A stretch of 64,000 bases of DNA from sequence record OR983334.1; one strand, given 5' to 3'. Shown piece after piece: positions 1-64,000 of this stretch; positions within the stretch are counted from its first letter, which is position 1, and the number at the start of each line of letters is the position of its first letter. The DNA comes from Escherichia phage 1-6bf. A model generated the notes under the pieces. That model saw nothing but the letters and a program-made list of their open reading frames with translations. It made no database searches and had not been told where the DNA came from. Position numbers and translations under genes: made by a program.

Positions 1-23
1 AATAACTCTCCTTGTTATAGCTT

Positions 24-47
24 AGCCACCTCCGGGTGGCTTTTTTC
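24..47 (+). terminator. rho-independent terminator (GC hairpin + T6)
   Basis: AGCCACC-TCCG-GGTGGCT stem-loop followed by TTTTTT, read directly from sequence. Confidence 0.5.
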
Positions 48-59
48 GTTGGAGACAAC

Positions 60-410
60 ATGCAAAACACATTAAGTGATAACTTAGGGTTTATCGTTTT
101 CTCAGCTCTTGTGTTCTTTGGTGGTATGAAGTTTAACGAGTACCAAACAGACAGTAGTAATCTGGATAAAGAGAAACATCAACAAGAGTTAGAGATTGAA
201 AGAAATAGAGCAGCTGATGAAGTTGCTCAGAGAGTTCTTACCGGTTTATCTAACTGGAAGAAGAACACGGAAACCGTTTATAAAGAGATGCATTATGAGA
301 AAACTAAACCAGTTTTTTATAATGTCTGCGCTAGTGATGAGTATGTCAGCTTGTTCAACGAGCGACAACAGCAGGCAATCAATGCCCTTACCAACAAACC
401 TAAAAGCTGA
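60..410 (+). CDS. i-spanin-like (Rz-like) membrane protein
   Basis: GGAG RBS 7 nt before ATG at 60; N-terminal TMD (LGFIVFSALVFFGG) then charged coiled-coil-like region; 3' end overlapped out of frame by a lipoprotein ORF. Confidence 0.45.
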   Translation: MQNTLSDNLGFIVFSALVFFGGMKFNEYQTDSSNLDKEKHQQELEIERNRAADEVAQRVLTGLSNWKKNTETVYKEMHYEKTKPVFYNVCASDEYVSLFNERQQQAINALTNKPKS

Positions 411-554
411 ATGTAGGGTTGACCTACCTCTTTTAGAGAGTACTCAAGGAAAAGCACTAGCCACTACGTTGGAGTGGTATCAGGACCAGTACACAGAATG
501 TGCTGCCAATCACAATGGATTGTTAGAAGCTCTGAAAGAACGTGGAATAAAATA

Positions 555-555
<1 letters not shown>
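295..555 (+). CDS. o-spanin-like outer-membrane lipoprotein (Rz1-like)
   Basis: MRKLNQFFIMSALVMSMSAC signal peptide with lipobox MSAC; ORF overlaps the 3' end of the Rz-like gene in another frame, the classic overlapped spanin architecture. Confidence 0.45.
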
Positions 556-2047
<1,492 letters not shown>

Positions 2048-2051
<4 letters not shown>

Positions 2052-2941
2052 ATGAAGAGGTAAAAGCTTTAAAGAAAGCTCTTGCAATTAAAATCAAACA
2101 TTTAAATTTCGTCAGAGATGAGTTGGAGGAGCTATCCAACTTATCAGGGTATGAATTACAGAATGAACTTGTAGAGTTTCAAATCAATGTTGATGGCGGT
2201 AGATACGTAGAAACAACTAGAGCGATTTTACCTAAAGTTACTGGTAACAAAACTTCTCCAGTAGATTACTCACATGACCACACGGAGCAATTAGAAATGG
2301 AATCTCAAGGCAATCCAGCACTGACCAATATGGTGAGAGATTCCCACTATAAGCCTTTAGTAGTAATTCTTAATGGGCCTCCGGGTTGTGGTAAAGATAC
2401 GATAGCCAATGCTTGGGTCAATGCCCATTCATACCACCACGGATATTCAACCAAATCCTTCAAGGAGCCAATGTACAGAGTAGCTGCTGCTGCACTAGGA
2501 ATACCTCTAGAAAATTTTCTAGCACGCTATGAAGATCGTGAATGGAAAGAAAAACCTAGACCAGAATGGGGAGGGAAGTCTGTAAGAGATTTGATGATTT
2601 CTACAAGTGAAGACTTCTTAAAACCTATGTTTGGCAACAATCATATGGGGAATCTTGCTGTAAAAAGTATCAAACAAGAAGGGCTAGGTCAGGATGATAT
2701 TGTCGTGTTTACTGACGGAGGTTTTGATGCAGAGGTACGAGAACTAGAAAAGAATTTCCATGTCCAAGTTGTCCAAGTTCTTAGAGATGGTTGCTCTTTT
2801 GATGGAGACTCTCGTTCATATATTGAAGGCGAACAGAGAAAAACATATCTACTGTTTAATGACTCAACCATCGAATCAGCAGTCTCAGATCTAGATTGGA
2901 TTATTGCTCAAGCTCAGGATGATATTTATGGAAGAAGTTAA
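2048..2941 (+). CDS. P-loop kinase, dNMP-kinase-like, with about 110-aa N-terminal extension
   Basis: Walker A GPPGCGKDT resembles the GxxxSGKDT loop of phage dNMP kinases; GGAGAG RBS before ATG 2048. Confidence 0.5.
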
Positions 2942-3746
2942 GCTCCCTGAAGTTGCTATAGTGGATGCTGACGTTCTTCGATATGAAGTGGGTGCTCTTA
3001 CTCAGGAGCATCCCTTTCTTGACACAGGACGTGTTCCAGTTGATTACAATTTCATGATTGAACGACTTCAGTACAAGATAGATACAATCATTGCTCGCTC
3101 AGGTTGCAGTAAGGTTGTGTTCTACTTCAGCGAAGGTGGTAACTTCCGTTTTGATGTTGCTAAGCAGCAAGACTACAAGGCAAACAGACCTCCCGGAGAA
3201 AGACCTTTTCACTGGCAAAACGTTGGTGATTACATTAAAGCCAAGTACGAATACATTGAGGTCTTTGGGAGAGAAGCTGATGATGCACTAGCTGAAAGAC
3301 AACGTAGGGATAAGAATACTATCATCTGTACTAGAGACAAGGATTTGTTGATAACTCCCGGATGGCATTATCGCTGGGCTTGTGGAGAAAGACAGAAAGA
3401 AGTTCCTCCTCACTATGTATCCGATTTAGTCTCATGGCAAAACTTCTTCTATCAAATGTTGATTGGAGATGGTACGGATAATATCCCCGGATGTGGGGAA
3501 CGTAAAGAAGTTATGTGGGGCGGTAAGCTTCAGCTTCGACGTCAAGGAATAGGGAAGAAGGCAGCAGCTAAATTGTTGGCTGGTGTTACAGATAAGTGGA
3601 CCATGTATCATATAGTACGAATGGAATACTATAAGAAGTTCGATACTGAAGATGAAGAGAAGATGCTTGAGAATGCTCGGCTGCTCTTTGTTGGTCAGGC
3701 TCCGGAAGACCTGTTCGACTGGACATGGTTAGATAAATCTTGGTAA
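2928..3746 (+). CDS. 5'-3' exonuclease / flap endonuclease (FEN, RNase H-like)
   Basis: motifs IVDADVLRYE, EADDALA, TRDKDLL, IGDGTDNIPGCG, GIGKKAAAKLL match the FEN/T5 D15/T7 gp6 family. Confidence 0.8.
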   Translation: MEEVKLPEVAIVDADVLRYEVGALTQEHPFLDTGRVPVDYNFMIERLQYKIDTIIARSGCSKVVFYFSEGGNFRFDVAKQQDYKANRPPGERPFHWQNVGDYIKAKYEYIEVFGREADDALAERQRRDKNTIICTRDKDLLITPGWHYRWACGERQKEVPPHYVSDLVSWQNFFYQMLIGDGTDNIPGCGERKEVMWGGKLQLRRQGIGKKAAAKLLAGVTDKWTMYHIVRMEYYKKFDTEDEEKMLENARLLFVGQAPEDLFDWTWLDKSW

Positions 3747-3759
3747 TAAGGATATTATA

Positions 3760-3939
3760 ATGGGTAAATTTGATTATCGTTCATATGATGAAAACTCATC
3801 CAATCGTGAATCTCGTAAAGATCAAAAGATTAAACATCAACTGTTTGATCAGCGAACTGGTCGTATTCCTCGTGAGGGAAAAGTGAGTCATCGTGTAAAC
3901 AAACGAGTTTGGGAAGAAGCTGATTATGGCGAAGTCTGA
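3760..3939 (+). CDS. hypothetical small protein
   Basis: 59-codon ORF with AAGGA RBS; overlaps start of downstream HNH gene. Confidence 0.3.
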   Translation: MGKFDYRSYDENSSNRESRKDQKIKHQLFDQRTGRIPREGKVSHRVNKRVWEEADYGEV

Positions 3940-4327
3940 GAAGACTCGCTGTAGTGGAATGTGGACTGAAGCTCGTTACAACTCTTTCATCAAGTCAGGG
4001 ATTCGTTCTCTGACTAGAAAGTGGAAGCCCATGTTCGATGCACTAGCAGACGCCAAGACAGAGCAGAAGATTAATCCGAAGACAGGAAGACTGGCAATGC
4101 ACTTTAAATGTGCCATGTGTGGTTCTGACCACCCTGTAAAGGATATGGCTATTGACCACATAGAGCCTATAGTTCCCTTAGATCATGAAGCAACTTGGGA
4201 TGAAATCATCTCTCGTGCTCTGTGTGAGAAAGAAGGTTTTCAGGTTCTATGTAAAGACCCTTGTCATAAGATTAAAACAAAAGAAGAGAATGATGCAAGA
4301 AAACAATTCAAAAAAGGAAATGAGTGA
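3926..4327 (+). CDS. HNH endonuclease
   Basis: CAMCGS ... DHIEPI ... CKDPCHKIK zinc-binding HNH motif. Confidence 0.6.
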   Translation: MAKSEKTRCSGMWTEARYNSFIKSGIRSLTRKWKPMFDALADAKTEQKINPKTGRLAMHFKCAMCGSDHPVKDMAIDHIEPIVPLDHEATWDEIISRALCEKEGFQVLCKDPCHKIKTKEENDARKQFKKGNE

Positions 4328-4547
4328 TGATCAAAAATCTACGCAACAAGTGCTTCGCTTTCGCTATCGCAATTGGAGAGGCGAGGTTGCTGACCGGTCC
4401 GTTATTCCACTCCGAACCTCCGTTGCTAGCTCCCGTTTTCATAACGGTGGCAAACCTTGTTGGATTATGACAGCGATAGATGTAGAGAAAGATGAGATTC
4501 GAGAGTTCAAACTCTCTGACATTATTCAGTATTACGATTTAATCTAG
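4320..4547 (+). CDS. hypothetical protein
   Basis: ORF with AAAGGAAA RBS; no recognisable motif. Confidence 0.35.
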   Translation: MSDDQKSTQQVLRFRYRNWRGEVADRSVIPLRTSVASSRFHNGGKPCWIMTAIDVEKDEIREFKLSDIIQYYDLI

Positions 4548-4555
4548 GAACTGAC

Positions 4556-4720
4556 ATGATCACACAAGCAGATAAAAATAAACTCTTCGACTTAATCCAC
4601 GACCTATTAGAAGCTCAGAGTTTTATCAACAACGCCGACACTTGGGAGATGGAAGCAGCTGGAAAAGCTTTTGATGAAAGTGAAGAGAAGCTTATTAATT
4701 TTATAAACACAATCTAGGGG
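4556..4720 (+). CDS. hypothetical small protein
   Basis: 54-codon ORF at end of + strand cluster. Confidence 0.3.
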
Positions 4721-4872
4721 GTTATATGAATGAAGAAGTTGTTATTCTTGGTAGTAAATCAGATTGGTTCTACGGAGGCATCTCAGGATGCTTTGAAGAT
4801 GAACATCCAGACTTCTGAAGAGAATTGGGATGTATGACGAATTTGATGGTTTTTAAAACTTAGAAACAAATA

Positions 4873-4906
4873 AAGCCCTCTTGGATTTCTCCTTGAGGGC
4901 TTTTCT
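4873..4906. terminator. bidirectional terminator between convergent gene blocks
   Basis: AAGCCCTC-loop-GAGGGCTT hairpin flanked by T/A runs, placed exactly where + and - strand clusters converge. Confidence 0.5.
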
Positions 4907-4910
4907 TTTA

Positions 4911-7900
4911 TCACTCCTTAGGTCGAACTCTTACACGGAGTCTCGATTGACGCTTACTGCGTTCAAGCTTCTCTGACAATGAGCCACGTTTAATCTTCGG
5001 CTTCCCTTCGTCATTAAACTTCTCCAAGAACTTCAAGTACTCAGTACGGTTCGTTGTCTTGTAAGAAGGAATCTTAATATCAGGGTTCTCTTCAATTACA
5101 CGTCTCATCTTCGCTACATCATCCCTACCAAGCAACTTACTCTTAGCCTGTTCAGCTGTAGAACCAAAGATCTTCTCCAGTGCTCTGGATTTGTTACCAC
5201 CTGCGGAAGAAGCACCAAGTTTAGCAATAGCAGAATAATCATCAGCACTAAACCAAGCTACTGGATTATCACCATACTTCTTCTTGTTTTCAGCAGCAGT
5301 CTGCAATGCACGTACAAAGCGACGGTTGTTACCAGCCTTATCTGCACCATGAACCCTGTCTAAAACTTCAGCCACACTAGCCAACTCATCCAAGCTTTTA
5401 CCACTCAAGAAAGCTTTCTCTACTTTATCAGCAAAGACCTCTTCCTGTTGTTTAATGCTTTCCAAGATATCAGAATTTGCTTGAGATCTTTCATCGTCAG
5501 GCAGAGCAGAACGAATCTTCTCCATCTCCAACTCTTCCTCTTGCAGTTTCTTAATATCAGAGTCAACCTTCTGAGCCTCCTCAATAGCCTTCCTAGTATC
5601 AGCATCCAAGTTATCAAGCTTACCTTCAGTATCTCCAGTAACCTTAACAATCTCTTTCTCGATAGGAGTCATTGATTCGTACTTCTTAGCGAACTTCTCA
5701 ACATCAGCCTCAATACGAGAGCGAGCATTCTGATGTTCAGTTGGAGTCATAGGCTTCTCGAGAAGTGCATAACGGTTATCCATGTAGGAACCAGCAAACG
5801 CTTCAGCATCCTCTCTAGATATGCCCTTATCTTCCATAGTACGCATCAGACGGCGATGAATGTCATCACGTTGACGTTGTACTGCCATAAGGTCATTCTC
5901 TCGCTCTTGGGCCGCTTTAAGCTCTTCACTGCGCTTAACTCTCTTGTCCACATCAAACTTACGGTTCATCTCTTCCGCTTGCTCATACATCTTATTCCAC
6001 TTAGCCTGACGAGCATCTTCCTCTGCATCAGTTAAACGACGCTGACGATCAAGGTAATCTGACTCGGCGTTGTGAATACGTTCAATATAACTACGGAACT
6101 TCTCTGGAGGAACCGGAGAGTTCTTATCGTGGTGAGCAGCCAACTGTTTCAATGTACGAGATTCCTGAGCCTCACGAACAGGTTTAGGTAAACCTTCCAT
6201 CATCTTCTCAATCTCACTCTTCTGAGCTGCAATAGCCTCTAGGGTTTTACGTTCATTCTCAACAGCAGCTTTAGCATCCGAACGAGCCTGAGCCTTTTTC
6301 CTGAGGGTAGCAAGACGTTCTTCACGAGCCTGTAAATGCTTAGCAGCAGCTTCGTATTGAGAGTTCTTGTTGGCTTTGTTGAAGGCATTCACTTCTCTGT
6401 TATAGGTGTTAATAAACCCATCCCAAATATCCTTCATCTGACCAACTTCCAAAGCCTCTTCCCTACCAGCCTTCTCTGAAGATTTAAACTTCCCATCTAC
6501 AAAGTCATTCATCAGCTTACGCATAGCATCTTTCTGAGCAGGACGTAAAGGTTCTGAATCAATCAAAGCATCAATCTCAGACTGAAGCTCTTTCTTCTGG
6601 TCAACCAGTTTAGGAGCATCTTTCTTATCGAAAGCTTTGTTCTCTTCTAGAGCTTGTTGATACAATCTATCAAACTCATCTTCACGCTGCTTCTGATACA
6701 ACCTTTCAGCACGACGTTTCAGACTATCCAAGTTAGTAACGTTCCCACCTAAACCTTTCTCTTCAGCACGTAATGCCTTAGTAGCAATGTCTTCTGGCAG
6801 ACCACGTTCCTTAACCCATTCAGCAAAATTAGTTCGTACAGTGTTGTTCTTAGCAGTAGCAATACCTTGCTGTGAAGCCAGCTGGTTACGAGCCATTTCT
6901 TCATGACGTTCAGTGTTGATAGCATTGTCTTCCTGACGAATACGACGCATCAATTCCTTAGGATCACCTTTATAAGCCAAGAAGTTTTCAGCAGTAGCTT
7001 TAGCCTTAGCAGCCTTGGAGTACAGAGAACGAGCAAAACGTTCTGCACGATCTTTGGTAGCCTGACGAGCAGCACTAGACATAGCAGCTAGACGTTCTAC
7101 ACCACTTGCCGGTTTAACGTCCTGTACAGCTTCCTTAGGAGCTTTAGGAGCACGAGCAGGTAATGGCTCAGCTTTGACTGTTGGTTCCTCTACGGCTGGT
7201 TCTGGAGCCTGTGCGGCCTCTTCTTGAGCACGTTGCTGTTCCATTGCGCGACGCTCCTCTAAAGGGTTACGAGCAGGGAGAGGTTCAGCCTGTGGAGCTT
7301 GTTCGACCGGAGCTTCTTGAGCAGCCAATGCCTCTTCTTCAGCGCGACGCTGTTCAGCCTGACGGATAGCACGTCTTTGCGCAACTAAATCACGAGCTGT
7401 AAGAGGAGTTTCTTGAGGAGCAGAAGAAGGAAGATTTTCTTCCGTCACAGTACTAGAAGAAGGCTCCCGAACCGGTTCGGTTTCTACGTCATTTTGCGTC
7501 TTAAATTTAATGTCATCAACAACTGGTTCTTCTTCCATCTTAGCACGAGCTTCCTCGGCAGTAGATTTAGCACGAGCAACTTCCAAATCACCACGAGCAA
7601 GAGAGCGGATAGCTTCACTGTTAGACTCTTGTTGCTTAACACGTTGAGAGCGAGCACGCTGAGAAGAGAAGCGATTCAGAGCATACTTAGCAGCACCAAG
7701 AGTATTCATTACCAGACTAGGTGAAGAAGCCTCACGGAATCCATCATCAGTCAGGGAAGTCCAACCACGATCTTGGTTGCTCATGAACTTAGCTGTATTG
7801 TTCAGAGTGTAAGCATCTTGGATAGGATTAAAACCTTCAGGCATACCTTTCAGTTTCTTCAACCCACCAATAGCTTTCTTCATCTCTGGAGAAACATTAT

Positions 7901-9332
7901 CAGCCATCTTCTGTAGTTCAGCAGCTTTCTCTACAAAGTTGTTAAAGTCTTCACCTTCACGAGCTTTGAATCTGTTTGCTTCATTGTAGAAAGTCTTGTA
8001 AGCATCAATGAAGTCACGGTCAGCTTGTGTACGATTCTTAATATCAATCGGACTACCAGTAAAATCACCAGAAGCTCGGAGAGAAGTCAATTCACGGTCT
8101 AGGTTATCTAGAACATCCGTAAGAGCTTTAGTGTTATCTTTGGTGTAATCAGCCATTGCATCCTTCATAGCAACAGCCTGCTTCTGGTTGTGCTCGTTAT
8201 CAGCGAAGGCTTTACCACGAGTCTTAGCAGGAGAAGCTAAAGGATTAAGGCCCGGAATGTTGGAATGTTCTTTCTGAACGGAAGCAGCCTTCTCAGCACG
8301 AGCTTGGTCAGTATTAAGAATACGCTGAGCAGCAGGAGAATCTACAGCAACAGCATCTGTAATACGGAATCCATTCTCATCCAGAAGATTCAGAGCAGAA
8401 GCAGCGTTAGCAGTTTCAGCTTTAGAGTAAGCTTCTTTCAATTCGTCAATATTCTTAGCACTACGAATCAGTTCATCATCAGCAGCAATATCAGTCTTCG
8501 CATACTCTGGAGTGTTCTTGAAGACAGCAGAATCCGGACGGCTAATCAAACCATGAACCCCACCAACTGCACCACCGAATGCAGCACCCATAGCACCTTC
8601 TTCGATAGCACCCTCTAATACATTAGCAAAGGTTGTATCATCTCCATGCTTGTTCTGAGCTTCAGCAGCACCTACAAGAGCACCACCTTTAGCACCAGCC
8701 ACTGCGTTAGTAGCAACGTTCTGACCAATACGTCCAAGTGTGGATTCAGCTGTACCAACAGCACCCGGAAGGATTCTCTGAGCCGCATAGTTAGCACCAC
8801 CAACTAAGGCTGCATCTAGAATAGATTTATCTTCCCCCTCTTCAGGGGTTTGGTCTGCATATGCACGACCTGTCTCACGACCTGCGATGATAGCAGCAGC
8901 AGCCAATGGGTTAGCAACAGTCATACCAATATCACCAGCAACGCCAGCATACTGACCAACAGTTTTACCAATCCCATCCTCAATCTTATCCATACGTTCT
9001 TTCAGAAGATTCTGAGAGTTCTCTTGGATACGCTTACCATAACTAGTTTGTGCTCCAGCTAGATTCTCACCAATCTCAACTAAACCACCAATACCTTTAG
9101 CAGCACTAGCTGCAATATTTGCACCACCAGATTGAAGAGCATTTGACACACCTTGAGCAAACTCGCCTATAGCACCACGTTCTTCTTGTTGTGGTTGTGC
9201 TACTGGTTGTTCCTCAGGAATAGAGCCACCTGCTGCCTTATATTGTTCTCTCATTTGAGCTTGTTGCTCCGGAGAGGCATTCAGATACGCAGGAGCTTTG
9301 GAAGCTTCTTCCCACGGTTTAATGTTAGCCAT
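4911..9332 (-). CDS. large virion protein (internal/ejection-type), Gly/Ala-rich N-terminus and long charged coiled-coil region
   Basis: 1474 codons; AAAGGAG RBS before ATG at 9332; last gene of virion module; internal AEPLPAR(N/A)P repeat. Confidence 0.6.
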   Translation of the reverse strand: MANIKPWEEASKAPAYLNASPEQQAQMREQYKAAGGSIPEEQPVAQPQQEERGAIGEFAQGVSNALQSGGANIAASAAKGIGGLVEIGENLAGAQTSYGKRIQENSQNLLKERMDKIEDGIGKTVGQYAGVAGDIGMTVANPLAAAAIIAGRETGRAYADQTPEEGEDKSILDAALVGGANYAAQRILPGAVGTAESTLGRIGQNVATNAVAGAKGGALVGAAEAQNKHGDDTTFANVLEGAIEEGAMGAAFGGAVGGVHGLISRPDSAVFKNTPEYAKTDIAADDELIRSAKNIDELKEAYSKAETANAASALNLLDENGFRITDAVAVDSPAAQRILNTDQARAEKAASVQKEHSNIPGLNPLASPAKTRGKAFADNEHNQKQAVAMKDAMADYTKDNTKALTDVLDNLDRELTSLRASGDFTGSPIDIKNRTQADRDFIDAYKTFYNEANRFKAREGEDFNNFVEKAAELQKMADNVSPEMKKAIGGLKKLKGMPEGFNPIQDAYTLNNTAKFMSNQDRGWTSLTDDGFREASSPSLVMNTLGAAKYALNRFSSQRARSQRVKQQESNSEAIRSLARGDLEVARAKSTAEEARAKMEEEPVVDDIKFKTQNDVETEPVREPSSSTVTEENLPSSAPQETPLTARDLVAQRRAIRQAEQRRAEEEALAAQEAPVEQAPQAEPLPARNPLEERRAMEQQRAQEEAAQAPEPAVEEPTVKAEPLPARAPKAPKEAVQDVKPASGVERLAAMSSAARQATKDRAERFARSLYSKAAKAKATAENFLAYKGDPKELMRRIRQEDNAINTERHEEMARNQLASQQGIATAKNNTVRTNFAEWVKERGLPEDIATKALRAEEKGLGGNVTNLDSLKRRAERLYQKQREDEFDRLYQQALEENKAFDKKDAPKLVDQKKELQSEIDALIDSEPLRPAQKDAMRKLMNDFVDGKFKSSEKAGREEALEVGQMKDIWDGFINTYNREVNAFNKANKNSQYEAAAKHLQAREERLATLRKKAQARSDAKAAVENERKTLEAIAAQKSEIEKMMEGLPKPVREAQESRTLKQLAAHHDKNSPVPPEKFRSYIERIHNAESDYLDRQRRLTDAEEDARQAKWNKMYEQAEEMNRKFDVDKRVKRSEELKAAQERENDLMAVQRQRDDIHRRLMRTMEDKGISREDAEAFAGSYMDNRYALLEKPMTPTEHQNARSRIEADVEKFAKKYESMTPIEKEIVKVTGDTEGKLDNLDADTRKAIEEAQKVDSDIKKLQEEELEMEKIRSALPDDERSQANSDILESIKQQEEVFADKVEKAFLSGKSLDELASVAEVLDRVHGADKAGNNRRFVRALQTAAENKKKYGDNPVAWFSADDYSAIAKLGASSAGGNKSRALEKIFGSTAEQAKSKLLGRDDVAKMRRVIEENPDIKIPSYKTTNRTEYLKFLEKFNDEGKPKIKRGSLSEKLERSKRQSRLRVRVRPKE

Positions 9333-9370
9333 AACGTCTCCTTTTATAAATAAAAATGTCCTACCCCCTA

Positions 9371-9379
9371 TATACATTA
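9371..9379 (-). promoter_or_regulatory. TAATGTATA late-promoter-like motif
   Basis: exact 9-mer on - strand in loop of an intergenic hairpin about 40 nt upstream of the 1474-aa gene; same 9-mer recurs upstream of another late gene. Confidence 0.35.
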
Positions 9380-9399
9380 TAGAAGGCAGGACTTAGGTC

Positions 9400-11055
9400 T
9401 TATTGCGTGAACCAGCTAGTGTCTTCGACAGCTGATAAAGCACCATTAAGCTTAGGATTGGTTGCTGCACCACCAACATACTCTTCCGCTTCATCAGAGA
9501 AAACACCGAGAGGGTCATAGAAACCGCCAGAAGGAATTGCACGGTTAACCAATGCAGTAGCTCTCTTCTTATCCATCTTAGAACCAATATATGCTTCGAT
9601 GGTAGCTTTCTTAGCATCAGCAACACCCTTCATAGCAGAGGTATAACCAACGTTAGCTTGTTTACGAGCATAAGCAAGAGCAGCATCAGTAGGACGCCAT
9701 CCTGACTTAAGAGCGAACTTATTTCCTACACGGATAAAAACTGATGGGTCTTCTGCGAAATGGCCCAAGTCCTCTTCAGTAAGAGATCGGGTAGAACCGA
9801 TTTCAGCCCTTGCGGAGTTCATAATAGCCTGCATGTAAGCAGAACGAGCCGTCTGGTAATCTTTATCCTTAACAGCTTTATCAGCCAAATCTAAGTCTTT
9901 GTTAGACTGGTTAAATAGACCACCCTTCTCAGCCCACTGCTTAGCAATTGTACCTTCAGCTGTGTTCTGAGCGTTACGAATCTCTTTCGTGGGGAAGTTA
10001 AAACTCTGAGCAGCTTGTTCAGCACGTTCAGCCTTAACTTTATCACGATAGCCAATCAACTCTTTCTGACGTTCAAAGTTCATATCAGTTCTCTTTTCAG
10101 CAGCACGACGAGTTTCCTCAGCACGTTCACGCATAGCCTGCTCTTGAATCTGTTGACGTCTATCCCATTCAGCATTCTGCCGTTCTTCACGAGCAGCATA
10201 CAACGCTTCTTTCTGAGCAGGGTCTACAGCTTTCATCTTCAGCAGAGATGGGTCTCCGTTAGCAATAGCAGCTGCGATTGAGTCTTGAGAGAAACCTTGT
10301 TCAATAAGGGCATCACGGTTAGCTTCTAGTTGCTTCTTAGTCTCATCTTGATTAGCCATTCCCTGACCAATCTGGAAAGCTTCGATAGGAGATTTACCTG
10401 ACATGATTGAAAGACCTACACCCATCAAACCTGTGTAGAAACTAGAGTTCTGATAGAATGGTTCTTTCTGTAGTTTATTCCAAGCTTCTGAAGGATCTTT
10501 AGCTTTAGCAACTTGCAAAATATCATTGTTAACACGTTCTTGATCTTTAGCACGAGTAGCAGCAGCCATTCCATCACCAGTGTCTTGTCCTTGAGCAAGA
10601 GTGTTAATCACACCTTGTGCCTGTTCCACCTGAGAAGGAGTAAACTCCATAGAACCAGCTTCTAGTGGTTTAGGGGGAGGTGTTACCGGAAGAGGGTCAC
10701 TAGGCATAAGCCCTGCATCTTGTAAACCTTGATCAGTGGATAGGTTAGGATTAGCCACTACAGGGGCTGGTGCTCCAATGTCAATACCCTGAAGACTGGT
10801 AGGGGTTCCTTGATTCTGCTGTTCCATAAGACGTTGCTGGAATCCAGGATTAATCATAGCATTCTGATCTTCTTCTGCCTGAGAGACAAGACCCGCAAGA
10901 GATGAAGGTACAGCAGGACGTTGGTACATAGAAATGTCTGCTGTCTGAGTCGGTCTAGCCATATAAGGAGAGGCCGAAGCCGCTCCTGGATTAACACCAT
11001 AGAAAGTATTTCTCGGGTCACGACTTCTAACCTGAGCGTAAGTTGTCTGTTGCAT
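9400..11055 (-). CDS. virion internal protein (Q-rich)
   Basis: 551 codons, AGGAG RBS, in run of tightly packed structural genes. Confidence 0.5.
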   Translation of the reverse strand: MQQTTYAQVRSRDPRNTFYGVNPGAASASPYMARPTQTADISMYQRPAVPSSLAGLVSQAEEDQNAMINPGFQQRLMEQQNQGTPTSLQGIDIGAPAPVVANPNLSTDQGLQDAGLMPSDPLPVTPPPKPLEAGSMEFTPSQVEQAQGVINTLAQGQDTGDGMAAATRAKDQERVNNDILQVAKAKDPSEAWNKLQKEPFYQNSSFYTGLMGVGLSIMSGKSPIEAFQIGQGMANQDETKKQLEANRDALIEQGFSQDSIAAAIANGDPSLLKMKAVDPAQKEALYAAREERQNAEWDRRQQIQEQAMRERAEETRRAAEKRTDMNFERQKELIGYRDKVKAERAEQAAQSFNFPTKEIRNAQNTAEGTIAKQWAEKGGLFNQSNKDLDLADKAVKDKDYQTARSAYMQAIMNSARAEIGSTRSLTEEDLGHFAEDPSVFIRVGNKFALKSGWRPTDAALAYARKQANVGYTSAMKGVADAKKATIEAYIGSKMDKKRATALVNRAIPSGGFYDPLGVFSDEAEEYVGGAATNPKLNGALSAVEDTSWFTQ

Positions 11056-11068
11056 ATTTATCTCCTAA

Positions 11069-12037
11069 TTAAGTACTAGCCAACCCACCGATTACACCCC
11101 CAGCTAATGCACCCCAAGGCCCAAAGGAAGAACCTGCTGCTGCACCACTCATAGCTCCACCAAGGAAACCACCTTTGCCACCAGATGTTTTAGTAGTTGT
11201 AGTTTGTCCGAGAGCGCCGTTAAGTACACCTGCTGCACCGAGTTGGTTGTTGATATCCTGCCATCCCCAATTAGCTGCATTCTGAGCATTCTGGTAGGCA
11301 TTATCATATTCATTCTGTTGTTGCTGTTGTTGCTGCAACCCTGCATTCCATTGATTCATCATTTGCTGTTGAGACAAATTAGCACCCTGTTGACCTAGGT
11401 TAGAAAGGTTAGAACCAATATTAGAAAGACCAGAGAGAGCAGCTGCCTGATTCTGTCTATTACCAGAGAGGATGCTTTCAGCTTGGCTGATAGCCGAGTT
11501 ATATGCACTATTGGTAATATCTGTTGCTTGCCCTTGCATCTGATTCAGAGCATCACCTTGGGCAAAAGATTTAGCCATACGAGCACCTGAACCTTGTTGA
11601 CCGGCAAACTGTTGAGCTAATTGAGGAAGAGCATTACGTGCTAGGTTCTGTTGAACTTGTTCATTATTAGCTGTAATGGCTGCTTGCACAGCGTCATCAT
11701 CATACAGTTGACCAGCGAGAGCACCAATCTGTTCTCCAGTAATACCACCTTGTCCAGAGAGACTCTGATAGCCTTTATAGGCATTATCCAGATACCCTAA
11801 CCCTTGACCTGCTGCATCCATGTATTGCTGTGAGAGAGTGCCTAAAGCGCCAGATTGTGCTAAGTTATTAAGTGCCTCTGTCTGATTATTATTAAACCCT
11901 ATATTGTCACGATAAACATAATCCCCTGAACTAGTATTACCAATCTGTTGGTTAAGCTGGTCAATATACTGTTGAATGTATTCAGGGCGAATCATTTGGG
12001 AAGTAGTTTTACTACCCCCACCTCCGAAAAGTCCCAT
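11069..12037 (-). CDS. Gln/Asn/Gly-rich virion protein
   Basis: low-complexity Q/N/G-rich 322-aa ORF, AAGGAG RBS; similar N-terminus (M-x-LFG) to the next gene. Confidence 0.5.
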   Translation of the reverse strand: MGLFGGGGSKTTSQMIRPEYIQQYIDQLNQQIGNTSSGDYVYRDNIGFNNNQTEALNNLAQSGALGTLSQQYMDAAGQGLGYLDNAYKGYQSLSGQGGITGEQIGALAGQLYDDDAVQAAITANNEQVQQNLARNALPQLAQQFAGQQGSGARMAKSFAQGDALNQMQGQATDITNSAYNSAISQAESILSGNRQNQAAALSGLSNIGSNLSNLGQQGANLSQQQMMNQWNAGLQQQQQQQNEYDNAYQNAQNAANWGWQDINNQLGAAGVLNGALGQTTTTKTSGGKGGFLGGAMSGAAAGSSFGPWGALAGGVIGGLAST

Positions 12038-12049
12038 ATCAAATCTCCT

Positions 12050-13102
12050 TTAGTTTGCTCCAAATGCCCCTAAGACACCACCTAAGATATTACTACCTGC
12101 TGTGGATAACCAGTTAGACTGACCTTTCTGTTGAGAAAGATTAGAACCTCCAATCATAGGACCAGCCATTCCAGATTGCCCACCTGAGTTGTTATAGGAA
12201 CTCCAAGCATTCTGAGTCTGTTGGTTAGGAGAGAAAGCACCCATACGACCTGCAATACCTAATCCAGTGATACCAGCACCGAGAATCTGCTGTCCTGTGT
12301 TAATACCCGGAGCGGCATTCTTAATTGTGTACCCAGCCATTGGGCTTACACTGTTTAATACATTAAGCTGGTTGTTAAGCTGATTCCACCCATACTGCCT
12401 AGAGCCAATAGCATTCTGCCAATTAATGTCAGCTTGAGCTTGATCTTGTCGCTGTTGTAAATTACCAGCCAAGAGTTGATTCTGGATAGCTTGTTGGGTT
12501 GCCTGAACACCTTGTGCACCAAGATTAAGGTTCTGTCCAGCTAACCCCAACTGAGCACCAAGTAAGCCTCTCTGGAAGTTTTGGTCTTGTTGAAGGGCAT
12601 TAATTCCCATATTCTTTCCATTGATAGTTCGAGATAGATTTGTATTAGCACCATTCAAAGCAGCACCCTGAGCAGCAGCTCTACGAAGAGAACCTGAGTC
12701 AGAACCATTTCCGAGAGATACGTTGGAAGCTGCTTTGCTAGTAGCTTGAGCTAAAGCTGAATTGTTCAAACCTTTGCTAAAATTATTAACACCATCAGCT
12801 GTAACCCCACCACTGTTGACAATATTCTGATACTGCTGTGCAAGAGAGTTTAATTGGTCCAACCCTTGCTGTGTACGAGGTGTGTACATATCAGCCAATT
12901 GCTTCTGAGTAGTAGAAGCTGCTAAGTTATTCAGAGCACCTTGTTGGTTGCCATTAAACCCAGCCAGTTGTTGGGAGATGAATCCCGGATCGTTGTTCTG
13001 CATATTCTGAGCATTAGCAACAATCTGCTTCAGCAGGGCATCAACCTGAGAGGAAGGGGCCACTGTGATTTTGCTAGAAGCTGATTTTCCAAATAAAGAC
13101 AT
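12050..13102 (-). CDS. Gln/Asn-rich virion protein (paralog-like of preceding gene)
   Basis: 350-aa Q/N-rich ORF with AGGAGG RBS. Confidence 0.5.
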   Translation of the reverse strand: MSLFGKSASSKITVAPSSQVDALLKQIVANAQNMQNNDPGFISQQLAGFNGNQQGALNNLAASTTQKQLADMYTPRTQQGLDQLNSLAQQYQNIVNSGGVTADGVNNFSKGLNNSALAQATSKAASNVSLGNGSDSGSLRRAAAQGAALNGANTNLSRTINGKNMGINALQQDQNFQRGLLGAQLGLAGQNLNLGAQGVQATQQAIQNQLLAGNLQQRQDQAQADINWQNAIGSRQYGWNQLNNQLNVLNSVSPMAGYTIKNAAPGINTGQQILGAGITGLGIAGRMGAFSPNQQTQNAWSSYNNSGGQSGMAGPMIGGSNLSQQKGQSNWLSTAGSNILGGVLGAFGAN

Positions 13103-13121
13103 AAGTCCTCCTTAAAGATTA

Positions 13122-13904
13122 TTACTTTACACCAATGCTAGCCAAACGTCTGAGCACTGCTTGTGTTTGTGGACTGTACTGAGAACCTGCCGCATGTGGT
13201 GCACTTGCCCTCTGAACTGTTTGAGAAGTAGGAGGTTTACCAGCAAGCATAGCAGCTACCCCTAATACTGCATTACCAAAGTTCTGTTGAGGCTTCTGAT
13301 CTTCCCCTTCTTGTGCTTCATCAGAGTAAAACTCTACTGGATTGCCACCTAAAGCACCAGTCTTAGAAGCAGCAATTTCTGCCTGAGTCGGAGCTTGTGC
13401 GGCCTTCTCTCTATCTAATAAGTCAGGACTAAACTGATTGACTGGTTGAACAGCTTGCAAAGCTCCAACAGGGTTAGCAATCTGAGAAGCTGCATCACCA
13501 TAAAAAGGAAGAAAGTGTTTGTTGTTCATTGAATCTAGAGCCTGAGGGGTAAATCCTTTCTTACCAGCGAACATCTGCTTAGCACCACCAGTTCCCTCTG
13601 AGTAACCGACCATTGCCTTCTTAACGTCACCATTAAAAGCTTTCAGGTTGTCTCTGATGTAACGAGCACCCATGTCGATATTCTTTGCTGGATCAAGTCT
13701 ATCTTCTAGTTTGTAACCATAGTCTTTGGCTAACCCTTTACTGATCTGCATCAAACCGACAGGACCAGTTCCGGAAGCCACCTTAGGACGTCCGCTAGAC
13801 TCTCTTTGGATTACAGCATGAATCAAAGCAGCTGGGATTCCATACTTCTTTGAAGCCTGTTGAACCATCGGGTCTAGTTCTTCTATATCCATTCTAATTG
13901 CCAT
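13122..13904 (-). CDS. lytic transglycosylase (SLT domain), virion-associated
   Basis: canonical SLT motif AVIQRESSGRP ... GLMQI. Confidence 0.85.
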   Translation of the reverse strand: MAIRMDIEELDPMVQQASKKYGIPAALIHAVIQRESSGRPKVASGTGPVGLMQISKGLAKDYGYKLEDRLDPAKNIDMGARYIRDNLKAFNGDVKKAMVGYSEGTGGAKQMFAGKKGFTPQALDSMNNKHFLPFYGDAASQIANPVGALQAVQPVNQFSPDLLDREKAAQAPTQAEIAASKTGALGGNPVEFYSDEAQEGEDQKPQQNFGNAVLGVAAMLAGKPPTSQTVQRASAPHAAGSQYSPQTQAVLRRLASIGVK

Positions 13905-13913
13905 AAGCTCTCC

Positions 13914-14948
13914 TTATTGTATGCTTCTAAAAATCTTCCTAGCATCTAGTACTGGAACCTGAAGGGAGATAGCCCCACCACCACCCATATCGTAGTTTCT
14001 ACTCCACTGGAACATATATCGACCATACCCTGTGCCAAAAGAAGACCCGTTCATTATATGAGATCTTGCGTGTTGGAAATACCAACTACCAGCTTGGCCT
14101 CTAATTGAACCAGCCCCATTCGTCAGAGGAATCATAGGATAGGATAGTCCAGTGTCTCCTCCACTCATAGCCATAAAGCGATCAACCATAAAAGGTGTTC
14201 TGTAAGTAGAGAATACACATTGAGAACCATTAGGTGAGTAGATGTTCAATCCACCATTGTGAGTAGGAACACCAGCCCCATCACAGAACACTGCAACTCT
14301 CACATTGTTGATTGTACCTGTTTGGTTGTTGTTTCCATTGTCGTATGTTCTGTTTTGATAAACTCTGATATTACGACTCCCTGCATCGTACAGTAAACCT
14401 TGCCCTCCAGACCAGTTAGCAAACACAGAAGCTCTTGACATATCAAAACCACTGATGGCTGGTATTTGCATAGAACCATTAATGTTTCCTTCCCAAGCCC
14501 AAATACATTGACCAACAACCCCAGCATCTGATATAGAGAAGTAATCAGCTGTGTTTGAAAAGGTTATCCCGTAGTTTCTATTAGCTCTAGGCCATATTTG
14601 ATATACATTGAAAGCCACGTCAAACAATGGGTTACTTCCGGGATTCATATTTATGCTAACCCTAAAAGTTGAGTTATTCACAATACTTATGTTATTTACA
14701 ACATACACATCAGGGACAAGGTTAGGAGGGACTTCCCATTGCCAACACAAAGAGCCGGTTGGGACTACAACAATTTGGCCTGAGCCATCCCATCCAGAAA
14801 TAGGGAAATCTCTACTACCTCCATTAAAGTTGTAATTACCACTGACCCTATTCTTGAATTGAGGGAAAGTGGAATTACTATCAATAAAAATCTCAGCCGG
14901 AGAAGCTGGTCCCGGTCCAACTGGCGTTGTCCATATTCCATATGCCAT
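13914..14948 (-). CDS. virion structural protein (tail-associated, unassigned)
   Basis: 344-aa ORF with GGGAG RBS inside structural block. Confidence 0.45.
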   Translation of the reverse strand: MAYGIWTTPVGPGPASPAEIFIDSNSTFPQFKNRVSGNYNFNGGSRDFPISGWDGSGQIVVVPTGSLCWQWEVPPNLVPDVYVVNNISIVNNSTFRVSINMNPGSNPLFDVAFNVYQIWPRANRNYGITFSNTADYFSISDAGVVGQCIWAWEGNINGSMQIPAISGFDMSRASVFANWSGGQGLLYDAGSRNIRVYQNRTYDNGNNNQTGTINNVRVAVFCDGAGVPTHNGGLNIYSPNGSQCVFSTYRTPFMVDRFMAMSGGDTGLSYPMIPLTNGAGSIRGQAGSWYFQHARSHIMNGSSFGTGYGRYMFQWSRNYDMGGGGAISLQVPVLDARKIFRSIQ

Positions 14949-14949
14949 A

Positions 14950-15918
14950 TTACCAACTCCCTATTCTGATACGGAGTGTACCACTTCCATCATAAAAATC
15001 TATCCTGTTCCCATTCATCCATAGCTGAGAACCACCAGTACCACCCATAACAAAATCACCACCAACAGTCAATCTCCAGTTTGTACCACTCATAGAACCA
15101 GCGGTAATTTTATTAGCAGACAAACTCTGAATCTGTGCGTTTGTGATGTTGACATTATCAATTTGTGCCCACTGTATTCTAGCGTCAGCAATCATAGCAG
15201 TTGTAATGTTGACATTCTTTATGTCAGCAAACTCCATCTTCGCTCTACCGTTTTCAAAAACAAAAGGAGTGTTACCGGAGCTGCCATCACCAACAATAAA
15301 TTTGTTAGCTGTTACTTGGAATTGACTGTTTGTTCCGTTGTTAGTTAGCTTGACCCCAGCATATTTTCCGTTGATTGTAGAGTTAACACCCCACGTAGCT
15401 TCATACTCAGAGAGTTTCATATACTGAGAAAGGCTTCCGTTGATATTTTGAATCTCTGTCTGAACTAAAGCGATCTCTTGACCTTGGTCGTTAACAATCC
15501 CTTCTACCGTTTGAATCTTAGTTGTGTTACCTTCAATACTAGTTTTAAAGCCAGATACAGTGCTTTCTAATTTTACAGGAGGTTGAACAGAATTATCCCA
15601 AATATCTTCAGTGGATAAGTTCCCCATCTGAGTTTGGATATCTGCAATAGCTGTCTCTATCTCTGTAGTAACTCTATTCTCAAGCTCATCAAATTGTAGA
15701 TTCATCGCATGAAGAGCTTTGATACGAACATCAATCTCATCGTGAATCTCATCAATAGCTTGGAACATTTGGTTAGTAGCTGTACTAACTTTCTGTAGCT
15801 CGTCATATACGGCTACGTTATATGTTTCTGTGTCCTGTACATTATTGAGAAACCCAACGTTGTACGGGAGTGTGGTGTTATTACGACCAGTGTTCTTACG
15901 AAAACCACCTGCACCCAT
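14950..15918 (-). CDS. tail fibre-like protein
   Basis: GGAGGA RBS 5 nt before ATG (15918); C-terminal repeats DNVNITNAQIQSL resembling fibre/host-specificity repeats. Confidence 0.5.
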   Translation of the reverse strand: MGAGGFRKNTGRNNTTLPYNVGFLNNVQDTETYNVAVYDELQKVSTATNQMFQAIDEIHDEIDVRIKALHAMNLQFDELENRVTTEIETAIADIQTQMGNLSTEDIWDNSVQPPVKLESTVSGFKTSIEGNTTKIQTVEGIVNDQGQEIALVQTEIQNINGSLSQYMKLSEYEATWGVNSTINGKYAGVKLTNNGTNSQFQVTANKFIVGDGSSGNTPFVFENGRAKMEFADIKNVNITTAMIADARIQWAQIDNVNITNAQIQSLSANKITAGSMSGTNWRLTVGGDFVMGGTGGSQLWMNGNRIDFYDGSGTLRIRIGSW

Positions 15919-15939
15919 AAGTTCCTCCAAAACAATAAA

Positions 15940-15960
15940 AGGGGCACGAAGCCCCTTGTT
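15940..15960 (-). terminator. intra-operon hairpin (attenuator-like)
   Basis: GGGGCTTCGTGCCCC stem-loop followed by TTTTATTGTTTT on - strand between two structural genes. Confidence 0.35.
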
Positions 15961-15961
15961 G

Positions 15962-18900
15962 TTATCTCCGTCCGCCAACAGCAAACTCTATCGTTAACCC
16001 ATTGATAGCAGCATTACTGTTAACATCATTATCTATAACATTATAGAAAAGGTATGGATGGTTCAGTCTCACCGAGACATGTCTGTCAACACCGATTGTA
16101 TAAGTCTTAGATGTGTGTGGGTGTCCATATTCATTTGAGAATTGACTACCTCCAGCTTCAAAGGTATAGGTGCCTGAGCCAGTTGTCTGAGGACGGAATC
16201 TATTAACATGCTTCTGATTCCACTCATTCGTCACATTATCAAAATCTATACCAGTCCTCTCCAACCTCATTTCCAGAGGCTTCTCTATAACAGCATCATT
16301 TAATCTGTCATAGAAATAGTCAAGAGCGCCTACATCCACTTGGTAGAATCCCCTCAAGAATGAACCTACTATCGTAATCCTCTGTCTGAAGTTTGTTGCA
16401 TCCTTTCTCCAAACAAGCTCTTTGATCGATGGGTCATCCCAAGTGATTTCTTGGAAGTCAGCCCAAATTGGACCCCTTTCAAGGACAGGAGGATCAACCA
16501 AACCAATACACTGAGCATATGGGATAGTACGGAAAGACCAAGTATCAAACTCGTAATTCCATACAGCAGCTTTAGTACAAGCATAACTTTCCTTAGGCTC
16601 TCCCGGACCTACATAAAGAATCCAAACCTCCTTTTTATCTTGATGTAAGTGAACTCTGGTAGCTAACGGGTTGACCAGACAGATCTCATTAATCAGCATG
16701 TTCTTGACACGGTTGGAAGCGATTGACTTCTTAGTTGCGCCGTTATGTAAGATCACATCGTTCTGAGTAACAACGAAATGGCTACCTTCTACTTCAACTG
16801 CACACTCAGGAGCAAGGATACCAGAGTCATTAAAGAGTTTCTTGAACATCAGTGGTTGATACGTGTTATTAGTCGGAGAACCAATGTACGTTTCAAACTC
16901 CGTGTAAACGAACAAGTAATCTTTAAGAGGTAGGATATCAATCAAGCTGCCATTGGAGTCTGCTAAATCAATGTAACCAGCATAACCATTTTCCAGAGCC
17001 TCAGTCTGCCCAACTATGTTCGAAGCTAAGTCAGATGTTACTAAACGATCATAGGCAAAGTCATCCCATAGTGTAGGAGCTTTGTTCTCATTAGCAAAAT
17101 TAGACCAACGAAGACGAAGTGGGTAGTTAGTTGTAACGCCAGAAGCATTTGATTCCCTCATATTCAGGGCAAAGAGCCTGTTGTTAAAAGAACGAACTCT
17201 TTCACATTTCCAGTTGAACTTCTTAACTGAAGGATTCCCATCACTATCTACCACTGTTTGTTCTCCCCACCCCGGAAGATCAGTAAAATGTTCAGATTCG
17301 AATTCTTTTACTTGTGGTGTTTCATAGTGAGTTGTAGCAACTGCACAGTTTGATATAACAGCATGATACCAAGGATAGTCGTCAAACGCGTCATAATCCC
17401 TTTGTGTCATTTGGCTGACAGAACATGTTATGTTAATCTCACCTTTGCGAAGAGCTGTAAGTTTAATAGATTTACCAGTTACTGAAGTAGTTGAGACATA
17501 GCCAGTTTTGTCTACAGACCATAAGTACGAGTAGTCACCCTCTGGAGACGCTGTAGCTGTAATAACGATCTCCTCTCCTACATCAAGAGAAGCACTAACT
17601 ACATCTAATGTTACAGAGTCTAAAGGAGTGGCAAAAAGAGAGGCTCTTGCAAAACCTTCCATGTCATCAACGTTTGAATAATCATAGAAGCTATTTCCTT
17701 CAGACATTCCAGTAGTATCAATCCCAGAGGAGGGTGATGCAAAATATAAAACCTCTTCTGATTCAGGAACTACTACATCCTCGACCACTTCTGGAGCATC
17801 TGGTTCAGTAGAAGACTCAGCCATAAGAGAGGTTCTCATCATCCTTCCAGCCAAATCTACACGAACTGTACAGACAGCGGTTCTGTTGCCCTCTTGAGTA
17901 GTAGCAGTAATCTCAGTGAATCCAGCTGTAATTGCAGTGATGGTAGCCTCTGTGCTCGTACCAGACACTGTAGCAATATTCGGGTTAGAGGAAGTCCATG
18001 TTATATTTTTATTAGGAGCATTCGTTGGAGACACTGTAGCTGTGAGAATATATTGAACCCCTCTATTAATGGTAACATCTGTTTGACTCAGAGTAATACT
18101 ATCAATCTGTGGGATTACATTAACAATACATGATGCAGTTTTTGTTCCATTGTCTGCTGTAACAGTTGCTGTCCCTTCTCCATTAGCTACAAGCACTGCT
18201 GTGAGTGTGTTAGCATTAGGTGTTATAGAAATGATAGAGCCATTAGTAGTGGACCAACTTACAGAAGTTTTACCAGTCACCGCAGTTATGGTAGTATTTC
18301 CACCTTTACGGACAGTCAGAGTATCCTGACTCAAGAAAATACCTGAGTCTCCGTCAATAATATTGACAGCAATCTGAGCTGATACAGATTCATCTTTAGT
18401 CTGAACTGTAACTACGAGATTACCTTCTTTATTCAAAGACGTCAAAGAGGCTTTCTTAGAGTCAGTAGGGTCTACAGTGATCTGACCGTAAGAAGAGTTA
18501 CTAACACTCCAAACAAGTTCAGGGTTATTAGCATCTTCTGGAGAGATTGTAACTTCTAGAGATTTAGTTTGGTTGAAGTTCATAGAAATAGTAGACTCTT
18601 TAGGAGTAATCCTAGAGACTACAGGGTATATCTTGATATTAGCAGAAGCTTTTTTAGTGACCGTAGCAACTTTCCTGCTGATATCAGTTAAGCTTTCATC
18701 TGTTAGTTTATATAACTTCTTATTGGTTCCCACAATAAGAAAGCTATTACCTGCACTATAGTAATCGAAAGGCATAGATATGAAAGATAATGGGGTTAGA
18801 TCCTTATCTTCATCTACGTAAGAAAGAGGGGCATTGCCCCCCGTCTTAAAAACTCTCTGCTCAACAAATCGAGCGTTTATAGCGTTAGTGAAAGCGTTAG

Positions 18901-18973
18901 GAGCTAAATCAGTAGGTGCTTGGTCAGCAATAACACCGACAGCACCGAGTGATTTTATTGGATACAACGCCAT
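15962..18973 (-). CDS. tail protein with bacterial Ig-like (Big_2-type) domains
   Basis: 1003 aa; central Thr/Ser-rich Ig-like repeats (TATVTADNGTKTASCIVNV); AAGGAGG RBS. Confidence 0.55.
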   Translation of the reverse strand: MALYPIKSLGAVGVIADQAPTDLAPNAFTNAINARFVEQRVFKTGGNAPLSYVDEDKDLTPLSFISMPFDYYSAGNSFLIVGTNKKLYKLTDESLTDISRKVATVTKKASANIKIYPVVSRITPKESTISMNFNQTKSLEVTISPEDANNPELVWSVSNSSYGQITVDPTDSKKASLTSLNKEGNLVVTVQTKDESVSAQIAVNIIDGDSGIFLSQDTLTVRKGGNTTITAVTGKTSVSWSTTNGSIISITPNANTLTAVLVANGEGTATVTADNGTKTASCIVNVIPQIDSITLSQTDVTINRGVQYILTATVSPTNAPNKNITWTSSNPNIATVSGTSTEATITAITAGFTEITATTQEGNRTAVCTVRVDLAGRMMRTSLMAESSTEPDAPEVVEDVVVPESEEVLYFASPSSGIDTTGMSEGNSFYDYSNVDDMEGFARASLFATPLDSVTLDVVSASLDVGEEIVITATASPEGDYSYLWSVDKTGYVSTTSVTGKSIKLTALRKGEINITCSVSQMTQRDYDAFDDYPWYHAVISNCAVATTHYETPQVKEFESEHFTDLPGWGEQTVVDSDGNPSVKKFNWKCERVRSFNNRLFALNMRESNASGVTTNYPLRLRWSNFANENKAPTLWDDFAYDRLVTSDLASNIVGQTEALENGYAGYIDLADSNGSLIDILPLKDYLFVYTEFETYIGSPTNNTYQPLMFKKLFNDSGILAPECAVEVEGSHFVVTQNDVILHNGATKKSIASNRVKNMLINEICLVNPLATRVHLHQDKKEVWILYVGPGEPKESYACTKAAVWNYEFDTWSFRTIPYAQCIGLVDPPVLERGPIWADFQEITWDDPSIKELVWRKDATNFRQRITIVGSFLRGFYQVDVGALDYFYDRLNDAVIEKPLEMRLERTGIDFDNVTNEWNQKHVNRFRPQTTGSGTYTFEAGGSQFSNEYGHPHTSKTYTIGVDRHVSVRLNHPYLFYNVIDNDVNSNAAINGLTIEFAVGGRR

Positions 18974-18982
18974 AATTCCTCC

Positions 18983-19786
18983 TTAGCTAATACGTCTCCA
19001 AATGTGAGCCGCTCTGAATGGTGGCAAAGTGTTAATAGGTTGACGAGATATGTCATCACGTCCAAAACTAACAGAACCAGATATTGTGTGAGTATGAGTA
19101 TCAGATTCTGTTCTATGAGTAAACCCAGAACCGGGACTATACCAGTTAGGAGAACTATTGTGACCACTAGCATCCCCACGACCAAAGTTGATATTGTGTG
19201 AATGGGTGTTACTGGAAACAGAGAAGCTAGAGCCATCAATAGTTATCAACGGTAAGTTCTCTGTCTGGACTGTATTGAAAATCCTACCACCAGTAGCTCC
19301 AGATGTAAACTCAACCCTAGAGGCATTAGGAACTGTACCATCAGGGTTGACCACACCAGTACCCATGATAACACCAGTAACTTTAGACCAAGAGCCAAAC
19401 CCAAGAGAGATAGAGTCTCCGGGGTTGATATCCTCTTCAGTGATATAGTAAGAACCAATTCGATAAAGCTTATTCTCCATCCAGTTCTTCATGAACGCTT
19501 CCATCTGGCCTTTAGTAACAACATCCTTGTCACCAGTTCCCGGAGTAACGTTCTTAATCATAAGACCGCCAACATCCATTGCATCACCAGTAAACTTGAG
19601 CTTCTCTGACATGATCTTAAAGGTGTCGGAATCTATATCAACTGGCTCAGTTACATTAGGGAATGTGTTCTTTAGTGTTTGTTTAATGAGGCGGATTTGG
19701 GCCGCCCCTTCGTAGATATAATCCCTATCTCTAGGATAGAGCGGGTTCAGGTCGGTAATCACGACCGCATTAGTTTCAATAGCCAA
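18983..19786 (-). CDS. virion structural protein (fibre/adaptor-like)
   Basis: 267-aa ORF, TTG start with GGAGG RBS. Confidence 0.4.
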   Translation of the reverse strand: MAIETNAVVITDLNPLYPRDRDYIYEGAAQIRLIKQTLKNTFPNVTEPVDIDSDTFKIMSEKLKFTGDAMDVGGLMIKNVTPGTGDKDVVTKGQMEAFMKNWMENKLYRIGSYYITEEDINPGDSISLGFGSWSKVTGVIMGTGVVNPDGTVPNASRVEFTSGATGGRIFNTVQTENLPLITIDGSSFSVSSNTHSHNINFGRGDASGHNSSPNWYSPGSGFTHRTESDTHTHTISGSVSFGRDDISRQPINTLPPFRAAHIWRRIS

Positions 19787-19798
19787 AAGGAACCTCCA

Positions 19799-20290
19799 TT
19801 AATATTTACCTTCGGTATAAAGATCAGCTTCCGCAACCCTTCTGTTATGAAGACCCTGACTTCTCTGCTTCTCTCCCTTAACCGTAATTTTATCCCAACG
19901 TAGAAATTCTGAGTATATATCACCCTTAACCTCTCCATTGATAACTTTCCTTAGCTTAGATGTGCTCAGTGCCCCACTACCAACATTGAAGTTGAAAGAG
20001 GTGAGTGCATCGAACTCATGAACTAGCAAAGGAACCTTTATGTTCTTCTGAGTAGCACGAACAGAGTCTTGTGTGTCTCTATCTAGCAGAGCTAGACAAT
20101 CCTCTATAGAATATGTTAATCCTTGCCTAACCGGATAACCATTCATATCGCGCGTAGCCCCTACACAAATCGTCCAGATGCCTGCGGAATCTTTATAAGC
20201 TTTGGTTCTCATACCCTCATGCTTCATGATGAATTCCATTCCAGCTGGGCTTAAGTTTAGTTGTACAGGTGGCAATGCGACGTTATCCAT
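19799..20290 (-). CDS. endolysin, T4-type lysozyme (GH24)
   Basis: KHEGMRTKAYKDSAGIWTICVG matches the lysozyme catalytic E...D...T motif. Confidence 0.9.
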   Translation of the reverse strand: MDNVALPPVQLNLSPAGMEFIMKHEGMRTKAYKDSAGIWTICVGATRDMNGYPVRQGLTYSIEDCLALLDRDTQDSVRATQKNIKVPLLVHEFDALTSFNFNVGSGALSTSKLRKVINGEVKGDIYSEFLRWDKITVKGEKQRSQGLHNRRVAEADLYTEGKY

Positions 20291-20319
20291 TTCTAACCTC
20301 CTTTCATGGTCCCTTTAAA

Positions 20320-20538
20320 TTAAGGTAGTATCTTTCTCAGAGCGTTAGATTCAGCATCAGGGCAAATAACAACCAAATTGTTTTGAATGGTTCGCTGCTT
20401 GCATTGTGAACTGAGTTTCTCTACTGGAGCAGGAGTAGTGACTAAAGGGTGGACTGCATTAACAGGAACTGCTGTTGATACAACAACTCCAGCACCTAAG
20501 CAAACTAAACCGTATGCAGCTTGTTTCATCATTTTCAT
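20320..20538 (-). CDS. small membrane/secreted protein upstream of endolysin (holin candidate)
   Basis: 72 aa, one N-terminal hydrophobic segment (AAYGLVCLGAGVVVSTAV), AGGAG RBS, immediately 5' of lysozyme. Confidence 0.35.
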   Translation of the reverse strand: MKMMKQAAYGLVCLGAGVVVSTAVPVNAVHPLVTTPAPVEKLSSQCKQRTIQNNLVVICPDAESNALRKILP

Positions 20539-20550
20539 CTTAGTGTCTCC

Positions 20551-20559
20551 TATATATTA
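20551..20559 (-). promoter_or_regulatory. TAATATATA variant of late motif abutting RBS
   Basis: TTAATATATAGGAG directly upstream of start of the small membrane protein gene. Confidence 0.3.
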
Positions 20560-20597
20560 ACCTTTCATTCATATTGAATTCATTATCTGTCTCACCT

Positions 20598-20627
20598 AAA
20601 TACTACTAAAACCCTCCGAAGAGGGTT
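20598..20627 (-). terminator. terminator-like hairpin after tail fibre gene
   Basis: AACCCTC-TTCG-GAGGGTT on - strand followed by T-rich tract. Confidence 0.45.
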
Positions 20628-20678
20628 ATTAGATTTAGCTATAAGATGCATCAACTGCACAAGAAAAACAGTGACCAC

Positions 20679-23600
20679 TTATTTTTTCTCTAGCAGTTCC
20701 AGTCGCTTGATAATATCCTGCAAGCAAGACACTATCGGAGAGATGAACTCACCGTAGCGAAGACCAAGCTTACCGTCCTCACCTTCAACGTACCCACCGA
20801 AGTCGGAGATTCCCAACTTGTCTACGAGATCCTTAACTTCCTGTGCGATGAATCCATAGTGCGTACGTTTACCCGGTACTTCCGTAATAACTTGGCGAGT
20901 TTTAGGAACGGTTACTTTCTCCATCAACGGTGTTTTGATTGTTCCAATGACATTACCTAGCTCATCACGCAGATCAACCTCATGGAATACTGGACGCTCT
21001 ACTTCCTTGTCAACGAACTTACGGACGTAATAGACTTCATCTCCATCAACAACACGTTCGTGGACTTCTTCAGTTGAAACAACCTTTTCTACCACCTGAC
21101 GTTCAATCTCCTCTACACCATCTTCAATCTCTTCTACAATATTCCCACCAACAATGTTTTTGTAAGAAACAGGGTTTAGGCCCAGAATAAAGTCTGTAGA
21201 TAGATTGGATCCTTGAACTTCGGTTTTTGTCGTCCCATCAGAAGTCTGGATAGTAGCGTTCGATGACCATATCTGTGACCACCTATTCCCAGACTTACCA
21301 CACGAATAGATGTTATCTACATATGGATACATCGCGGCGTTAACACCTACCTCGGAGTGGAACACAACCTTACCTGCACCTTTAGACTTAATAGTTAACG
21401 ACGCATCCGGTGTAGATCCACCAGAGACTGTAACGGTGGCGTTGCCATTCCTGTTGTCCAGCATGATTTGTGGGTTAGAGGTTTGGCTATAGGGTACATA
21501 TAACGGCCCGTTCCCGTAGTTACCACCGAGGGTTACATCTCCATTGGCTGCGGAGATAATGCTTCTTCGCATCTGCCCGTTATCTTCCCAACCAGATCCA
21601 ATGTAGAGTGGATACTGCTCATTCGCTGGGTTACTAGCAGCAGCGTGCAATGCGTAATATCCACTATTATTGGCAATGAGACTAATATTTTCCTCAAAGC
21701 CAGCATCATTGATACGATGAACCCGAAGTGCACTGTTGAGGTTGTTAACTGTACCCCAGAATTTATATTCTGTTGATGCTGAATCCCCCGGAGCAGAACT
21801 AAGGGTAACATGCTGAGGGTCTGTAAAAGCCACTACGCGGTAGTCGACACCATTAATAGTCATTGTCTGAGGTACTGATGCGTCGGGAATCACAAACGGA
21901 TCACCACTAATGCGGGTTACAGTAGTGCCGGATACACTGCATACACCACTGCCGTGGTAGTAACACAAGCTGTACGAGTGGGTTGCATTTGATCCCCAAG
22001 TAACAGGTGACCCATTGATATTTTTAACAGTAAAACCATCTGCTGTTACGGATGCTACAGTATAAAGTGCATCATAGATAGCAATAGGTTTACCGATCGC
22101 TTCAGATGTAATGCTAGCACCAGACAGGATTTTTACAGCATTGCTGCCTGAGATTGTCTGACATGACCCGGATTTAGAACTTGGATATATCGCCATTTCT
22201 GTAGGGTGAGGCCATTTAGATGCACGAACACCTAACCACCCAGAACTACCATCGGTAAACATTCTAATACCATCAGCACCGTTATATGGCACAGCCCCAC
22301 CAATCTGAATTCCGGTTGACGTCACTCCGTTATCACCGAAAACAGCAGATGTGGTCATCCTCTCAGTAGTTCCTGGCTTAGCCCATTGGGAAACTTTAGT
22401 TGTCCCATCCGACATAATGCGATTTACAATAGCACCATAGAATTTACCAGCACCAGTAAATGTCACTGGTTCTTCAAATACGAAACGGCGACCGTAACAT
22501 TCTACATTACTATTGAGGAGGTATGTCCCGCTTGGAACAATGATCTCACGACTTTTAGGTAGAAGTGTGTTGGCAGAAATAAAGGAACTTGCAGCATCCG
22601 TAGTGCCGTTGTATTTATCACCAAGAAAGTCAAGAATGCTACTGAATTGTGCATTTATGTCATGCTGAGTACGAGCCGCAGCGCCAGCGAAAGGAGCCTT
22701 GACCCCAATTAGTGCATCACCTTGAGCTACGTTAGACGTATTAGAAAGCTGAGCTGTTGGTACACGACTATCCGCATTAGTATTAGCAGCAGCAGCAGCA
22801 TCTTTAGCTTCGTTAATCTTCGTTTCAAGTAATGCAGTTTCAGTAGACAGTTGACCGAGAGCTACTGGTTCGTTGTTAGCTACTGCATCAGGAATCACTG
22901 GAGACTGCGTGAAAGTAACCTTGTTAGTCATTGAGGTTATATCAGAGTTAGCCCCACTTTTAGCAGCAACAAGAGACATACGCGCTGCATCTGCTGTTGT
23001 TGCCCCAGTGCCACCCTGTCCAACCCCTAACGGTATCCAACCTGTTCCAGTGCTGCTGCCCCATGCACCGTTATCCTGGATACGCAAGCGGTTGGAACCG
23101 TTGGCTGTAAGGAAATCGCTATAACTACCACCTTGTATTACGCGGTTGACACCGAGATTCTCTCTGGCACTGACCACCGTTGTTGCCCCCGTACCTCCAT
23201 TAACAATAGGTACAGTGTCCAAAGTAGAAATAGGTCCAAGTCCTAGATTAGTTCTTGCACCAGCAGCATCTCTTGCCCCTGTACCACCTTGATTTACTTT
23301 AAGAGCAATAGGTCCTGTACCTGTTGAGGAATAACACCCCCAAGTGTCGCCATCTTTGTTTACGTATAAAAAAGCGCTACCTGTTCCATTACGTAGCTGA
23401 GTTTCACCGCTAGTTAACTGAGTAAGACGGTCAACTGAGAGATTTATACGAGCATTAGCAGCATCTTTTGCCCCTGTACCACCTTGAGCTACAGATAGGG
23501 CAGTAGTCAACCCACGAATCTGGTTAATATCGTTGTTAACGCCAGAAGCAGCTGCGCCAGTAACTTGACTTACTGTGTAGTCTCCAGCAGCCGGAATAAC

Positions 23601-24275
23601 AGGACCAGTACGACCATTGAAACTAACAACTGCTGGAACAAGCTTAGCAATCTCACTCATTGGAGTTCGATACAAACCACCATTGTCTTTGTCCACAAAG
23701 AACCCATAATCATCAGCTACAGGAGTGCTTATAGCTACATCCCCAATATCAGAGATTGTACCATCTGTTCCATCTTTACCGGGCTGGCCTTCAGGGATAC
23801 CAAAGGAGAAAACACCTGTACTATTATCAAAACTCCCAGTTGCGGGTGCTCCCGGAGGAAGGGTTGTGGCAACAACCGACATATTAGAAACCTTATCTAA
23901 TTGAGTAAGAACATCTTGCACTGCTTGGTTGGCTCGATCTGTTGCTGCATTAGCTTCGCCAATAGCAGTATTAGTGTTGTCAACAGCTTCGACCGTTTGC
24001 TGAATAAGACCAAGAAGCATTTGGTTTTGGTTTTCAAAATCAAATTTGAGTTGTTCAATATCTTCTTTTAATAAACTACCTTCTGCATAGAGTCTTTCTA
24101 CTTCCTTAAGAATTTCATCAATGCTGTTGTAGTTCTTTTGAGAAAGCATCGCCCAATACTTGGAATCAGCTGCGTATTCAGCTGCTGATTTGTAAGCACC
24201 GATAGAGCCTTCTGTAGCACCAAACTGACCTACATTATTAACTGCATTAGGTGCTGAGTTGTTGTAACTGATCAT
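20679..24275 (-). CDS. tail fibre with C-terminal intramolecular chaperone (peptidase S74-like) domain
   Basis: 1198 aa; four QGGTGA(K/R/T)xAAxARxNL fibre repeats; C-terminal HYGFIAQEVKDL motif typical of autoproteolytic chaperone domains. Confidence 0.85.
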   Translation of the reverse strand: MISYNNSAPNAVNNVGQFGATEGSIGAYKSAAEYAADSKYWAMLSQKNYNSIDEILKEVERLYAEGSLLKEDIEQLKFDFENQNQMLLGLIQQTVEAVDNTNTAIGEANAATDRANQAVQDVLTQLDKVSNMSVVATTLPPGAPATGSFDNSTGVFSFGIPEGQPGKDGTDGTISDIGDVAISTPVADDYGFFVDKDNGGLYRTPMSEIAKLVPAVVSFNGRTGPVIPAAGDYTVSQVTGAAASGVNNDINQIRGLTTALSVAQGGTGAKDAANARINLSVDRLTQLTSGETQLRNGTGSAFLYVNKDGDTWGCYSSTGTGPIALKVNQGGTGARDAAGARTNLGLGPISTLDTVPIVNGGTGATTVVSARENLGVNRVIQGGSYSDFLTANGSNRLRIQDNGAWGSSTGTGWIPLGVGQGGTGATTADAARMSLVAAKSGANSDITSMTNKVTFTQSPVIPDAVANNEPVALGQLSTETALLETKINEAKDAAAAANTNADSRVPTAQLSNTSNVAQGDALIGVKAPFAGAAARTQHDINAQFSSILDFLGDKYNGTTDAASSFISANTLLPKSREIIVPSGTYLLNSNVECYGRRFVFEEPVTFTGAGKFYGAIVNRIMSDGTTKVSQWAKPGTTERMTTSAVFGDNGVTSTGIQIGGAVPYNGADGIRMFTDGSSGWLGVRASKWPHPTEMAIYPSSKSGSCQTISGSNAVKILSGASITSEAIGKPIAIYDALYTVASVTADGFTVKNINGSPVTWGSNATHSYSLCYYHGSGVCSVSGTTVTRISGDPFVIPDASVPQTMTINGVDYRVVAFTDPQHVTLSSAPGDSASTEYKFWGTVNNLNSALRVHRINDAGFEENISLIANNSGYYALHAAASNPANEQYPLYIGSGWEDNGQMRRSIISAANGDVTLGGNYGNGPLYVPYSQTSNPQIMLDNRNGNATVTVSGGSTPDASLTIKSKGAGKVVFHSEVGVNAAMYPYVDNIYSCGKSGNRWSQIWSSNATIQTSDGTTKTEVQGSNLSTDFILGLNPVSYKNIVGGNIVEEIEDGVEEIERQVVEKVVSTEEVHERVVDGDEVYYVRKFVDKEVERPVFHEVDLRDELGNVIGTIKTPLMEKVTVPKTRQVITEVPGKRTHYGFIAQEVKDLVDKLGISDFGGYVEGEDGKLGLRYGEFISPIVSCLQDIIKRLELLEKK

Positions 24276-24284
24276 AAAATCTCC

Positions 24285-25034
24285 TTATACTCTAGAGGTA
24301 CGTATTCCATAAATATCTGGCAGGCTACTCTGAAGTCTGGTCATGTTGTTGGGTATCGCAATAGGAGAACCTGAGTACTCCTGTTTCTTATCTTGCTCAA
24401 CCATCTCATCAAGAATAGCCTTACCTAACGCAGACCATTTTTGAACACCGTTATCATCCTGAACAAAAAGACATGCATGCCTAAGGGTAAAGTATAGAAG
24501 AAGTTCTGGAGCAATCGTAAGTATTGCACTAGTATCTTCGTCTGCGTGAAACTCCGGAGGATCTGCATAATAGCTTAGAATTACAGAGTTCTCTGCTGGA
24601 ATAGCAGGACTTCCATCTTCAGGGTAAACAGGGGTATCAGCATCAATCAGTGGATAGAACAAGAAACGACTTCCGAAACGAGCAAAATTAACAGGTTGAT
24701 TATTCCAGTGAGAGGGGTTAATTGTGCCATGCTGTTTACGATAGCTTATCTCTTCTGGGGAAGTTACTTGGAATATTGCTCCATCTTTAGCTCTCATTAT
24801 CCATTGAGCTTGCAAGTAGTCCGGTGGGATGAATGCTATACCATTCTTGATACTCAGATACACTTCCTTTTCCAGAGGAGGGATACGTAAGTTGCGATAA
24901 ATCTCTTTCTCTGCAAAATTAATAAAGTTTGGAATTTGATTAACAAATTCGTCATCGTCCCTATCTGCCCAGAGGGCCACGGCTTTCTTTAGCCACCCAT
25001 AGGTATTGATGGGATATTGGACGTCAGGCATCAT
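24285..25034 (-). CDS. virion protein (head-tail adaptor candidate)
   Basis: 249-aa ORF, GGAGG RBS, between capsid and fibre genes. Confidence 0.4.
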   Translation of the reverse strand: MMPDVQYPINTYGWLKKAVALWADRDDDEFVNQIPNFINFAEKEIYRNLRIPPLEKEVYLSIKNGIAFIPPDYLQAQWIMRAKDGAIFQVTSPEEISYRKQHGTINPSHWNNQPVNFARFGSRFLFYPLIDADTPVYPEDGSPAIPAENSVILSYYADPPEFHADEDTSAILTIAPELLLYFTLRHACLFVQDDNGVQKWSALGKAILDEMVEQDKKQEYSGSPIAIPNNMTRLQSSLPDIYGIRTSRV

Positions 25035-25536
25035 AATAAACCTCCTTCCAGTTTACGCCTTTAGTAATGAGAGATATTGTGCTTTTAGAGACCCCAAACT
25101 TTCTAGCTAAGGCTCTAGCTCCAAACTCTCTATCTCTCGGTTTGTAGTTCTCCAAACAAAAGAGAACTTGCTCTTTAGTGAGTTTGGAATTAGGGTTATC
25201 CTCAAGACTCCTAGGTGTTGAGAGGCCTGTTTCAAAAGCATGTGTACAATTTTCTTGTTGAGTACACCACTCTAGATTCTCAATCCTGTTATCGTCTTTT
25301 ATTCCATTCTTATGGTTGACACAGTCCTTCCCTTCTACCTTAGGAAGAAAGAGTTCAGCTATGACCCTATGCTCTAAATATGATTTCTTTTTAAAAGTCA
25401 CTTTACGATAACCTCTGTCGCCAATACACCCGGCACGTTGTCCTTTCTGCTTATTAAAGATGTTACTCATAGACCAGAAAAGATGCCCTGTATTTGGATC
25501 ATAGGTAAAAGCTTCTCTGAAATCTGGCATTGCCAT
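25024..25536 (-). CDS. HNH homing endonuclease with C-terminal HTH
   Basis: YLEHRVIAELF ... VNHKNGIKDDNRIENLEW ... QQEN (HNH_3-like) plus LARKFGVSKSTISLI HTH; sits between capsid and tail genes and overlaps next gene by 11 nt. Confidence 0.8.
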   Translation of the reverse strand: MAMPDFREAFTYDPNTGHLFWSMSNIFNKQKGQRAGCIGDRGYRKVTFKKKSYLEHRVIAELFLPKVEGKDCVNHKNGIKDDNRIENLEWCTQQENCTHAFETGLSTPRSLEDNPNSKLTKEQVLFCLENYKPRDREFGARALARKFGVSKSTISLITKGVNWKEVYYDA

Positions 25537-25569
25537 AGGTTGTCCTCCTTGTTATATGTAGACAAAGAA

Positions 25570-25578
25570 TATACATTA
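25570..25578 (-). promoter_or_regulatory. TAATGTATA late-promoter-like motif
   Basis: exact 9-mer on - strand about 33 nt upstream of HNH ATG, just downstream of the capsid terminator. Confidence 0.4.
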
Positions 25579-25600
25579 CACACTAGCTTGTATAGGTCTT

Positions 25601-25630
25601 AAAACGAAAAAACCCCGCCCGAAGGCAGGG
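25601..25630 (-). terminator. rho-independent terminator after capsid gene
   Basis: CCCTGCC-TTCG-GGCGGGG hairpin followed by TTTTTTCGTTTT on - strand. Confidence 0.55.
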
Positions 25631-25637
25631 TCTAGTT

Positions 25638-26161
25638 TTAAGCAGGTGTTACACCAGTAAAAGTGCATGTTGCATTGATGGACGGGTCAGCTGTCAAACT
25701 TGCTTGAACAGTAACTTCGCCACTTGCAGCAGCATCTAAGGTTAACGCACCAGCGGCGCTTACTGTACCAGCTTCTATAGGAGTTACAACAAACGTGTAA
25801 TCCGCAGCAGCAGAATTAGTTACAGTAAACATGGTAGTGAAATTAGTGGAGGAACCACCAGTTTTACCCGTAATTGGACCCTTAGCTACAATAGTAGGAG
25901 CAGGAGCAACAATTTCAGAAATGGTTGCTGTACCAGAAACACCTTCTAAAGTTGCAGTAATGGATACATCAGTGGATTGAGACGCACTCGGAGCAGTATA
26001 CAAACCCGACTGAGTGATAGAACCACCGCCTGTCACTGACCAAGTAAAGCCAGTTGTTTCGGTAGAACCATCACTTTTCTCCGCGCTTGCAGTGAACTGC
26101 CGAGTAGCCCCTGTCTCTAGACTTGATAAAGACGCAGGGCTAACAGTCACACTGTCTACTG
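25638..26161 (-). CDS. Ig-like (Big_2-type) capsid decoration domain, expressed as -1 frameshift extension of the major capsid protein
   Basis: Ig-like Thr/Ser-rich ORF is open in the -1 frame across the capsid stop; slippery heptamer G_GGA_AAG lies 4 codons before the capsid stop. Confidence 0.55.
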
Positions 26162-27220
26162 TTACGCCGCCACCTTTCCCGCAGCAGTGAACAGAACGCC
26201 GGAAGCATACGGGTTGCGGTGACGCAGACCAACTTCCATTTCAATCATCCACTTCTCGTAAGAACCGTCTTTAGCCAGTTCAGTACGTTTCGGAGCACGC
26301 AGAACCATCTGAGTCCAGTCAGCGCTACGGAAGAAGTAAACTGCATCGGTAGGCATCCAACGGTTAACGATGATTTTGTAGCTCTGGCCCAGCGGGTCAG
26401 TGATGCTGTTAACTTCGTAGATGAACTGCTTGGTGTTCTCAAAGATACGCTTACGTGAACCCTGAGTATTTTCTTGCAGACCAGCGAAGATCTTAGCATG
26501 AGCTGGGTTAATCATGATGATATCTGCTTCAGAACCAGCGGTATACAGTTGCAGAGTCATATCAAAGATATCAGCTTCGTCAAAACCAATGTTAGTGGTC
26601 GGGTTAGAAGCATTCTGTGCAACTTTAACAGTTACTGCACCAGTATCTGGGTCAGCAGGACCATTCTTGGTCTTGTCAACAACACCACCAGCCAGACCGC
26701 CGTGAGCACACAGGAACTGGAATGCACCAGTCTTACGAGCTGCATGAGTGTCGTTCAGACCAACAGTTGCAGGATCAGTTGCAGAGTTAGTCAGGTACTG
26801 GTCAGCCAGAACGTCGGTACGAGCCTGACCGGATAGAAGGATTTTCTCGAGGTCACGCTTGATCTCTTTACCTTTCTTCTCCAGCTGATACATCAGTTCA
26901 CGACCACGACCGTAGTTAGCGGTGGTGTTAGCAGTATCAGAAACGCGAACAACCTTACGCAGAATCTGAGTAACGTTAGATTTGATAACAGTCGGTTTCA
27001 TTTCGCCGTCTTCAGCACGAGAGCCTTCGACGTGTGCGTTATTACCGTCAACGCTTGCCAGTGCATCGGTCTGCCAGCTAAAGATAGTCTGGTTAATAGA
27101 CTCTTTACCGGTCATGGATACGAACGGGGTATCCTGAGGGGACAGAACAGAAATCCAGTTAGCAAAAGAAAGTTTTTTACCATTCTGGTCATACGATACA
27201 AATAAAGTTGGATTAGCCAT
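26162..27220 (-). CDS. major capsid protein
   Basis: 352 aa, between scaffold-like and decoration genes, strong terminator downstream, GGAG RBS. Confidence 0.7.
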   Translation of the reverse strand: MANPTLFVSYDQNGKKLSFANWISVLSPQDTPFVSMTGKESINQTIFSWQTDALASVDGNNAHVEGSRAEDGEMKPTVIKSNVTQILRKVVRVSDTANTTANYGRGRELMYQLEKKGKEIKRDLEKILLSGQARTDVLADQYLTNSATDPATVGLNDTHAARKTGAFQFLCAHGGLAGGVVDKTKNGPADPDTGAVTVKVAQNASNPTTNIGFDEADIFDMTLQLYTAGSEADIIMINPAHAKIFAGLQENTQGSRKRIFENTKQFIYEVNSITDPLGQSYKIIVNRWMPTDAVYFFRSADWTQMVLRAPKRTELAKDGSYEKWMIEMEVGLRHRNPYASGVLFTAAGKVAA

Positions 27221-27235
27221 GTTATGTTAGCTCCT

Positions 27236-27246
27236 ATACTATTAAT
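27236..27246 (-). promoter_or_regulatory. TTAATAGTATA variant of late motif abutting capsid RBS
   Basis: TTAATAGTATAGGAG immediately upstream of capsid ATG. Confidence 0.3.
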
Positions 27247-27261
27247 AATTTAATTTGTCGA

Positions 27262-28338
27262 TTAATCTACGAGGAATTTGAATGCGTCTTCGTGACTAAC
27301 GCGACCCTCTGCGAATGCCTTGGCAACCTTAGCGTTGTCGGGCTTATTGGAAGTGCGAGACTTTGCAGCATCAGACTTCACAACCTTGCGTGGAGCACCG
27401 GGACGTTTAATCTTAGCCATCACCTGTTGCTTACCTTTATCAAATTGGTATGCTTTGTGGAGAGCTAGGAAAATAGACGGACGGTTTTCCTTCAATACTT
27501 CTTCTTCAGTAGCACCTAAGTCAATTGCGTATTGCATTAAGTTTTGATATAAGTTTTCATCCCAATTTGGAATCTCACGTTTCAGAATATTAACACATTC
27601 AATACTCTTGGCTTGGAAAGCTTCCTGCTCTTTAGCTGCTGCTTCCTGCTTAATACGGACCTGAGCCTGTTCAAGCTGTTGACGGCGAGCTGTGTACTTC
27701 TCTAGGAAACGTTTGTTTTCAACATATGCTTGAGGATCTTCTACTGCAAGCTTGTCCCAATCAAAACCGTTATAATCTTCAATTACTCGGTCTGCTTCTA
27801 AAGACGCTAGTTCTAATACATCCTTCAAACCTACTACACGTTCCTCAAATGCTTCCATATGACGCTGAAGAGTAGTCTCTCGTTCCGTCATATCGGCACC
27901 AGTAAGATAGCCATTAGAAAGTTCTTCAATAGTCATCTCACGTCCGTCAGGAAGGGTGATAACGGTTTCGTAGTCTACATCAAAGACTTCACCTTCACCG
28001 TCAGCAGAATCATCTTCATATTCTGCATCGCTTGAATCTTCTTCCTCTTGCTCTTCTGCTTCAGAGGAGTCTTCTTCATCTTCTTCGACTTCGCCTTCCT
28101 CTTCACGATCTTCCCAACCATCTTCATCTTCGAACTTAAGCTCATCGCTTTCACCGAGAAGGTCGGTATCAAAGTCGAAATCGTCACCGTCTTTTTCCGG
28201 GAACTCATCGTCAATGTCCACTTCTGGTTCTTGTTCAGATTCTAATCGACCGAGTTCTTCTTTGAAAGAACCTTTCAGGTCATCCAGTTGGAGGAAAGAT
28301 TTAAAATCGTTCGGGTCAATATAATTATCTTGTGGCAT
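27262..28338 (-). CDS. scaffolding protein
   Basis: highly acidic N-terminal half (E/D runs) and helical C-terminal half; located between portal and capsid. Confidence 0.65.
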   Translation of the reverse strand: MPQDNYIDPNDFKSFLQLDDLKGSFKEELGRLESEQEPEVDIDDEFPEKDGDDFDFDTDLLGESDELKFEDEDGWEDREEEGEVEEDEEDSSEAEEQEEEDSSDAEYEDDSADGEGEVFDVDYETVITLPDGREMTIEELSNGYLTGADMTERETTLQRHMEAFEERVVGLKDVLELASLEADRVIEDYNGFDWDKLAVEDPQAYVENKRFLEKYTARRQQLEQAQVRIKQEAAAKEQEAFQAKSIECVNILKREIPNWDENLYQNLMQYAIDLGATEEEVLKENRPSIFLALHKAYQFDKGKQQVMAKIKRPGAPRKVVKSDAAKSRTSNKPDNAKVAKAFAEGRVSHEDAFKFLVD

Positions 28339-28574
28339 TATGAAACATCTCCTGCACTATTGATAGCAGCTTTTATGACCTCTTTTAAGCTACCCACCAT
28401 TTTATACTTTTGATAACAATCTTCGCGTTTCTTATTCTCATGAGGTTCTGTTTGAACTATCTCTGTCATGAGTCTTTCTTTCAATGCCTCTAATGCTGCG
28501 TCAAGACTGCCGTTAAGGTTGAGAGCCGCCAAAGCGGCGGCGTGCTCTTTATTAAATTGATGTCTAATGTTCAT
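28338..28574 (-). CDS. hypothetical protein
   Basis: 78-aa ORF with AAGGA RBS between portal and scaffold. Confidence 0.4.
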   Translation of the reverse strand: MNIRHQFNKEHAAALAALNLNGSLDAALEALKERLMTEIVQTEPHENKKREDCYQKYKMVGSLKEVIKAAINSAGDVS

Positions 28575-28583
28575 TCGACGTCC

Positions 28584-30827
28584 TTAGTTTTTACTTCCAA
28601 GACGTTTGCCTGGAATCCGTGAATCTTTGAGAGAAGCTTGTTGCTCTTTCTTAGTTACATTAGCTTCTTTCTTTTGGAGTTCCAAAGTTTTATCCTGAAC
28701 ACGAGCTTGCTGAACAATCTTCTCTTGGTCTACCTGATGAGACATAACCATCTGCAATTCTTTCAGTACAGATTCATACTGACGGACCTGCTGTTGCATA
28801 AGAGCTAACTTGTGCTTAGCTTGTTCCAGAGTAGCATTGTTATCTTCTTTACGGTTTTCCAGAGTCATTGCATCTGCTGCATTTTCTTGCTTGAATTGCA
28901 ACTCTTCCTGACGCAGACTTAATTCATCCGCAGCTTTCTGCTGTTCGAATGTAGTACGTTCACGTTGGTCGAATGCATCAGCAATCATCTTCTGAGAAGA
29001 AGCCTGTACGTTCTCAACCTGTGCTTTAGTCATCTCGAGCTGGAGGATTTCCATCGGAGAAGGTTCTGGAGGCTGATACTGTTCCAGAGGCAGAAGGTAT
29101 TTATGTGTGTCCTTAATGCCCATCAACTCAAAGATCTGTGCAGTCATGTAACGATCTTGCTCCAAACCAAAGAGAGGTGCTAACTGTGCATCTGCTGCAA
29201 TCAGCTGCTTCAAGCTAATCAGTTTCTGTGCACGTTCTGCTTTCTCATTAGGAGAAATGGCTACAACAACTTGAAGGTTGTGACGAGCTGGCAATTGTTT
29301 CGGATTTACCTGAATCATACCACGAGGGGTTTGTACCTCGATAGGAACTTCACCATTTTCTCTGATAAGATTGTAAATACCACGCATCAATTCAACCATA
29401 CCATTGTGAGCAATGTTACGACATACCATACGGAGACGGTTCTGTGCAGCATTCATCATCAAGCCTACGGTTGCATAAGCGTTATCATTCTTAAACACAT
29501 CAGGGTTGATACCCATGCCAAGTTTAGTTACACCTGTACGTGTCTCTTTAAGCTCCTCAGACATACCTAGGAGGCCATCAATACCTTGAGGTAAGTTATG
29601 GTATGGGAACAGGTCAATAGCGTCCTGACGTTCCATTTCAACCACTCCACCGGGACGGTTATCAAGCAGAGAGCGACGATCGTATGCACCAACAAGAGCT
29701 TTGTATCGACCATAGTTAGCATTGTTGACGTTATCAATATAACCACGAACTAACGCGGTACGTAAATCTTGAATATCTTTCGTAATGTCATAGACCGATT
29801 GACCATAGAAGGAACCCGGAATCGGATACGGGCAGAAGGTTACAAACGGAATGTGAGTCACTTCTTCAGTGTGAAGGATATGCTCACCAGCTTGAATAAC
29901 CTGATAGAGTTTAGACTCTTTATTCTTATCTAGAACACCAGTACGAATGTAGTGCTCATAAACCCAAACCATAGAAGCAATGTCTTCGGTATCTGTACCA
30001 ATATCAGCATCAATATCCTGACGCCAGTCAGTACGAGACCAAGCAACTGTAGATTGAGTAGTGTCCATCGTGTCTGTCCAGTCGTTGAATGCTTCAATCT
30101 CATCTTTAGGGAAGCCCATGGCAACCAGATCTTCTTTAGAACGACGTACACGATGGCAGAAGTATTGTGCATCTGCAAAAGAGGTAGCATGTTCGTCAAC
30201 AAAGATTTGCTCTGAAGGAACATATTCAACTTTCACACGTTTGACAGTTTGTTCGTAAGTAACTTTAACATCTACTGTACCATCTTCATTTTCTTCAGTG
30301 AAGATTTCCAGATTCTTGAGTCCACCAGCTTCTAGTCCCTGAACATATGCAGCCAATGCTTCCGGTGGTACACCTTCAGCCTCTTCAGTTTGAGTAGAAG
30401 TTTGCTCATCCCAATAATATTTGATAAAAGAGTTACGAGTAACCAGACATTCTTGTGCAGCAGAAGAGATAATATTGTATCCCGGATTATCACGCAGAAG
30501 AATTTGGTTAACTAATTTAGTTGCTACATCAGCAGCATCAGAATCCTGTTGGTTGTCAGCTACGAAAGTAACTGCTTCATCACCAGAACAGAATACGTTA
30601 ATAATATCTTGCAATGTACCGTTAACAGATTCCCAAACAGTACGATCTACCCAACTAGAGCTGCCAGCAGTTACTGGTGCAGGTAAGTTACCATAGAAAT
30701 ATTCCCAAGCTTCACGAGCATAGCCCTTAACAGCTGTGTCTACGTAGCCTTGAGCATAATTAAAACGACGTTGAAGGTCAACACGTAACTCGTCCAACAC
30801 CTCTTCACTATATTTTTGCTTAGCCAT
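28584..30827 (-). CDS. portal protein
   Basis: 747 aa, immediately downstream of terminase and upstream of scaffold/capsid; GGGAGAG RBS. Confidence 0.7.
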   Translation of the reverse strand: MAKQKYSEEVLDELRVDLQRRFNYAQGYVDTAVKGYAREAWEYFYGNLPAPVTAGSSSWVDRTVWESVNGTLQDIINVFCSGDEAVTFVADNQQDSDAADVATKLVNQILLRDNPGYNIISSAAQECLVTRNSFIKYYWDEQTSTQTEEAEGVPPEALAAYVQGLEAGGLKNLEIFTEENEDGTVDVKVTYEQTVKRVKVEYVPSEQIFVDEHATSFADAQYFCHRVRRSKEDLVAMGFPKDEIEAFNDWTDTMDTTQSTVAWSRTDWRQDIDADIGTDTEDIASMVWVYEHYIRTGVLDKNKESKLYQVIQAGEHILHTEEVTHIPFVTFCPYPIPGSFYGQSVYDITKDIQDLRTALVRGYIDNVNNANYGRYKALVGAYDRRSLLDNRPGGVVEMERQDAIDLFPYHNLPQGIDGLLGMSEELKETRTGVTKLGMGINPDVFKNDNAYATVGLMMNAAQNRLRMVCRNIAHNGMVELMRGIYNLIRENGEVPIEVQTPRGMIQVNPKQLPARHNLQVVVAISPNEKAERAQKLISLKQLIAADAQLAPLFGLEQDRYMTAQIFELMGIKDTHKYLLPLEQYQPPEPSPMEILQLEMTKAQVENVQASSQKMIADAFDQRERTTFEQQKAADELSLRQEELQFKQENAADAMTLENRKEDNNATLEQAKHKLALMQQQVRQYESVLKELQMVMSHQVDQEKIVQQARVQDKTLELQKKEANVTKKEQQASLKDSRIPGKRLGSKN

Positions 30828-30888
30828 CGATTCTCTCCCTCGGTTGATAGCTTAAATAAAAGAAGGGAGGACAAACCTCCCCCTTACT

Positions 30889-32430
30889 TTAGTAACTCTG
30901 ATTCCATCTGCTTACGTTTGCCTCATACAGAGAAGCACTTCCGTAGCTAACATCATGTTTAGAGCGACCACGATGTGTAACAGAGCACGCTGAATAGCGC
31001 ATTGCATCCATTAAGTCATCATATTCTTTAATAATCTTACCAACCTTACGGTGATATCTAGCTTTCTCTTCGAATAGCTTAGCGTTAGCGGCTGTGTTAA
31101 AGATTTTAAAGCGTCCACTCATCATTCTTTCTCGGATATCTGTGATTCCCGGTTCTACAAAGAAGTTCTTTTTACCATCCATTCCAATTTTGTTGTAGAA
31201 GGTCTCACTCTGTACGTTAACTCCTGCATTCTTATAGAATTGAGCAACAGATGAGCCACTACCTTTCTCAATATTGTCCGCATCGTGCGGTAGGATGACA
31301 GGAATCCACTGACCACGACCATTAATAGCTGGAGCATGATACACTGGAGTAAAGCCACCTTCTTTATATGAGTCGTAAACATAGATAGTATCCGTGTTTG
31401 CGTCGTAAGCTGTCCAAACAGCAGCAGTTGGGTGATCAATACCAATATCAATTGCACAGACACGTTTCCACGTATCGGGAATTTCGAATGGCTCACATTT
31501 AATTGTGTCATCCGATACATCATATATCAAACCACTTCCTAACAATGGCATACCTTTCGAACGCATTTCTAATTGCCACGCTGGAATACCTTCAGTCATA
31601 TCTTTTATATCTTGGTCAGTGATATGTCCACCTAGGTCTACATGAGCATCCCACCAAGAAGCATTCTGGAAATATAGAGAACCTGTGTTCTCATCCCCTT
31701 CACCTTTCATAAATTTATCTACCAGTTCCGTTAAACCGTTCTCTGGTGTAGCTGTAATTGTAACTAGACCTTTAGTTGTGAGTGTACGTGTGACGCACTG
31801 TGCGAATATAGCCATAGACTCGTATGGATCTTCTTCGTCTAACCAAATGTAGTCAACTGTCGCACCCATCAATGTGTGTTCACCCTGTTGGGTTGAACGG
31901 AATTCTAATGTACTTAAACCGTCAAACTCTCCTCTTTCATTTTGATGTTTGATTTGTACGATTTGAAGTTTGTTACCATCTCGTTCTATCGTGTCAATGA
32001 CGATAGCATCACGAGGAATGACACCTGTCCCTAATAAGTTTGTATCCTTTCCGATAGGTGTACCAAACAATTCCTTTTGCAATACTTTCCTTGTGGAATC
32101 CCCTGTAATACCAACTGCCCATGCTAAGATAGGTCTTTTAAATTTATATCCTGTCCACCAAGTTGGGTAGCGACCTGTGACATGACAAGCAAACTCGTAT
32201 GCCTCGCTGTAAGATTTACCAACACGGTTCGCTGCACACAAGAATCTAAAGCGATGCTTCAATCCTGCTGCATAAAATTTCTTTTGGAAGTCGTACGCCT
32301 TGAAAGACAAAATCCTATTATACTTCCTCCATTGGTCACGCTCTTTCAACATATTCAATAGTGCTTTCTTTTCGTCTACACTAAGGTTGTTACCAGTTAG
32401 AGCTTCATAAATTTGTTTATCTAATGACAT
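30889..32430 (-). CDS. terminase large subunit
   Basis: Walker A-like AANRVGKS, Walker B-like IWLDEED, C-terminal nuclease-like region; GGAGG RBS. Confidence 0.9.
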   Translation of the reverse strand: MSLDKQIYEALTGNNLSVDEKKALLNMLKERDQWRKYNRILSFKAYDFQKKFYAAGLKHRFRFLCAANRVGKSYSEAYEFACHVTGRYPTWWTGYKFKRPILAWAVGITGDSTRKVLQKELFGTPIGKDTNLLGTGVIPRDAIVIDTIERDGNKLQIVQIKHQNERGEFDGLSTLEFRSTQQGEHTLMGATVDYIWLDEEDPYESMAIFAQCVTRTLTTKGLVTITATPENGLTELVDKFMKGEGDENTGSLYFQNASWWDAHVDLGGHITDQDIKDMTEGIPAWQLEMRSKGMPLLGSGLIYDVSDDTIKCEPFEIPDTWKRVCAIDIGIDHPTAAVWTAYDANTDTIYVYDSYKEGGFTPVYHAPAINGRGQWIPVILPHDADNIEKGSGSSVAQFYKNAGVNVQSETFYNKIGMDGKKNFFVEPGITDIRERMMSGRFKIFNTAANAKLFEEKARYHRKVGKIIKEYDDLMDAMRYSACSVTHRGRSKHDVSYGSASLYEANVSRWNQSY

Positions 32431-32591
32431 ACTTCCTCCAGTTTAAAAATAGAAAAGGGAAAGTCCCTTCGTCAAAGAACCTCCCCTCTCCACTACAAGG
32501 GTACACTGCAAAAGAACATCGTGGCAATAAAACTATAACAATCCTCAGATTATTAATCAGATGATCTTCGACAGCTCCCTGTTTCCTTTAC

Positions 32592-33065
32592 TTAACTCTC
32601 GTCCGCTTCCTCCCCCTTTTCAGCGTCCTCAGAGTTGTCTTCTTCTGGAGGCATAACGTCGATACCAAGTGCTCCAGTCAAGAAGTCCTTGATTTGTGCA
32701 TTCAATGATTCTTCGTTGATTACATTCTCTTCCTCAATCTTAACTTCAACAGAGGCCGCCTTAGGATATACCAGATCTGCAACTTTTGATGCAGCCTTGA
32801 ATCTAAGATCGGGTGGAATATTAGGATCTTCGTAAATTTGAATTAACACTTCATCAGGAGACAAATGACTTGCAGCAACACGGTCCAACATTAATTGTGT
32901 CAGTTTACCTCTACTACCTCTGGGTCGTCCGAATTTATTTCCCTTTTGAAACTTCCCATTGCTTGGGTTCATACCACGGCTTTCGAGTTCTTCCGTTACT
33001 CCGGGTAATCTTCCTGTAATCTCAGCTACCTGTGCAGGCGTGAGTTCTCCGTTTTCTCCAAACAT
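32592..33065 (-). CDS. terminase small subunit candidate
   Basis: 157 aa directly upstream of TerL; HTH-like LTPAQVAEITG; acidic C-terminus. Confidence 0.45.
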   Translation of the reverse strand: MFGENGELTPAQVAEITGRLPGVTEELESRGMNPSNGKFQKGNKFGRPRGSRGKLTQLMLDRVAASHLSPDEVLIQIYEDPNIPPDLRFKAASKVADLVYPKAASVEVKIEEENVINEESLNAQIKDFLTGALGIDVMPPEEDNSEDAEKGEEADES

Positions 33066-33076
33066 TTTATACTCCT

Positions 33077-33085
33077 TCTACATTA
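33077..33085 (-). promoter_or_regulatory. TAATGTAGA variant of late motif
   Basis: GATAATGTAGAAGGAG upstream of TerS-candidate ATG, after a hairpin + T-run. Confidence 0.3.
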
Positions 33086-33121
33086 TCAACAACACAAAAA
33101 GCCTCCCAATGGAGGCAAATA

Positions 33122-33754
33122 TTACTTACAATCACCAACGGACAGGTTAAACATCTTACCTAGAGCAATCGTCTCACCTTCCCACGGAAGTTCTACACCC
33201 TTCTCTTCCTCTAAAAGAATAGAGCCGTCGACCAAAAATTTTTCGTAGTCTCGCAGTGCGTCGTCTACTAGCTCACTCTTGTGAATCCACGTAATTGTTT
33301 CTGTACCATCCTCTTCGATTCGAACATCACGATGCCATTCATCTTTGGAGGTAATGTAATCATGGAGCATTTCATATTCAGCTTCTTCAATCATCTCAAT
33401 CATTGCACGAGCGTAGTCAGGGAGATGATCATGTTTAGTAGATTCGTATTCAACTACTTCCAGAGTGGACGGTGCTGATTTAGTTTTAGAATTAGGGCGA
33501 GTAGTATGAATCAAGTCTAACATGTTTTTGTTCTCCGTAATATTTGGTTTAAGAATGCTTCCACTATATAAATCTTGTACAGCCAGTCCTGAAACATTTC
33601 CCATAGTTTCTAAATGTTGTAAGCTACAACCAGAACGACACAGCTGTGAATTATACTCGTTAAGGTCCATCGCTTTAGTGTGGAAAGGAGAACCAGAAGG
33701 GAAGCTACCTCCATAAACACCTTCCATATTAACTGCGATTATTTTATTATTCAT
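33122..33754 (-). CDS. hypothetical protein
   Basis: ORF with AGGGAGAG RBS before ATG at 33754. Confidence 0.45.
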   Translation of the reverse strand: MNNKIIAVNMEGVYGGSFPSGSPFHTKAMDLNEYNSQLCRSGCSLQHLETMGNVSGLAVQDLYSGSILKPNITENKNMLDLIHTTRPNSKTKSAPSTLEVVEYESTKHDHLPDYARAMIEMIEEAEYEMLHDYITSKDEWHRDVRIEEDGTETITWIHKSELVDDALRDYEKFLVDGSILLEEEKGVELPWEGETIALGKMFNLSVGDCK

Positions 33755-34013
33755 CTGTCTCTCCCTTGCTGTAATCTTTAAATGTTTCATATTTGTACGA
33801 TGCAAATGCTCTGAAGAATAGCCAACCTAAACTGCTAACATCCATCGTAACATCAAAATCTGTTTCATCATCCAAGTCAACCAGACGACCAATACAAGTG
33901 AGTTCCATAATCTCACCATCTCCATACTTATCAGAGGATTCTTTGATGAAGGCACATTTCTCCGTTCTGAACCGTGGAATCAACTCTGATAAAAAGTCTA
34001 ATACTAAATTCAT
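33747..34013 (-). CDS. hypothetical protein
   Basis: 88-aa ORF, GAGGAG RBS. Confidence 0.4.
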   Translation of the reverse strand: MNLVLDFLSELIPRFRTEKCAFIKESSDKYGDGEIMELTCIGRLVDLDDETDFDVTMDVSSLGWLFFRAFASYKYETFKDYSKGETDE

Positions 34014-34156
34014 AATTCTTCTCCTCTGAATAAGAGTATAAAGGGCACATCATAAGACCTACCCGTAAAGGCACCCTCACATTGACACCCGTGAGCATAC
34101 CTGTATTCATTTTCGTAGTCTTCTTCAGAGAAGCTACCATATTCATCTTCAGTCAT
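34010..34156 (-). CDS. small acidic protein
   Basis: 48 codons (MTEDEYGSFSEEDYENEY...), AGAGGG RBS, ATGA overlap with next gene. Confidence 0.3.
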   Translation of the reverse strand: MTEDEYGSFSEEDYENEYRYAHGCQCEGAFTGRSYDVPFILLFRGEEL

Positions 34157-34178
34157 AAATCCCTCTGATAAAGTTAAG

Positions 34179-34235
34179 ACATAAAGGGGACTTCATGTTA
34201 AGGCACCCCCATAAAGGCCATGTCACGTTAAGGCT
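34179..34235. repeat. two tandem copies of a 27-bp direct repeat ATAAAGG-N10-GTTAAGGC
   Basis: ACATAAAGGGGACTTCATGTTAAGGCA and CCATAAAGGCCATGTCACGTTAAGGCT, read directly. Confidence 0.4.
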
Positions 34236-34434
34236 TATCCACCCACGTACTGAATCTCAACTTACCACATTCCTTACACTTCCATGTTGATAGATACAAA
34301 CCATGTATTCTTTCATCCCCGTAAGCTTTACGAAGAAGATAGTAATTGTGCTTACACTTCATCCGTCTAAATACTTTAATTAGATTCATTAAGTCCTCTC
34401 TTAAGCTTAAATCCACAACATAAAGTTGGGGCAT
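34228..34434 (-). CDS. small zinc-ribbon protein, first gene of - strand block
   Basis: 68 aa with CxH ... CxxC pattern (MKCKHNYY ... WKCKECGK). Confidence 0.4.
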   Translation of the reverse strand: MPQLYVVDLSLREDLMNLIKVFRRMKCKHNYYLLRKAYGDERIHGLYLSTWKCKECGKLRFSTWVDKP

Positions 34435-34559
34435 ATTCTTATATATAAGAGTTTAAAATTCTGATTTGGCCGAGTGGGGCTAGCCGCTTCCCGCGCGTTT
34501 CCTAAAAAGGGGGAGTCCTCATTTAAAAAAGGGTTATTGGCAATGCCTTTACCTTCCCT

Positions 34560-35050
34560 TTCAACGTTCCACCTTTCCCCGTGCCTACTCCCCGTAGTTA
34601 TTCCCCCGTGTATACTACCCAATACATTACCTACCCGTTTATTTAGTTCCCCTTTAAAGGGTGAGAGAAAGGCTAGCACTGTATAAACTAGTACAGGCAC
34701 AACCATAACAGGTCTGATAATACCGTATTGTTACCGTTCCAATGGCAGCGTTAGCGTCGCATTCCCCCCACAGTTTGAGTGTAAATAGTTTCAATAGTAA
34801 TGATTATGAGTGCAATAATGATGTATGTATTAATTAAGTGGAAAGATAGTAATTAACAGTTATTATATTCTTTTATTACTTTCTTTTTTCAGCGTACATG
34901 AGCGTAGCGAATGGTCTTTGATGTTTGAGTTATACAATTATTTAAGTGGTATATTATTACCGCACTATCTTGCATGTTTCCCCGTGGTCTGTCCTGCGGT
35001 TGTTGTATCCCCGTTTGTCCTGGTCTGTTGGTCTGTTACCCGTAGTGTTA
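34560..35050. repeat. repeat-rich non-coding region (candidate genome terminus/packaging or origin region)
   Basis: tandem TCCCCGT-containing units at about 34576-34640 and again at about 34975-35045, GGTCTGT repeats, AT-rich stretches; no credible ORF. Confidence 0.4.
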
Positions 35051-35154
35051 TAAAGTAACAATAAGAAGTAAGCTGATTCTCTGAGTATGGAAAGTTTAGT
35101 AAATTAAATTCCTTTAGTTTTCAGTAGGATGCAAGAAAGTTAGAAAATAGATGG

Positions 35155-35182
35155 TTGACAGTCTTTTCCTTTAATATATAGT
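35155..35182 (+). promoter_or_regulatory. sigma70 consensus early promoter P1
   Basis: TTGACA-16 nt-TATAGT with A-rich upstream tract, 39 nt upstream of first early ATG. Confidence 0.6.
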
Positions 35183-35220
35183 TGTCGATAGTTGGTTGAA
35201 TTTATCTAAGGAGTAACGAA

Positions 35221-35718
35221 ATGGCTAAAGCAATGCAGGTAGTTAATCTGGCAAGTTATGCACTAGTTGCAGCGATTGGTGTTAGTGCACTGGTCACATC
35301 TCTTTCTGATAAGGCTATCGCTAGTCCTACTCCTACTCCTGCAACTGATGCGGCTAGTGTCTTCTCTAGTTCCATCAATAAGGGTTGGATGATTTGTAAC
35401 GGTGCTGATAGTGATGGCACTTCCATCGTGTTAAAGATGAAATTTAGCAACGTTACTAATGATGGTGTTCTCTTTCAATCTAAAACGCTAGATAATCAGC
35501 CTAACAGTGATTTGGTGCTTAAGCGTACCGATAACGATATGGATATGGTGACATTTGGCACTGTACAACGTTATGAAGACGTTAAAGCCGTTACTAATCT
35601 TGTGAGTTATGGTCCGGTTAATGAGTCGATGATCGCCACAACTGTTTACAATAACGCTGACAACGCTGTTTATACTGTTCACGTTAATTTAGCCAACTGC
35701 ATTAAGGCTAGTAAGTGA
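35221..35718 (+). CDS. early secreted/membrane-anchored protein
   Basis: AAGGAG RBS; N-terminal hydrophobic segment VVNLASYALVAAIGVSALV. Confidence 0.55.
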   Translation: MAKAMQVVNLASYALVAAIGVSALVTSLSDKAIASPTPTPATDAASVFSSSINKGWMICNGADSDGTSIVLKMKFSNVTNDGVLFQSKTLDNQPNSDLVLKRTDNDMDMVTFGTVQRYEDVKAVTNLVSYGPVNESMIATTVYNNADNAVYTVHVNLANCIKASK

Positions 35719-35754
35719 ATAAATTAATTTGCCAATCTTTTGGGAGTATAAATA

Positions 35755-36006
35755 ATGGCTATTAAAGAAGTTGAATTATCTAACGACTTTTCTTGTTTTG
35801 TTGGCGATACTGCTATCATGTTTAATACGCTTGATGGTCAGCTTATCGTGCCTATTATCACTTTTTGCAAAATGGATTTTCAGTCAGCTAAAAAATGGTT
35901 GAAATTTGCTGGCCTTGAAATTACCCGTGCTGATTTTCGTGACATCTATATCAAAGGTGATTTGTCACTGGCTAACCTGTTAAGTGAAAGATTGATACAT
36001 GACTAA
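35755..36006 (+). CDS. early hypothetical protein
   Basis: 83-aa ORF with GGGAG RBS. Confidence 0.5.
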   Translation: MAIKEVELSNDFSCFVGDTAIMFNTLDGQLIVPIITFCKMDFQSAKKWLKFAGLEITRADFRDIYIKGDLSLANLLSERLIHD

Positions 36007-36253
36007 AGAGCATAGCTTTACTATTCCGACTCACAATTATGGTGAGATTGATTTCTCATATACTGATGACTCTGACAAGTGTCTAATCTTGTTTATTGTC
36101 GGCGATAATATTAAGACGGTGAGCTTTCCCGCTGTTGCTTTGATCATGGATACCCTCCTAGCTGGTCAGTATTTGGCGCAACGTCGGATTCTCTTATCGC
36201 TGGAAGAAATCGAACTGCTCAGAGTAGCACTATTTAAGGGTAAAGGCAACTAA
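35999..36253 (+). CDS. early hypothetical protein
   Basis: 84-aa ORF overlapping stop of upstream gene. Confidence 0.45.
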   Translation: MTKEHSFTIPTHNYGEIDFSYTDDSDKCLILFIVGDNIKTVSFPAVALIMDTLLAGQYLAQRRILLSLEEIELLRVALFKGKGN

Positions 36254-36452
36254 TGATTCATGATTATTTTTGGCGTTGCTTGTTCGTTGTTACAGTGGCG
36301 TTATTCGTCGCTGACATGCTTTATTCTTACGTTCTTTAAGGTCTGTTGTGCTGTTTTTGTTTTTTGTTTGTCGTGGGCTTCATTTCTTTAAACTATTTAC
36401 TGATTGTTGCCGCTCTCGATTTGCTTAATCTCAATATTAAAGGTTAATTGCT

Positions 36453-36818
36453 ATGTGGTTTATTAAATTCGTCGTTAAAACGATTGTAGGCTTCTTCCTT
36501 GTCGTTCTCCTGTTAGGTGTCCTGCTGTCAGCTATGGGTAGCGTTAAGGCTGCAACGTTCTCCCCTGCTACGGTTGACGGTTTACAGTGCACCTATATTG
36601 TAGAAAACTATGACACTGGTAAAAAGTCACCTAAAGTTATTATTTTACATGTAAATGATTTCGATCATGTACAATCATATGATAAAACTATTCAACTGGT
36701 AAATGAAACCACTGGTAAGCAAATTACGGTCGATCACTTGATGCGCTCATCGTTGACGCTCTTTGATGAGTCTATGAATGAAATGGCATCCGGTAACGGT
36801 CAATGTGTAAATCCATAG
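36453..36818 (+). CDS. early membrane/secreted protein
   Basis: N-terminal TMD/signal (FVVKTIVGFFLVVLLLGVLLSAMG); AAAGG RBS. Confidence 0.5.
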   Translation: MWFIKFVVKTIVGFFLVVLLLGVLLSAMGSVKAATFSPATVDGLQCTYIVENYDTGKKSPKVIILHVNDFDHVQSYDKTIQLVNETTGKQITVDHLMRSSLTLFDESMNEMASGNGQCVNP

Positions 36819-36893
36819 GCTTAATCTTTCTTCTGTATTGTGCCGTAGTCATGCCTATGGTCATAATCTATCTGATTCTCTAATCCTTCCTGT

Positions 36894-36921
36894 AAGCCTC
36901 CTAGTGAGGCTTTTCTCTTTT
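36894..36921 (+). terminator. rho-independent terminator
   Basis: AAGCCTC-CTAGT-GAGGCTT hairpin + TTCTCTTTT. Confidence 0.5.
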
Positions 36922-37201
36922 ATGAGGTGAGTGTATGCCTTACTCCCTTTTAGCTCGTTGTGATGCGTTTTAGGCCGCTAAATATCGCTTTACAAGCCGT
37001 TTTCTATGATGTATCGCGTGCGCCTGCTCTTTTACCTTCCTATAGTGAAAAAGTTTAAAATAATTTGCTTTACCCTATTGCAATCTCATCTGATTAGCGT
37101 ATACTTCATTTCATCGGGTACGATGTAAAACATACAAGGCAAGAAATTGCCCCGCTCTTTAAAAATCAGGTTAGAAAGTGAAAATATTCTCAAAAAGAGT
37201 A

Positions 37202-37230
37202 TTGACACCGAAAACAGCCTGATATATAGT
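37202..37230 (+). promoter_or_regulatory. sigma70 consensus early promoter P2
   Basis: TTGACA-17 nt-TATAGT, A-rich UP-like tract upstream. Confidence 0.65.
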
Positions 37231-37649
37231 GAGCATAGTCAGCGATGACTTAAAAAATCCCGCTCTTTAAAAACTTATCATCTTGCCCTTTCGCATAGAT
37301 TCACGCGAGATAAGGGAAAGGAATTAAAAGAAGATGATAAAAAGAGTTGCAAACGTGGTTAAAGTAGTCCATACTAACCACAAGTTAGCAGATACACCGC
37401 TAACAAGTTCCCAAATCAACGTATCGCGGGAAAAGTGGCACATAGTGCAGCGAGTAGTTCGGGTGTAGGCGGCCCGTTAATGAATAAGTAAGCCTTAAAT
37501 GTGACAGTGATTAGCAGACACTCTAAAAGGCTAACGCTCTTTAACAATATGAATCATAAGTTAAGCATCACCGCTTAATCTTCAATCAAATAAAGCTGAT
37601 TGATATATCCTCCCAATAGCGGGAACGACGAAAAAAGATTAAAAAGCGG

Positions 37650-37678
37650 TTGACAGCGAAAACAACATGATTCATAAT
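37650..37678 (+). promoter_or_regulatory. sigma70 consensus early promoter P3
   Basis: TTGACA-17 nt-CATAAT, A-rich UP-like tract upstream. Confidence 0.65.
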
Positions 37679-38598
37679 GAGCATCACTTAAGCAAATCAC
37701 CGCTTAAGGAAAGCGTAACAACGGCTAACAGTTGCATAGTGTGAGAAAGCACACTGATAGATTTACCGCTCTTTAATAATTTAAACATTCTCCTATATCG
37801 GTTGAATATGCTGGATGATAATAACCATCGGAAAGCATACCAGATAAAACGGCGTAAAACTCCCTAAATTATCAGGGTAAACAGTTTTACATTCCCTTAC
37901 TGGAAACGTCACCACTGGTAAACGGATTCATTGAGTGCACGCAAAGGCTTAAGCTAATCGCCCACGGTTAAGGGTAGCGGCGGTCATCGCTAACAAGGCG
38001 CTACAGTGAAAGAAGTTAATCAGGGTAGGCAATCCCGACGAATTAACGCCCAATTGAGGGCGGCGGGGAGTGGTTAAAAGTGGCAAATTGCTATTTAACA
38101 ATAAGGTTTAGTGTGAACGTTTACGATGTGAACGGCTTGAGATTCATCTTATGATGAAAGTACATAGTCGGGTAATGTAGTAAACTCGCTGAAAGATATA
38201 AAACGTCGGAATATTAGGCGGTTAGTGACTCTTTCGCAATAGTATCCCGTAGTGGGCGATGACTAGCGATAGAGAGCTGATATAAAAGGATAGGCGAGAG
38301 CGAAAGCAAAGTGGACGATATTGCCGACGGTTACAATAATGTAACTAATTAGAGTCGGACACACAGCCTTATTGTGATGATTGATCATCGCTATCAGGTC
38401 GGCTTCGTTTATAGCGACTAATTAAAGATACCAGATGAAACATCACGGATAAGGGGGCGGCAAGGTTAACTCCTGATAAGACCGCCCCGCTTACCTATAA
38501 CTACTTAACAACGAGTGGTTATAGTTAAGTTAATAGTGACTTAAACAAGCTCATAGAGAGCGGGGCAATAGCGCCCTTACAATTGAAAGGTGAATATC

Positions 38599-39498
38599 AT
38601 GGCTAAAATCTTTACTCTGGTTAACGAATCCGGTTTTAATGCTCTGGCTAACAACATTCGCAGTAATAACGCGGCGATCAAACAAGATGTTTCTAACTTC
38701 CTGTTAGGGCACTTACAGCACTTCCGCAGTAATGGTAAGAAGCTGGACGTATTGCAGGCGGCGGTTGACTTCTTGTTAACTGAACGTTTCCGTGATATGG
38801 ATGTTATTGCCACTGCAATTACTTTCTTAACTCCTATCAAGTTTAACACTGATGCGGCAAACGGTCGTAAAAAGTGGATTAATCTGGAAGGTGAAGCGAA
38901 AGCGAAAGAAGATGCGAAAGAAGCGCAAATTAAGGCCAAAATGGAACAAAATCGAGCTCGCTGGTCAAATGCTTTCGAAAATTTTGCCCTCGGTCGTGAA
39001 ATTGAAGTCGATAACCCTAACTTTTACAAGGGTTGCAATGACAACGTAGCGGCACACCTGCAAATACCTGCGAAAAACAAGGAAGATTTTAATCAGGATA
39101 TTTACGCTTTAGTTGAACGCTTGAATGCAATCCGTATCGAAGCCAAATTGCTGGCTGATGAGCGCAACGGCGCTACTAGCGATAATACTATCGCCTTAAG
39201 TGAAGAAGTCGGCAAGGTTAAAAAGTCTTTCGACTCACTCATCAAGAAAGTAACGGCCTCAACGGTAGCGATCTCCGATGACTATCTGATGAACGCATCA
39301 AGCAAGGAATTAGAATCCCTCGATTCATACGCTGATGAAATGGAAAAGACTATCGCAGCTATGCAGGAGAAGTTAGAAGGACTGCGCAGTCGTATCTCTT
39401 CAACGGTTGCTACCCGTACCGAACAAGCGGCGAAAGCAGAAGAGGAAGAAGTATTGCGTAAAGCGGCTGAAATTATGGCGGCACGCCAAGCGGCATAA
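38599..39498 (+). CDS. early protein, alpha-helical/coiled-coil
   Basis: 299 codons, AAAGG RBS, followed by terminator. Confidence 0.6.
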   Translation: MAKIFTLVNESGFNALANNIRSNNAAIKQDVSNFLLGHLQHFRSNGKKLDVLQAAVDFLLTERFRDMDVIATAITFLTPIKFNTDAANGRKKWINLEGEAKAKEDAKEAQIKAKMEQNRARWSNAFENFALGREIEVDNPNFYKGCNDNVAAHLQIPAKNKEDFNQDIYALVERLNAIRIEAKLLADERNGATSDNTIALSEEVGKVKKSFDSLIKKVTASTVAISDDYLMNASSKELESLDSYADEMEKTIAAMQEKLEGLRSRISSTVATRTEQAAKAEEEEVLRKAAEIMAARQAA

Positions 39499-39521
39499 GT
39501 AAGACAATTCAAATAAGCATA

Positions 39522-39557
39522 AGGCGCTATCTTAACGGGTAGCGCCTTTTCTTTTAT
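39522..39557 (+). terminator. rho-independent terminator
   Basis: AGGCGCTA-loop-TAGCGCCT hairpin + TTTCTTTTAT. Confidence 0.5.
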
Positions 39558-39609
39558 CAGTGCATTGATTCAGTGCATTAATCAAAGAATCTAATCAAAG
39601 GTGACGATC

Positions 39610-39828
39610 ATGTTAATTACACATACCACGATCTATAGGAATCTTGTCAACGGTCAACATTACCGCCTATCTAAAAAGTATGGCGTTGAATGTAAATGTG
39701 TTATTACCGGTGAATGGTATCCGTCTCCAATGAAGATTGAGACGTTGGAACGTGAAGCGATCAGCTATATTATCACGCAAGAAACAACGTTAGGCCGTAT
39801 CTTAAGAAAGTTGGGATTAAGAAAATGA
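39610..39828 (+). CDS. hypothetical protein
   Basis: AAAGGTGA RBS before ATG 39610. Confidence 0.45.
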   Translation: MLITHTTIYRNLVNGQHYRLSKKYGVECKCVITGEWYPSPMKIETLEREAISYIITQETTLGRILRKLGLRK

Positions 39829-40049
39829 TATTCAGTAGCAATTTTGGTAAGTGTCCTATTTGTGAGAAACATCGCAGCACGGGAAACCATCGCAAATGTA
39901 GTAAGATATTACAGCGCCAACGTGATGACAATCATTGGGATACTGTACACGCTAATCAGCGTAAAGAAGAAGTTAGAAAAATGGCTGTTAAAGCGTCCTT
40001 TGCTCAATCCACCCGTATTGAACACATCCAAAGGTATCAAGCATTATGA
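39825..40049 (+). CDS. hypothetical Cys/His-containing small protein
   Basis: 74-aa ORF, CPICEKH ... HRKC pattern. Confidence 0.45.
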   Translation: MIFSSNFGKCPICEKHRSTGNHRKCSKILQRQRDDNHWDTVHANQRKEEVRKMAVKASFAQSTRIEHIQRYQAL

Positions 40050-40255
40050 TCACTAATATTTCAGAGTTTAAGAAAGCTCCCTCCCGACTGTTAGGTCGTC
40101 GTGTTGTATATCTTTACAGCAACAAAGGTAAATGCACAACCGGACGAATTACAACGGTGAGTAGTGCCAATAAGAAACTACTAAAGTTGTGTGTAACTAT
40201 GGATGACGGTACAATCCTTCTACGTAGTTGGAAATCGTTTAGTTTACTTGATTAA
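40046..40255 (+). CDS. hypothetical protein
   Basis: 69-aa ORF with ATGA overlap. Confidence 0.45.
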   Translation: MITNISEFKKAPSRLLGRRVVYLYSNKGKCTTGRITTVSSANKKLLKLCVTMDDGTILLRSWKSFSLLD

Positions 40256-40324
40256 GTTATTTGTTCAAGCCTATCGCCTTGATGGGCTTGCCCGATATAA
40301 CTTATCACTGAAAGGAATAAGATT

Positions 40325-40768
40325 GTGGCTAAATCTAAAATCAGCATGAAGGGCGGTCGTTGTTTTTCTATTTCTGAATTGGAGAAAGAGAAGCCAAAGG
40401 CAACCAATCACGTTAGTAAGCGTAGTTTAAAACGTCGTGCTGCAAAGGCTGAAGCTGAATCCCATGTTCCTTCTAGTGTGGCAAAACGTGTAGGCCATCG
40501 TGTCCATCGTGCTGATGCGTTGTTGTTAGCTGATCATAAACGTTCTTTGTTACAGAGCGGGGGCGCTAAAACAGAAGAAGAGAAGAAGTTAGAAATCTTC
40601 TGTAATGGTCGCACCCGTGGTAAGCAGAAGTTTAAAGGTAGCACGAAAGACCCGCAAGCATTCCCTAAGACAAGTCAGTGTGCGCCTGATGTTTTCTACG
40701 CAGATAGTAAACATAAATGGGGCGTTGAGAAATACATTGACCCCATCAAAGAGGCGAGGGTAAAATGA
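40325..40768 (+). CDS. basic protein, possible nucleic-acid binding
   Basis: 147 aa, Lys/Arg-rich, GTG start with AAAGGA RBS. Confidence 0.45.
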   Translation: MAKSKISMKGGRCFSISELEKEKPKATNHVSKRSLKRRAAKAEAESHVPSSVAKRVGHRVHRADALLLADHKRSLLQSGGAKTEEEKKLEIFCNGRTRGKQKFKGSTKDPQAFPKTSQCAPDVFYADSKHKWGVEKYIDPIKEARVK

Positions 40769-40941
40769 TTTATTCAGAGATTCTAAATAAAGTCAGAGAG
40801 ATGCGGCAAGGTGATGCAGTAGTTGATGTTCTGGTCCATCTGGTAGCATCCTTGCAAGAAGAAAACGAATTGGTTAAACAAGAAAACAAGGCATTAAGGA
40901 AGGCAATAAGTAACCTCTCCAATAGCCTCTCTTTTTAGTAC
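40765..40941 (+). CDS. small coiled-coil protein
   Basis: 58 codons, ATGA overlap with upstream gene. Confidence 0.3.
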
Positions 40942-40994
40942 TATGACGCTCTTTCTGTAGCGTCGTGCCCTCTCCCCATTTGAAGCTTCCGCAT

Positions 40995-41018
40995 AGCCGC
41001 CTTTGAGCGGCTTTTTGC
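40995..41018 (+). terminator. rho-independent terminator (first of tandem pair)
   Basis: AGCCGC-CTTTGA-GCGGCT + TTTTT. Confidence 0.5.
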
Positions 41019-41079
41019 GTTGCTGTAAGTGCATTTGCGAGTGTATTTATAGCAACGGTCATGTGTTGCTTTCAGGTTT

Positions 41080-41106
41080 GCCCCGGCTACGGCTGGGGCT
41101 TTTTTA
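41080..41106 (+). terminator. rho-independent terminator (second of tandem pair)
   Basis: GCCCCGGC-TACG-GCTGGGGC + TTTTTTAT. Confidence 0.6.
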
Positions 41107-41154
41107 TGCCCGTAAAACAGGAGGTAGCAAGTTCTGATAACAACGGCCCAGCTA

Positions 41155-41544
41155 ATGTTGACATTGACTATTTATTATGAGGCAGGGAATCAGCCAACCG
41201 CATGTAAGGCTTTAGTTGCGGATACCGTGATAAATAGAATGGCCCAACGAAAACTGACCGCTGAACAGGTGATAAGACAAAAGAACCAGTTTGAGTGGAT
41301 TCCGGTACTATTAAAACAGGAGAAACCTTATAAACGTTATGTAAAGCTGATTCGTGATAAAAATCCGATGACTAAACAAGCCATTGGAGAAAGCGAGCGG
41401 TTAGCTAAACGTGCCCTTAAGAAGAATTATGTTCCTCTGTATAGTGGGACTTACTTTCAGAGTAAGAGCGAAGGGGTGCCAAAATGGTATGCCAATCCTA
41501 TGTATTGTGGTGATTTAGTGTTCGATAATAGCTCTAGGGAATAA
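41155..41544 (+). CDS. SleB/CwlJ-like cell-wall hydrolase domain protein
   Basis: TIYYEAGNQPTACKALVADTVINRMA and C-terminal YFQSK ... CGDLVFDN resemble the Hydrolase_2 fold; no close RBS. Confidence 0.4.
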   Translation: MLTLTIYYEAGNQPTACKALVADTVINRMAQRKLTAEQVIRQKNQFEWIPVLLKQEKPYKRYVKLIRDKNPMTKQAIGESERLAKRALKKNYVPLYSGTYFQSKSEGVPKWYANPMYCGDLVFDNSSRE

Positions 41545-41743
41545 TCACTAGTGCCAGATTTGACAAACTAAATTCCTTTATAAACCAACCACTTAGTAAA
41601 TTTATTGAAAAAGATGGCAGTATTCTGGAACTATGGGTAATGCTCTGTATATAGACCCTTTGAAAATTTCTTAGAAAATAAGTTTACTAAATATAACTTA
41701 CTTAAATAATATTACTTTTAATCTCTGATAAAGGGTAAATAAT

Positions 41744-42040
41744 ATGACTTTAGAAGTATATAAATTCCTTTTTGTAAGCTGTTTAACTATCAGCGTTCTA
41801 GGATTTATTATTCTCAGAAACAAAGCAGCAAGCTGGGAGAGAATGTATAAATCCCTAGTTCGAGTGGATGAGATGTATAATGAGAAAGTTAAAGTAACAC
41901 TTAACGATCTTATTATGCAAGTAGAGGACAGAAACAAGCGTCTTCAGAACCTCAACAATGAAGTATTACGCCTTGCTCGTGCTAATGAAGACTTGCGAGT
42001 AGCTATTGCTAAGCAGCAGGAGATTAACAATGAAGCATGA
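41744..42040 (+). CDS. membrane protein with coiled-coil
   Basis: N-terminal TMD (FLFVSCLTISVLGFIIL) then heptad-like region. Confidence 0.5.
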   Translation: MTLEVYKFLFVSCLTISVLGFIILRNKAASWERMYKSLVRVDEMYNEKVKVTLNDLIMQVEDRNKRLQNLNNEVLRLARANEDLRVAIAKQQEINNEA

Positions 42041-42287
42041 TATTAATACAGCCCCTGTAGTCAAGCAGCTGAAAGATCTGAAGGTGGGAAGTGTTTTTGA
42101 AACTGTGCCACCTAAAAATAAATTATATCTTACAGTAAAGCTAGATTCCTCAACCGTTTATTCAGCTAGTTGGAAGTCTGATGAAAGGGTAGTAGTAGAT
42201 CTCACTTCGGATAGAATAACAATGTTGAGAAAAGATACTGTTGTTCAGGTAGTTGATAATGCTCGACTTACCAATAAGGTGGATTAA
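42030..42287 (+). CDS. small early protein, paralog family 1 (member A)
   Basis: shares MK ... L..G.VF ... Y ... TG pattern with 7 other ORFs; AGGAG RBS. Confidence 0.5.
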   Translation: MKHDINTAPVVKQLKDLKVGSVFETVPPKNKLYLTVKLDSSTVYSASWKSDERVVVDLTSDRITMLRKDTVVQVVDNARLTNKVD

Positions 42288-42289
42288 AG

Positions 42290-42526
42290 ATGAAAGTTAA
42301 TATTAAATCCGATCGTACAATGCTTCGCTTAAATAACATGAAGCCGGGGGTTCTGTTTGAGTCTAAAGGGTTCTTTTACATTAGAACTGACAGTCTATAC
42401 GCAGAAAATTATGTGAACTGTGTTGATGTGGTAACTGGAAAGCTCATTCCTATTAAACGAGATGAAGTCTGCCAAGTACGCAGTGATCTCCACATAACCA
42501 ATATAGAGGCTAAAGATGAAGATTAA
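42290..42526 (+). CDS. small early protein, paralog family 1 (member B)
   Basis: same family pattern (MKPGVLFESKGFFYIRTD). Confidence 0.5.
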   Translation: MKVNIKSDRTMLRLNNMKPGVLFESKGFFYIRTDSLYAENYVNCVDVVTGKLIPIKRDEVCQVRSDLHITNIEAKDED

Positions 42527-42773
42527 TCTTGAAGTAAAGGAACCGTCTTTGTGTGTTGGTGATCTCAAACTTGGAGATGTATTCCAAATCAGGGAAACAC
42601 GAACAGATTTCTACATGGTTGTTCAGCTATTTACCCCACAGATTGAAGAGACCAAGCCTTCTGATGGTGGTTGTGTCGTCCTCAGTCTGACAAATAAGCA
42701 AGTCCTTAAGCTTAGATCGAAAAGCAAGGTTGTTCTTCTTCATGATGTTATTATTACCAACAAGGGTAAGTAG
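42516..42773 (+). CDS. small early protein, paralog family 1 (member C)
   Basis: same family pattern (LKLGDVFQIRETRTDFYMVV). Confidence 0.5.
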   Translation: MKINLEVKEPSLCVGDLKLGDVFQIRETRTDFYMVVQLFTPQIEETKPSDGGCVVLSLTNKQVLKLRSKSKVVLLHDVIITNKGK

Positions 42774-42992
42774 ATGGAAATTAAAGTAGTTGAGACTCCT
42801 AAATATGCAAATGTGGAAGATCTTAAAGGGGGAGATGTTTTCTCTTATGATCAAAAATTCTGGCTGATGCTAGATGATGATCTCTCTAATGGACTACGCA
42901 GGGCTGCCAATCTAAGCACTGGTTATGTTGGTAATTTCAATCCATCAACCACTGTTATGCCTCGCCCTGATTTGTATTTGACTCAAAAGTAA
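42774..42992 (+). CDS. small early protein, paralog family 1 (member D)
   Basis: same family pattern (LKGGDVFSYDQKFWLML). Confidence 0.5.
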   Translation: MEIKVVETPKYANVEDLKGGDVFSYDQKFWLMLDDDLSNGLRRAANLSTGYVGNFNPSTTVMPRPDLYLTQK

Positions 42993-43003
42993 CACCGACT
43001 TAT

Positions 43004-43120
43004 AGCCCTTGTGTTTATCAGAGGGCTATGTGAGGGTGTTCCTCATTAACTTATTAATTCAGGCATATGCCACACCGCTAGGGAGAGCTTGCTCGAACAT
43101 CCGGTGCTAGACTAAAACCT
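43004..43120 (+). repeat. conserved intergenic element, copy 1 (hairpin + GCTAGGGAGAG ... CTCGAACATCCG)
   Basis: TATAGCCCTT-loop-AGGGCTATGTGAG hairpin then GCTAGGGAGAG-N-CTCGAACATCCG; second copy at 48962-49095. Confidence 0.4.
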
Positions 43121-43350
43121 GTTAATTTTCGAAAGACTTTCTGATATGTAGGGGTACGTATTAGTTTGGGATTCAGGAGACTTCCTAGGGGTAGGGAGTC
43201 TTCACCAGTTGGAATAAGAGATAGCTCTAGAACCTGAACTCTTAGGCAGAGAAGGTCGGCAATGAGTACGCGGTCAGGATTAGTCTACTGACTAGGGCTA
43301 TTCCTTATATCAACTGGCAATAATGCCTCCACTAACAAAGAGAGATAGGT

Positions 43351-43491
43351 ATGAAAGTATCAACCAAACGTATGAACCGCCCTGAACGTATGGATGCAGT
43401 AGCTAACGGTGCTCTGAAACTGGAAGGCTTTTGGATTCATGCAATGTCAGCCATTCGTAACAAGCAAGGTGGTTGGACGTATAACAGTTAA
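43351..43491 (+). CDS. small hypothetical protein
   Basis: 46-codon ORF followed immediately by a strong terminator. Confidence 0.3.
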   Translation: MKVSTKRMNRPERMDAVANGALKLEGFWIHAMSAIRNKQGGWTYNS

Positions 43492-43500
43492 TAAATAAAA

Positions 43501-43529
43501 GGCTGCCTTCGGGCGGCCTTTGTTGTTTT
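43501..43529 (+). terminator. rho-independent terminator
   Basis: GGCTGCC-TTCG-GGCGGCC + TTTGTTGTTTT. Confidence 0.6.
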
Positions 43530-43572
43530 AATTAAGGGACAACTCTTACTTAAACTAACAAGAGGTGCTTAT

Positions 43573-43917
43573 ATGAGACGCATGGTTAAAGATTGGGTCA
43601 CTAAATCAGGTCTTCGTGCTGTGATTATGCACATGAACGACTCCCATTTTTGTGGATATGTAGAGCTACCAGACAGCTTAAAACATAAAAACTTCACCGG
43701 ATATAACGGAAAGGAAAAGGTTTGTTATGTAAGTGTTCATGGTGGTGTCACATGGCAAGACACCCTTGAAGAGATGGGTGGTTTAAATACAATCGGATTT
43801 GATTGTGCCCATGCAGGTGATAAGACACGGTTCAACCCTAACGGGGTTCCAAGAACAGAAGCTTTCTGCATCAACGAATGCGAACAAATGGCTGAACAAC
43901 TGAGAGATCTTGAATAA
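43573..43917 (+). CDS. hypothetical protein
   Basis: 114 aa, AGAGG RBS. Confidence 0.5.
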   Translation: MRRMVKDWVTKSGLRAVIMHMNDSHFCGYVELPDSLKHKNFTGYNGKEKVCYVSVHGGVTWQDTLEEMGGLNTIGFDCAHAGDKTRFNPNGVPRTEAFCINECEQMAEQLRDLE

Positions 43918-43918
43918 A

Positions 43919-44095
43919 ATGTCTAAGCAAACAATAAAACATACGCAAGCTGGTTACTCTTATGTCAACTCCCCTTGCTGCGGTGCTCGTATTAATCTGG
44001 TTAAGGAAGAGGTTCGTATCGTTCAGCGTGGCGCTACTGTTGTTCGTTCATGCTGTGTCTGTGGTAATGATATTTTTATCAAAGGTAAAGTATGA
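43919..44095 (+). CDS. small zinc-ribbon protein
   Basis: CC-GARINL ... CCVCG four-Cys pattern. Confidence 0.4.
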   Translation: MSKQTIKHTQAGYSYVNSPCCGARINLVKEEVRIVQRGATVVRSCCVCGNDIFIKGKV

Positions 44096-44343
44096 AAAAC
44101 TTTCAAGCTGCACCAATCACTAAAGTGATCGAAGTTGACGGTGTGATGATGACTGTTCCTCTGAACACTCGTTACATTGCAATTGACAAGATGGGTTATG
44201 TATGGGCTTGGAAGATTAAGCCTAGCTATAACGCATTGTTTGATGAGTTTGTTTGCACTGGTACGTACAGTCCTACATTCTTGGGTTTGTTTAGTGAGTT
44301 TGATGGTCAGTATAAAATCATCACTCTCCCTGCTTGTGCTTGA
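44092..44343 (+). CDS. hypothetical protein
   Basis: 83-aa ORF with ATGA overlap. Confidence 0.45.
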   Translation: MKNFQAAPITKVIEVDGVMMTVPLNTRYIAIDKMGYVWAWKIKPSYNALFDEFVCTGTYSPTFLGLFSEFDGQYKIITLPACA

Positions 44344-44350
44344 GGTTAAT

Positions 44351-44512
44351 ATGTTCAAGTGGCTAAAGCGTGTCTTTCATTGTCATGATTGGAAGATTAT
44401 TAATACTCGCCCTCTGGTCTATACAGATTCAGATGGGAATAACGACAAGGGCACACGTTACGTTATTCAGTGTAAGGTGTGTGGTGATGTTAGTCATCGT
44501 GATGTAATCTAA
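44351..44512 (+). CDS. small His/Cys protein, paralog family 2 (member 1)
   Basis: MFKWLKRVFHCHDW ... CKVCG; two similar ORFs follow in tandem. Confidence 0.4.
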   Translation: MFKWLKRVFHCHDWKIINTRPLVYTDSDGNNDKGTRYVIQCKVCGDVSHRDVI

Positions 44513-44521
44513 GGAATCATT

Positions 44522-44686
44522 ATGATCAAATGGTTCAAACGCTTCTTTCATTTCCATGAGTGGGAAGATCTTCATACTTATGAACTGACGATCACAAATA
44601 AACTTACTGACAGAGAGCGACAAGGGTTGCGTATCTACTCTCGCTGTAAAGTGTGTGGTCTGCACAAGAAAACAGATCTGATCTAA
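44522..44686 (+). CDS. small His/Cys protein, paralog family 2 (member 2)
   Basis: MIKWFKRFFHFHEW ... CKVCG. Confidence 0.4.
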   Translation: MIKWFKRFFHFHEWEDLHTYELTITNKLTDRERQGLRIYSRCKVCGLHKKTDLI

Positions 44687-44694
44687 GGGGTGTT

Positions 44695-44904
44695 ATGTTC
44701 TTTCGTAAGAAAAAGCCCGAAGATTCTGGATGTAAACACGAGTGGGTGATCACTGAGAACCTACATATCACCCACGCTAAAGACACTCCGGTCGAGAGAA
44801 AAGAATCTCGTGTATCTCGTATCTGTAAACACTGTTTGAAAATAGAACAGCATAAAGTTCCCGGTCATATTGGTCACGATGTAGCCATTCGTATCTTTAG
44901 TTAA
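44695..44904 (+). CDS. small His/Cys protein, paralog family 2 (member 3)
   Basis: CKHEW ... ICKHC, same spacing of H/C residues. Confidence 0.4.
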   Translation: MFFRKKKPEDSGCKHEWVITENLHITHAKDTPVERKESRVSRICKHCLKIEQHKVPGHIGHDVAIRIFS

Positions 44905-44927
44905 ACAAATCTAGCACCCTTAGCTCA

Positions 44928-45368
44928 ATGGAGGTGGTATTGAAAATAGAGTTGGAATACCCCTTCATCAATGACTGGAGGTTGGGGTATTTAAGGACAA
45001 GTAAGGATGGGAGGAGGCGTGTTGACCTATTCAATTCTAACACAGATAGGACTACGATCTCTTATGCAAGGTATTTAATGTCTTGCCATGTAGGGAGGTA
45101 TCTTACTGCGGAGGAAGAGGTAGATCATGTTGATCAAAATCCAACCAATGATGAGATATCTAACCTTCAGATTCTAAGCACAAATGATCACCTAAAGAAG
45201 ACCTTAGAGAACAGACCTAAGGGTGTGGTCATTACTTTGATTTGTAGTAATTGTGGCACATCTTTTGAGAGAAGGGGTAACAAGGTCCACAAAGAAAACC
45301 AAAACCATTTTTGTAGTAGGTCTTGCAACGGTAAGTATTACTGGAGCAAGGGTTTCAATAATAAATAA
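44928..45368 (+). CDS. HNH homing endonuclease
   Basis: SYARYLM ... HVGRYLTAEEEVDHVDQNPTNDEISNLQIL plus C-terminal zinc finger; abuts tRNA-like element. Confidence 0.7.
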   Translation: MEVVLKIELEYPFINDWRLGYLRTSKDGRRRVDLFNSNTDRTTISYARYLMSCHVGRYLTAEEEVDHVDQNPTNDEISNLQILSTNDHLKKTLENRPKGVVITLICSNCGTSFERRGNKVHKENQNHFCSRSCNGKYYWSKGFNNK

Positions 45369-45379
45369 GAGCTTCTAGC

Positions 45380-45458
45380 GAGGATGTATCTTCCCCGCCT
45401 TCTAAGCGGTCGTTAAAGAAGTAATTGGAGTATGCAGGTTCGAACCCTGTCATCCTCG
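45380..45458 (+). tRNA. tRNA-like element (possible tRNA-Arg UCU; cloverleaf not fully resolved by hand)
   Basis: perfect 7-bp acceptor stem (GAGGATG/CATCCTC), T-arm GCAGG-TTCGAAC-CCTGT, hairpin with loop CTTCTAA; D-arm non-canonical in my fold; no encoded CCA. Confidence 0.35.
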
Positions 45459-45481
45459 CTAGAGGCTCTTGGAGGTGTGTT

Positions 45482-45763
45482 ATGTCATGGGGTGGTGTAA
45501 TATCCTTAATCTGTATCTTCCTTGTCTGCATAGCCCTTACAGGCTGCGTACAGAGCCGTCCTGATGGATGGTGTGCAGTAGCAGTGGAAGGTGTTTGTGT
45601 TTCTCGCTGGCACAAAGGTGAGAAGGTTCCTTCTGGTGAAATTGATATGCGTTACAGTGGTATCTCATGCCTGAACGGTGCAGCAGTAGATGAGGAAACT
45701 AAAACCTTGTCAGATGCACAGTGGTGTGGTGGTTCTGTAACAACAACCGGTAAGGAGTGGTAA
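45482..45763 (+). CDS. lipoprotein (superinfection-exclusion candidate)
   Basis: GGAGG RBS; signal peptide MSWGGVISLICIFLVCIALTGC with lipobox LTGC; Cys-rich mature part. Confidence 0.55.
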   Translation: MSWGGVISLICIFLVCIALTGCVQSRPDGWCAVAVEGVCVSRWHKGEKVPSGEIDMRYSGISCLNGAAVDEETKTLSDAQWCGGSVTTTGKEW

Positions 45764-45764
45764 T

Positions 45765-46013
45765 ATGACAGCTCATTATTGGAATACAAAGAAGCTTCTT
45801 GAAGAGATGGCTGGAGGTAGTAGGGTACAGCTAATCTCCATGCTTCGAATGGATGCTCGCTCCTTACGCTTCCAAGTAAAGATTGGTAACTTCAGTGATG
45901 GCCTTTATTACACGCTGAAGGAAAGGATCAAGAAGACTCACTTCATCATGTACGGAATCAAACCGAGAACGTACGTTAACTACATGTATTGGAATACATG
46001 CTACGATAATTGA
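45765..46013 (+). CDS. hypothetical protein
   Basis: AAGGAG RBS. Confidence 0.5.
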   Translation: MTAHYWNTKKLLEEMAGGSRVQLISMLRMDARSLRFQVKIGNFSDGLYYTLKERIKKTHFIMYGIKPRTYVNYMYWNTCYDN

Positions 46014-46020
46014 GGTTATT

Positions 46021-46242
46021 ATGAAACTAGACTCTAAGCAGTCACTTAAAACCGCTGAACTGTCCACGCTGCCAAACGGAAGTATCTTTGGTCATGATAA
46101 ACACTTCTGGATTAAAACAGACATCATAGACGATGGGTATATTACCTGTGTCAACCTTTGGAATGGTTCAGTGGATGGTTATCGCCCTAGCGCAAAGGTA
46201 GTCCCTCAGCCCGATGCAAAGGCTATAGGTTTAGTTTACTAA
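46021..46242 (+). CDS. small early protein, paralog family 1 (member E)
   Basis: LPNGSIFGHDKHFWIKTD family pattern. Confidence 0.5.
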   Translation: MKLDSKQSLKTAELSTLPNGSIFGHDKHFWIKTDIIDDGYITCVNLWNGSVDGYRPSAKVVPQPDAKAIGLVY

Positions 46243-46251
46243 GGAGCCTGT

Positions 46252-46425
46252 ATGAGTTGTTTTGGTGGCGGTGAAGTAGATGACGATGATGACATGGAAT
46301 CAAACGGCACATGTCCTGATTGTGGGTGTGAGACATGGGATGGGGTTTCTGTCTACCCTGCCTGTAGTTATTCACCAGTAATTTGTAAAACATGCGGTGA
46401 TCAGCCGTGTGACCAGTCTTGCTAA
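46252..46425 (+). CDS. small Cys-rich protein
   Basis: 57 codons, AAGGAG RBS, 9 Cys (CPDCGC ... CKTCGDQPCDQSC). Confidence 0.4.
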   Translation: MSCFGGGEVDDDDDMESNGTCPDCGCETWDGVSVYPACSYSPVICKTCGDQPCDQSC

Positions 46426-47040
46426 GAGAATATTATGACTGAAGAATTTTTAAAGTGGTTTGGTGATACCTTCAAAGAGTATCTATTCTCTCCAGAAGAC
46501 TTTGAAGAACTGAAAACCTACACTTGGTTGGCTTGGAGAGATAGCCGACGAGAGATGAATAAGTAATATCGTGAAGGATTCTTACGAGAGTCCTTTGAGA
46601 TAGGACTTCAGATCTCCTATCAAACTAACATTCATGTAACTAGCCCATAAGGGCGTTACCCTTTAATAACCCAGCCCACTAAGGGGGCGGGAGTTTAGTG
46701 CTGGATTAGCATAACGCTTATTCCTACAAAGGCAACCGATTGTTAGATCTTACATGCAATACTAATTAATAGGATAAGGGAGGATTCGTCCCCTCCCCCT
46801 ATTTATAAATTATCAGGAGAGTACTCTAGCTGATTAGCTGTAGAAGGGAGGCCGATATCTACGGCGTGGCCCAGAGCTAGTGTACTCTCCTGATGAGGCA
46901 CCTCCTCATCGTGGTAAGCTGTGGAATAATCTTTACAGCAGTTACTTGAAGTAGCCTGTACGGCCCTCAGCAAAGAGTCCGGACGATATCTGAGTGACTT
47001 TAAAAACAGATGGAGCCAGGTGGAATCCCTGGCAATTAGT

Positions 47041-47186
47041 TACAGGTATAGCTTATGAGGCTCACTAATGCAGAGCCTACGGTAAAGCAGTCGCCCGTGG
47101 TCAAATGACCGTATGCCCATTGGATGCATTCCTTTGGTGATGGCTAGGGAGTCCGAGCGTAGGTTCGAATCCTACACCTGTAACCA
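47041..47186 (+). tRNA. tRNA-like element with encoded CCA (146 nt between acceptor halves; intron, long insert or tRNA-like RNA)
   Basis: T-arm GTAGG-TTCGAAT-CCTAC, acceptor 3' ACCTGTA + A + CCA; only perfect 5' partner TACAGGT lies at 47041. Confidence 0.35.
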
Positions 47187-47214
47187 AATCGAATAATATC
47201 TAATTGGAGGATGT

Positions 47215-47526
47215 ATGAAAGCACGAAGAACTATATGGACTCCGATGCAGATTGAAAATCTTCGGAGACTAATCAAAGAGTACTCGGTTAAAGAAGTTGC
47301 TCAGATTATGAATGTAACGGAGAATGCAGTTAATACAGCTTGCACTAAATTCGGAATATCAAGAGCTTCAATCCGAGTTAAATGGTCTGAAGAAGAAGAC
47401 CAGTTCCTTATCCGTAATGCTGGGTTCATGTCTATTCAGAGAATGGCTGACATGCTCGGTAGAAGCTATGCTGCTGTACAGAACAGGGCATGTATGCACC
47501 TTAATATTAGCCTCAAACTTAAATAG
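47215..47526 (+). CDS. tandem helix-turn-helix DNA-binding protein
   Basis: GGAGG RBS; two similar units (W.P..IENLRRLI ... SVKEVAQIM and W.EEEDQFLI ... SIQRMADML). Confidence 0.5.
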   Translation: MKARRTIWTPMQIENLRRLIKEYSVKEVAQIMNVTENAVNTACTKFGISRASIRVKWSEEEDQFLIRNAGFMSIQRMADMLGRSYAAVQNRACMHLNISLKLK

Positions 47527-47534
47527 GAATCAAT

Positions 47535-47783
47535 ATGAAGATTACTCACAAGAAAGAAGAAGTGACCACGGTTGATATCAACTCCCTTCCCAGCGGAGCA
47601 GTATTTAAATTCCCTGAGAGTGCTACTCTCTATGTTAAAGGGTCTGTGTCTGAAAGTCCTAATGTAACCGTTAACTCTGATCGAGCAATTACCCTTCGTT
47701 TATCCGATGGTAACGTAACAGCACCTTCTATCTGGTGCCGAGTTGTTCCTGTGTCAGCAGAACTTTTGGTGGATAACACATAA
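47535..47783 (+). CDS. small early protein, paralog family 1 (member F)
   Basis: LPSGAVFKFPESATLYV family pattern. Confidence 0.5.
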   Translation: MKITHKKEEVTTVDINSLPSGAVFKFPESATLYVKGSVSESPNVTVNSDRAITLRLSDGNVTAPSIWCRVVPVSAELLVDNT

Positions 47784-48028
47784 TGAAGATCCTTCCCAAG
47801 ATTAAAGATAAAACTGTTTCACTGGATACAATTATTCCCGGAAACCCTTTCGTAATCCAACAAGGTTTAGCATCGCCTCAGTATTATATGCGAGTTACCA
47901 ATGTATCCAATAAGATCTCTGTCGAAGAAGGTTGGATTACTACAGTTAATCTTATGACTGGTGTTCTGGGTGTTATGAAAAGTGATACTCAGGTTGAAAT
48001 GATTCGTATGTCAGTGGTTCAGGAGTAA
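47783..48028 (+). CDS. small early protein, paralog family 1 (member G)
   Basis: IPGNPFVIQQG ... YYMRV family pattern. Confidence 0.5.
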   Translation: MKILPKIKDKTVSLDTIIPGNPFVIQQGLASPQYYMRVTNVSNKISVEEGWITTVNLMTGVLGVMKSDTQVEMIRMSVVQE

Positions 48029-48030
48029 TT

Positions 48031-48279
48031 ATGAGCACTATTCATATTAAAGTTAAGAGCAAAGAGGAAACAGTCCTCCGTGTTAAAGATCTAAACATGT
48101 CAGATGTGTTCACTCTCCAAGAGTGCCATCTTCAAAAGATTTACATGCTGACAGCTAAGAGCATAGGTTGTCAACCTGCTGGAGCTGTTAACTTAGGAAC
48201 TGGAGAAGTTCGTCCTGTGTCTGGAGATATGGTTGTTGGTGAGAAGTTTATTAAGGCTGAGATTATTTTAACTTCATAG
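48031..48279 (+). CDS. small early protein, paralog family 1 (member H)
   Basis: LNMSDVFTLQECHLQKIYML family pattern. Confidence 0.5.
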   Translation: MSTIHIKVKSKEETVLRVKDLNMSDVFTLQECHLQKIYMLTAKSIGCQPAGAVNLGTGEVRPVSGDMVVGEKFIKAEIILTS

Positions 48280-48286
48280 GTGATCT

Positions 48287-48499
48287 ATGACTCAAGAAGA
48301 GAAAGATATACTCATCCAGAATGCATACCTACTGTTCTCCTCTGAGGAAGTATTGTTCAACCAACTTTCTAAGTTGTGGAAAGTGTCTGAGGAAGAAGCT
48401 AAAGAGAAGTTTTATTCTGACATAACAGAAGATTACAAATCTTTTCTTGGTGAGGTGCTGAGAGATCGGCATGTGTATCTAAGTAACTACGCCTGTTAA
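48287..48499 (+). CDS. hypothetical protein
   Basis: 70-aa ORF. Confidence 0.45.
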   Translation: MTQEEKDILIQNAYLLFSSEEVLFNQLSKLWKVSEEEAKEKFYSDITEDYKSFLGEVLRDRHVYLSNYAC

Positions 48500-48733
48500 T
48501 AGGAAAACAAATGAGACGTAAAGCATATTCTTATGACGATATGATTAACCAGAAAGGCTTCGGTCAACGACAGCCTGATGGTTCAATTATCTGGTTCGTA
48601 AATGGACAGAAAAAGGTAGCTAAATAAGCCTTCTTCTCTCCTCCTTTTAGTACTATGACGCCTCTCTGTGGGCGGCCCAATTTGCGTAGGGAATTCCCTC
48701 TACGCAGCCATGACTTTTTAAGGAATTTCCCCT

Positions 48734-48967
48734 ATGTCTAAAGTAAGCGCAATTGATGCAATCCGTCAACCATTCCAGTTCCAATCTAAATCAACCCAAA
48801 CCTTCAGTGAGCCTAAGCAAATTCGCTTGGGCGGCACAGAGAAGACTGTGTTTGATCTGGCTAAAAACAAGAGCGTTACTGTAGTTGAAGGTGGCACTCT
48901 GGTTAACGTTTCACACCGCATCCGCACTGGCAAGACTGCCAAAGACCGTGCTAAGAAAGGCGAGTAA
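48734..48967 (+). CDS. hypothetical protein
   Basis: AAGGA RBS; 77 aa. Confidence 0.5.
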   Translation: MSKVSAIDAIRQPFQFQSKSTQTFSEPKQIRLGGTEKTVFDLAKNKSVTVVEGGTLVNVSHRIRTGKTAKDRAKKGE

Positions 48968-49095
48968 CACCTATAGCCTTCTTCGGAGGGCTATGTGAGT
49001 TATTCTGACTCAACTAACCTAATCTTAATATATTTCCCGTATGGGGCCGATGCTAGGGAGAGGAACATTCCTCGAACATCCGTCGGATAGATATT
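48962..49095 (+). repeat. conserved intergenic element, copy 2
   Basis: TATAGCCTT-loop-GAGGGCTATGTGAG hairpin then GCTAGGGAGAG-N-CTCGAACATCCG, matching 43004-43120. Confidence 0.4.
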
Positions 49096-49149
49096 TTAAG
49101 AGCAGGTTATCCACAGATATTGGGTAATATCTTTTTGTATTTAAAGCTT

Positions 49150-49176
49150 GACTCTTTTCGGAGAGTCCTTTTTTAA
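49150..49176 (+). terminator. rho-independent terminator
   Basis: GACTCT-TTTCGG-AGAGTC + CTTTTTTAAA. Confidence 0.5.
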
Positions 49177-49195
49177 ATTCAACGAGAGGAAATAT

Positions 49196-49348
49196 GTCTA
49201 AATTAGATTTAAAACTGCTAGCAGCAGCGGTAGTGATTTGTGCACTAGCACTGGTAACGCAGAGAACATCTGGATTTATTCAGTGTTTCTTTTCTGGGCA
49301 ATCCACTTATCAGTGGGTTATTGACGAGTGTAAACAACAGGAGTAAGT
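49196..49348 (+). CDS. small membrane protein
   Basis: 50 codons, GAGAGG RBS, one TMD (LLAAAVVICALALV). Confidence 0.35.
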
Positions 49349-49711
49349 ATGAATACACGTCCCATCAAGGGCAACGTTAATATTGAAACTCTGAACAAGG
49401 TTGCATCAAACCTCGGTGGAATGTCCAACGATGAGCTTGAGCAAGAACTTGCTTGGATTGCAAATGGTATCAAAGTTGCTAAAGGTAAGATTGCTCGTGA
49501 GCAAAGTAATATGAAAGCTCACAAGTATATCATCCGTCGTGCAAATATGTTACCGGAGCGGGTTGTACATCTTGCCCGTAAGAACTACGAAGGTGCTAAA
49601 GAAGCCCTGCTTGAAGCAGAGTTCCAGAAGCATCAATTTATGAACAACTATCGAAACTTCCGAGATATTCTCTATATCCGTAAATCGATTGAGTTGATTA
49701 AAAACCAATAG
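49349..49711 (+). CDS. hypothetical protein
   Basis: 120 aa, first gene of a tightly packed operon. Confidence 0.5.
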   Translation: MNTRPIKGNVNIETLNKVASNLGGMSNDELEQELAWIANGIKVAKGKIAREQSNMKAHKYIIRRANMLPERVVHLARKNYEGAKEALLEAEFQKHQFMNNYRNFRDILYIRKSIELIKNQ

Positions 49712-49722
49712 AGGTTGGTATA

Positions 49723-50922
49723 ATGTTTCCAGTAACATTAGAAGATACTGAAGGTAATGTTTTAACGGTCAACCCTCCTTGTTATGGGTTCCTTCAGCTA
49801 CGCAATTATAACGGGGGCGTTGAGGAAGAGGATGAAGAATATGATGAGTATTACGAACCTAACATGTATGAGGCAACTCATGGATGGAATATGCACGTTC
49901 GAGTGTGGCATGAAGAAGCTAACGTTCGTAGTGCTGATGGGGAAGAATTCCGATTAAGCAGAGAGATGGATATGTGTAAAATCAAGCATATCTGGAACTC
50001 TGGAACTCATATGAAAATGTTAGGTTTTAGACGTTGGCGCGATGAAAAGCATGTAGCTGAAGCTTTAAGTTGGTGTTCGTATGAAGATGAAGACACGCCC
50101 CCTAAGAATAACATTGAACGTTGGAACGACAAAAACCCTGAACATCGAACCACACCTCGTGCTGTACTGGAAGCTATGGAAGCATTTGTGGACAAAGATC
50201 GTCCCTCCTGTTTACGCTGGCACGATAAAGGTTTTATGGGGGTAGCAACTGAGAACATCCCTGCTGATCGTTGTCTGTTCTATTTGATGTTAGATCGAAC
50301 CTTCTATTGTGAAGATGAAGAGAGTCAAGTTGAAACCTTCCTTCATAAATGGTTGGTTGAAGGCTGGACAATCCTTCAGGCTTATGTTTACTCACGAATG
50401 GTTAGTACCTACACTAACCTCTTGGGGGAAACGAAAGCAACTCTGGTTGGTAATGATTGGGATGCTTGTATCTTCCCAGCGTCGCTGTTTACAGTCGGCA
50501 TGGCTGATAAATATGCTGAAGCATTTCAAGTGCCATGGCGTCAACAGTCGTACAGAGATGGCTGTGGTCACTTCCGTGATGAAGATTTTAAGTGGATTCA
50601 TTATGAGAATGATGAAACAGCAGAATTACGAGTTAATAACTCAATGTTCTTGCCAGTGATGCACCCCGATCTAGTAGAGAGTGAATCAGAAATCCTGAAA
50701 TGTGATAACCTTTTGGTTAACTTTGCTCGTCGTGTCTCTAAAGATGAAAGAACAGCAAATAAATTAGTATATGGCATTCGTGCTGAGACTAAAGACCTGT
50801 TCAACATCTATAACATTGTTCAGCGATTTAGTAGTGGAACTCTGGACCAAAGTTCGGAGTATTCAGTGATTCCATCCTCTGAGTGGGATGGTGTTATGAG
50901 CGGATTATTTTTAGGAAAATAA
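49723..50922 (+). CDS. hypothetical protein (operon with amidoligase genes)
   Basis: 399-aa ORF, no motif recognised. Confidence 0.5.
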   Translation: MFPVTLEDTEGNVLTVNPPCYGFLQLRNYNGGVEEEDEEYDEYYEPNMYEATHGWNMHVRVWHEEANVRSADGEEFRLSREMDMCKIKHIWNSGTHMKMLGFRRWRDEKHVAEALSWCSYEDEDTPPKNNIERWNDKNPEHRTTPRAVLEAMEAFVDKDRPSCLRWHDKGFMGVATENIPADRCLFYLMLDRTFYCEDEESQVETFLHKWLVEGWTILQAYVYSRMVSTYTNLLGETKATLVGNDWDACIFPASLFTVGMADKYAEAFQVPWRQQSYRDGCGHFRDEDFKWIHYENDETAELRVNNSMFLPVMHPDLVESESEILKCDNLLVNFARRVSKDERTANKLVYGIRAETKDLFNIYNIVQRFSSGTLDQSSEYSVIPSSEWDGVMSGLFLGK

Positions 50923-50932
50923 AAGGTTAGTT

Positions 50933-51904
50933 ATGTCAATCTCCACAACGATCGTACCTCTTAACCTTCAACAGGATTTAGGGGAACAGAAGTTCTTAGG
51001 TCGTGGGTGTTTCGGTATCCACAACTACATGCAAGGCCAGTGTGTAAATGACATTAATGGTGAAGTTATCACGGAAGAAGGGCGCTATCGTCGCTTCAAC
51101 CGTGATATCAACTTGCAACTGGAGATGTTGAATTACTGGACTCACTCTTTTCATGGTCATGTTACATCTGATATTGAAAAGAATTTGGTTGAAACAGCAG
51201 ACATTATGAACTCCATGTCTTGCTATCGTGACGTATTTACGATCACTTCAGCGAATAGTGTTGCTGTCAACCTTCGTGAGCATCCAGCAGATCAGATCTT
51301 CACAGGACTTATGCTCTTTCGTAGTATTCTGGAAGGGCAATATCGTGGAATGGATTTCCTAGCAGAAGGAATTGAAGACAGGGAAGAGTGGCTGAAGCGT
51401 AAACGCATCGGCATCGCTCTAGTGTTAGCTGGGTTGGGTCGTGACTTCTTCGGTGGATGGTCTCAACGAGGAAGAGCTAATGGGAGTAGCGAAAGCACCT
51501 CTATTGTTATTAACAACAATATGTCAGCAGCAGCATTCCTTCCTTTGGTTGTAGACTCTGATGAATACACGAAGCAAGTATGGGTTCAAAACCCCTTCGG
51601 TGTTGGCGACAACGAGAATGGTTATGTTCGTAACCATAACCAAGATGCCTTACGAAGATTTGCTCGTGCTAAAGATCAAGACCCGGACGAGTATGAAACA
51701 ATGTCAGAGTGGTTAAGACTCTGGTCCAACTGTTATGGTCACAAACGTGAATCAATAGACGACAAGTTGGGAAACATTACAGTACAAAACTTTACATCCC
51801 GACTGATTCAAAGAACTGGAGCAGATTCCGGTCTTACTCTTGAAGAAGTTGGTAACACAATCTCATCTCTCTTTTCTGAACTAGTGGAGTATTACAATGA
51901 CTAA
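50933..51904 (+). CDS. hypothetical protein (operon with amidoligase genes)
   Basis: 323-aa ORF. Confidence 0.5.
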   Translation: MSISTTIVPLNLQQDLGEQKFLGRGCFGIHNYMQGQCVNDINGEVITEEGRYRRFNRDINLQLEMLNYWTHSFHGHVTSDIEKNLVETADIMNSMSCYRDVFTITSANSVAVNLREHPADQIFTGLMLFRSILEGQYRGMDFLAEGIEDREEWLKRKRIGIALVLAGLGRDFFGGWSQRGRANGSSESTSIVINNNMSAAAFLPLVVDSDEYTKQVWVQNPFGVGDNENGYVRNHNQDALRRFARAKDQDPDEYETMSEWLRLWSNCYGHKRESIDDKLGNITVQNFTSRLIQRTGADSGLTLEEVGNTISSLFSELVEYYND

Positions 51905-52703
51905 GCGCAAATTCCTCATCGGCTCTGACCCTGAAATGTTCGTTCGTACTAGCAATGGTATCATCACTTCTGTAGCCGGTTTATTAGGCTGCTCTAAGGA
52001 CGATAAAATCGCTCTGGCTAAGGATGTTCGTCTCCAAGAGGACAATGTACTGGCTGAGTTTGATATTGACCCACAGAGCGGTTTTGAAGCGTTTAACGAT
52101 AACATGCAACGTGGTATTGATCTCACCAATAATGTCCTGAACAAACTGGACATGGAAACAGCTCCTGGTGTTAGCTCTCACATCTTCACTGAAGAAGAGA
52201 TGAAGACCTTTAATGAATCAGCGTTCATCTTCGGGTGCACTCCTGATTTCAACGCCTTCACTGGTCAGAAAAACCCATCCCCGACTTCTCAGAATAAGGG
52301 ACTTCGTACTGCCGGTGGTCACGTACATCTTGGCGTAGTTGGTGCTTTGGATATCACTCTGCAAACTCAGATGATGCTTGGTGTGCTGTGTGACTACTTC
52401 CTATCCCTCCCAGCAGTAATTATGGACAAAGATACTCGCCGTAAAGAACTCTACGGTAAAGCATCTGCAATCCGTTATAAAGACTATGGTATTGAATACC
52501 GTTCTCTGTCTAACTTCTGGATTAGTGATCGTGAAAACCGTAAGTTTGTTTACGATCAGGTTGACAAGGTTGTTCAGCAATGTGATATGTCCACTCTGAT
52601 GGCATTGCACTCTCGCCTTCCGATTGAGAAGCTTCATGAAATCATTAACGGGAACAATGTTAAAGAAGCTGACCAGCAGATCAAACTCCTTCAGGTAGCA
52701 TAA
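51897..52703 (+). CDS. possible divergent amidoligase-like protein
   Basis: FLIGSDPEMFV and GGHVHLG motifs loosely resemble carboxylate-amine ligase signatures; ATGA overlap. Confidence 0.3.
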   Translation: MTKRKFLIGSDPEMFVRTSNGIITSVAGLLGCSKDDKIALAKDVRLQEDNVLAEFDIDPQSGFEAFNDNMQRGIDLTNNVLNKLDMETAPGVSSHIFTEEEMKTFNESAFIFGCTPDFNAFTGQKNPSPTSQNKGLRTAGGHVHLGVVGALDITLQTQMMLGVLCDYFLSLPAVIMDKDTRRKELYGKASAIRYKDYGIEYRSLSNFWISDRENRKFVYDQVDKVVQQCDMSTLMALHSRLPIEKLHEIINGNNVKEADQQIKLLQVA

Positions 52704-52712
52704 GAGGTTATC

Positions 52713-53330
52713 GTGAGCTTAGTAGCTGATTTTTCTCATTACTATAATGGTACATGGATTGCTAAACGAGCAGGTAATATCAACCTTCCATGTTTTGTGA
52801 TTGGTGTTGAGCAGAGCGGTAACTTCCGCAGTGATGACTTCTCTCACGAAGCAGAGCAGGCTCTGTACTTTGTTGTAGAGCAGTGGTACAAGAACGAGCA
52901 AGGGCATCTTCGAAACACTACGATGAATATCCCAGTGTTCGACCCAACCCTGATTCTTGAATCACCTGACGTTGGTTATCTGTTCCATAACGGTAACACT
53001 GTAAGCTGGACTCATATTAACCCTGTTCGCCAGAGAGCAAAGGGCTTAATGGGTAATAAGATTCGAAATGCTCCGGGTGTTGGTCGTGCTATCTCCGGAG
53101 AGATGGTTTACAGTCTGTTCAATCCTGAATTCGAAGGATTGGTTACTCGTTATATTTACATCAACCCTACAGATGGTAAGGTGCATTATAAAGGTGCACT
53201 GGTAGGACAAGTAGATCTGGAAGCACCTCGTGACTCTTACGGTCAGCAACCGATGCGACTTCTGGAACATTTTCATCACATTTCTGAAAACCTTAGCAAT
53301 TACAATATTACGTTGGTGGATTCGTTATGA
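52713..53330 (+). CDS. hypothetical protein
   Basis: 205 aa, GTG start with GAGG RBS. Confidence 0.45.
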   Translation: MSLVADFSHYYNGTWIAKRAGNINLPCFVIGVEQSGNFRSDDFSHEAEQALYFVVEQWYKNEQGHLRNTTMNIPVFDPTLILESPDVGYLFHNGNTVSWTHINPVRQRAKGLMGNKIRNAPGVGRAISGEMVYSLFNPEFEGLVTRYIYINPTDGKVHYKGALVGQVDLEAPRDSYGQQPMRLLEHFHHISENLSNYNITLVDSL

Positions 53331-54430
53331 CAACTGTAGCGCAAACTTTTGGATATCGAGAAGGTCGTTTAACTGAGGCGCATAGTTCAATTGCACTTCA
53401 GTGCGGTGTCGGTATTGAACTTGAACTCGAAGGTTCCGATCATATCGAAGCAGATATGTGGGATTGTACAGAGGATGGTTCCCTGCGTAATGGTTGTGAA
53501 ATGGTATGTTCACGACCTTACAACGGACAGGAGTTGTTAGACGCTATCAACAACCTGAGTGAAGCAGTAGCTGAATCGCACGCCGAGGGGACTTGGCGTT
53601 GCTCTACTCACGTTCATATGGATATGAGGGATGCTGATAGTAATATCCTCAAGAAAACCATTCTCGCTTGGACCTTCTACGAAAAGATGTTGTTCAAGTG
53701 CTCAGGCTACCATCGTTACCGTAGCAATTTCTGCCCTGCGTTTGCAGTGGTACAAGCACAGGTAATGAATGCCTCTGACGCATTTAACTACGATGGTGAA
53801 GAGTTCTTCAACCGTCTGGTTCGTTCATGGGATAAGTATACATCCCTGAACCTTCTGCCACTTGCCCAATACGGTTCGATTGAGTTCCGTATCAGCGAGC
53901 CTAAGTGGAAACGTGGTCAACTTCTCAATCTGGTTAACCGCTTCTTGATGCTGAAGAAGCTGGCTTTAGATAACGCAGATATGAGCAACGATCAGTTTGT
54001 TGAGCATTTAAATACTGTACGATTTGCCCCAATGCTTCCTTACCTTCCTCTGGATTACAATCTGGATGAATCGGATTTGCATTCAGGTTATTGTATGGCC
54101 CGTGATGTTTTGTATTGTCGTTCTCATGAAGTAGAACAGTCTGGTCGTATTCGTTTACGTCGAACCAACTCCAACGGAGATGTTCTTGTTGACTTGCGTC
54201 TTATGTCAGACTTCTATGGATTCCTTGGTTATGTCCGAGGGAACGCTAACAACTTGTATCAAGAGATTTTGGTTATGCTTCGTACAGCAGACCTATCTCA
54301 AGTAAGACACGCTCCAGAACAACGTATCCGTGCTATTTTTGACTTACTACGTGAGTCAGGTCACAGTGATAGCAATATCACAGGGTACATTCCAGACCAT
54401 CTGGAAAATCAGTTAGAACAAGCGCTGTAA
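53327..54430 (+). CDS. amidoligase-like (glutamine-synthetase-like carboxylate-amine ligase)
   Basis: GVGIELELEG and CSTHVHMD motifs resemble the phage/bacterial amidoligase family; ATGA overlap. Confidence 0.45.
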   Translation: MTTVAQTFGYREGRLTEAHSSIALQCGVGIELELEGSDHIEADMWDCTEDGSLRNGCEMVCSRPYNGQELLDAINNLSEAVAESHAEGTWRCSTHVHMDMRDADSNILKKTILAWTFYEKMLFKCSGYHRYRSNFCPAFAVVQAQVMNASDAFNYDGEEFFNRLVRSWDKYTSLNLLPLAQYGSIEFRISEPKWKRGQLLNLVNRFLMLKKLALDNADMSNDQFVEHLNTVRFAPMLPYLPLDYNLDESDLHSGYCMARDVLYCRSHEVEQSGRIRLRRTNSNGDVLVDLRLMSDFYGFLGYVRGNANNLYQEILVMLRTADLSQVRHAPEQRIRAIFDLLRESGHSDSNITGYIPDHLENQLEQAL

Positions 54431-54509
54431 TCAATGGGTGCCTCTGACAAAGGGGCACAATTTAAAGGTTAATTAGATGAAAGGGTTTACCCTTCAGGTG
54501 GATTAGAAA

Positions 54510-56540
54510 ATTTGTGGCATCGTATTAGCTGGCGGTAATCTGTCAAGCACTGATTTAGACGTATTCAACCAACTCTTTTATGCTGGAGTATTCCGAGGAC
54601 AACATTCCTCCGGTATCTTTGGTCAGCGTAAAAGCACTAAGGAAGTCTTCACTTATAAAGAAGCTCTTCCTTCTTTCGCATTCATCCTACAAGATGAGTA
54701 CAAGAAGCACACCACTGGTGAAACAGCTTACACTGTAGCACCTTCATGGATTGTTGGTCACAGTCGTCATGCAACGAAAGGTGCAGTTAACGCCAAGAAC
54801 GCCCATCCTTTCCAACATGGTAACATCACTCTGGTTCATAATGGAACCTTGATGGACCAAGATCTGTTACCTGACAGCAAAAGCTTCGAGGTAGACAGCG
54901 AGAACATCTGCCACTCTATTAACACTATCGGTGCAGCAGAGACTATTCAAAAGCTGGATGGTGCTTTCACCTTAATCTGGCATGATGCTTCTGATAACCG
55001 CCTTCATATCATTCGTAACGAAGAGCGTCCTTTCCACCTCGCACGTTGTAACAGAGATTGGTTTGGTGCTTCTGAAGAAGATATGTTGATGTGGATTCTG
55101 AAGCGTTCTAAGTCTCATAAGAACCGTATTGACGAGCATTTTGAATGTAAAGTTGGTACAGAGTATATCTTTGATATGTCAAACAACGGCATGACTCTGG
55201 TTGAAGAGGTCGCCCACGAGCTTCCGGTTTTTACGGTAGCCAATCGTTGGGGCAGTTATTACTCGAACAACTACAGCCAAAGCAACTATCAAAGTTCCTC
55301 AAAAAGCAGTACAAGCAATCCCTACGACACGAAGCCGGGAGTGACAGCGGCAGATGTTCGTCGAAGAAACGCAGTGGTAAGTCAAAACAAAATCGCAAGT
55401 GATCGAAACATTGATATTCGCCGCGATATGACTGTGGAAATCACTCCGCATGAGTTTGTTCCTTATGCAACTGCTGGTGCTGTTCCTTCTCGTGGTAAGA
55501 TGATTGGTTATATCTACGATGAGAAATCTCAAGAGTATATCGAAGGTGATGTCCATAACGTAGATATTAAGGCTTATCAGGATGCCCTGAAAGACCCTAA
55601 AATTGTTTACCGTGGGACAGTATCCTGTATCTCCGAAGTTAATGCTATGGTTCGCTTAGTGATCACAGCAGGTCGTTTTGTTGACCCATCTCTGGAGAAA
55701 AAGGAGCCTGAGTCTACTACTGCTGACTTTGATGATGATATCCCTTTTGACATGAATGATAGTTTCGTCAACAAGAATGGCGTTACTATCACTCGTAAAT
55801 TCTGGGAAGCACATTCTCATGGTGATTGTGGTGGTTGTGACAAACACATTGATTGGAAGGATGCACCTAAAGCAGTCTTCGCATATCAGTGCTACTGGCA
55901 TCCTGAATGTCTGGAAGGTTTGACTAAACCTAAAGAGGAAGAAGAGGAGGAGACTCCTATTGGTGTTTGTGAAATCTGTGGTGAAGTTAAAACAGAGAAT
56001 GAGTTCGATGATGAACTTAGTCGTCTTCGCGGTGAAGATATCTGTAAAGCCTGCGCTGTAGAGGTAAAGAAGAAAGTATCTAATGCTACGATCAAAGATG
56101 GTTATGTATGGATTAAAGCAACAGATACAACAAACGCCCGTCGTCCTGAGTTTGCTTTACGTGTAACTGAAGATATGATTGGTCGTATGACTGTATTACC
56201 TTCCTCAGCGAAACAGACAGGCATCACTCTGGAGGATGTTGTTGATGCTTATGTTGAGAAACGTAGCAACAGTATTTTTGCAATCTCAACTAAGCCAAAA
56301 AAGGAGGAACCTGCTGAGAAAGCAGGTGTGTTTCCTGAATCACGAACAACTCTCCGCAAAACTGTTGTCAGCTTCGACGGAAACCGAAGCACTGACTTCA
56401 CCAAAGCCATGTGGTCAACCCTTGGATACTGCTCAGAGTGTTTTAAGCAGATTCCGTGGCGCGATGCTGAAAGTTGTACGCTTGGTTCTATGAATCAAGT
56501 TTATTGTAATTCTCCTAAATGTTCATTGAATAGAGGTTAA
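54510..56540 (+). CDS. class-II glutamine amidotransferase (Ntn) domain protein with C-terminal Cys-rich zinc-ribbon region; non-canonical start
   Basis: CGIVLAGG, GHSRHATKG, NAHPF, HNG motifs in order; catalytic Cys preceded only by AAA-ATT after in-frame TAG; AGGTGGA SD 7 nt upstream of ATT. Confidence 0.7.
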   Translation: MCGIVLAGGNLSSTDLDVFNQLFYAGVFRGQHSSGIFGQRKSTKEVFTYKEALPSFAFILQDEYKKHTTGETAYTVAPSWIVGHSRHATKGAVNAKNAHPFQHGNITLVHNGTLMDQDLLPDSKSFEVDSENICHSINTIGAAETIQKLDGAFTLIWHDASDNRLHIIRNEERPFHLARCNRDWFGASEEDMLMWILKRSKSHKNRIDEHFECKVGTEYIFDMSNNGMTLVEEVAHELPVFTVANRWGSYYSNNYSQSNYQSSSKSSTSNPYDTKPGVTAADVRRRNAVVSQNKIASDRNIDIRRDMTVEITPHEFVPYATAGAVPSRGKMIGYIYDEKSQEYIEGDVHNVDIKAYQDALKDPKIVYRGTVSCISEVNAMVRLVITAGRFVDPSLEKKEPESTTADFDDDIPFDMNDSFVNKNGVTITRKFWEAHSHGDCGGCDKHIDWKDAPKAVFAYQCYWHPECLEGLTKPKEEEEEETPIGVCEICGEVKTENEFDDELSRLRGEDICKACAVEVKKKVSNATIKDGYVWIKATDTTNARRPEFALRVTEDMIGRMTVLPSSAKQTGITLEDVVDAYVEKRSNSIFAISTKPKKEEPAEKAGVFPESRTTLRKTVVSFDGNRSTDFTKAMWSTLGYCSECFKQIPWRDAESCTLGSMNQVYCNSPKCSLNRG

Positions 56541-56542
56541 GT

Positions 56543-56776
56543 ATGGAAATTCGTAAGATGATGCTGGATAACGTTGTAACTACTCGACGTATCCCGATGA
56601 CGAGCACAGGATGTGATAACCTTCGTGCAATCCAAAAGTGGATGCAAGCTGGTATTGGTCAAGTACTTGAAACACAGGTTGAGGTTCCTTTCCCAACGGT
56701 GATCAACAACGTGCTTGCTGATTATGTAAAAATCAAAGGCATTAAGGTAGAACCTCATGTCAAATCTGGTTCCTAA
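56543..56776 (+). CDS. small protein within modification operon
   Basis: 77-aa ORF. Confidence 0.4.
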   Translation: MEIRKMMLDNVVTTRRIPMTSTGCDNLRAIQKWMQAGIGQVLETQVEVPFPTVINNVLADYVKIKGIKVEPHVKSGS

Positions 56777-56981
56777 GAAACCAAAGATCACTCTCCTACA
56801 GTATTATATGGGAGTTCATATCGAATTAGTAACGGAGCAGCGAAAGCTGTATCCGTTCGCTTTCGGTCTGATTGATGCACCATCCGATGAAGTAGAGAAC
56901 GATGCGTTCAACGACTACTTCGAAATTGAAGCTCAGATTCAAAAAACTCGTAACGAAATTCTTAAACTTAAAGGTATCTAA
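56757..56981 (+). CDS. small protein within modification operon
   Basis: 74-aa ORF overlapping neighbours. Confidence 0.4.
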   Translation: MSNLVPKKPKITLLQYYMGVHIELVTEQRKLYPFAFGLIDAPSDEVENDAFNDYFEIEAQIQKTRNEILKLKGI

Positions 56982-56983
56982 CA

Positions 56984-58180
56984 ATGACTACTCGTATCCG
57001 TGTTCTTCCTTATGGCCCTTCCGATTCAGTTCGTGAACTTACTTCTGCAATTAATACTAAGATTCAGGAACTCCGCTTAAATGCTAACGTAATGTCTTTG
57101 GTATCAGAAGGCTCTCGTTATCGTTCTCGAGCTGGTGATATTGTTGTAAACTATGGCAACCGCCGTTATGATGCTTCTTTCTTTGGTGGTGCAACCGTAT
57201 TGAACCCTGTTGAAGCTCTGAACCGAGCGGCTAACAAGATTGCAGCGTTCAACGCATTGCGTTTGGCTGAAGTTAAGACTGTTGAATACACTATCGATCA
57301 CGAATTAGCTCTGAACTGGAACCGAACCGAAATTGTTTATGAACGTGCAACCTTAACTGGTCACTCTGGTGAAGGTATCACCGTTCGTCTTCCGGGAGAA
57401 GGTGTTGCAAGTGCTCCTCTGTATACGAAAGGTATTCAAGGCCCACGTCGTGAATGGCGTGTTCATGTGTTTGAAGGTGTTATCACTTACGTTCAGAAGA
57501 AGATTCGTCGTAATGGATATCGTGAACTGGAAAGCTACCGTGAAGATATTCGTAACCATCACACTGGTTGGGTTTATTCTAACGCATTCACTGAAGCTCC
57601 TCCTGATCAAGTTCTGATTCAAGCTCACAAAGCTGTATCTGCTCTGGGCTTAAACTTCGGTGCTGTTGATCTGATTAGTAAAGGGAATAACGCTTGGGTT
57701 CTGGAAGTAAATACAGCTCCGGGACTGACTGGTACAACTCTGGAGACTTACACTCACAATATCGTTGAGTTTGTTAAGAGCTTCTCTGGTGTTGAACCTG
57801 ACTATCGTGTTGCTTACCAACTGCCTGTTGAAGAAGTGGAAGAAGAATTTGCTGAATCAGCAGATGATGAGAACTTTGCATTAACAGCTGAGCCAGTTGC
57901 TGAAGAATCTTCGGAACCTGTTCCTGAAACGATGCAAGTTGAAGAGCAAGGGTTAGAGATCACCCCGATCACCCGTCGTAATCTGCGTCGTGGTTATTAC
58001 ATCGCTAACATCAAGCATCCTGAAAACGGTTCAACTGTAGCAAGTAACGTAATTGTTTTCTTCTGCGGTCGTAACTTCTACCGCTCTGGCTGGAATGCTC
58101 CAATTAGTGATCGTCAGCTTGGTCGTGTGTTGCAGATTAATAGCATTACCCTGAATGATGGCACTGTTGTAAACTACTAA
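56984..58180 (+). CDS. ATP-grasp ligase (RimK-like)
   Basis: GHSGEGI ... EWRVHVFEG ... GAVDLI ... VLEVNTAPGLTG ATP-grasp signatures; acidic C-terminal segment. Confidence 0.75.
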   Translation: MTTRIRVLPYGPSDSVRELTSAINTKIQELRLNANVMSLVSEGSRYRSRAGDIVVNYGNRRYDASFFGGATVLNPVEALNRAANKIAAFNALRLAEVKTVEYTIDHELALNWNRTEIVYERATLTGHSGEGITVRLPGEGVASAPLYTKGIQGPRREWRVHVFEGVITYVQKKIRRNGYRELESYREDIRNHHTGWVYSNAFTEAPPDQVLIQAHKAVSALGLNFGAVDLISKGNNAWVLEVNTAPGLTGTTLETYTHNIVEFVKSFSGVEPDYRVAYQLPVEEVEEEFAESADDENFALTAEPVAEESSEPVPETMQVEEQGLEITPITRRNLRRGYYIANIKHPENGSTVASNVIVFFCGRNFYRSGWNAPISDRQLGRVLQINSITLNDGTVVNY

Positions 58181-58186
58181 GGATAT

Positions 58187-58435
58187 ATGGATATGTTTTC
58201 ATTGGAAGATCTAGTACAAAATGGAATGATGGAACAAAAAGAGCCTCTGACTGTAGGCTCTCGTAAAGAGTTGCGTAAGTTGTGTGAAGAATGGGGTATT
58301 ACTAATCAGCGAATGATTGGTAATCAGTTCTCTGCAATTGTAACTTTCCTGAAACGTGGTGATAAGTATTCTATGGAATGTGTAGAACGTATCATCACTG
58401 AAGCACAACAAGACAAGGGAGTGACCTATCTGTGA
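58187..58435 (+). CDS. hypothetical protein
   Basis: 82-aa ORF. Confidence 0.45.
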   Translation: MDMFSLEDLVQNGMMEQKEPLTVGSRKELRKLCEEWGITNQRMIGNQFSAIVTFLKRGDKYSMECVERIITEAQQDKGVTYL

Positions 58436-58617
58436 ATAAGTATAAAGTTCTGTTTAAAGATACCAATACCGCTGGTGAAATGCGAGCTATGGACCTCGAT
58501 GCTGATATGTTTAACTTCACTGATGGCAAAGTGGCCTTCTTTCAAGGAAGTGAAGCTATTGCAGTGTTTGAAAGTGCAGCGATCTGTGGCGTAATCAAAA
58601 TCTTTATTACAGAGTAA
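58432..58617 (+). CDS. hypothetical protein
   Basis: 61-aa ORF with ATGA overlap. Confidence 0.4.
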   Translation: MNKYKVLFKDTNTAGEMRAMDLDADMFNFTDGKVAFFQGSEAIAVFESAAICGVIKIFITE

Positions 58618-58686
58618 TCTGCTTTAGCCTCTTCGAAAGAGGAGGCTAGTTCGGATAAACTAAACAAACCAACAAAGGTATAGATA

Positions 58687-59106
58687 ATGTCAGAAGTAAT
58701 TTACGTAGCAACTTATGGTTCTCTTCGTCGTGGTCAAGCTAACTATTTAGTTAATGACCGAGCTGGTGCTAAGTCAATTGGTGAAGGTTGGACTGAAGAC
58801 AACTTCGATCTGTTCCGTTATGGTGGTTCCTACTTCCCAAGCATCTCTCTCACACACAGCAATAATAATAAGCCTGTTCGTGTAGAAGTGTTTGCTACTG
58901 ACAAAGCAGGTCTGGAAGGTCCGTATGACCGTCTGGAAGGTTACAACAAACATAGCCCTGAAGACAGCTTCTATCAGCGTACTCAGATTGCTGTTAAGAT
59001 GGACTCAGGTGAAACTGTTATCGCTTGGATTTATCACATCGACAAAGAACAAGACGTTCTGGTTGAATCTGGCGACTGGTCAGAGTATCTGAAAAGTGAA
59101 TCTTGA
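58687..59106 (+). CDS. gamma-glutamyl cyclotransferase-like (GGCT/AIG2 fold)
   Basis: N-terminal YVATYGSLRRGQAN and C-terminal IAWIYHID resemble the GGCT family YGSL-type motif. Confidence 0.5.
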   Translation: MSEVIYVATYGSLRRGQANYLVNDRAGAKSIGEGWTEDNFDLFRYGGSYFPSISLTHSNNNKPVRVEVFATDKAGLEGPYDRLEGYNKHSPEDSFYQRTQIAVKMDSGETVIAWIYHIDKEQDVLVESGDWSEYLKSES

Positions 59107-59299
59107 GAAAAGGCAGGCTCTTCGGAGACTTGAAGCCAAGTATTTAATGCTACGGTGCAAAATCAACCGACATGAACGTTTCGTTGAAGCTGCACAAACC
59201 AAAAACTTTGAATCATCAGTGGAGATGTTCAAGACACAACTTTCTTTTTATAGGAAAGAACAGGAACAAGTGTGGGATGAAATTCGTTCGTTCTACTAA
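59096..59299 (+). CDS. hypothetical protein
   Basis: 67-aa ORF. Confidence 0.4.
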   Translation: MNLEKRQALRRLEAKYLMLRCKINRHERFVEAAQTKNFESSVEMFKTQLSFYRKEQEQVWDEIRSFY

Positions 59300-59325
59300 G
59301 CTCAAGGATTCCAAGGAGGAAGAGC

Positions 59326-61116
59326 ATGTCAAAGATCATTTTGGGAGACACAGGTTGTAAGGAATGTATCTCTCATGGTCGTGATAAAACCCACAACCAC
59401 ATGATTCTCTTCCGTAACGAAGAGACAGGTGAGGAGTGGGGAAGTTGTAACCGTTGTGGGAATTACGAAGTGTTCGAAAAGGGCACTACACCTACTCCAA
59501 ACGAGAGAAAAGAGTTATCCCCTGAAGAGTTGAGAGAAGTCTTAGATGATTGCTTAGAGCTTCCTCAGGGAGAGCTTACTCGACGTTTAATCCCCAAAGC
59601 TGTATCAGAGCGTTTTGAGTGTCGCATCGGTCTAAGCCAGACTGATGGGCAGACTCCAGACAGCTACTTCTTTCCTCGTGAACGTGATGGAAACATTGTT
59701 GGTTACGAGGTTAAGCTGCTAGATAGTAAGAAGTTTTATTATGTCGGCAGTGTGAAAGAAGCAGATTTATTTGGTATGGCACAAGCTCAACGTGGAGATG
59801 TGTACAACAAGAAGCTCTTCATTTTTGAAGACCCGCTATCTTGTATGTCTGGTTTCCATGTCCTCACAGCTTTTACAAATGCAACAAACATTAAACCAGC
59901 ATGTGTTTCTTTACCGTTCGGTGCAGGTTCAATCTCTTCTGTGTTGTCTCGTAACCGAGACTTCGTAAATGGTTTTGAGGAGGTTGTGCTCTGCATGGAC
60001 AACGATGATGCAGGTGAGATAGCTTTAACAAAAGGTCGTTCTTTATTCCCTCATGTTAAGTTTGCTCGTATTCCTAAAGGAACTTTCCCATACAACGGTG
60101 TGGAGAAAGAGATTAAGGATGCGAATGACATGCTTCTGTCTGGTCGTGGTCAAGAGTTATTCAACATTCTCAAGTACTCAGCAAAGCGGGAATCTCCTGC
60201 TGGAGCTGTAACAATCTTTGATTGCCTTGATGATGCTCTGAAGAAAGCGGAGTGGGGTATCCCATATCCGTGGAAGACTCTGAATGAGATGACCTTCGGT
60301 ATTCGATGGGGAGAGGTGGTAGCAATTGGTGGTGGAGTAGGGAGTGGTAAAACACTCATTGCTCACGAGCTGGTTGCCCATCTGTGCTTAGAGCATGGTT
60401 TTAATGGAGGTGGCTTCTTCTTGGAAGAGAAGGTAGGCATGTCTGTTAAGAACATTGCTGGTAAGTCAGCATCAATTCCTTTCCACCGACCTGATGTTGA
60501 ATATGATGAGGAGGATTTGCGTAATGAAGCACTTCGTTATGCAGACAAATTCTTCTTGTATGACAACTTCGGACAGAACGAATGGGAAGACATTAAACAG
60601 TGTATCCGTTTCTGGGTAGTTGAAAACCAGTGTAAGTTCATCATCCTTGATAACATTACCGCTCTGGTGTCTCATTTAACACCTTCAGAGATTAACACTG
60701 AAATCAGTAAGATTGCTTCCGAGCTTGCTGGTATGTGTAAAGAATTAGACTTTACCGCTTTCGTGCTATCTCACCTTAATGCTCCGGCAGGTGGTGCTCC
60801 TCATGAAGAAGGTGGACAGGTACGTGAAGTACAGTTCACTGGCTCTCGTTCTCTTATGCGTTGGTGTCAGTGTATCATTGGCTTTGAGCGTGACAAGCAA
60901 GCTGATGGCTTAGCTAAGAACATCTCAGTCATTCGATTGCTGAAAGAGCGTAACTATGGTCAGACTGGTGTCTGTTATACTAAGTATATCAGTGAAACCG
61001 GTAGGCTTGTAGAAAGGGAAGACTTTGAAGTCGATGAAGATAATCCATTCGTTTTAACTAATGGAGAGGATGCAGCTTCTCTCGTCAACCAAGCAGATGG
61101 AGCTTCACCGTGGTAA
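59326..61116 (+). CDS. DNA primase-helicase (T7 gp4-like)
   Basis: N-terminal zinc ribbon (CKEC ... CNRCG), TOPRIM-like CMDNDDAGE, DnaB-type Walker [10 protein letters not shown] and Walker [10 protein letters not shown]. Confidence 0.85.
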
Positions 61117-61667
61117 AGAAAAAGAAGAAAGTGTTTGCATTCGATATCGAGAGTAATGCACTGTACGATGACATAACTAAAGTATGGTGTATTTATATCT
61201 TCGATGTTGAAACTGGTGAAAGGTGGGGCTATCGGCCTCACCAAATCGAAGACGGGATTCGTAAACTGACAGAAGCAGATGTGCTCGTGGGTCATAATAT
61301 TATTGACTTCGACTTACCTGCTCTGAAGAAGATGTATCCCTCTTTGATTAAATATAATTTTAACGTCTTTGACACTTTATGTCTTAGTCGATATCTTAAA
61401 CCTGACCGTATTGGTGACAGTCCTGAGTATCCGAAAGGCGACCCTAGACGTGGCCCAAGGGGTCATGGCTTGAAGCAGTGGGGTGAGTTCTTAGGAGAAC
61501 TTAAGGGCGATTATGGTGAGCAAGAGGAAGCATGGGATGCTTTCACTGAAGATATGTTTACTTATTGTGAACAGGACGTTAACTTAACTGTTAAGGTTTA
61601 TCTTTTCTTGTGTGAAATCACAGGATTTGACCCTTACGACCCACCTTCATTATATTGGAAAATGTAA
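61110..61667 (+). CDS. stand-alone 3'-5' exonuclease (DnaQ / family-A polymerase exo domain-like)
   Basis: Exo I FDIESNAL, Exo [15 protein letters not shown], Exo III YCEQDV closely follow the T7 DNA polymerase exo domain; ORF ends with TAA with no polymerase domain attached. Confidence 0.75.
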
Positions 61668-61668
61668 A

Positions 61669-63018
61669 ATGATTGTTATCCCGATTAACCGAATTGAAGA
61701 TAAGGTTGCTCAACAACCTGATATCACTGTTGGTCGTCACTTCATTGAACAGCTGATTAACAACAACTTGATTCCAGACTGTATTTGTCCTATCATCACT
61801 GGTGGGGCTATTCGTGATGCTGTGCTTAATAACACAGCTCCGCATGACATTGATATCTTTATTGTCAGAGGACAGGCCCCAAGAACTCGAAATACTTTCA
61901 TCCGTCATGAGCAGTGGCAAGATCTCGGACGAGAAGTTGAAAGTAACGTTAAAGAGTGGCTTGAGTCTCAAGATATTGAATATGCATCACTTCTTGCTGA
62001 AGCTACAAACGAATCCTATGCTGGGGGTTCTCAATTAACATTCACTGATATTATTGAGTTTCAGTGGAATGGGGTTCGTATCCAATTCATGTTTAATTAT
62101 CCTACTTCTATCGAAGAGGTATTGGATAACTTTCCTATGATGTGCCGTGGTGCGATGACTCTTGACAACTTATTCATGACTTCTCACGGATACTTGGCTA
62201 TGACTGCCCCTTGTCCAGTGGTTGTTTCTAGTCGTGAAATCAGGTATGTTCACAAGAAGTGGCCTAATTCACAAGTGTTGAGATTTTCCTCTCCAGCAGT
62301 TGCACATCAATACATGGCCCAAACTCGATATCTTCCCACACCTCAGCCAGTTAGTCACCTAGTCAATGGATTAGGTCAGGTTTCTCTTATTGAAGATACA
62401 ACAAGTGCTCTATATTGTGTTAACCGAGACATGAGTCTATTCTTTGGAATCCCTTATGAAGAGATTCAGATTATGTCTAGTCTTCACGGTTCCGGTCAGA
62501 TTCATGCGTATTGGTCTGAAGGGTTGACAAATTTAACGACTAATACAGGAGGAGATCTACTTGGTCGAGAAGAAGAGCCTAGTCGTCATAACGCAATCGA
62601 AGGGGTGTTTGTAGCCCCTACAAGACGCCGAGCAAACGAAGCACGAAATATAAGCTCTACTCGTAGAACATCTTTTGAAGAAGCTCTTGGTATTACAAGT
62701 GATTCTATGGAGAGATGGATGGCTAGTCCTTCTCGTGGTCGACCAAACGGCTTCAATGTTAGTGCACGTCAGTTCTCTGGTCAGGGTTTCGCTGTTGGTG
62801 ATATCAACGCTCCTTCTCGTGTTATCTGGACTGATGAAGGCGTGGCTCAAGATGTGGTAGGTAGTCTCTCCGATCTTGATATTCCTTCTCATGACGAACT
62901 CGCTGAGACTGTCAGCCGCAGTCTCGCTGATCGGTTTGTTGCCAACAATCCTGAAGTATTAGAGCCTCAGGTTGGTGGAGAACTGGACCACTTAATAAAT
63001 TCACAAAACATTCGCTAA
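61669..63018 (+). CDS. Pol-beta-superfamily nucleotidyltransferase (CCA-adding / poly(A) polymerase-like head motif)
   Basis: GGAIRD ... HDIDIF matches the GG-x-VRD ... D-x-D signature of tRNA nucleotidyltransferases. Confidence 0.45.
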   Translation: MIVIPINRIEDKVAQQPDITVGRHFIEQLINNNLIPDCICPIITGGAIRDAVLNNTAPHDIDIFIVRGQAPRTRNTFIRHEQWQDLGREVESNVKEWLESQDIEYASLLAEATNESYAGGSQLTFTDIIEFQWNGVRIQFMFNYPTSIEEVLDNFPMMCRGAMTLDNLFMTSHGYLAMTAPCPVVVSSREIRYVHKKWPNSQVLRFSSPAVAHQYMAQTRYLPTPQPVSHLVNGLGQVSLIEDTTSALYCVNRDMSLFFGIPYEEIQIMSSLHGSGQIHAYWSEGLTNLTTNTGGDLLGREEEPSRHNAIEGVFVAPTRRRANEARNISSTRRTSFEEALGITSDSMERWMASPSRGRPNGFNVSARQFSGQGFAVGDINAPSRVIWTDEGVAQDVVGSLSDLDIPSHDELAETVSRSLADRFVANNPEVLEPQVGGELDHLINSQNIR

Positions 63019-63030
63019 TAAGGAAAAAGA

Positions 63031-63564
63031 ATGAGTTTACTAGGAAGTATTGAACTGCACGATGTAATTGACAATGGTTATCTGGATGCGGAGCATAAGT
63101 ATGTTAACGCTGCTAGTGTGGATATCCGTATTGGTGATACTATCCTTGTTGAAGAACAGGCTGATGGCATCGTTGATATTGATGCGAAAGAAAATCTTCA
63201 GTGGAAGGAAGTAAAGATTCCTGAAGAGGGTTTGGTTATCACTCCGGGTCAGTTCTTCTTGGCTCACTCTATGGAGGAGTTTAATCTTCCAGATAACATC
63301 TCAAGTCTGTTTGTTCTGCGTTCATCTATGGCTCGTTGTGGTTTGAACCACCTCCATGCTGGTTGGGCTGATGCAGGATTTAATAGTAGTAAGCTGACAT
63401 TTGAATTCCACAACGTAACCAAGCACCATAGCTTACGAGTTCGTGCTGGTATGCGTGTTGGTCAAATGGTTATGTTCGAGCACTCTCATGCAGGGGAACA
63501 CTCCTATGCAGTGAAGGGTCGTTATAATAACTCTGAAGGTGTAGTTTCATCTAAAGGTGTGTAA
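63031..63564 (+). CDS. dCTP deaminase family protein
   Basis: VDIRIGD, ITPGQFFLAHS, LRSSMARCGL, AGWADAGFN, LRVRAGMRVGQMVMFE align with the dCTP deaminase/dUTPase fold motifs. Confidence 0.8.
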   Translation: MSLLGSIELHDVIDNGYLDAEHKYVNAASVDIRIGDTILVEEQADGIVDIDAKENLQWKEVKIPEEGLVITPGQFFLAHSMEEFNLPDNISSLFVLRSSMARCGLNHLHAGWADAGFNSSKLTFEFHNVTKHHSLRVRAGMRVGQMVMFEHSHAGEHSYAVKGRYNNSEGVVSSKGV

Positions 63565-63762
63565 ATGAAAAAGTGGATTGTTCGTGTACATGATAACACG
63601 ACTGGAGAGTTAGTAGCTGTAGATTTTGTTAAGACTCGAGAGCACGCACGTAGGGTCAAAAATCAATACAAGTCTACTTTTAGACTTAACAAGGTTACAT
63701 TAGGAAGAGCTATCGTGAGTAGTGAAGGTGCTTTTATGGCAAATAGTAAGGTTTATTACTAA
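63565..63762 (+). CDS. hypothetical protein
   Basis: 65-aa ORF. Confidence 0.4.
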   Translation: MKKWIVRVHDNTTGELVAVDFVKTREHARRVKNQYKSTFRLNKVTLGRAIVSSEGAFMANSKVYY

Positions 63763-63971
63763 TGAGACCGATCACCATGAGACAGTTTTGGTTAGCGAAG
63801 ATTAAGTGGGCATCAGGCGGGATGACTATGACTGCACTGCCCACCCGTCAACAAGCTCGAGAGTTTAAAAAGTCTATGTTCAATGTAGACTTAACTAAGA
63901 ATATTAGCATTCACAAGGCCAGAGAATATTCCTCTGGTCGTGTTTATATCAGCGGAAAGGTACATTACTAA
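63762..63971 (+). CDS. hypothetical protein
   Basis: 69-aa ORF with ATGA-type overlap. Confidence 0.4.
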   Translation: MRPITMRQFWLAKIKWASGGMTMTALPTRQQAREFKKSMFNVDLTKNISIHKAREYSSGRVYISGKVHY

Positions 63972-64000
63972 TGAAAAAGATGTGGGCTGTTCGTGTTGTT

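Follow-up and report, generated by a model that had tools for sequence, protein, structure and literature searches.

Organization of the spacer between the early operons

The window, i.e., the whole 64,000-nt stretch analyzed here (OR983334.1), is from the genome of a Kuravirus (phiEco32-like) phage, and the region under study is a long "spacer" between early genes. At the left end of the spacer, an intrinsic terminator on the + strand (36894 to 36921; stem AAGCCTC/GAGGCTT at 36894 to 36912, then the T tract TTCTCTTTT) closes the upstream small early operon, which carries the gp128 to gp125 homologs. In the SU10 paper, a putative terminator was placed downstream of CDS121. At the right end, the Shine-Dalgarno sequence GAAAGGTG precedes the first ORF of the main early operon (38586 to 39498, + strand; ORF start at 38599), a 299-aa homolog of phiEco32 gp124. 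ORFs of more than 50 codons are absent from both strands between 36930 and 38590. Both the ORF-poor character of the region and its upstream terminator, as described in a first-pass annotation of this DNA, were thereby confirmed. In the ~100 deposited genomes, this 1.8-kb segment is either left blank or filled with spurious small "hypothetical proteins." One such spurious ORF of the spacer is annotated as "cathepsin L-like cysteine proteinase A."

The + strand of the spacer bears sigma70 promoters in tandem, two near consensus and two weaker in this genome. The near-consensus pair had already been recognized and was recovered here, each promoter matching the consensus at 11 of 12 positions and each having the reported A-rich tract upstream: P2 at 37202 to 37230 (TTGACA-17-TATAGT) and P3 at 37650 to 37678 (TTGACA-17-CATAAT). 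P2 is kept in relatives as TTGACA-16/17-TATAAT, CATAAT, or TATAGT. P3 is the most conserved promoter, being present in 21/21 close genomes and always located 110 to 123 nt before the last copy of the boxA motif described below. The weaker sites are P1 (37078 to 37105, TTGCAA-16-TATACT, 9/12, with an A/T-rich tract upstream), the counterpart of which in relatives is a different near-consensus promoter upstream of the first boxA, and a degenerate promoter inside a 44-codon ORF (TTGCAA at 37347, -17-CATACT, 8/12), which in relatives reads TTGACA-16-TAGAAT. Collectively, the data support a noncoding region that is apparently read from strong sigma70-type promoters.

The 44-codon ORF (37334 to 37468, + strand; previously given as 37333 to 37467) had been put forward as a possible micropeptide gene. 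Although a purine-rich stretch lies upstream of it, the ORF is not a conserved coding sequence: a 2-nt insertion in 4E8, KBNP1711, ECBP2, and MN05, all ~92% identical in nucleotides, shifts the frame and truncates it to 11 codons, and the segment is absent altogether from most relatives. Searches for Pfam and PHROG family matches to the ORF found none. Its 5′ end (37334 to 37375) corresponds to an A-tract plus the degenerate promoter, and what aligns with the ORF start in relatives is the homologous A-tract and −35 hexamer of an extra promoter.

boxA copies and promoter-hairpin-boxA cassettes

The 10-mer CGCTCTTTAA occurs exactly four times, as had been reported, at 37153, 37261, 37535, and 37767 (the last copy had been placed one position off, at 37768), against a random 10-mer expectation of ~0.12 occurrences per 64 kb counting both strands. 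Allowing up to one mismatch, 11 matches were found versus 4.3 expected, and 0/100 shuffles reached 11. The motif is not new; by its sequence, it is the boxA element through which Nus factors bring about antitermination in rrn operons, at lambda nut sites, and in the T7 early region. The gammaproteobacterial boxA consensus GYTCTTTAANA (PMC5725501) is matched perfectly at 37154, 37262, 37536, and 37768, all on the + (transcribed) strand, and these are the only perfect matches in the 64 kb (four versus 0.67 expected; 0/100 shuffles reached four). The motif is also conserved: all 20 distinct close relatives have three to five copies apiece and all nine distant relatives one to three, always in the spacer. 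A lack of the copies in related genomes, which the first-pass annotation had named among its refuting conditions, is therefore not what was observed. A boxA cluster is absent from the early region of Salmonella phage 7-11, a more distant C3 podophage.

The first-pass annotation had the motif copies flanking the promoters. The copies are indeed near promoters but do not simply flank them: on the transcript, a promoter-like site precedes each of them, and the distance from the first −35 position to the start of boxA is 75 nt for P1, 59 nt for P2, and 117 nt for P3. The arrangement is that of a repeated promoter, hairpin, boxA cassette, the same in relatives, where boxA is kept while the flanks diverge and the preceding hairpins are swapped for other hairpin sequences. 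The position of the hairpins directly upstream of each boxA corresponds to an rrn nut-like order (boxB before boxA).

Cassette 1 (37139 to 37164, + strand) consists of the hairpin GGCAA-GAAA-TTGCC followed by boxA1, GCTCTTTAAAA (37154 to 37164), an exact match to the consensus; relatives have other hairpin sequences at this site with boxA1 unchanged. Cassette 2 (37239 to 37272, + strand) comprises the leader hairpin AGTCA-GCGA-TGACT, an A-rich linker, and boxA2 (37262 to 37272), and is followed on the same strand by a conserved element of ~60 nt (37273 to 37333; hairpin CCCTT..CGC / GCG..AAGGG) that is nearly invariant in 18 aligned genomes. BLAST with the first 78 nt of the post-boxA2 element matched nearly every close-relative locus. 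boxA3, GCTCTTTAACA (37536 to 37546, + strand), is a perfect consensus match identical to the T7 copy. Just upstream of boxA4, GCTCTTTAATA (37768 to 37778, + strand), are two leader hairpins (37719 to 37734 and 37738 to 37755, + strand), again in the rrn order, the second of which has three covarying pairs with up to 4 pair types. The boxA4 flank AGATTTACCGCTCTTTAA is invariant in 21 genomes, and boxA4 itself ends 2 nt ahead of the first long-range helix (5′ strand) in the RNA described in the next section. A lambda-type nut site was considered and rejected, the hairpins being upstream and the sequence after boxA4 entering the long-range helix.

When located upstream of long untranslated RNAs, boxA is known to counter Rho and to assist folding. 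From rrn, T7, and CRISPR-array biology, together with sequence identity and context, we infer that the boxAs of the spacer would load Nus factors and confer antitermination. Alternatively, they might act mainly as a sponge titrating NusB/NusE/SuhB off the host rrn operons (host shutoff) or as a suhB-like repressive element. Four or more perfect boxAs on the transcripts of very strong promoters would provide many sites per cell, and boxA can repress as well as antiterminate. However, each copy is found at the start of a transcript that is long and untranslated, the very place from which the rrn, T7, and CRISPR boxAs act, and, unlike in suhB, there is no boxA within 50 nt of a start codon, making it improbable that titration or repression is their main role. 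Sponge and antitermination roles are compatible with each other.

It had also been suggested that the first motif copy could pair over a long range with the sequence just upstream of the gp124 homolog. The 13-nt match between ATTGCCCCGCTCT (37146 to 37158) and AGAGCGGGGCAAT (38557 to 38569) is real and exact in this genome, and complementarity of at least 11 nt is found in 10/21 close genomes. As a conserved pairing, however, it does not hold, because it is missing from phiEco32, EK010, EP335, PAS59, and the intermediate clade (8 nt at most, mostly the boxA core) and both arms lie inside local hairpins, the 3′ one showing GC-to-CG covariation. With the motif being equal to the boxA consensus and the 44-codon ORF frameshifted in relatives and overlapping a promoter homolog, the earlier picture of a new promoter-flanking motif with this pairing and/or a micropeptide has very little probability left.

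Covariation and conservation of a large structured RNA

On comparative grounds, a large structured RNA occupies the 0.8 kb from the last boxA (37768) to the first early ORF (38599). A noncoding RNA or long structured leader was among the options raised in the first-pass annotation and is strongly supported by covariation; what had been missed is that the structure is mostly downstream of the last motif copy, at 37780 to 38577. The RNA, of ~800 nt and some 35 helices, runs without a terminator into the first early ORF.

Across 21 close phages, the consensus fold has 231 pairs, and 99.2% of 4,850 cells are canonical. Compensatory double changes affect 77 pairs, compared to 38.4 ± 3.6 in shuffles (0/500 reached 77) and 4 to 11 in controls with the pairing partner slid, and the covariation score is 0.271 versus 0.140 and 0.04 to 0.07, respectively. 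An independent run with a different scoring gave 87 compensatory pairs, versus 9 to 22 in column shuffles and 19 in the neighboring coding gene. G-U cells outnumber A-C cells by 488 to 17, assigning the fold to the promoter-sense strand; folding of the minus strand is poorer and doubles the number of noncanonical cells. The single-sequence fold has a z score of −5.3. The RNA is present at full length in 97/97 matching phage records (826 to 837 nt, with indels that are not multiples of three) and is more conserved than the downstream gene, as in SU7, where identity is 91% for the RNA and 74% for the gene.

Nine distant relatives, at only 44 to 67% identity, retain the fold. In these, 86% of the cells are paired, versus ~40% with the partner slid, with 388 cells changed on both sides and compensatory change in 111/158 pairs. 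When the two distant clades were folded independently, 106 and 80 compensatory pairs were obtained and the sequence landmarks recurred. A covariance model (R1) built on the close relatives only, weak owing to an effective sequence number of 0.82, recovered four intermediate relatives only (E, 0.03 to 0.3) and not the most distant clade, so that support from the distant clades comes from MAFFT alignments and the independent per-clade folds.

The 21 close genomes are 76 to 96% identical and mosaic, meaning that one inherited change may be counted many times, and the apparent covariation could in principle be an artifact of relatedness, recombination mosaics, or alignment. This explanation is extremely improbable, because the slid-partner controls keep the phylogeny yet fall far below the 77 compensatory pairs observed, the coding control from the same genomes gives 19 pairs versus 87 despite more variable columns per length, and two independent distant clades refold to the same architecture. 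Overall, the base pairs are held by compensatory substitutions beyond phylogenetic and positional controls and on one strand, pointing to a structured functional RNA.

Predicted architecture of the RNA

Domain I of the RNA (37780 to 38077, + strand) is closed by a long-range helix next to boxA4 (37780 to 37793/38065 to 38077) that spans 285 nt. It contains a 26-bp composite stem (37908 to 37938/37998 to 38030) and an invariant core, GCUAAUCGCCCACGGUUAAGGGUAGCGGCGG, also recovered by model R1 in the four intermediate relatives. A hairpin (38078 to 38096) and domain II follow (38078 to 38375, + strand), the latter closed by a 10-bp helix (38098 to 38107/38366 to 38375) with a compensatory triple change in the distant clades. 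The 3′ part (38376 to 38577, + strand) is a series of seven hairpins, among which that at 38454 to 38488 covaries at 5/7 pairs and that at 38495 to 38524 at 5/10. An enclosing pairing of ATTTACC (5′ of boxA4) with GGTGAAT (at the Shine-Dalgarno sequence) appears in one of two folds and shows G-U/A-U change only. In the consensus fold, the Shine-Dalgarno sequence and start codon of the gp124 homolog are unpaired, which provides no obvious occlusion switch.

Strong promoters firing into a noncoding stretch resemble transcription-activated origins. The conserved structure might serve the DNA rather than an RNA, as a replication origin, as an R-loop or primer region in the style of ColE1 RNA II or the T7/T4 origins, or, close to the genome end, as a signal for packaging or ejection. 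The region is ~2 to 3.5 kb from the gene-orientation switch and the cumulative GC skew minimum. However, the skew switches where gene orientation changes and is uninformative; GC skew was rejected as an origin marker because of this confounding. The excess of G-U over A-C cells, moreover, points to selection on one strand, in the transcription sense, and the poorer fold of the minus strand argues likewise, which leaves a DNA role quite unlikely. A primer-RNA role (RNA II-like) may be compatible with the strand data.

Association with the gp124 homolog

The gp124 homolog always comes directly after the RNA and is found in 97 phage records, the same number as the RNA. No Pfam family was found for gp124, and its PHROG family is one of unknown function. 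Its AlphaFold model (pLDDT, 72) had no significant fold match in PDB or BFVD. A likeness to ribosomal protein uS7 appeared in weak rows only (E, ~1 to 6) and is not taken as evidence.

This association would also be expected if the 0.8-kb structure were solely a cis-acting 5′ leader for mRNA stability, for timing or tuning of gp124 translation, or as a platform for RNase III/E processing, with no function in trans. The RNA is colinear with gp124, with no terminator between them, so that it may never exist in free form; the RNA-gp124 adjacency is invariable in the 97 genomes and the nine distant relatives, at a near-constant distance; and T7 has an RNase III site (R0.3) at the equivalent place. 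On the other hand, ~35 helices and 800 nt are far beyond known bacterial leaders or processing sites, the unpaired Shine-Dalgarno sequence and start codon offer no obvious occlusion switch, and the RNA is more conserved than the gene that it supposedly regulates. Next in likelihood after a trans-acting RNA comes the role of an early-operon leader acting only in cis, which is nevertheless doubtful.

Database searches for related RNAs

At gathering thresholds, Rfam 15 gave no match in the region (including rRNA, group I/II introns, RNase P, tmRNA, 6S, GOLLD, ROOL, OLE, and HEARO), and at E values of up to 10 it returned only noise of 12 to 20 bits. ARAGORN found no tRNA or tmRNA, and neither the full set of complete E. 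coli genomes nor the PLSDB plasmids contained a BLAST homolog of the RNA. IMG/VR scans with peptide and DNA patterns returned only the same five close genomes, while the 17 matches of a metagenome pattern scan comprised 8 close homologs and 9 chance matches. In the searchable literature, a scope outside which Savalia 2008 and Pavlova 2012 fall, no link was found between phiEco32/Kuravirus and boxA, antitermination, or noncoding RNA. By these searches, the ~800-nt RNA is a previously undescribed one, conserved across the phage group.

Proposed role in early infection

Taken together, the region is very probably the main early transcription-control region of a phiEco32-like phage, combining a promoter-boxA array with an ~800-nt structured RNA. 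According to the model that we propose, host polymerase would start at these promoters once the DNA enters. boxA would recruit NusB-NusE to RNA polymerase, and these in turn NusA, NusG, and SuhB, converting the polymerase to an rrn/T7-type termination-resistant complex able to cross 0.8 to 1.4 kb of untranslated RNA without Rho termination. Tethered at the RNA exit, boxA may also aid formation of the long-range helices.

As to what the transcript does, we tentatively favor a part in host takeover or counterdefense, played by an abundant immediate-early RNA either as such or as a ribonucleoprotein, possibly together with gp124. With equal caution, a new class of large phage RNA with a function of its own may be envisaged: a Nus-modified polymerase would synthesize it at rRNA-like rates, before any other product of the injected genome, and it would act in trans, as RNA or ribonucleoprotein (perhaps with gp124). 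If so, an RNA acting in trans could neutralize a host defense, seize a host machine before any phage protein is made, or catalyze. Large structured noncoding RNAs are rare, and nearly all known ones are from organisms that are hard to manipulate, most without a known function. This one would be the first such "ornate" large RNA in a genetically tractable virulent coliphage with relatives that infect E. coli K-12. Phage transcription has been studied with phiEco32-like phages as a model, and an E. coli K-12 strain whose O-antigen has been restored can be used to plate relatives from the BASEL collection, which makes deletion, compensatory mutagenesis, probing, pulldowns, and cryo-EM feasible at once.

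Comparison with known systems

The closest layout in another phage is that of T7, which likewise has tandem strong sigma70 promoters (A1, A2, and A3) near the genome end and the same boxA 11-mer, GCTCTTTAACA, at T7 positions 813 to 823, between A3 (63 nt upstream) and the first early gene (0.3). The T7 boxA is a genetically validated antitermination element, and in both phages a small RNA polymerase inhibitor later shuts these promoters off (Gp2 in T7, gp79 in phiEco32). T7 differs in having one boxA after the last promoter and a leader of ~100 nt, whereas here there is a hairpin-boxA cassette per promoter and an 800-nt structured RNA between the last boxA and the first ORF. Phage lambda nut sites share the boxA core (CGCTCTT...) and the use by a phage to modify host RNA polymerase. 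In lambda, however, boxA is followed by boxB and the system is N dependent, whereas here the hairpin is upstream and boxA is the full rrn/T7-type sequence, which is able to act without N. To our knowledge, no N-like protein is known in phiEco32-like phages.

With GOLLD, ROOL, OLE, and HEARO, the RNA shares a noncoding length of >600 nt, many covarying helices, invariant single-stranded stretches, and carriage by phages. It differs from them in lacking an Rfam sequence or structure match, in belonging to a virulent coliphage group, and in being the 5′ part of an mRNA operon under putative Nus control. In CRISPR arrays, boxA similarly stands at the start of an RNA that is untranslated and unusually long, and shields it from Rho, but the cargo here is a single large folded RNA, not a repeat array.

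The E. coli rrn leader also has tandem strong promoters (P1-P2) with A-rich upstream tracts, the same boxA consensus, and the hairpin before boxA, the reverse of lambda. The rrn promoters have UP elements, and the complex for antitermination and chaperoning assembles on the nut-like boxB-boxA-boxC site of that leader, whose boxC pairs with sequence 3′ of the mature RNA into an RNase III stem. Its cargo, too, is long, untranslated, and highly structured, with long-range helices starting right after boxA. The differences are that the cargo here is unrelated to rRNA (no Rfam match), runs into protein-coding genes, and belongs to a virulent phage. The spacer would be a clear example from nature of a virus that has copied from rrn operons the combination of tandem strong promoters with boxA for making a long untranslated folded RNA, and it bears on whether Nus complexes are mainly anti-Rho devices or RNA-folding chaperones.

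Annotation of the spacer

The ORF-poor spacer between the two early operons (36830-38598) is 100% identical in Escherichia phage 1-6af and was matched by 96 phage records in a near search (megablast) and 97 in a distant one (blastn), every one an Escherichia or Shigella podophage belonging to the subfamily Gordonclarkvirinae (Kuravirus, Suseptimavirus, and Nieuwekanaalvirus), phiEco32 included. Deposited genomes mostly leave it empty, a few listing short hypothetical ORFs. Its phiEco32 counterpart lies between genes 125 and 124 and carries no annotation. For this region, the SU10 genome paper uses the name "spacer region" and describes three sigma70 holoenzyme promoters and a terminator 3' of the small operon preceding it. 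The first-pass annotation had described a stretch lacking ORFs and carrying two near-consensus promoters, and both descriptions hold. The 44-codon ORF that it proposed is present (37334-37468) but was rejected as a gene: its frame is broken by frameshifts in four relatives, and its start is made up of a promoter's A-tract and -35, the promoter being intact in other relatives.

Spacers of the Suseptimavirus/PAS59 type have a conserved ORF of ~66 to 79 codons between the first boxA (see below) and the next promoter, located in SU7 (SU7_114, 1166-1366 of fetched locus L004), PAS59, NC-B, TH43, Bas88, and TH34 and absent from Kuravirus spacers, including this window. Two public-record labels are likely misannotations, namely, "cathepsin L-like cysteine proteinase A" for NJ01_006, a 55-codon ORF within the noncoding spacer (1966-2133 of fetched locus L006), and "terminase," used by several genomes as well as its PHROG for the gp125 homolog (e.g., window 36453-36818), a 121-aa protein with a hydrophobic N terminus. 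Elsewhere in the window, the cumulative GC skew minimum (~34000-38000) coincides with the switch from minus- to plus-strand genes (~34.7 to 35.2 kb) and probably marks where the physical ends of the genome fall in a permuted assembly. Positions 45380-45458 (+) match the Rfam tRNA model at 29.7 bits, barely over the gathering score of 29; ARAGORN detected no tRNA in the whole window, and this may be a degenerate or tRNA-like element.

Tandem promoter-boxA cassettes

The exact 10-mer CGCTCTTTAA, previously reported as a repeated motif, occurs four times (37153, 37261, 37535, and 37767), against an arithmetic expectation of ~0.12 copies in 64 kb on both strands; with one mismatch there are 11 matches versus 4.3 expected. 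Judged by its sequence, CGCTCTTTAA(A/C/T)A is boxA, the gammaproteobacterial consensus of which is GYTCTTTAANA (PMC5725501). That consensus has exactly four matches in the window, the same four copies, all on the plus strand, whereas shuffled sequences gave a mean of 0.67 and none reached four. The motif is also conserved, the consensus being found three to five times per locus in 20 distinct close relatives, nearly always within the spacer and with variable flanks.

The copies had been said to flank the promoters. They do lie beside them, but the arrangement is rather one boxA per tandem cassette, each made up of an A-rich tract, -35/-10 elements, a small hairpin, and boxA. On the plus strand, these cassettes comprise the weak promoter-like site P1 (37078) with boxA1, P2 (37202) with boxA2, a degenerate promoter (37347) with boxA3, and P3 (37650) followed by two covarying leader hairpins and boxA4. 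A ~60-nt element adjoining the 3' side of boxA2 (37273-37333), with the hairpin CCCTT-TCGC...GCGA-AAGGG, is near-invariant in the aligned relatives, among which variation able to test the pairing is absent.

A large structured RNA upstream of gp124

The 832 nt from boxA4 to the ATG of the gp124 homolog, the first downstream ORF, are present at full length in 97/97 records (75 to 100% identity). Among 21 aligned close genomes (window 37686-38612), this stretch measures 826 to 837 nt, with indels that are not multiples of three, and the RNA is better conserved than the downstream gene (91% versus 74% identity in SU7). Its fold (plus strand) opens with domain I (37780-38077), the 12-bp long-range closing helix of which starts 2 nt past boxA4, and continues with a hairpin (38078-38096), domain II (38098-38375, closed by a 10-bp helix), and seven hairpins extending to 38577, followed by an unpaired Shine-Dalgarno sequence and the start codon.

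A structured or noncoding RNA was among the options initially raised, and compensatory changes far above those of shuffled and slid controls bear it out. RNAalifold on the 21 genomes gave 231 pairs (99.2% canonical cells), 77 with compensatory double substitutions versus 38.4 ± 3.6 in shuffles (0/500 reached 77) and 4 to 11 when partners were slid by 1 to 3 columns; the covariation score was 0.271, against 0.140 and 0.04 to 0.07, respectively. In an independent control set, the region had 87 compensatory pairs and 2.1% noncanonical cells, compared with 9 to 22 and 6 to 7% after column shuffling, 19 and 6.2% in the gp124 coding region of the same genomes, and 72 and 4.4% on the minus strand. 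Since cells over all pairs included 488 G-U and only 17 A-C, the structure is selected on the promoter-transcribed strand. The single-sequence fold was 5.3 standard deviations better than shuffles.

The 13-nt complementarity earlier read as a long-range pairing exists in the window, and at least 11 nt of it in 10/21 close genomes, but the pairing is unsupported: phiEco32, EK010, EP335, PAS59, and the intermediate clade have lost it, and each arm also takes part in a local hairpin, that of the 3' arm showing a GC-to-CG swap. An alternative "anti-boxA" pairing may form in some lineages.

Within the alignment, RNA blocks are shuffled among lineages, which suggests that the RNA gene recombines often while keeping its helices; hairpin 38133-38170 has three alternative sequence versions, discordant with the similarity of the remaining region. 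The RNA also contains an invariant boxA-like sequence, GCTATTTAACAA (38090-38101), one position off boxA and straddling the interdomain hairpin and the 5' strand of the helix that closes domain II; it recalls the second boxA of the rrn 16S-23S spacer, differing from the consensus at a conserved C.

Conservation in distant relatives

A gp124 protein search of Logan contigs recovered homologs at 47 to 71% identity, from which nine loci were taken as a distant set. All nine have perfect boxAs (one to three each), the last of which is 870 to 936 nt 5' of the gp124 homolog, with promoter-like sites 5' of the boxAs in the three loci scanned. Their RNA regions are only 44 to 67% identical to the window, and two loci from the most distant clade had no BLAST match anywhere in the RNA. 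With all 30 sequences in one plain MAFFT alignment and 158 consensus pairs scored, 86% of cells were paired in the nine distant sequences versus ~40% with slid partners; 388 cells were changed on both sides, with at least one such change in 111/158 pairs. Separate folds of the two distant clades gave 215 pairs (106 compensatory) and 237 pairs (80 compensatory), with energies far lower than column-shuffled controls and recurring landmarks such as the domain II closing helix, ACAAUAAGG/CCUUAUUGU becoming ACAAUUUGG/CCAAAUUGU. A one-subdomain covariance model, for which only close relatives were used, placed the four intermediate loci where they were expected and was too weak to recover the farthest clade.

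Three distant loci have ~3 kb of gene-free sequence 5' of the gp124 homolog (L048 2005-5000, L049 1982-5001, and L051 1934-5001), which may hold further noncoding elements or genome termini; in L048, the 1.5 kb ahead of the first boxA lacks ORFs of ≥45 codons on either strand.

Possible role and relation to known systems

By analogy with rrn, T7, and CRISPR biology, boxA would load NusB-NusE and other Nus factors onto the host polymerase, making it Rho resistant across untranslated RNA, and would hold the RNA 5' end at the RNA exit, favoring long-range helices. The RNA always lies directly 5' of gp124; gp124 homologs and the RNA are each present in 97 records. The gp124 fold had no match. Our leading guess, held at less than even odds, is that the RNA is a trans-acting or ribonucleoprotein immediate-early RNA involved in takeover or counterdefense. 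A role as a cis leader of the early operon is only slightly less likely, and a replication-primer-like function would be quite improbable; some other role takes up the remainder of our expectation.

The RNA matched no Rfam family, and no homolog was found in complete E. coli genomes and plasmids; nor did the early region of Salmonella phage 7-11 contain a comparable boxA cluster. The RNA goes unmentioned in the searchable literature about this phage group, a scope outside which the phiEco32 promoter-mapping papers fall, and we rate it as a new large family, outside those described. T7 has an identical GCTCTTTAACA 63 nt past A3, its third tandem host promoter, and ahead of gene 0.3, and the genetic phenotype of T7 boxA mutations fits antiterminated host transcription (PMC3709561); CRISPR arrays similarly escape Rho via a boxA ahead of a long untranslated RNA (PMC7665894). 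A hairpin precedes boxA in rrn, as in the phage cassettes, whereas the order is reversed in lambda nut. The promoter-boxA array is a new, more elaborate relative of the T7 early region and rrn leaders.

Follow-up and report, generated by a model that had tools for sequence, protein, structure and literature searches.

An Expanded Family of Small Early Proteins with a Predicted SH3-like Barrel in a phiEco32-like Kuravirus

Introduction

Most phage proteins known for host takeover and anti-defence were discovered in expanding and diversifying families of small early genes, and most of these families are unnamed. [quoted passage not shown] 2025, PMC12152347). In phiEco32, sigma70 promoters drive the early cluster, and four such early promoters have been placed at its beginning (PMC8948821). 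The Gordonclarkvirinae have been reported to be unusually resistant to restriction-modification systems without a known inhibitor (PMC11990801). The PHROGs database keeps the protein families that concern us here separate and unnamed, under the label "unknown function".

Here we describe eight small genes in a window of 64,000 nucleotides from Escherichia phage 1-6bf (OR983334.1), the whole stretch of DNA that was analysed. We show that the eight genes belong to one old family and discuss which role their products may play.

Results

The phage in the window is a phiEco32-like Kuravirus that infects E. coli. Its sequence is 99.9% identical to that of phage 1-6af, and an assignment as N4-like was rejected. 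A near-identical deposited genome annotates all eight ORFs as hypothetical proteins. By synteny with phiEco32, the eight genes correspond to gp113–115, gp104 and gp95–98, which bears out the original prediction of an early-region location and puts them in the sigma70-transcribed early cluster. From this position and a secondary source (PMC8948821) we infer their early timing. Two sigma70-type promoter matches within a long non-coding stretch upstream of this cluster (Table 1) each score 11 of 12 in a consensus scan in which the total number of matches across the region is not above chance; they are candidate early promoters for the small-gene family. An exact gp36-type promoter consensus was absent from the plus strand near the arrays.

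All eight ORFs were found at the predicted starts on the plus strand, and the layout of an array of four, an isolated copy and an array of three proved correct. Of the predicted length range of 72–93 residues the minimum holds, whereas 93 residues refers to a TTG-extended A1 ORF beginning at position 42006; from its ATG, A1 encodes 85 residues. Every ORF has an ATG start preceded by a Shine-Dalgarno-like motif. Junctions within the arrays range from −11 to +2 nt, the former being the overlap of A2 with A3. Recent tandem duplication as the origin of the arrays was rejected: the closest pairs, A4–S and A1–A3, are non-adjacent, A4 having its nearest paralog in S and not in its array neighbours, and the only DNA repeats between members are stretches of about 20 nt that surround some of the start codons.

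Table 1. Family members and candidate promoters in the window (LOO, leave-one-out HMM search)
Feature	Coordinates	Strand	Length (aa)	LOO E-value	Best PHROG	Remarks
sigma70-type promoter matches	37202–37678	+				TTGACA-17-TATAGT at 37202; TTGACA-17-CATAAT at 37650
A1	42030–42287	+	85	7e-8	phrog_9955	shuffle z 16; Shine-Dalgarno motif GGAG
A2	42290–42526	+	78	5e-8	phrog_16423 (1e-47)	
A3	42516–42773	+	85	5e-9	phrog_9955	
A4	42774–42992	+	72		phrog_6570	phmmer A4–S 5e-10
S	46021–46242	+	73			isolated copy; hub of the similarity network; modelled structure
B1	47535–47783	+	82	2e-4	phrog_7832	shuffle z 7.1; cross-match to phrog_6570
B2	47783–48028	+	81	6e-7	phrog_7431	
B3	48031–48279	+	82	2e-7	phrog_12612	

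At the level of sequence, the eight ORFs were confirmed as real and old paralogs of a single family. From the full set of 389 window ORFs with 40 or more residues, leave-one-out HMMs recover each omitted member with E-values of 2e-4 to 5e-10, and the best non-family ORF never falls below 0.03. Pairwise similarity also exceeds composition: phmmer links A1 to A3 (1e-5), A2 to S (5e-4) and S to B1 (5e-3) in addition to the pair listed in Table 1, and none of 500 shuffles per member matches the real score (z = 7.1 to 16). Profile–profile links between subfamilies join all eight, for example A3 to B3 (5e-5); the most weakly linked member, B1, is connected to S at 3e-5. The common motif first noted in these proteins survives as an approximate layout, and not literally in every member. 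Six of the eight begin with MK followed by I, V, L or H, with MEI in A4 and MSTIHIKV in B3; the motif glycine is serine in B3, V-F is replaced by L-F, I-F or P-F in three members, and a literal T-G occurs in only four.

Structure prediction suggests that the family encodes a tiny, single-domain SH3-like beta-barrel of about 8–9 kDa. For S, the sole member for which a structure was obtained, AlphaFold with a pooled alignment gave a five-stranded SH3/KOW-like barrel (pLDDT 83.8); an independent prediction from B1 sequences alone failed to give a usable model (pLDDT 41). Among 142 diverse sequences, the conserved columns are hydrophobic (I3, L14, L17, V22, F23, Y30, M31, V44, L46 and V60) or glycine (G20 and G49), and they coincide with core residues and turns of the model. 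The same alignment contains neither a conserved polar cluster nor a conserved basic or exposed aromatic signature. Its beta2–beta3 loop varies in length from 5 to 25 residues and probably carries specificity. The members span pI values of 4.8 to 9.3 and net charges of −2 to +3. The nearest solved folds are the RNA- or ribosome-associated barrels of uL2-C, EF-P/eIF5A domain I, Spt5 KOW and Tudor, with no Foldseek match to solved structures reaching an E-value of 1e-3. A PDB sequence search returned nothing below 0.3, and Pfam, NCBIfam and PADLOC match no family member.

The family reaches far beyond this phage and comprises at least 635 representative clusters. Each window member aligns end-to-end with one PHROG profile (E 1e-13 to 1e-47) and cross-matches others, and distant metagenomic relatives each match six to eight of these PHROGs at once. 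Because of these end-to-end matches and cross-matches, we assign PHROGs 6570, 7431, 7832, 8365, 9955, 12612 and 16423 (also 34455) to the same superfamily, although phrog_8365 is no member's best match in this window. At least seven "unknown function" PHROGs are thus united and joined with N4 gp21 and SprT-like repeats, a union that is new here. Fold matches in BFVD come from phages of many hosts, and the elements that carry members range in GC content from 29% to 61%. Elsewhere, members always lie within one-directional runs of small ORFan genes, and an unrelated contig likewise carries copies that are tandem or fused. Searches of Pfam, PHROG, NCBIfam and PADLOC, among others, revealed no member with a known role.

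Within one well-sampled phage genus, divergence in the early region is concentrated mainly in these eight genes. Orthologs of family members are on average 69% identical and those of neighbouring genes 90% (p = 1.7e-4), and eight related genomes carry 7–11 copies each, with extra subfamilies, so that the predicted expansion and diversification are real. Six genes (B2, S, A2, A3, A4 and B3) are retained in seven of seven compared genomes. B2 is found in practically every one of about 75 related records, is only 60–80% identical in 49 of them and falls into 55 clusters at 90% identity. A3 comes in two allele classes, 87–90% or 54–59% identical. In some relatives B1 is replaced or joined by a divergent 84-residue paralog. 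A1 is accessory, with at least 60% identity in only about 21 phage records.

The further proposal that this diversity reflects diversifying selection was not supported. Each of the 49 ortholog pairs has a gene-wide dN/dS below 1, with a median of 0.22 against 0.08 for the neighbours, and dS is doubled relative to them. Since dS is raised as well, the extra diversity seems to stem from relaxed constraint combined with old alleles or recombinational replacement. At the gene-wide level, the pattern indicates purifying selection with deep alleles or cassette exchange, and it demonstrates neither positive selection nor an arms race.

Discussion

Their much faster divergence between related phages, compared with that of their neighbours, makes these genes good candidates for host-interaction or anti-defence proteins, and their context makes the takeover or anti-defence function first proposed plausible. 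Their likeliest role would be that of binding modules with variable loops, directed as a set against proteins of the host or of its defences. Tentatively, and a little short of an even call, we picture each paralog as a small binding module that docks on a different protein partner; the binding, the targets and the effect are what we infer. Host sigma70 RNA polymerase would transcribe the eight genes early, as part of one or more long early operons, and translation within each array is probably coupled. Shine-Dalgarno motifs, tight junctions and the uniformly low dN/dS (49 of 49 ortholog pairs) are signals of expressed genes. The barrel core may act as the conserved scaffold, with freedom to vary on the surface, in the N-terminal arm and most of all in the beta2–beta3 loop. 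Each paralog would inhibit or redirect its partner in the infected cell, possible partners being host housekeeping factors, components of defence systems and proteins of competing phages. Recombination between co-infecting relatives could reshuffle the repertoire and thereby produce the variable copy number and the discrete allele classes. It counts against a protein-binding role that barrels of this class bind nucleic acids no less often (KOW, LSm, uL2, EF-P). Two further observations weigh against the proposal: the conserved basic loop of the homologous SprT-like domain suggests nucleic-acid binding, and T4 can do without its structural analogues GoF and MotB.1 under laboratory conditions (PMC12152347).

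The proteins could instead be nucleic-acid-binding regulators, that is, LSm-, KOW- or cold-shock-like barrels acting on phage or host RNA or DNA, with a different target for each paralog; on RNA, the effects would concern stability, translation or antitermination. We regard this as possible but unlikely. The RNA- or ribosome-associated nearest folds and the SprT-like fusions, whose 1–5 copies conserve a K-(K/R)-R-T-R-Y basic loop, are consistent with such a function, but in the phage members the basic loop is missing, and the loop at its position is their most variable part. GoF(D25Y), from the LSm-like family of T4, stabilises an mRNA, yet wild-type GoF and MotB.1 showed no RNA effect (PMC12152347). 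A relative, phage 7-11, has been proposed to use an undefined antitermination strategy on its long early transcripts (PMC8948821). The charge and pI ranges of the members and the lack of a conserved basic or exposed aromatic signature argue against nucleic-acid binding, as do the Pfam KOW, LSM and CSD models, which remain unmatched even at E-values up to 1.

It is improbable that these are accessory ORFans, for the most part dispensable and of weak or redundant function, whose diversity reflects relaxed constraint and which persist by translational coupling and recombinational hitch-hiking. A dN/dS about three times that of the neighbours, the free gain and loss of copies, the restriction of A1 to a minority of relatives and the missing laboratory phenotype of the T4 analogues (PMC12152347) would all fit. 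However, every pair has a dN/dS well below 1, including those whose dS exceeds 1; the hydrophobic core and glycines are kept across 635 clusters and their wide range of GC content; and six of the eight genes are present in every compared genome.

More speculative, and very doubtful in our estimate, is the idea that the free-standing SH3-like barrels found across phages share ancestry with the SprT-like recognition module, which would recognise a substrate or nucleic acid, and that the 7–11 exchangeable copies of Kuravirus-like phages act as combinatorial inhibitors of host immunity. If true, such a repertoire would explain the resistance to restriction-modification and to most tested defence systems without a known inhibitor. 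That chance or composition alone makes short, lysine-rich M-K-I ORFs look like a family has a negligible probability: several single pairs are non-significant (most of those that involve B2 or B3, for example) and the motif is not literal throughout, but the leave-one-out HMMs, the shuffles and the cross-matching of independent PHROG profiles already refute it.

With variable-loop binding modules as the favoured reading, eight 8-kDa proteins with a natural allele series are concrete and inexpensive targets to screen for interactions and for inhibition of defence, in a phage group with unexplained resistance to restriction. Should such screens yield no phenotype, the family would stand as a documented case of a phage scaffold that is common and yet dispensable.

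Comparison with Known Systems

Several established classes were considered and rejected. Similarity to KOW and EF-P domain I is confined to the fold, with no match to Pfam PF00467 or EFP_N. [quoted passage not shown] DNA mimics of the anti-restriction type (Ocr/ArdA) need a strongly acidic surface and a pI of about 4 or lower, against 4.8 to 9.3 in this family. Known defence and anti-defence families in PADLOC, NCBIfam and Pfam also remain unmatched. EF-P/eIF5A domain I, KOW, Tudor and FeoA/DtxR barrels resemble the family in fold only, at 5–20% sequence identity.

[quoted passage not shown] The T4 proteins consist of this barrel, a linker and a C-terminal domain, whereas the window members (72–85 residues) are barrel-only, and the T4 genes are scattered instead of arrayed. 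Profile comparison gave hhalign probabilities of 0.7% for GoF and 0.2% for MotB.1, and the family HMM has no match in positions 1–100,000 of T4.

Bacteroidota SprT-like (PF10263) zinc metalloproteases carry one to five tandem copies of the family profile C-terminal of the protease domain. One of them, P0127, is found at an E-value of 1e-9 against 1.8 billion proteins, with individual repeats scoring 19–26 bits, and 13 further SprT-like proteins contain one to three copies. The repeats and the phage proteins have in common the layout L-x-x-G-x-x-F, aromatic-K, C/V-x-L, Y-L-F and a final V. In contrast to the stand-alone window proteins with their variable, non-basic loop, these domains are chromosomal, adjoin SusC/SusD and LpxK, are fused to an enzyme and conserve the basic loop.

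The uncharacterised N4 gp21 (74 residues, left-arm gene region) is a profile-level member of the family (hhalign 98.4%, E 9e-15; HMM E 5e-18), and its fold matches in BFVD (E 1.7e-4, TM 0.76). It has the same length and displays the MK-, G-x-x-F, YYMK, VNLxTG and V-x-PV landmarks. Within the first 20 kb of N4, however, it is the sole member, and N4 belongs to a different phage family, the Schitoviridae.

An Eight-Member Family in the Early Region

All eight open reading frames (ORFs) expected from the original prediction were found, as an array of four (A1–A4), an isolated copy (S), and an array of three (B1–B3), each with a Shine-Dalgarno-like motif 5–10 nt 5′ of its ATG. The expected size range of 72–93 aa needs correction at its upper end, as A1 is 85 aa long from the ATG at 42030 and the value of 93 aa belongs to a TTG-extended frame. 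The shared motif layout is likewise approximate: B3 begins with MSTIHIKV and has serine in place of the conserved glycine, and the T-G pair occurs in only four of the eight members. In a near-identical deposited genome, all eight are annotated "hypothetical protein". Genes within the arrays are spaced by −11, −1, 0, or +2 nt, which would fit translational coupling. The arrays did not arise by recent tandem duplication: the closest pairs are not neighbors, and members share no DNA-level repeat longer than the ~20 nt seen at some start codons.

Features of the early region and the stretch preceding it
Feature	Position	Strand	Remarks
Stretch without ORF ≥150 aa	35719-38589		~2.9 kb
Sigma70-type promoter match	37202		11/12 consensus; non-coding stretch ahead of cluster; one of best two of region
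Sigma70-type promoter match	37650		as above
First early gene	38590-39498
A1	42030-42287	+	array A
A2	42290-42526	+	array A
A3	42516-42773	+	array A
A4	42774-42992	+	array A
Gap without ORF	42993-43350		358 nt, directly after array A
Terminator-like hairpin	43498-43521
Second family, gene 1	44351-44512	+	53 aa; H-x-W ... C-K-x-C layout
Second family, gene 2	44522-44686	+	54 aa; same layout
Second family, gene 3	44695-44904	+	69 aa; same layout
ORF, 146 aa	44928-45368
tRNA-like element	45380-45458	+	Rfam tRNA 29.7 bits (gathering score 29)
S	46021-46242	+	isolated
Gap without annotated gene	46567-47214		~650 nt
Terminator-like hairpin	46778-46797		inside preceding gap
"D5-like transcriptional regulator" gene	47215-47526		precedes array B
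B1	47535-47783	+	array B
B2	47783-48028	+	array B
B3	48031-48279	+	array B
ORF, 70 aa	48287-48499	+	directly after array B; annotated in phage 1-6af

Against a background of all 389 window ORFs 40 aa or longer, pairwise phmmer comparisons linked A4 to S (E 5e-10), A1 to A3 (1e-5), A2 to S (5e-4), and S to B1 (5e-3); B2 and B3 were linked more weakly. When each member in turn was left out, a profile of the other seven recovered A1, A2, A3, A4, S, B1, B2, and B3 at E 7e-8, 5e-8, 5e-9, 3e-8, 5e-10, 2e-4, 6e-7, and 2e-7, respectively, and no unrelated window ORF scored below E 0.03 against these profiles. The similarity exceeds what composition alone would produce, which answers an objection foreseen to a common family: none of 500 composition-preserving shuffles per omitted member equaled the real score (z 7.1–16). 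Subfamily profiles built from orthologs link all eight genes at E ≤4e-4, and independently built PHROG models cross-match between members. A candidate ninth member, ORF 40046-40255, reached E 0.05 against A1 but only 2.8 against the full-family HMM, and belongs to the separate phrog_14815.

Genomic Setting

From end to end, positions 41000-49000 are 99.9% identical to Escherichia phage 1-6af; to many other coliphages they are 90–93% identical across 72–80% of their length (megablast). Used as a tblastn query, S matches phiEco32, NJ01, KBNP1711, SU10, 172-1, ES17, and Paul, and the matched records are classified as Gordonclarkvirinae/Kuravirus. These matches and this taxonomy rule out an N4/G7C-like phage, an assignment raised by a few Gamaleyavirus records among the matches. 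Large structural genes occupy the − strand at 4.9–33.8 kb, and the + strand from ~38.6 kb to the window end follows the early-then-middle gene direction of phiEco32. In that phage the family is represented by gp115-113, gp104, and gp98/97-95. The family genes are early by position because they lie upstream of gene 68 along the direction of transcription; their placement in the early region stands, and from this position they would be transcribed early.

The ~2.9-kb stretch upstream of the first early gene probably serves as the early promoter region and may also be a genome end or terminal-repeat area. Exact matches to the gp36 consensus are confined to the − strand of the structural region; near the arrays, the gp36-type promoter TAATGTATA is present solely in copies with a single mismatch, as often as expected by chance. 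An Rfam scan of the gaps around the arrays returned one tRNA-like element and no other RNA family. ARAGORN reported no tRNA in the whole window. Relatives carry tRNA-Arg at the position of this element, which lies directly 3′ of an ORF 67% identical to a Bas91 "homing endonuclease"; in the window, this tRNA may have been altered or have degenerated.

The gap after array A has no Rfam match and ends close to a terminator-like hairpin; phiEco32 (L003 6764-7121), EP335, and SR02 have an equally long gap behind the orthologous gene. The second gap extends from the S cluster to the "D5-like transcriptional regulator" gene, and relatives have an extra small ORF there (e.g., phiEco32 gp100). The 70-aa ORF behind array B has a counterpart in none of seven compared relatives and resembles a strain-specific insertion made where the array ends. 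Three small proteins encoded between array A and S form another family of tandem paralogs. The first two are 39% identical (E 8e-13), the third is more weakly related (E 1e-3), and the genes also share a 58-nt DNA repeat of 72% identity. The first two genes are as hypervariable among relatives (39–98% identity) as the main family.

Turnover among Related Phages

HMM scans of early regions found eight family copies in the window, Bas91, and SR02, nine in phiEco32, 11 in EP335, 10 in Ptacy1479, seven in IMEP8, at least 10 in NJ01, and at least six in a Salmonella relative. Some subfamilies missing from the window exist in relatives, such as an 84-aa paralog ahead of B1/B2. A1 is accessory at the population level; B2 is present in all of ~75 records but only 60–80% identical in 49 of them. 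Across seven relatives, mean amino-acid identity is 69% for the eight family genes versus 90% for the region's 30 other genes (Mann–Whitney p = 1.7e-4). The values fall into discrete classes: 87–90% or 54–59% for A3 and 83–85% or 54–57% for B3; S gives 95, 93, 78, 78, 56, 41, and 37%.

The original prediction saw diversifying selection here, but Nei–Gojobori dN/dS, calculated gene-wide, is below 1 in every ortholog pair (median 0.22 versus 0.08 for neighboring genes), and positive selection is not demonstrated. Mean dS is doubled, at 0.85 versus 0.42 for the neighbors. We read these values as indicating real genes under purifying selection, with constraint relaxed about three-fold and alleles older than the surrounding backbone. 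On this reading, either cassettes were exchanged by recombination or allele lineages were maintained over long periods.

Relatives beyond This Phage Group

A word-indexed search returned 120 clusters, all from contigs of about 76–79 kb and all within the same eight subfamilies. An exhaustive HMM search, run over 1.8 billion representatives, returned 635 clusters at E ≤1e-3, mostly of 70–87 aa and mostly sharing MKI, L-x-x-G-D-V-F, Y-M-K, V-N-L-x-T-G, V-x-P-V, and a hydrophobic C-terminal strand. Ten distant members each match four to eight of the same PHROGs, and these PHROGs therefore form one superfamily. Distant members are embedded in one-directional runs of small ORFan genes, on contigs of up to 194–275 kb with GC contents from 29% to 61%. 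In one unrelated contig, a fused doublet comes after two single-domain genes; several other fused doublets exist. Fold matches in BFVD are small uncharacterized proteins from phages of Escherichia, Klebsiella, Proteus, Erwinia, Pseudomonas, Yersinia, Vibrio, and Morganella. By tblastn, distant members or the HMM consensus gave almost no phage and zero plasmid matches; the sensitivity of BLAST is insufficient for this family. The scan of T4 covered positions 1–100,000 and found no member there; frd.2 lies in the remaining 69 kb. Two proteins, P0121 (3353 aa, 20 weak repeats) and P0128 (RCC1-like repeats), look like summed weak matches to the G-D-x-F strand motif and were set aside.

One distant member, P0131, lies on metagenomic contigs L014 and L015 in a one-directional run of small genes, among them DUF932, DUF4313, a reverse transcriptase, and a protein with a cREC_REC domain. 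This context suggests the establishment region of a conjugative element or phage-plasmid, not a typical virulent phage.

Pfam, NCBIfam, and PADLOC models matched no member, and no source searched gave the family a functional name. Implausible enzyme names do occur on 70–100 aa genes of the family or adjoining it: "endolysin" for IMEP8 gp111 (L012 7752-7985), "two-domain glycosyltransferase" for NJ01_132 (L008 1479-1697), and, in EcoN5, "DNA helicase" for P0106 and "Endolysin" for A0A7L4XW47 (BFVD). A 98-aa ORF upstream of A1 is also labeled "DNA helicase" in relatives. Such names are almost certainly annotation-transfer errors.

A cellular relative is a SprT-like (PF10263) metalloprotease from Tenacibaculum (P0127), whose gene adjoins SusC/SusD-type and LpxK genes. 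Five copies of the family domain, at 19–26 bits each, follow the protease C-terminally, and 13 further Bacteroidota SprT-like proteins contain one to three copies. These homologues were found with the full-length protein as query; a single SprT repeat gave nothing in a word-indexed search.

Predicted Fold and Possible Function

An AlphaFold2 model of S, built on a 128-sequence alignment, has a mean pLDDT of 83.8 (>90 at residues 11–60) and consists of five β strands with disordered termini. Its top Foldseek matches are EF-P/eIF5A domain I, none reaching E 1e-3, and a profile search of PDB sequences returned nothing below E 0.3. Together these results support a predicted small SH3/KOW-like barrel with no close solved relative. 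A prediction for B1 from its own orthologs was uninformative (pLDDT 41), and the remaining members would share the fold by homology to S.

Across 142 diverse sequences (S numbering), the well-conserved hydrophobic columns are I3, L14, L17, V22, F23, Y30, M31, V44, L46, and V60, the conserved turn glycines are G20 and G49, and semi-conserved polar positions are limited to K2, D21, K32, N45, and T48; no catalytic-looking constellation was found. The most variable element of the phage proteins is the β2–β3 loop (5–25 residues), whereas in the SprT-like proteins the same loop carries a conserved basic K-(K/R)-R-T-R-Y. Members from the window have pI values of 4.8–9.3 and net charges of −2 to +3. 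This pattern is characteristic of a scaffold with a free surface and is at odds with an enzyme, with a DNA mimic that is acidic throughout, and with a nucleic-acid binder that is basic throughout.

The best-supported reading, which we hold tentatively, takes these proteins to be small binding modules. In this view, the variable loop and surface presented by the conserved barrel would meet different protein partners inside the infected cell, and related phages would reshuffle the repertoire among themselves. Binding of nucleic acid is the main alternative, suggested by the fold neighbors of the S model, the basic loop of the SprT version, and the RNA effect of T4 GoF(D25Y) (PMC12152347). We consider it rather unlikely, because the phage members have lost the basic loop, vary in charge, and lack conserved basic or aromatic surface positions. 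That the genes are largely dispensable ORFans agrees with relaxed constraint and with T4 analogues that have no phenotype, but is improbable given the deep conservation of the scaffold and dN/dS values well below 1. An anti-defense role is attractive given that Gordonclarkvirinae are reported to resist restriction-modification without known inhibitors (BASEL report, PMC11990801); this resistance is not evidence for these particular genes.

Among known systems, we file the family with the expanded, fast-turnover type of small early phage protein family on a simple barrel scaffold. It is already in PHROGs, though split and unnamed, and absent from Pfam. What is modestly new is the joining of several PHROGs with N4 gp21, a family member by hhalign (98.4%, E 9e-15) and HMM (5e-18), and the homology to the repeat module of bacterial SprT-like proteases.

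Follow-up and report, generated by a model that had tools for sequence, protein, structure and literature searches.

A previously undescribed folded RNA domain in two sister copies behind stop codons of a Kuravirus coliphage

The window analyzed here is a stretch of 64,000 nucleotides from Escherichia phage 1-6bf (OR983334.1), a Kuravirus (phiEco32-like) coliphage. A similar composite sequence stands behind two different small genes within it, which raises the question of whether this sequence acts as DNA, as coding sequence or as RNA, and what it might do at both places.

Copy number and conservation of the element

Copy A of the composite element lies at 43001-43111 and copy B at 48972-49094, each immediately following a stop codon (TAA at 42990-42992 and 48965-48967, respectively). 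Three blocks are shared, namely GAGGGCTATGTGAG (43021-43034 in A and 48986-48999 in B), GCTAGGGAGAG (43077-43087 and 49052-49062) and CTCGAACATCCG (43092-43103 and 49071-49082). All three are present in the same order at both loci, as expected from the original prediction that one composite element follows the stop codons of two genes, and each was found without mismatches at these two sites only across both strands of the 64 kb. The two core boxes are separated by 4 nt in A and by 8 nt in B, against the 4-13 nt first given, and the distance from the hairpin to GCTAGGG, first given as 35-45 nt, measures 42 nt (A) or 52 nt (B). With a covariance model of the core, copy B scored 77.6 bits (match 49032-49092) and copy A 63.4 bits (match 43058-43113), with the rest of the window at or below 10.5 bits and no match to the model in the 12 kb of the genome outside the window. 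The copy number of the element is exactly two per genome. An occurrence of GCTAGGGAG within a tRNA-like element had been counted as a third instance of the core; it lies at 47143-47151 rather than 47141-47149, and since only A and B score in the covariance model search, it is a chance 9-mer and not a member of the family. Protein-coding conservation was likewise rejected, because the shared blocks fall in different frames of the two overlapping small ORFs (43009-43110 and 48995-49090).

The search for further copies was extended to relatives, and the element, at two copies per genome, is kept in about 100 genomes of Kuravirus and Suseptimavirus. Salmonella phage 7-11 has copy B as well, and a distant Citrovirus-like contig holds an A-like copy with entirely different helix sequences and the same loops. 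In all three lineages the stop codon marks the start of the element. The genes downstream vary, being a phi32_112 homologue (A), a phi32_90 homologue (B), the endolysin (7-11) and an unrelated ORF (L045).

Architecture and covariation of the RNA domain

A and B are two sister copies of one folded RNA domain not described before, and the element is a structure of the plus-strand RNA, not a promoter, a terminator or a coding sequence. The domain spans about 110 nt and comprises a P0 hairpin, a Pa hairpin and a three-way junction of a closing helix, the Pb mini-hairpin and an arm in which a 7x7 internal loop separates P1 from P2. In copy A, P0 is a 10-bp hairpin (UUAUAGCCCU / AGGGCUAUG; 43001-43030) that begins 9 nt past the TAA and lacks a U-tract. 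It is followed by Pa (GAGG-GUGUU-CCUC; 43032-43044) and Pb (GGC-AUAU-GCC; 43062-43071), both from the alignment, with an AU-rich linker read from the sequence between them (43045-43061). The core of copy A (43072-43107), defined by the covariance model and covariation, consists of P1 (ACACCG/CGGUGC) enclosing the internal loop (CUAGGGA, 43078-43084; GAACAUC, 43095-43101) and P2 (GAG-CUUG-CUC; 43085-43094). Also read from the sequence, AUUAAC (43045-43050) can pair with GUUAAU (43123-43128) to close the three-way junction. The counterparts of this closing helix are AAUUAAC/GUUAAUU in SU7 and UUUUAAUUAC/GUAAUAAAG in L045, and it is weaker in the phiEco32-type A copies.

Copy B begins 5 nt past its TAA with P0 (UAUAGCCUUC-UUCG-GAGGGCUAUG; 48972-48995), followed by Pa (GAGUUA-UUC-UGACUC; 48997-49011) and Pb (CCC-GUAU-GGG; 49036-49045), all three from the alignment and RNAalifold. 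Between Pa and Pb, RNAalifold places the 5' strands of two long-range helices (49015-49028), PL1 (UAACCU, 49015-49020) and PL2 (UCUUAA, 49023-49028). The covariance model, the alignment and RNAalifold all define the core at 49047-49086, with P1 (CCGAUG/CGUCGG), the same internal loop (CUAGGGA, 49053-49059; GAACAUC, 49074-49080) and P2 (GAGGA-ACAU-UCCUC; 49060-49073).

Pairing in the five helices P0, Pa, Pb, P1 and P2 is kept through many compensatory and G·U changes, and the internal loop, CUAGGG(A/C) / (G/A)AACAUC, is almost invariant. For P1 there are four unrelated sequences (CACCG/CGGUG, CCGAUG/CGUCGG, UCGGUG/CGCCGA and, in L045, AAUAGCG/CGCUAUU). P0 pairs 17-32, 18-31 and 19-30 of alignment A6 vary with pairing retained; the fourth pair of Pa is G-C in A, U-A in B and C-G in SU7-type B copies; and the Pb stem is GGC/GCC, GCC/GGC or CCC/GGG around a loop that is always RUAU. 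Among relatives, Pa of copy B is GAGC...GCUC in SU7 and has a stem longer by a 7-nt insertion in 7-11. PL2 covaries as well (UCUUU/AAAGA in 7-11, UUCUUUU/AAAAGAA in L028), and PL1 is invariant in the RNAalifold result.

In a hand-registered alignment, 99.7% of 676 cells are paired, a percentage inflated by fitting the alignment to the structure, versus 33-48% when the 3' partners are slid. Nine of the 29 pairs in this alignment have changed on both sides, and the covariation score was 0.358 versus 0.132 for shuffles, with none of 500 shuffles reaching 0.358. G·U accounts for 81 of the 676 paired cells, and therefore the fold works only on the sense strand. An independent RNAalifold run on 14 full-length B copies recovered the same helices, with 10 pairs that still pair after two-sided changes. 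Structure prediction with covariation had been proposed as a check, and its outcome, together with the distant homologue that has different helices and the same loops, bears out the earlier suggestion of a small structured RNA. Rfam gave no match to the element at E <= 5.

The 3' parts of the two copies and the relation of copy B to nrdD

Beyond the shared domain the two copies differ. Copy A has a specific 3' extension (43108-43350) that reaches the ATG at 43351 of the phi32_112 homologue. It contains the conserved motifs CCUGUUAAU, AAAGACU, AUAUGUAGGGGUA and CCUAGGGGUAGGGAG (two hairpins, GGGG loops), which are common to L045, and a long hairpin (approximately 43232-43305) that carries a 58-nt insertion/deletion relative to SU7. 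A strong intrinsic terminator (43498-43530) follows the small gene at 43351-43491.

Downstream, copy B runs through U-rich sequence into a hairpin (GACUCUU-UUCG-GAGAGUC, 49150-49167) with a U6 tail, which together form an intrinsic terminator at 49132-49176, found by the scan and RNAalifold. It ends 18 nt ahead of the gene start at 49194 and is annotated as a terminator in 7-11, SU7 and 4E8. A variable hairpin (GAUAUU-GGGU-AAUAUC, 49116-49131), absent in 7-11, precedes it. The most unexpected feature of the locus, just past the end of the interval first described, is a host-like double DnaA box, tTTAAGAGCAggTTATCCACAg, at 49095-49116, which is specific to copy B and has a weak box at 49096-49104 and a perfect box at 49107-49115. 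The same region supplies the 3' strands of PL2 (49096-49101) and PL1 (49104-49109).

tTTAAGAGCAggTTATCCACAg is the double DnaA box of E. coli nrdD with one substitution (21/22 positions) and the same 2-nt spacer, and the nrdD site, tTTAAGAACAggTTATCCACAg, is DnaA-bound in ChIP-seq (PMC11317965). Identity to E. coli runs past the boxes into nrdD-specific flanks (GA[T/A]ATTGGG), and the nrdD double box (also the datA, oriC R4 type) is among the closest known systems. The phage site differs in its setting, a lytic phage where it stands behind a structured RNA domain and ahead of a terminator, in its opposite orientation relative to transcription, and in 7-11, where the weak first box is lost and only the perfect box is kept. 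The perfect box with its flanks, the 13-mer AGGTTATCCACAG, is invariant from Kuravirus to 7-11. No DnaA box was found in copy A or in L045.

The phage sense strand at tTTAAGAGCAggTTATCCACAg is antisense to the nrdD 5' UTR, and by BLAST and RNAduplex the complementary stretch of copy B extends over 49091-49133. Copy B and nrdD are identical at 36 of 42 positions by BLAST, with a core of 33/35 by eye and a best ungapped window of 31/35, and the match is found in 5423 of 5426 E. coli genomes; the same search with copy A returned none at E <= 10. The match falls inside the nrdD 5' UTR, whose length of 178 nt was derived from the FNR sites located on L050, these sites being centred at -33.5 and -64.5 from the transcription start (PMC10425943). 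It ends beside the nrdD Shine-Dalgarno sequence. The duplex predicted by RNAduplex for the coliphage has an energy of -48.8 kcal/mol (z = -9.9), and that of 7-11 has 19 contiguous pairs. Copy B departs from the host antisense sequence by four substitutions, three of them A>G or C>U, changes after which the bases still pair as G·U. Host tracking is not evident, as the pairing of the 7-11 copy with the Salmonella leader is no better than with that of E. coli. In the predicted fold of copy B most of the complementary stretch is buried in PL1 and PL2 (unpaired probability 0.02-0.03), which leaves just UCCACA (0.75) and the GGGU loop (0.85) accessible.

Candidate roles for the domain

Tentatively, we favor the explanation that early operons give rise, by cleavage or termination, to two non-coding RNAs, which have the shared domain as their structured body and each carry a separate 3' effector part. 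With its start at the stop codon and no conserved promoter of its own, the element fits an origin within operons, and the conserved terminator of copy B preceded by U-rich sequence agrees with an sRNA-like reading. This U-rich stretch and terminator match the Hfq-binding module reportedly described by Ishikawa in 2012. Copy B resembles the 3'-UTR-derived Hfq sRNAs (CpxQ, SroC, NarS) and antisense RNAs encoded by phages in its location within the 3' UTR of an early gene, in its end module of U-rich sequence, hairpin and U6 tail, and in its complementarity, just upstream of this module, to a host leader beside the Shine-Dalgarno sequence. Unlike them, its complementarity of about 40 nt is far above a normal seed and largely buried in its own helices, and a large conserved 5' domain precedes it, while copy A has neither a terminator module nor a detectable target. 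The next terminator after copy A, about 390 nt downstream and beyond a conserved 46-aa gene, also speaks against two released RNAs, and a DnaA box that acts on DNA would account for the invariant AGGTTATCCACAG just as well.

The main rival, which we consider unlikely, is a cis-acting processive antitermination RNA like put of HK022, where the domain would bind the RNA polymerase that has just transcribed it and enable this polymerase to pass the following terminators. Like putL and putR, A and B are sister copies in different transcription units, each folding into a short RNA whose stems covary and whose unpaired bases are conserved, in early operons of the host RNA polymerase, upstream of terminators and without a dedicated promoter. 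In put, two stem-loops lie side by side near the promoter and take up about 70 nt, whereas the phage element has five helices and a three-way junction, stands at the distal operon end behind a stop codon, shares no sequence similarity with put, and its antitermination is only putative. The intrinsic terminators lie about 55 nt after B (49150) and 390 nt after A (43498), and since the scan found no promoter-like match between either and the next gene (starting at 43573 in the case of A), the conserved amidoligase gene block needs read-through. In 7-11 the B copy lies directly before an annotated terminator, and long-range read-through is needed because the whole leftward cluster has just two validated early sigma-70 promoters, which both lie upstream of gene 151 (PMC8948821). 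However, the strong terminators at 39521, 40995 and 41080, upstream of A, have no copy before them, the copies are at operon ends and not beside promoters, the L045 copy has no convincing terminator behind it, and the terminators may simply be leaky.

It is less probable still that copy B acts on DNA, with a high-affinity double box recruiting host DnaA and the RNA domain as an accessory. Such a site could be a roadblock or gate before the terminator and the amidoligase operon, a DnaA sink, or part of a phage replication origin that the structured early transcript would activate or prime. The single base that separates it from the DnaA-bound nrdD site (PMC11317965), the invariance of the perfect box and its flanks, and the AT-rich stretch that follows are consistent with this, but because copy A and L045 have no DnaA box it cannot explain the shared element. 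The missing weak box of 7-11 and the GC skew, which tracks gene direction with no feature at 43 or 49 kb, also argue against it, and the identity beyond the boxes is not required for DnaA recognition.

Two further explanations appear quite doubtful. A ligand- or factor-responsive attenuator would use the three-way junction as sensor and the terminator at 49150 as expression platform, with AAGAG of the PL2 3' strand alternatively pairing with CUCUU of the terminator 5' arm. As is typical of aptamers, helices that covary surround invariant nucleotides of the junction and loop, the terminator stands directly before a conserved operon, and the alternative pairing is readable from the sequence. That pairing, however, is only 4-5 bp and is not kept in 7-11, the downstream genes are inconsistent among A, B, 7-11 and L045, A and L045 lack an adjacent terminator, and Rfam offers no match at the threshold given above. 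The other is an RNA processing site, which the original prediction had offered and with which the data are compatible. Taken strictly, it would be a self-cleaving ribozyme of a new type or a dedicated site at which an endonuclease cuts the early polycistronic RNA, and it would suit the intercistronic position right after stop codons, the several copies without consistent gene association, and the invariant loop nucleotides framed by covarying helices. The T7 RNase III sites (R0.3 to R1.3) are similarly repeated intercistronic hairpins with an internal loop in an early polycistronic transcript, where the upstream mRNA keeps a 3' hairpin. The helices flanking the phage loop, P1 and P2, total only 9-11 bp, well under the roughly two helical turns of RNase III substrates, the 7x7 loop is almost invariant with two copies per genome, and no known ribozyme family matches. 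In favor of processing, the 7-11 study mapped a primer-extension end to a hairpin of another intergenic region and attributed it to processing or reverse-transcriptase stalling.

A module at recombination or mosaic boundaries, with repeats serving as homology patches for gene-cassette swaps, is very improbable. It would account for the different genes before copy B in the window and in phiEco32, where the element starts at the same GTAAC holding the stop codon, for the duplicated cassette of EcoN5 that includes B, and for the nearly identical P0 loops of A and B in SU7-type genomes; as in the PeSL repeats of T4-type phages, a stem-loop with conserved downstream sequence is repeated between small early genes of variable content. 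The phage element differs from PeSL in having no conserved sigma-70 promoter and a conservation pattern of RNA pairing, and the compensatory and wobble changes in five helices and the homologue with unrelated helices point to selection on RNA folding, not DNA identity. A promoter for the host polymerase or one carrying the phage sigma factor gp36, the latter offered by the original prediction, can practically be dismissed, as the 9/12 sigma-70-like match CTGACT-18-TATATT at 49005-49034 is not kept in 7-11 or copy A, the gp36 consensus tAATGTAtA is absent from A and present in B only with two mismatches, gp36 promoters map elsewhere, upstream of genes 6, 13, 26, 40, 58 and 68 (PMC8948821), and the variation is that of base-paired RNA.

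Returning to the two non-coding RNAs, host RNA polymerase would transcribe the domain within early polycistronic operons, directly behind the stop codon, and cleavage in the AU-rich linker would leave P0 and Pa on the upstream mRNA as a 3' protective cap. The near-invariant internal loop may be a recognition surface for a protein, or for a processing or stabilising machinery. As paralogues, A and B would share the domain as a common structured body and differ in their effectors: for copy A a 240-nt structured extension with GGGG loops, and for copy B an antisense segment of some 40 nt against the host nrdD leader, with the U-rich stretch and terminator behind it, a layout that would be that of a 3'-UTR-derived Hfq-type sRNA.

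Two copies of an element in the early region

Escherichia phage 1-6af matches the window at 99.9% identity, and phiEco32-group Kuraviruses match it at 90-93% across 65-80% of its length. From about 37 kb on, the plus strand of the window carries small early genes. Here copy A of the element (43001-43111) lies in the 358 nt that separate the phi32_113 homologue from that of phi32_112, and copy B (48972-49094) in the 226 nt that run from the end of the preceding gene cluster to the homologue of phi32_90. The original prediction that the same composite element stands at two loci was borne out: three shared blocks of 14, 11 and 12 nt are exact and colinear in the two copies, and at zero mismatches none occurs elsewhere in the window. 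The shared blocks sit in differing frames of two overlapping short ORFs and the proteins flanking copy A are unrelated to those flanking copy B, which rejects a protein-coding explanation and makes the repeat a nucleotide-level element. A covariance model built on the element core (R1) was used to scan the window and the rest of the genome. It scored copy B at 77.6 and copy A at 63.4 bits, with 10.5 bits for the next best match in the window, and a check for additional copies in the remaining 12 kb of the genome found none. The core had also been noted within a tRNA-like element (GCTAGGGAG near 47143); the covariance model rejected this as a third copy, and it is not a member of the family.

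Each copy starts at the stop codon of the upstream gene, and the conserved GTAAC contains that stop codon even where the upstream gene varies between phages. Since the upstream gene terminates at the GTAAC with which the element begins, the element RNA must be co-transcribed with that gene. In several database records ORFs have been called across both intergenic stretches.

Several other features of this region were recorded. The hexamer CTAGGG is under-represented in the window (12 observed vs 20.7 expected), and five of the 12 lie in plus-strand non-coding early stretches, at 43078, 43185, 43292 (copy A), 47144 and 49053 (copy B). The tRNA-like element belongs to 650 nt that have no long ORF (46566-47215), of which the first ~245 nt are conserved in Kuraviruses and the remainder is an insertion, whole in only five phage records, with patches common to N4-like (G7C group), Klebsiella and other phages. 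The 3' end of this insertion has TACAGGT at 47042, a T-arm GTAGGTTCGAATCCTAC and then ACCTGTAACCA ending at 47188; ARAGORN and Rfam found nothing there. A terminator-like hairpin lies at 46778-46797. A 58-nt direct repeat of 72% identity (44350-44407 and 44521-44578) has its units at the starts of the neighbouring small ORFs 44370-44507 and 44522-44686.

Conserved RNA fold on the sense strand

Copies A and B have a conserved RNA fold of the sense strand in common. It occurs twice in each genome, within early operons, and is continued by 3' parts that are copy-specific. The first helix 3' of the stop codon is P0, a hairpin of 9-10 bp with no U-tract, which is followed by Pa, a short hairpin of the form GAGN...NCUC, then by an AU-rich linker and by Pb, whose 3-bp stem carries an RUAU loop. 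P1 (5-7 bp, its 3' strand followed by (N)UAGA) encloses P2, a hairpin of 3-5 bp, and an internal loop whose 5' half, CUAGGG(A/C), and 3' half, (G/A)AACAUC, lie on either side of P2. Two further, long-range helices of copy B, PL1 (UAACCU/AGGUUA) and PL2 (UCUUAA/UUAAGA), pair the linker with sequence on the far side of P1 and so give a three-way junction. For copy A a closing helix of this sort (AUUAAC/GUUAAU) is possible, as it is for an A-like copy in L045, a distant Citrovirus-like contig; in phiEco32-type A copies it is weak.

For comparative support, 24 distinct A and B copies were registered by hand in an alignment fitted to the structure. Standard pairs occupied 99.7% of the 676 cells of this structure-fitted alignment, as against 33-48% when the 3' partners were slid by 1-3 columns. 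Changes on both sides were seen in 9 of its 29 pairs, and its covariation score of 0.358 (0.132 for shuffles) was reached by 0 of 500 shuffles. The outermost P1 pair occurs as C-G, U-A, A-U and G-U, one further P1 pair as A-U, C-G and G-C, and pair 4 of Pa as G-C, U-A and C-G. Because the hand alignment had been fitted to the structure, RNAalifold was run on an ordinary MAFFT alignment of 14 full-length B copies, where it recovered P0, Pa, PL1, PL2, Pb, P1, P2 and the terminator, with 10 pairs still paired after changes on both sides. Structure prediction with covariation had been proposed as a check, and the covarying helices found by both approaches support the idea of a small structured RNA. 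G·U makes up 12% of the paired cells; these would be A·C mismatches on the opposite strand, so the fold belongs to the plus strand, that is, to RNA of mRNA sense. The loop positions adjoining P2 co-vary (A..G, C..A or A..A), and together with the adjacent G·A we interpret them as putative tandem sheared purine pairs.

Conservation in related phages was likewise confirmed: 98 phage records contain copy A and 103 contain copy B, with identities of 86-100%, all of them Kuravirus or Suseptimavirus coliphages and Shigella phages. The Salmonella Moazamiviruses 7-11, SE131 and SeKF_80 have copy B alone (73-75% identity), and no second copy was found in 7-11 within 58.7-89.9 kb. Only ~27-32% of ORFs are homologous between 7-11 and phiEco32 (Lavysh et al.), so the copy B stretch is unusually well kept in 7-11. 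In phage EcoN5 (L019 12643-15364) a tandem duplication of the cassette gp97-gp96-B element-gp95-gp94 has produced two identical B copies.

When IMG/VR, metagenomes and GTDB genomes were scanned with patterns, most of the contigs that came back were of the Kuravirus and 7-11-like kinds; L006/L014, L047, L026 and L043 were set aside as chance pattern matches in or near coding sequence. The sole informative outlier was L045, a 48.7-kb contig binned as a Flavobacterium MAG, whose DNA is closest to enterobacterial Citroviruses such as CVT22 and Pecta and whose A-like copy scores 62 bits. CVT22 and Pecta, its nearest named relatives, lack the motif, and a weak match in CVT22 (E = 0.88) was rejected, being similar in hairpin layout and devoid of the conserved loops. 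L045 is the strongest independent test of the RNA structure: P0 (GUUAAGCG/CGCUUAAC), Pa (UAUACA/UGUAUA) and P1 (AAUAGCG/CGCUAUU) are formed by sequences that have nothing in common with the Kuravirus helices, yet the contig keeps Pb (CCC-AUAU-GGG), both halves of the internal loop (CUAGGGC and AAACAUC) and the base of P2 (GAG/CUC). The fold is thus common to three phage taxa, Gordonclarkvirinae, Grimontviridae and a Zobellviridae-like contig. L045 also encodes at least four small proteins with C-terminal (D/E)EENE (1978-4396) and has tandem promoters TTGACT-16-TATATT at 262 and 517, ~2.5 kb 5' of its copy of the element.

Rfam 15, scanned over 40000-52000, gave nothing overlapping copies A and B at E <= 5, and ARAGORN found 0 tRNA or tmRNA genes in the window. 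The sole gathering-level Rfam match in the window was a tRNA at 45380-45458, annotated as tRNA-Arg in relatives, which scores 29.7 bits against a gathering threshold of 29 and is missed by ARAGORN. When the conserved loop and its neighbours were compared by eye with the consensuses of the kink-turn, loop E/sarcin-ricin, T-loop, tetraloop-receptor and boxA, none fitted.

P0 was rejected as an intrinsic terminator, having no U-tract and being followed by GUGAG and then the Pa hairpin, and a terminator scan listed P0 of neither copy. The scan did list two intrinsic terminators downstream: one at 49150-49176, 55 nt 3' of the B domain and 18 nt 5' of the next gene, and one at 43498-43530, after the 46-aa gene that follows copy A. 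No promoter-like match was found in the scan between either terminator and the next gene. Downstream of copy B lies a conserved amidoligase/COOH-NH2 ligase block, which is also present ~3 kb downstream of the L045 copy. The AGCCYUC...GAGGGCU core of P0 recurs in the window at 4871-4910, in a bidirectional terminator between convergent genes, and hairpins with this core also occur after a stop codon in 7-11 (L003 3499-3522, TAAGCCTTCTTTCGAGAGGGCTTA) and in an intergenic region of CVT22 (L048 15258-15290, minus strand). P0 may be a generic type of post-gene hairpin joined to a specific domain.

The copy-specific 3' parts and the E. coli nrdD leader

The 3' extension of copy A is 240 nt long, conserved and structured, with two GGGG-loop hairpins and one long hairpin of varying length; its motifs CCUGU(U)AAU, AAAGACU and AUAUGUAGGNGUA recur in L045. 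A similarity search of copy A against E. coli DNA gave no match at E <= 10, and copy A has no Hfq-type 3' module. Copy B has a predicted module of this type, AUCUUUUUGUAUUUAAAGCUU followed by a hairpin at 49150-49167 and U6, and, judged by sequence, its 3' part looks like the terminus of an Hfq-type sRNA linked to a host-antisense segment.

That segment, the 3' half of copy B at ~49094-49135, lies just beyond copy B as originally delimited and matches the E. coli nrdD leader (L050 1497-1542; 36 of 42 positions identical by BLAST). The core matches at 33 of 35 positions by eye and at 31 of 35 in the best ungapped 35-nt window. The chromosomal site lies between treC and nrdD and is present in 5423 of 5426 complete E. 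coli genomes. The phage sense strand is antisense to nrdD, from ~10 to 50 nt upstream of its ATG, and the core common to copy B and the nrdD site is tTTAAGA(G/A)CAggTTATCCACAg.

The very same nrdD sequence appears in a ChIP-seq study from 2024 as a 'double DnaA box' bound by DnaA (PMC11317965). Searching for two 9-mers 2-3 bp apart, one of them close in sequence to TTATCCACA, and comparing them with the table in that study, we found such a pair in copy B only, TTAAGAGCA-gg-TTATCCACA, which is a predicted DnaA site. The perfect box with its flanks, AGGTTATCCACAG, is invariant across all B copies including that of 7-11. Invariance of UAACCU, the upstream partner in PL1, has no DnaA rationale and so lends indirect support to the PL1 pairing. 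The only other perfect DnaA box in the window (12099-12110, minus strand) shares the extended 12-mer GGTTATCCACAG with copy B and lies within a minus-strand gene block, co-oriented with its genes.

In the nrdDG promoter the FNR sites have their centres at -33.5 and -64.5 relative to the transcription start (PMC10425943). Locating them on L050 places the nrdD start ~178 nt 5' of the ATG, so that the matching segment would be transcribed within the nrdD 5' UTR. To this inferred leader the phage RNA, in its sense orientation, has extended complementarity, with a predicted duplex of -48.8 kcal/mol (z = -9.9 vs shuffles) whose end adjoins the Shine-Dalgarno sequence. Three of the four substitutions relative to the exact host antisense are A>G or C>U, which keep pairing as G·U; this is suggestive, in a sample far too small to carry weight. 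Leaders of Salmonella, Citrobacter and E. albertii nrdD were compared for host tracking, for which whole-segment RNAduplex energies were uninformative. The coliphage copy B matches the E. coli-specific leader flanks (31 vs 27). Host tracking by 7-11 was not supported: of 35 positions, its copy agrees with the Salmonella leader at 22 and with that of E. coli at 21, and it forms 19 contiguous pairs with either, at equal duplex energies. In the predicted fold the nrdD-complementary stretch is mostly locked in PL1 and PL2, with only UCCACA and a GGGU hairpin loop exposed. The absence of tracking in 7-11 and this sequestration weaken a simple antisense reading. The DnaA-site and antisense readings are moreover entangled, since an RNA directed against this leader segment necessarily carries the DnaA box sequence.

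Near the weaker FNR site of the nrdD promoter, 5' of the transcription start, the nrdD sense strand contains TTCAAACATCC (L050 1706-1716), of which 10 nt (TCAAACATCC) are also found in the C..A form of the conserved loop box, CTCAAACATCCG. Its orientation is opposite to that of the DnaA-box match, and the likeness is probably due to chance.

Possible roles of the element

We tentatively take the shared domain to be the folded body of a pair of sister non-coding RNAs that would be freed from early transcripts, a reading that is quite possible if short of probable. The near-invariant internal loop would be its recognition surface, and after cleavage the upstream mRNA would be shielded by the P0 and Pa hairpins.

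The chief rival is processive antitermination like that of HK022 put, a folded RNA between an early promoter and the terminators that it suppresses, which acts in cis on RNA polymerase to raise read-through with no protein factors. Both copies do precede terminators that need read-through, and 7-11 seems to rely on promoters 5' of gene 151 for the entire leftward cluster, but the terminators upstream of copy A have no element before them and L045 has no convincing terminator near its copy, and we consider a put-like role unlikely.

We are equally doubtful that copy B is a phage regulatory RNA against the host anaerobic ribonucleotide reductase, with a new scaffold or protein-binding domain reused by copy A. 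Such an RNA would derive from an early-gene 3' UTR, end in an Hfq-type terminator and pair over ~40 nt with the nrdD 5' UTR, covering the DnaA double box of the leader and abutting the Shine-Dalgarno sequence; the five-helix domain would be an RNA scaffold or protein-binding module common to its sister RNA A. If this were true, the dNTP supply of a host in the anaerobic gut would come under phage control. The DNA of copy B might also act as a DnaA decoy.

The remaining explanations rank lower still. A DNA-level DnaA or origin role for copy B would fit its double box, and GC skew gave no origin signal. A riboswitch-like attenuator is disfavoured: the downstream genes differ among A, B, 7-11 and L045, and a terminator adjoins B alone. 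Also ranked with these was a ribozyme or dedicated processing site. RNase III processing sites need about two helical turns (~20 bp) of mostly double-stranded RNA, and with P1 of 5-7 bp and P2 of 3-5 bp, split by a 7x7 loop, the domain is too short for a classical substrate. A recombination module was ranked here as well. A promoter, originally suggested for a phage-modified polymerase, was rejected, neither copy having a conserved sigma-70 promoter or an element for gp36, the phiEco32 sigma factor. With -35 and -10 hexamers spaced 16-18 bp apart and conserved in orthologues as the definition, the one sigma-70-like match (copy B, 9/12) is kept neither in copy A nor in 7-11, which has a 7-nt insertion. 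The gp36 promoter is a single element, tAATGTAtA, 6-8 bp 5' of the transcript start, and has been mapped elsewhere, 5' of genes 6, 13, 26, 40, 58 and 68 (PMC8948821); at up to 2 mismatches there was none in copy A and one 2-mismatch match in copy B.

No description of the element was found in Rfam or in the Kuravirus and 7-11 literature covered, and an earlier mention of processing sites in two key phiEco32 papers is possible; a Kuravirus paper with RNA-seq (PMC12803456) does not address phage RNAs. Cis-encoded structured RNAs of phage early operons have precedents as a kind, and what appears to be new is the architecture, the occurrence in phages of three taxa, and the joining of one copy to an nrdD/DnaA segment of host origin. 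The phiEco32-like phages are widely isolated for coliphage therapy, and their early regions are annotated almost entirely as hypothetical small proteins. The fold is a defined candidate for controlling early transcription or the fate of RNA in these phages, whose early terminators and long operons have yet to be accounted for. The near-copy of the nrdD double box links a lytic phage to host DnaA or to anaerobic dNTP synthesis, and in either case this would be a new mode of host takeover.
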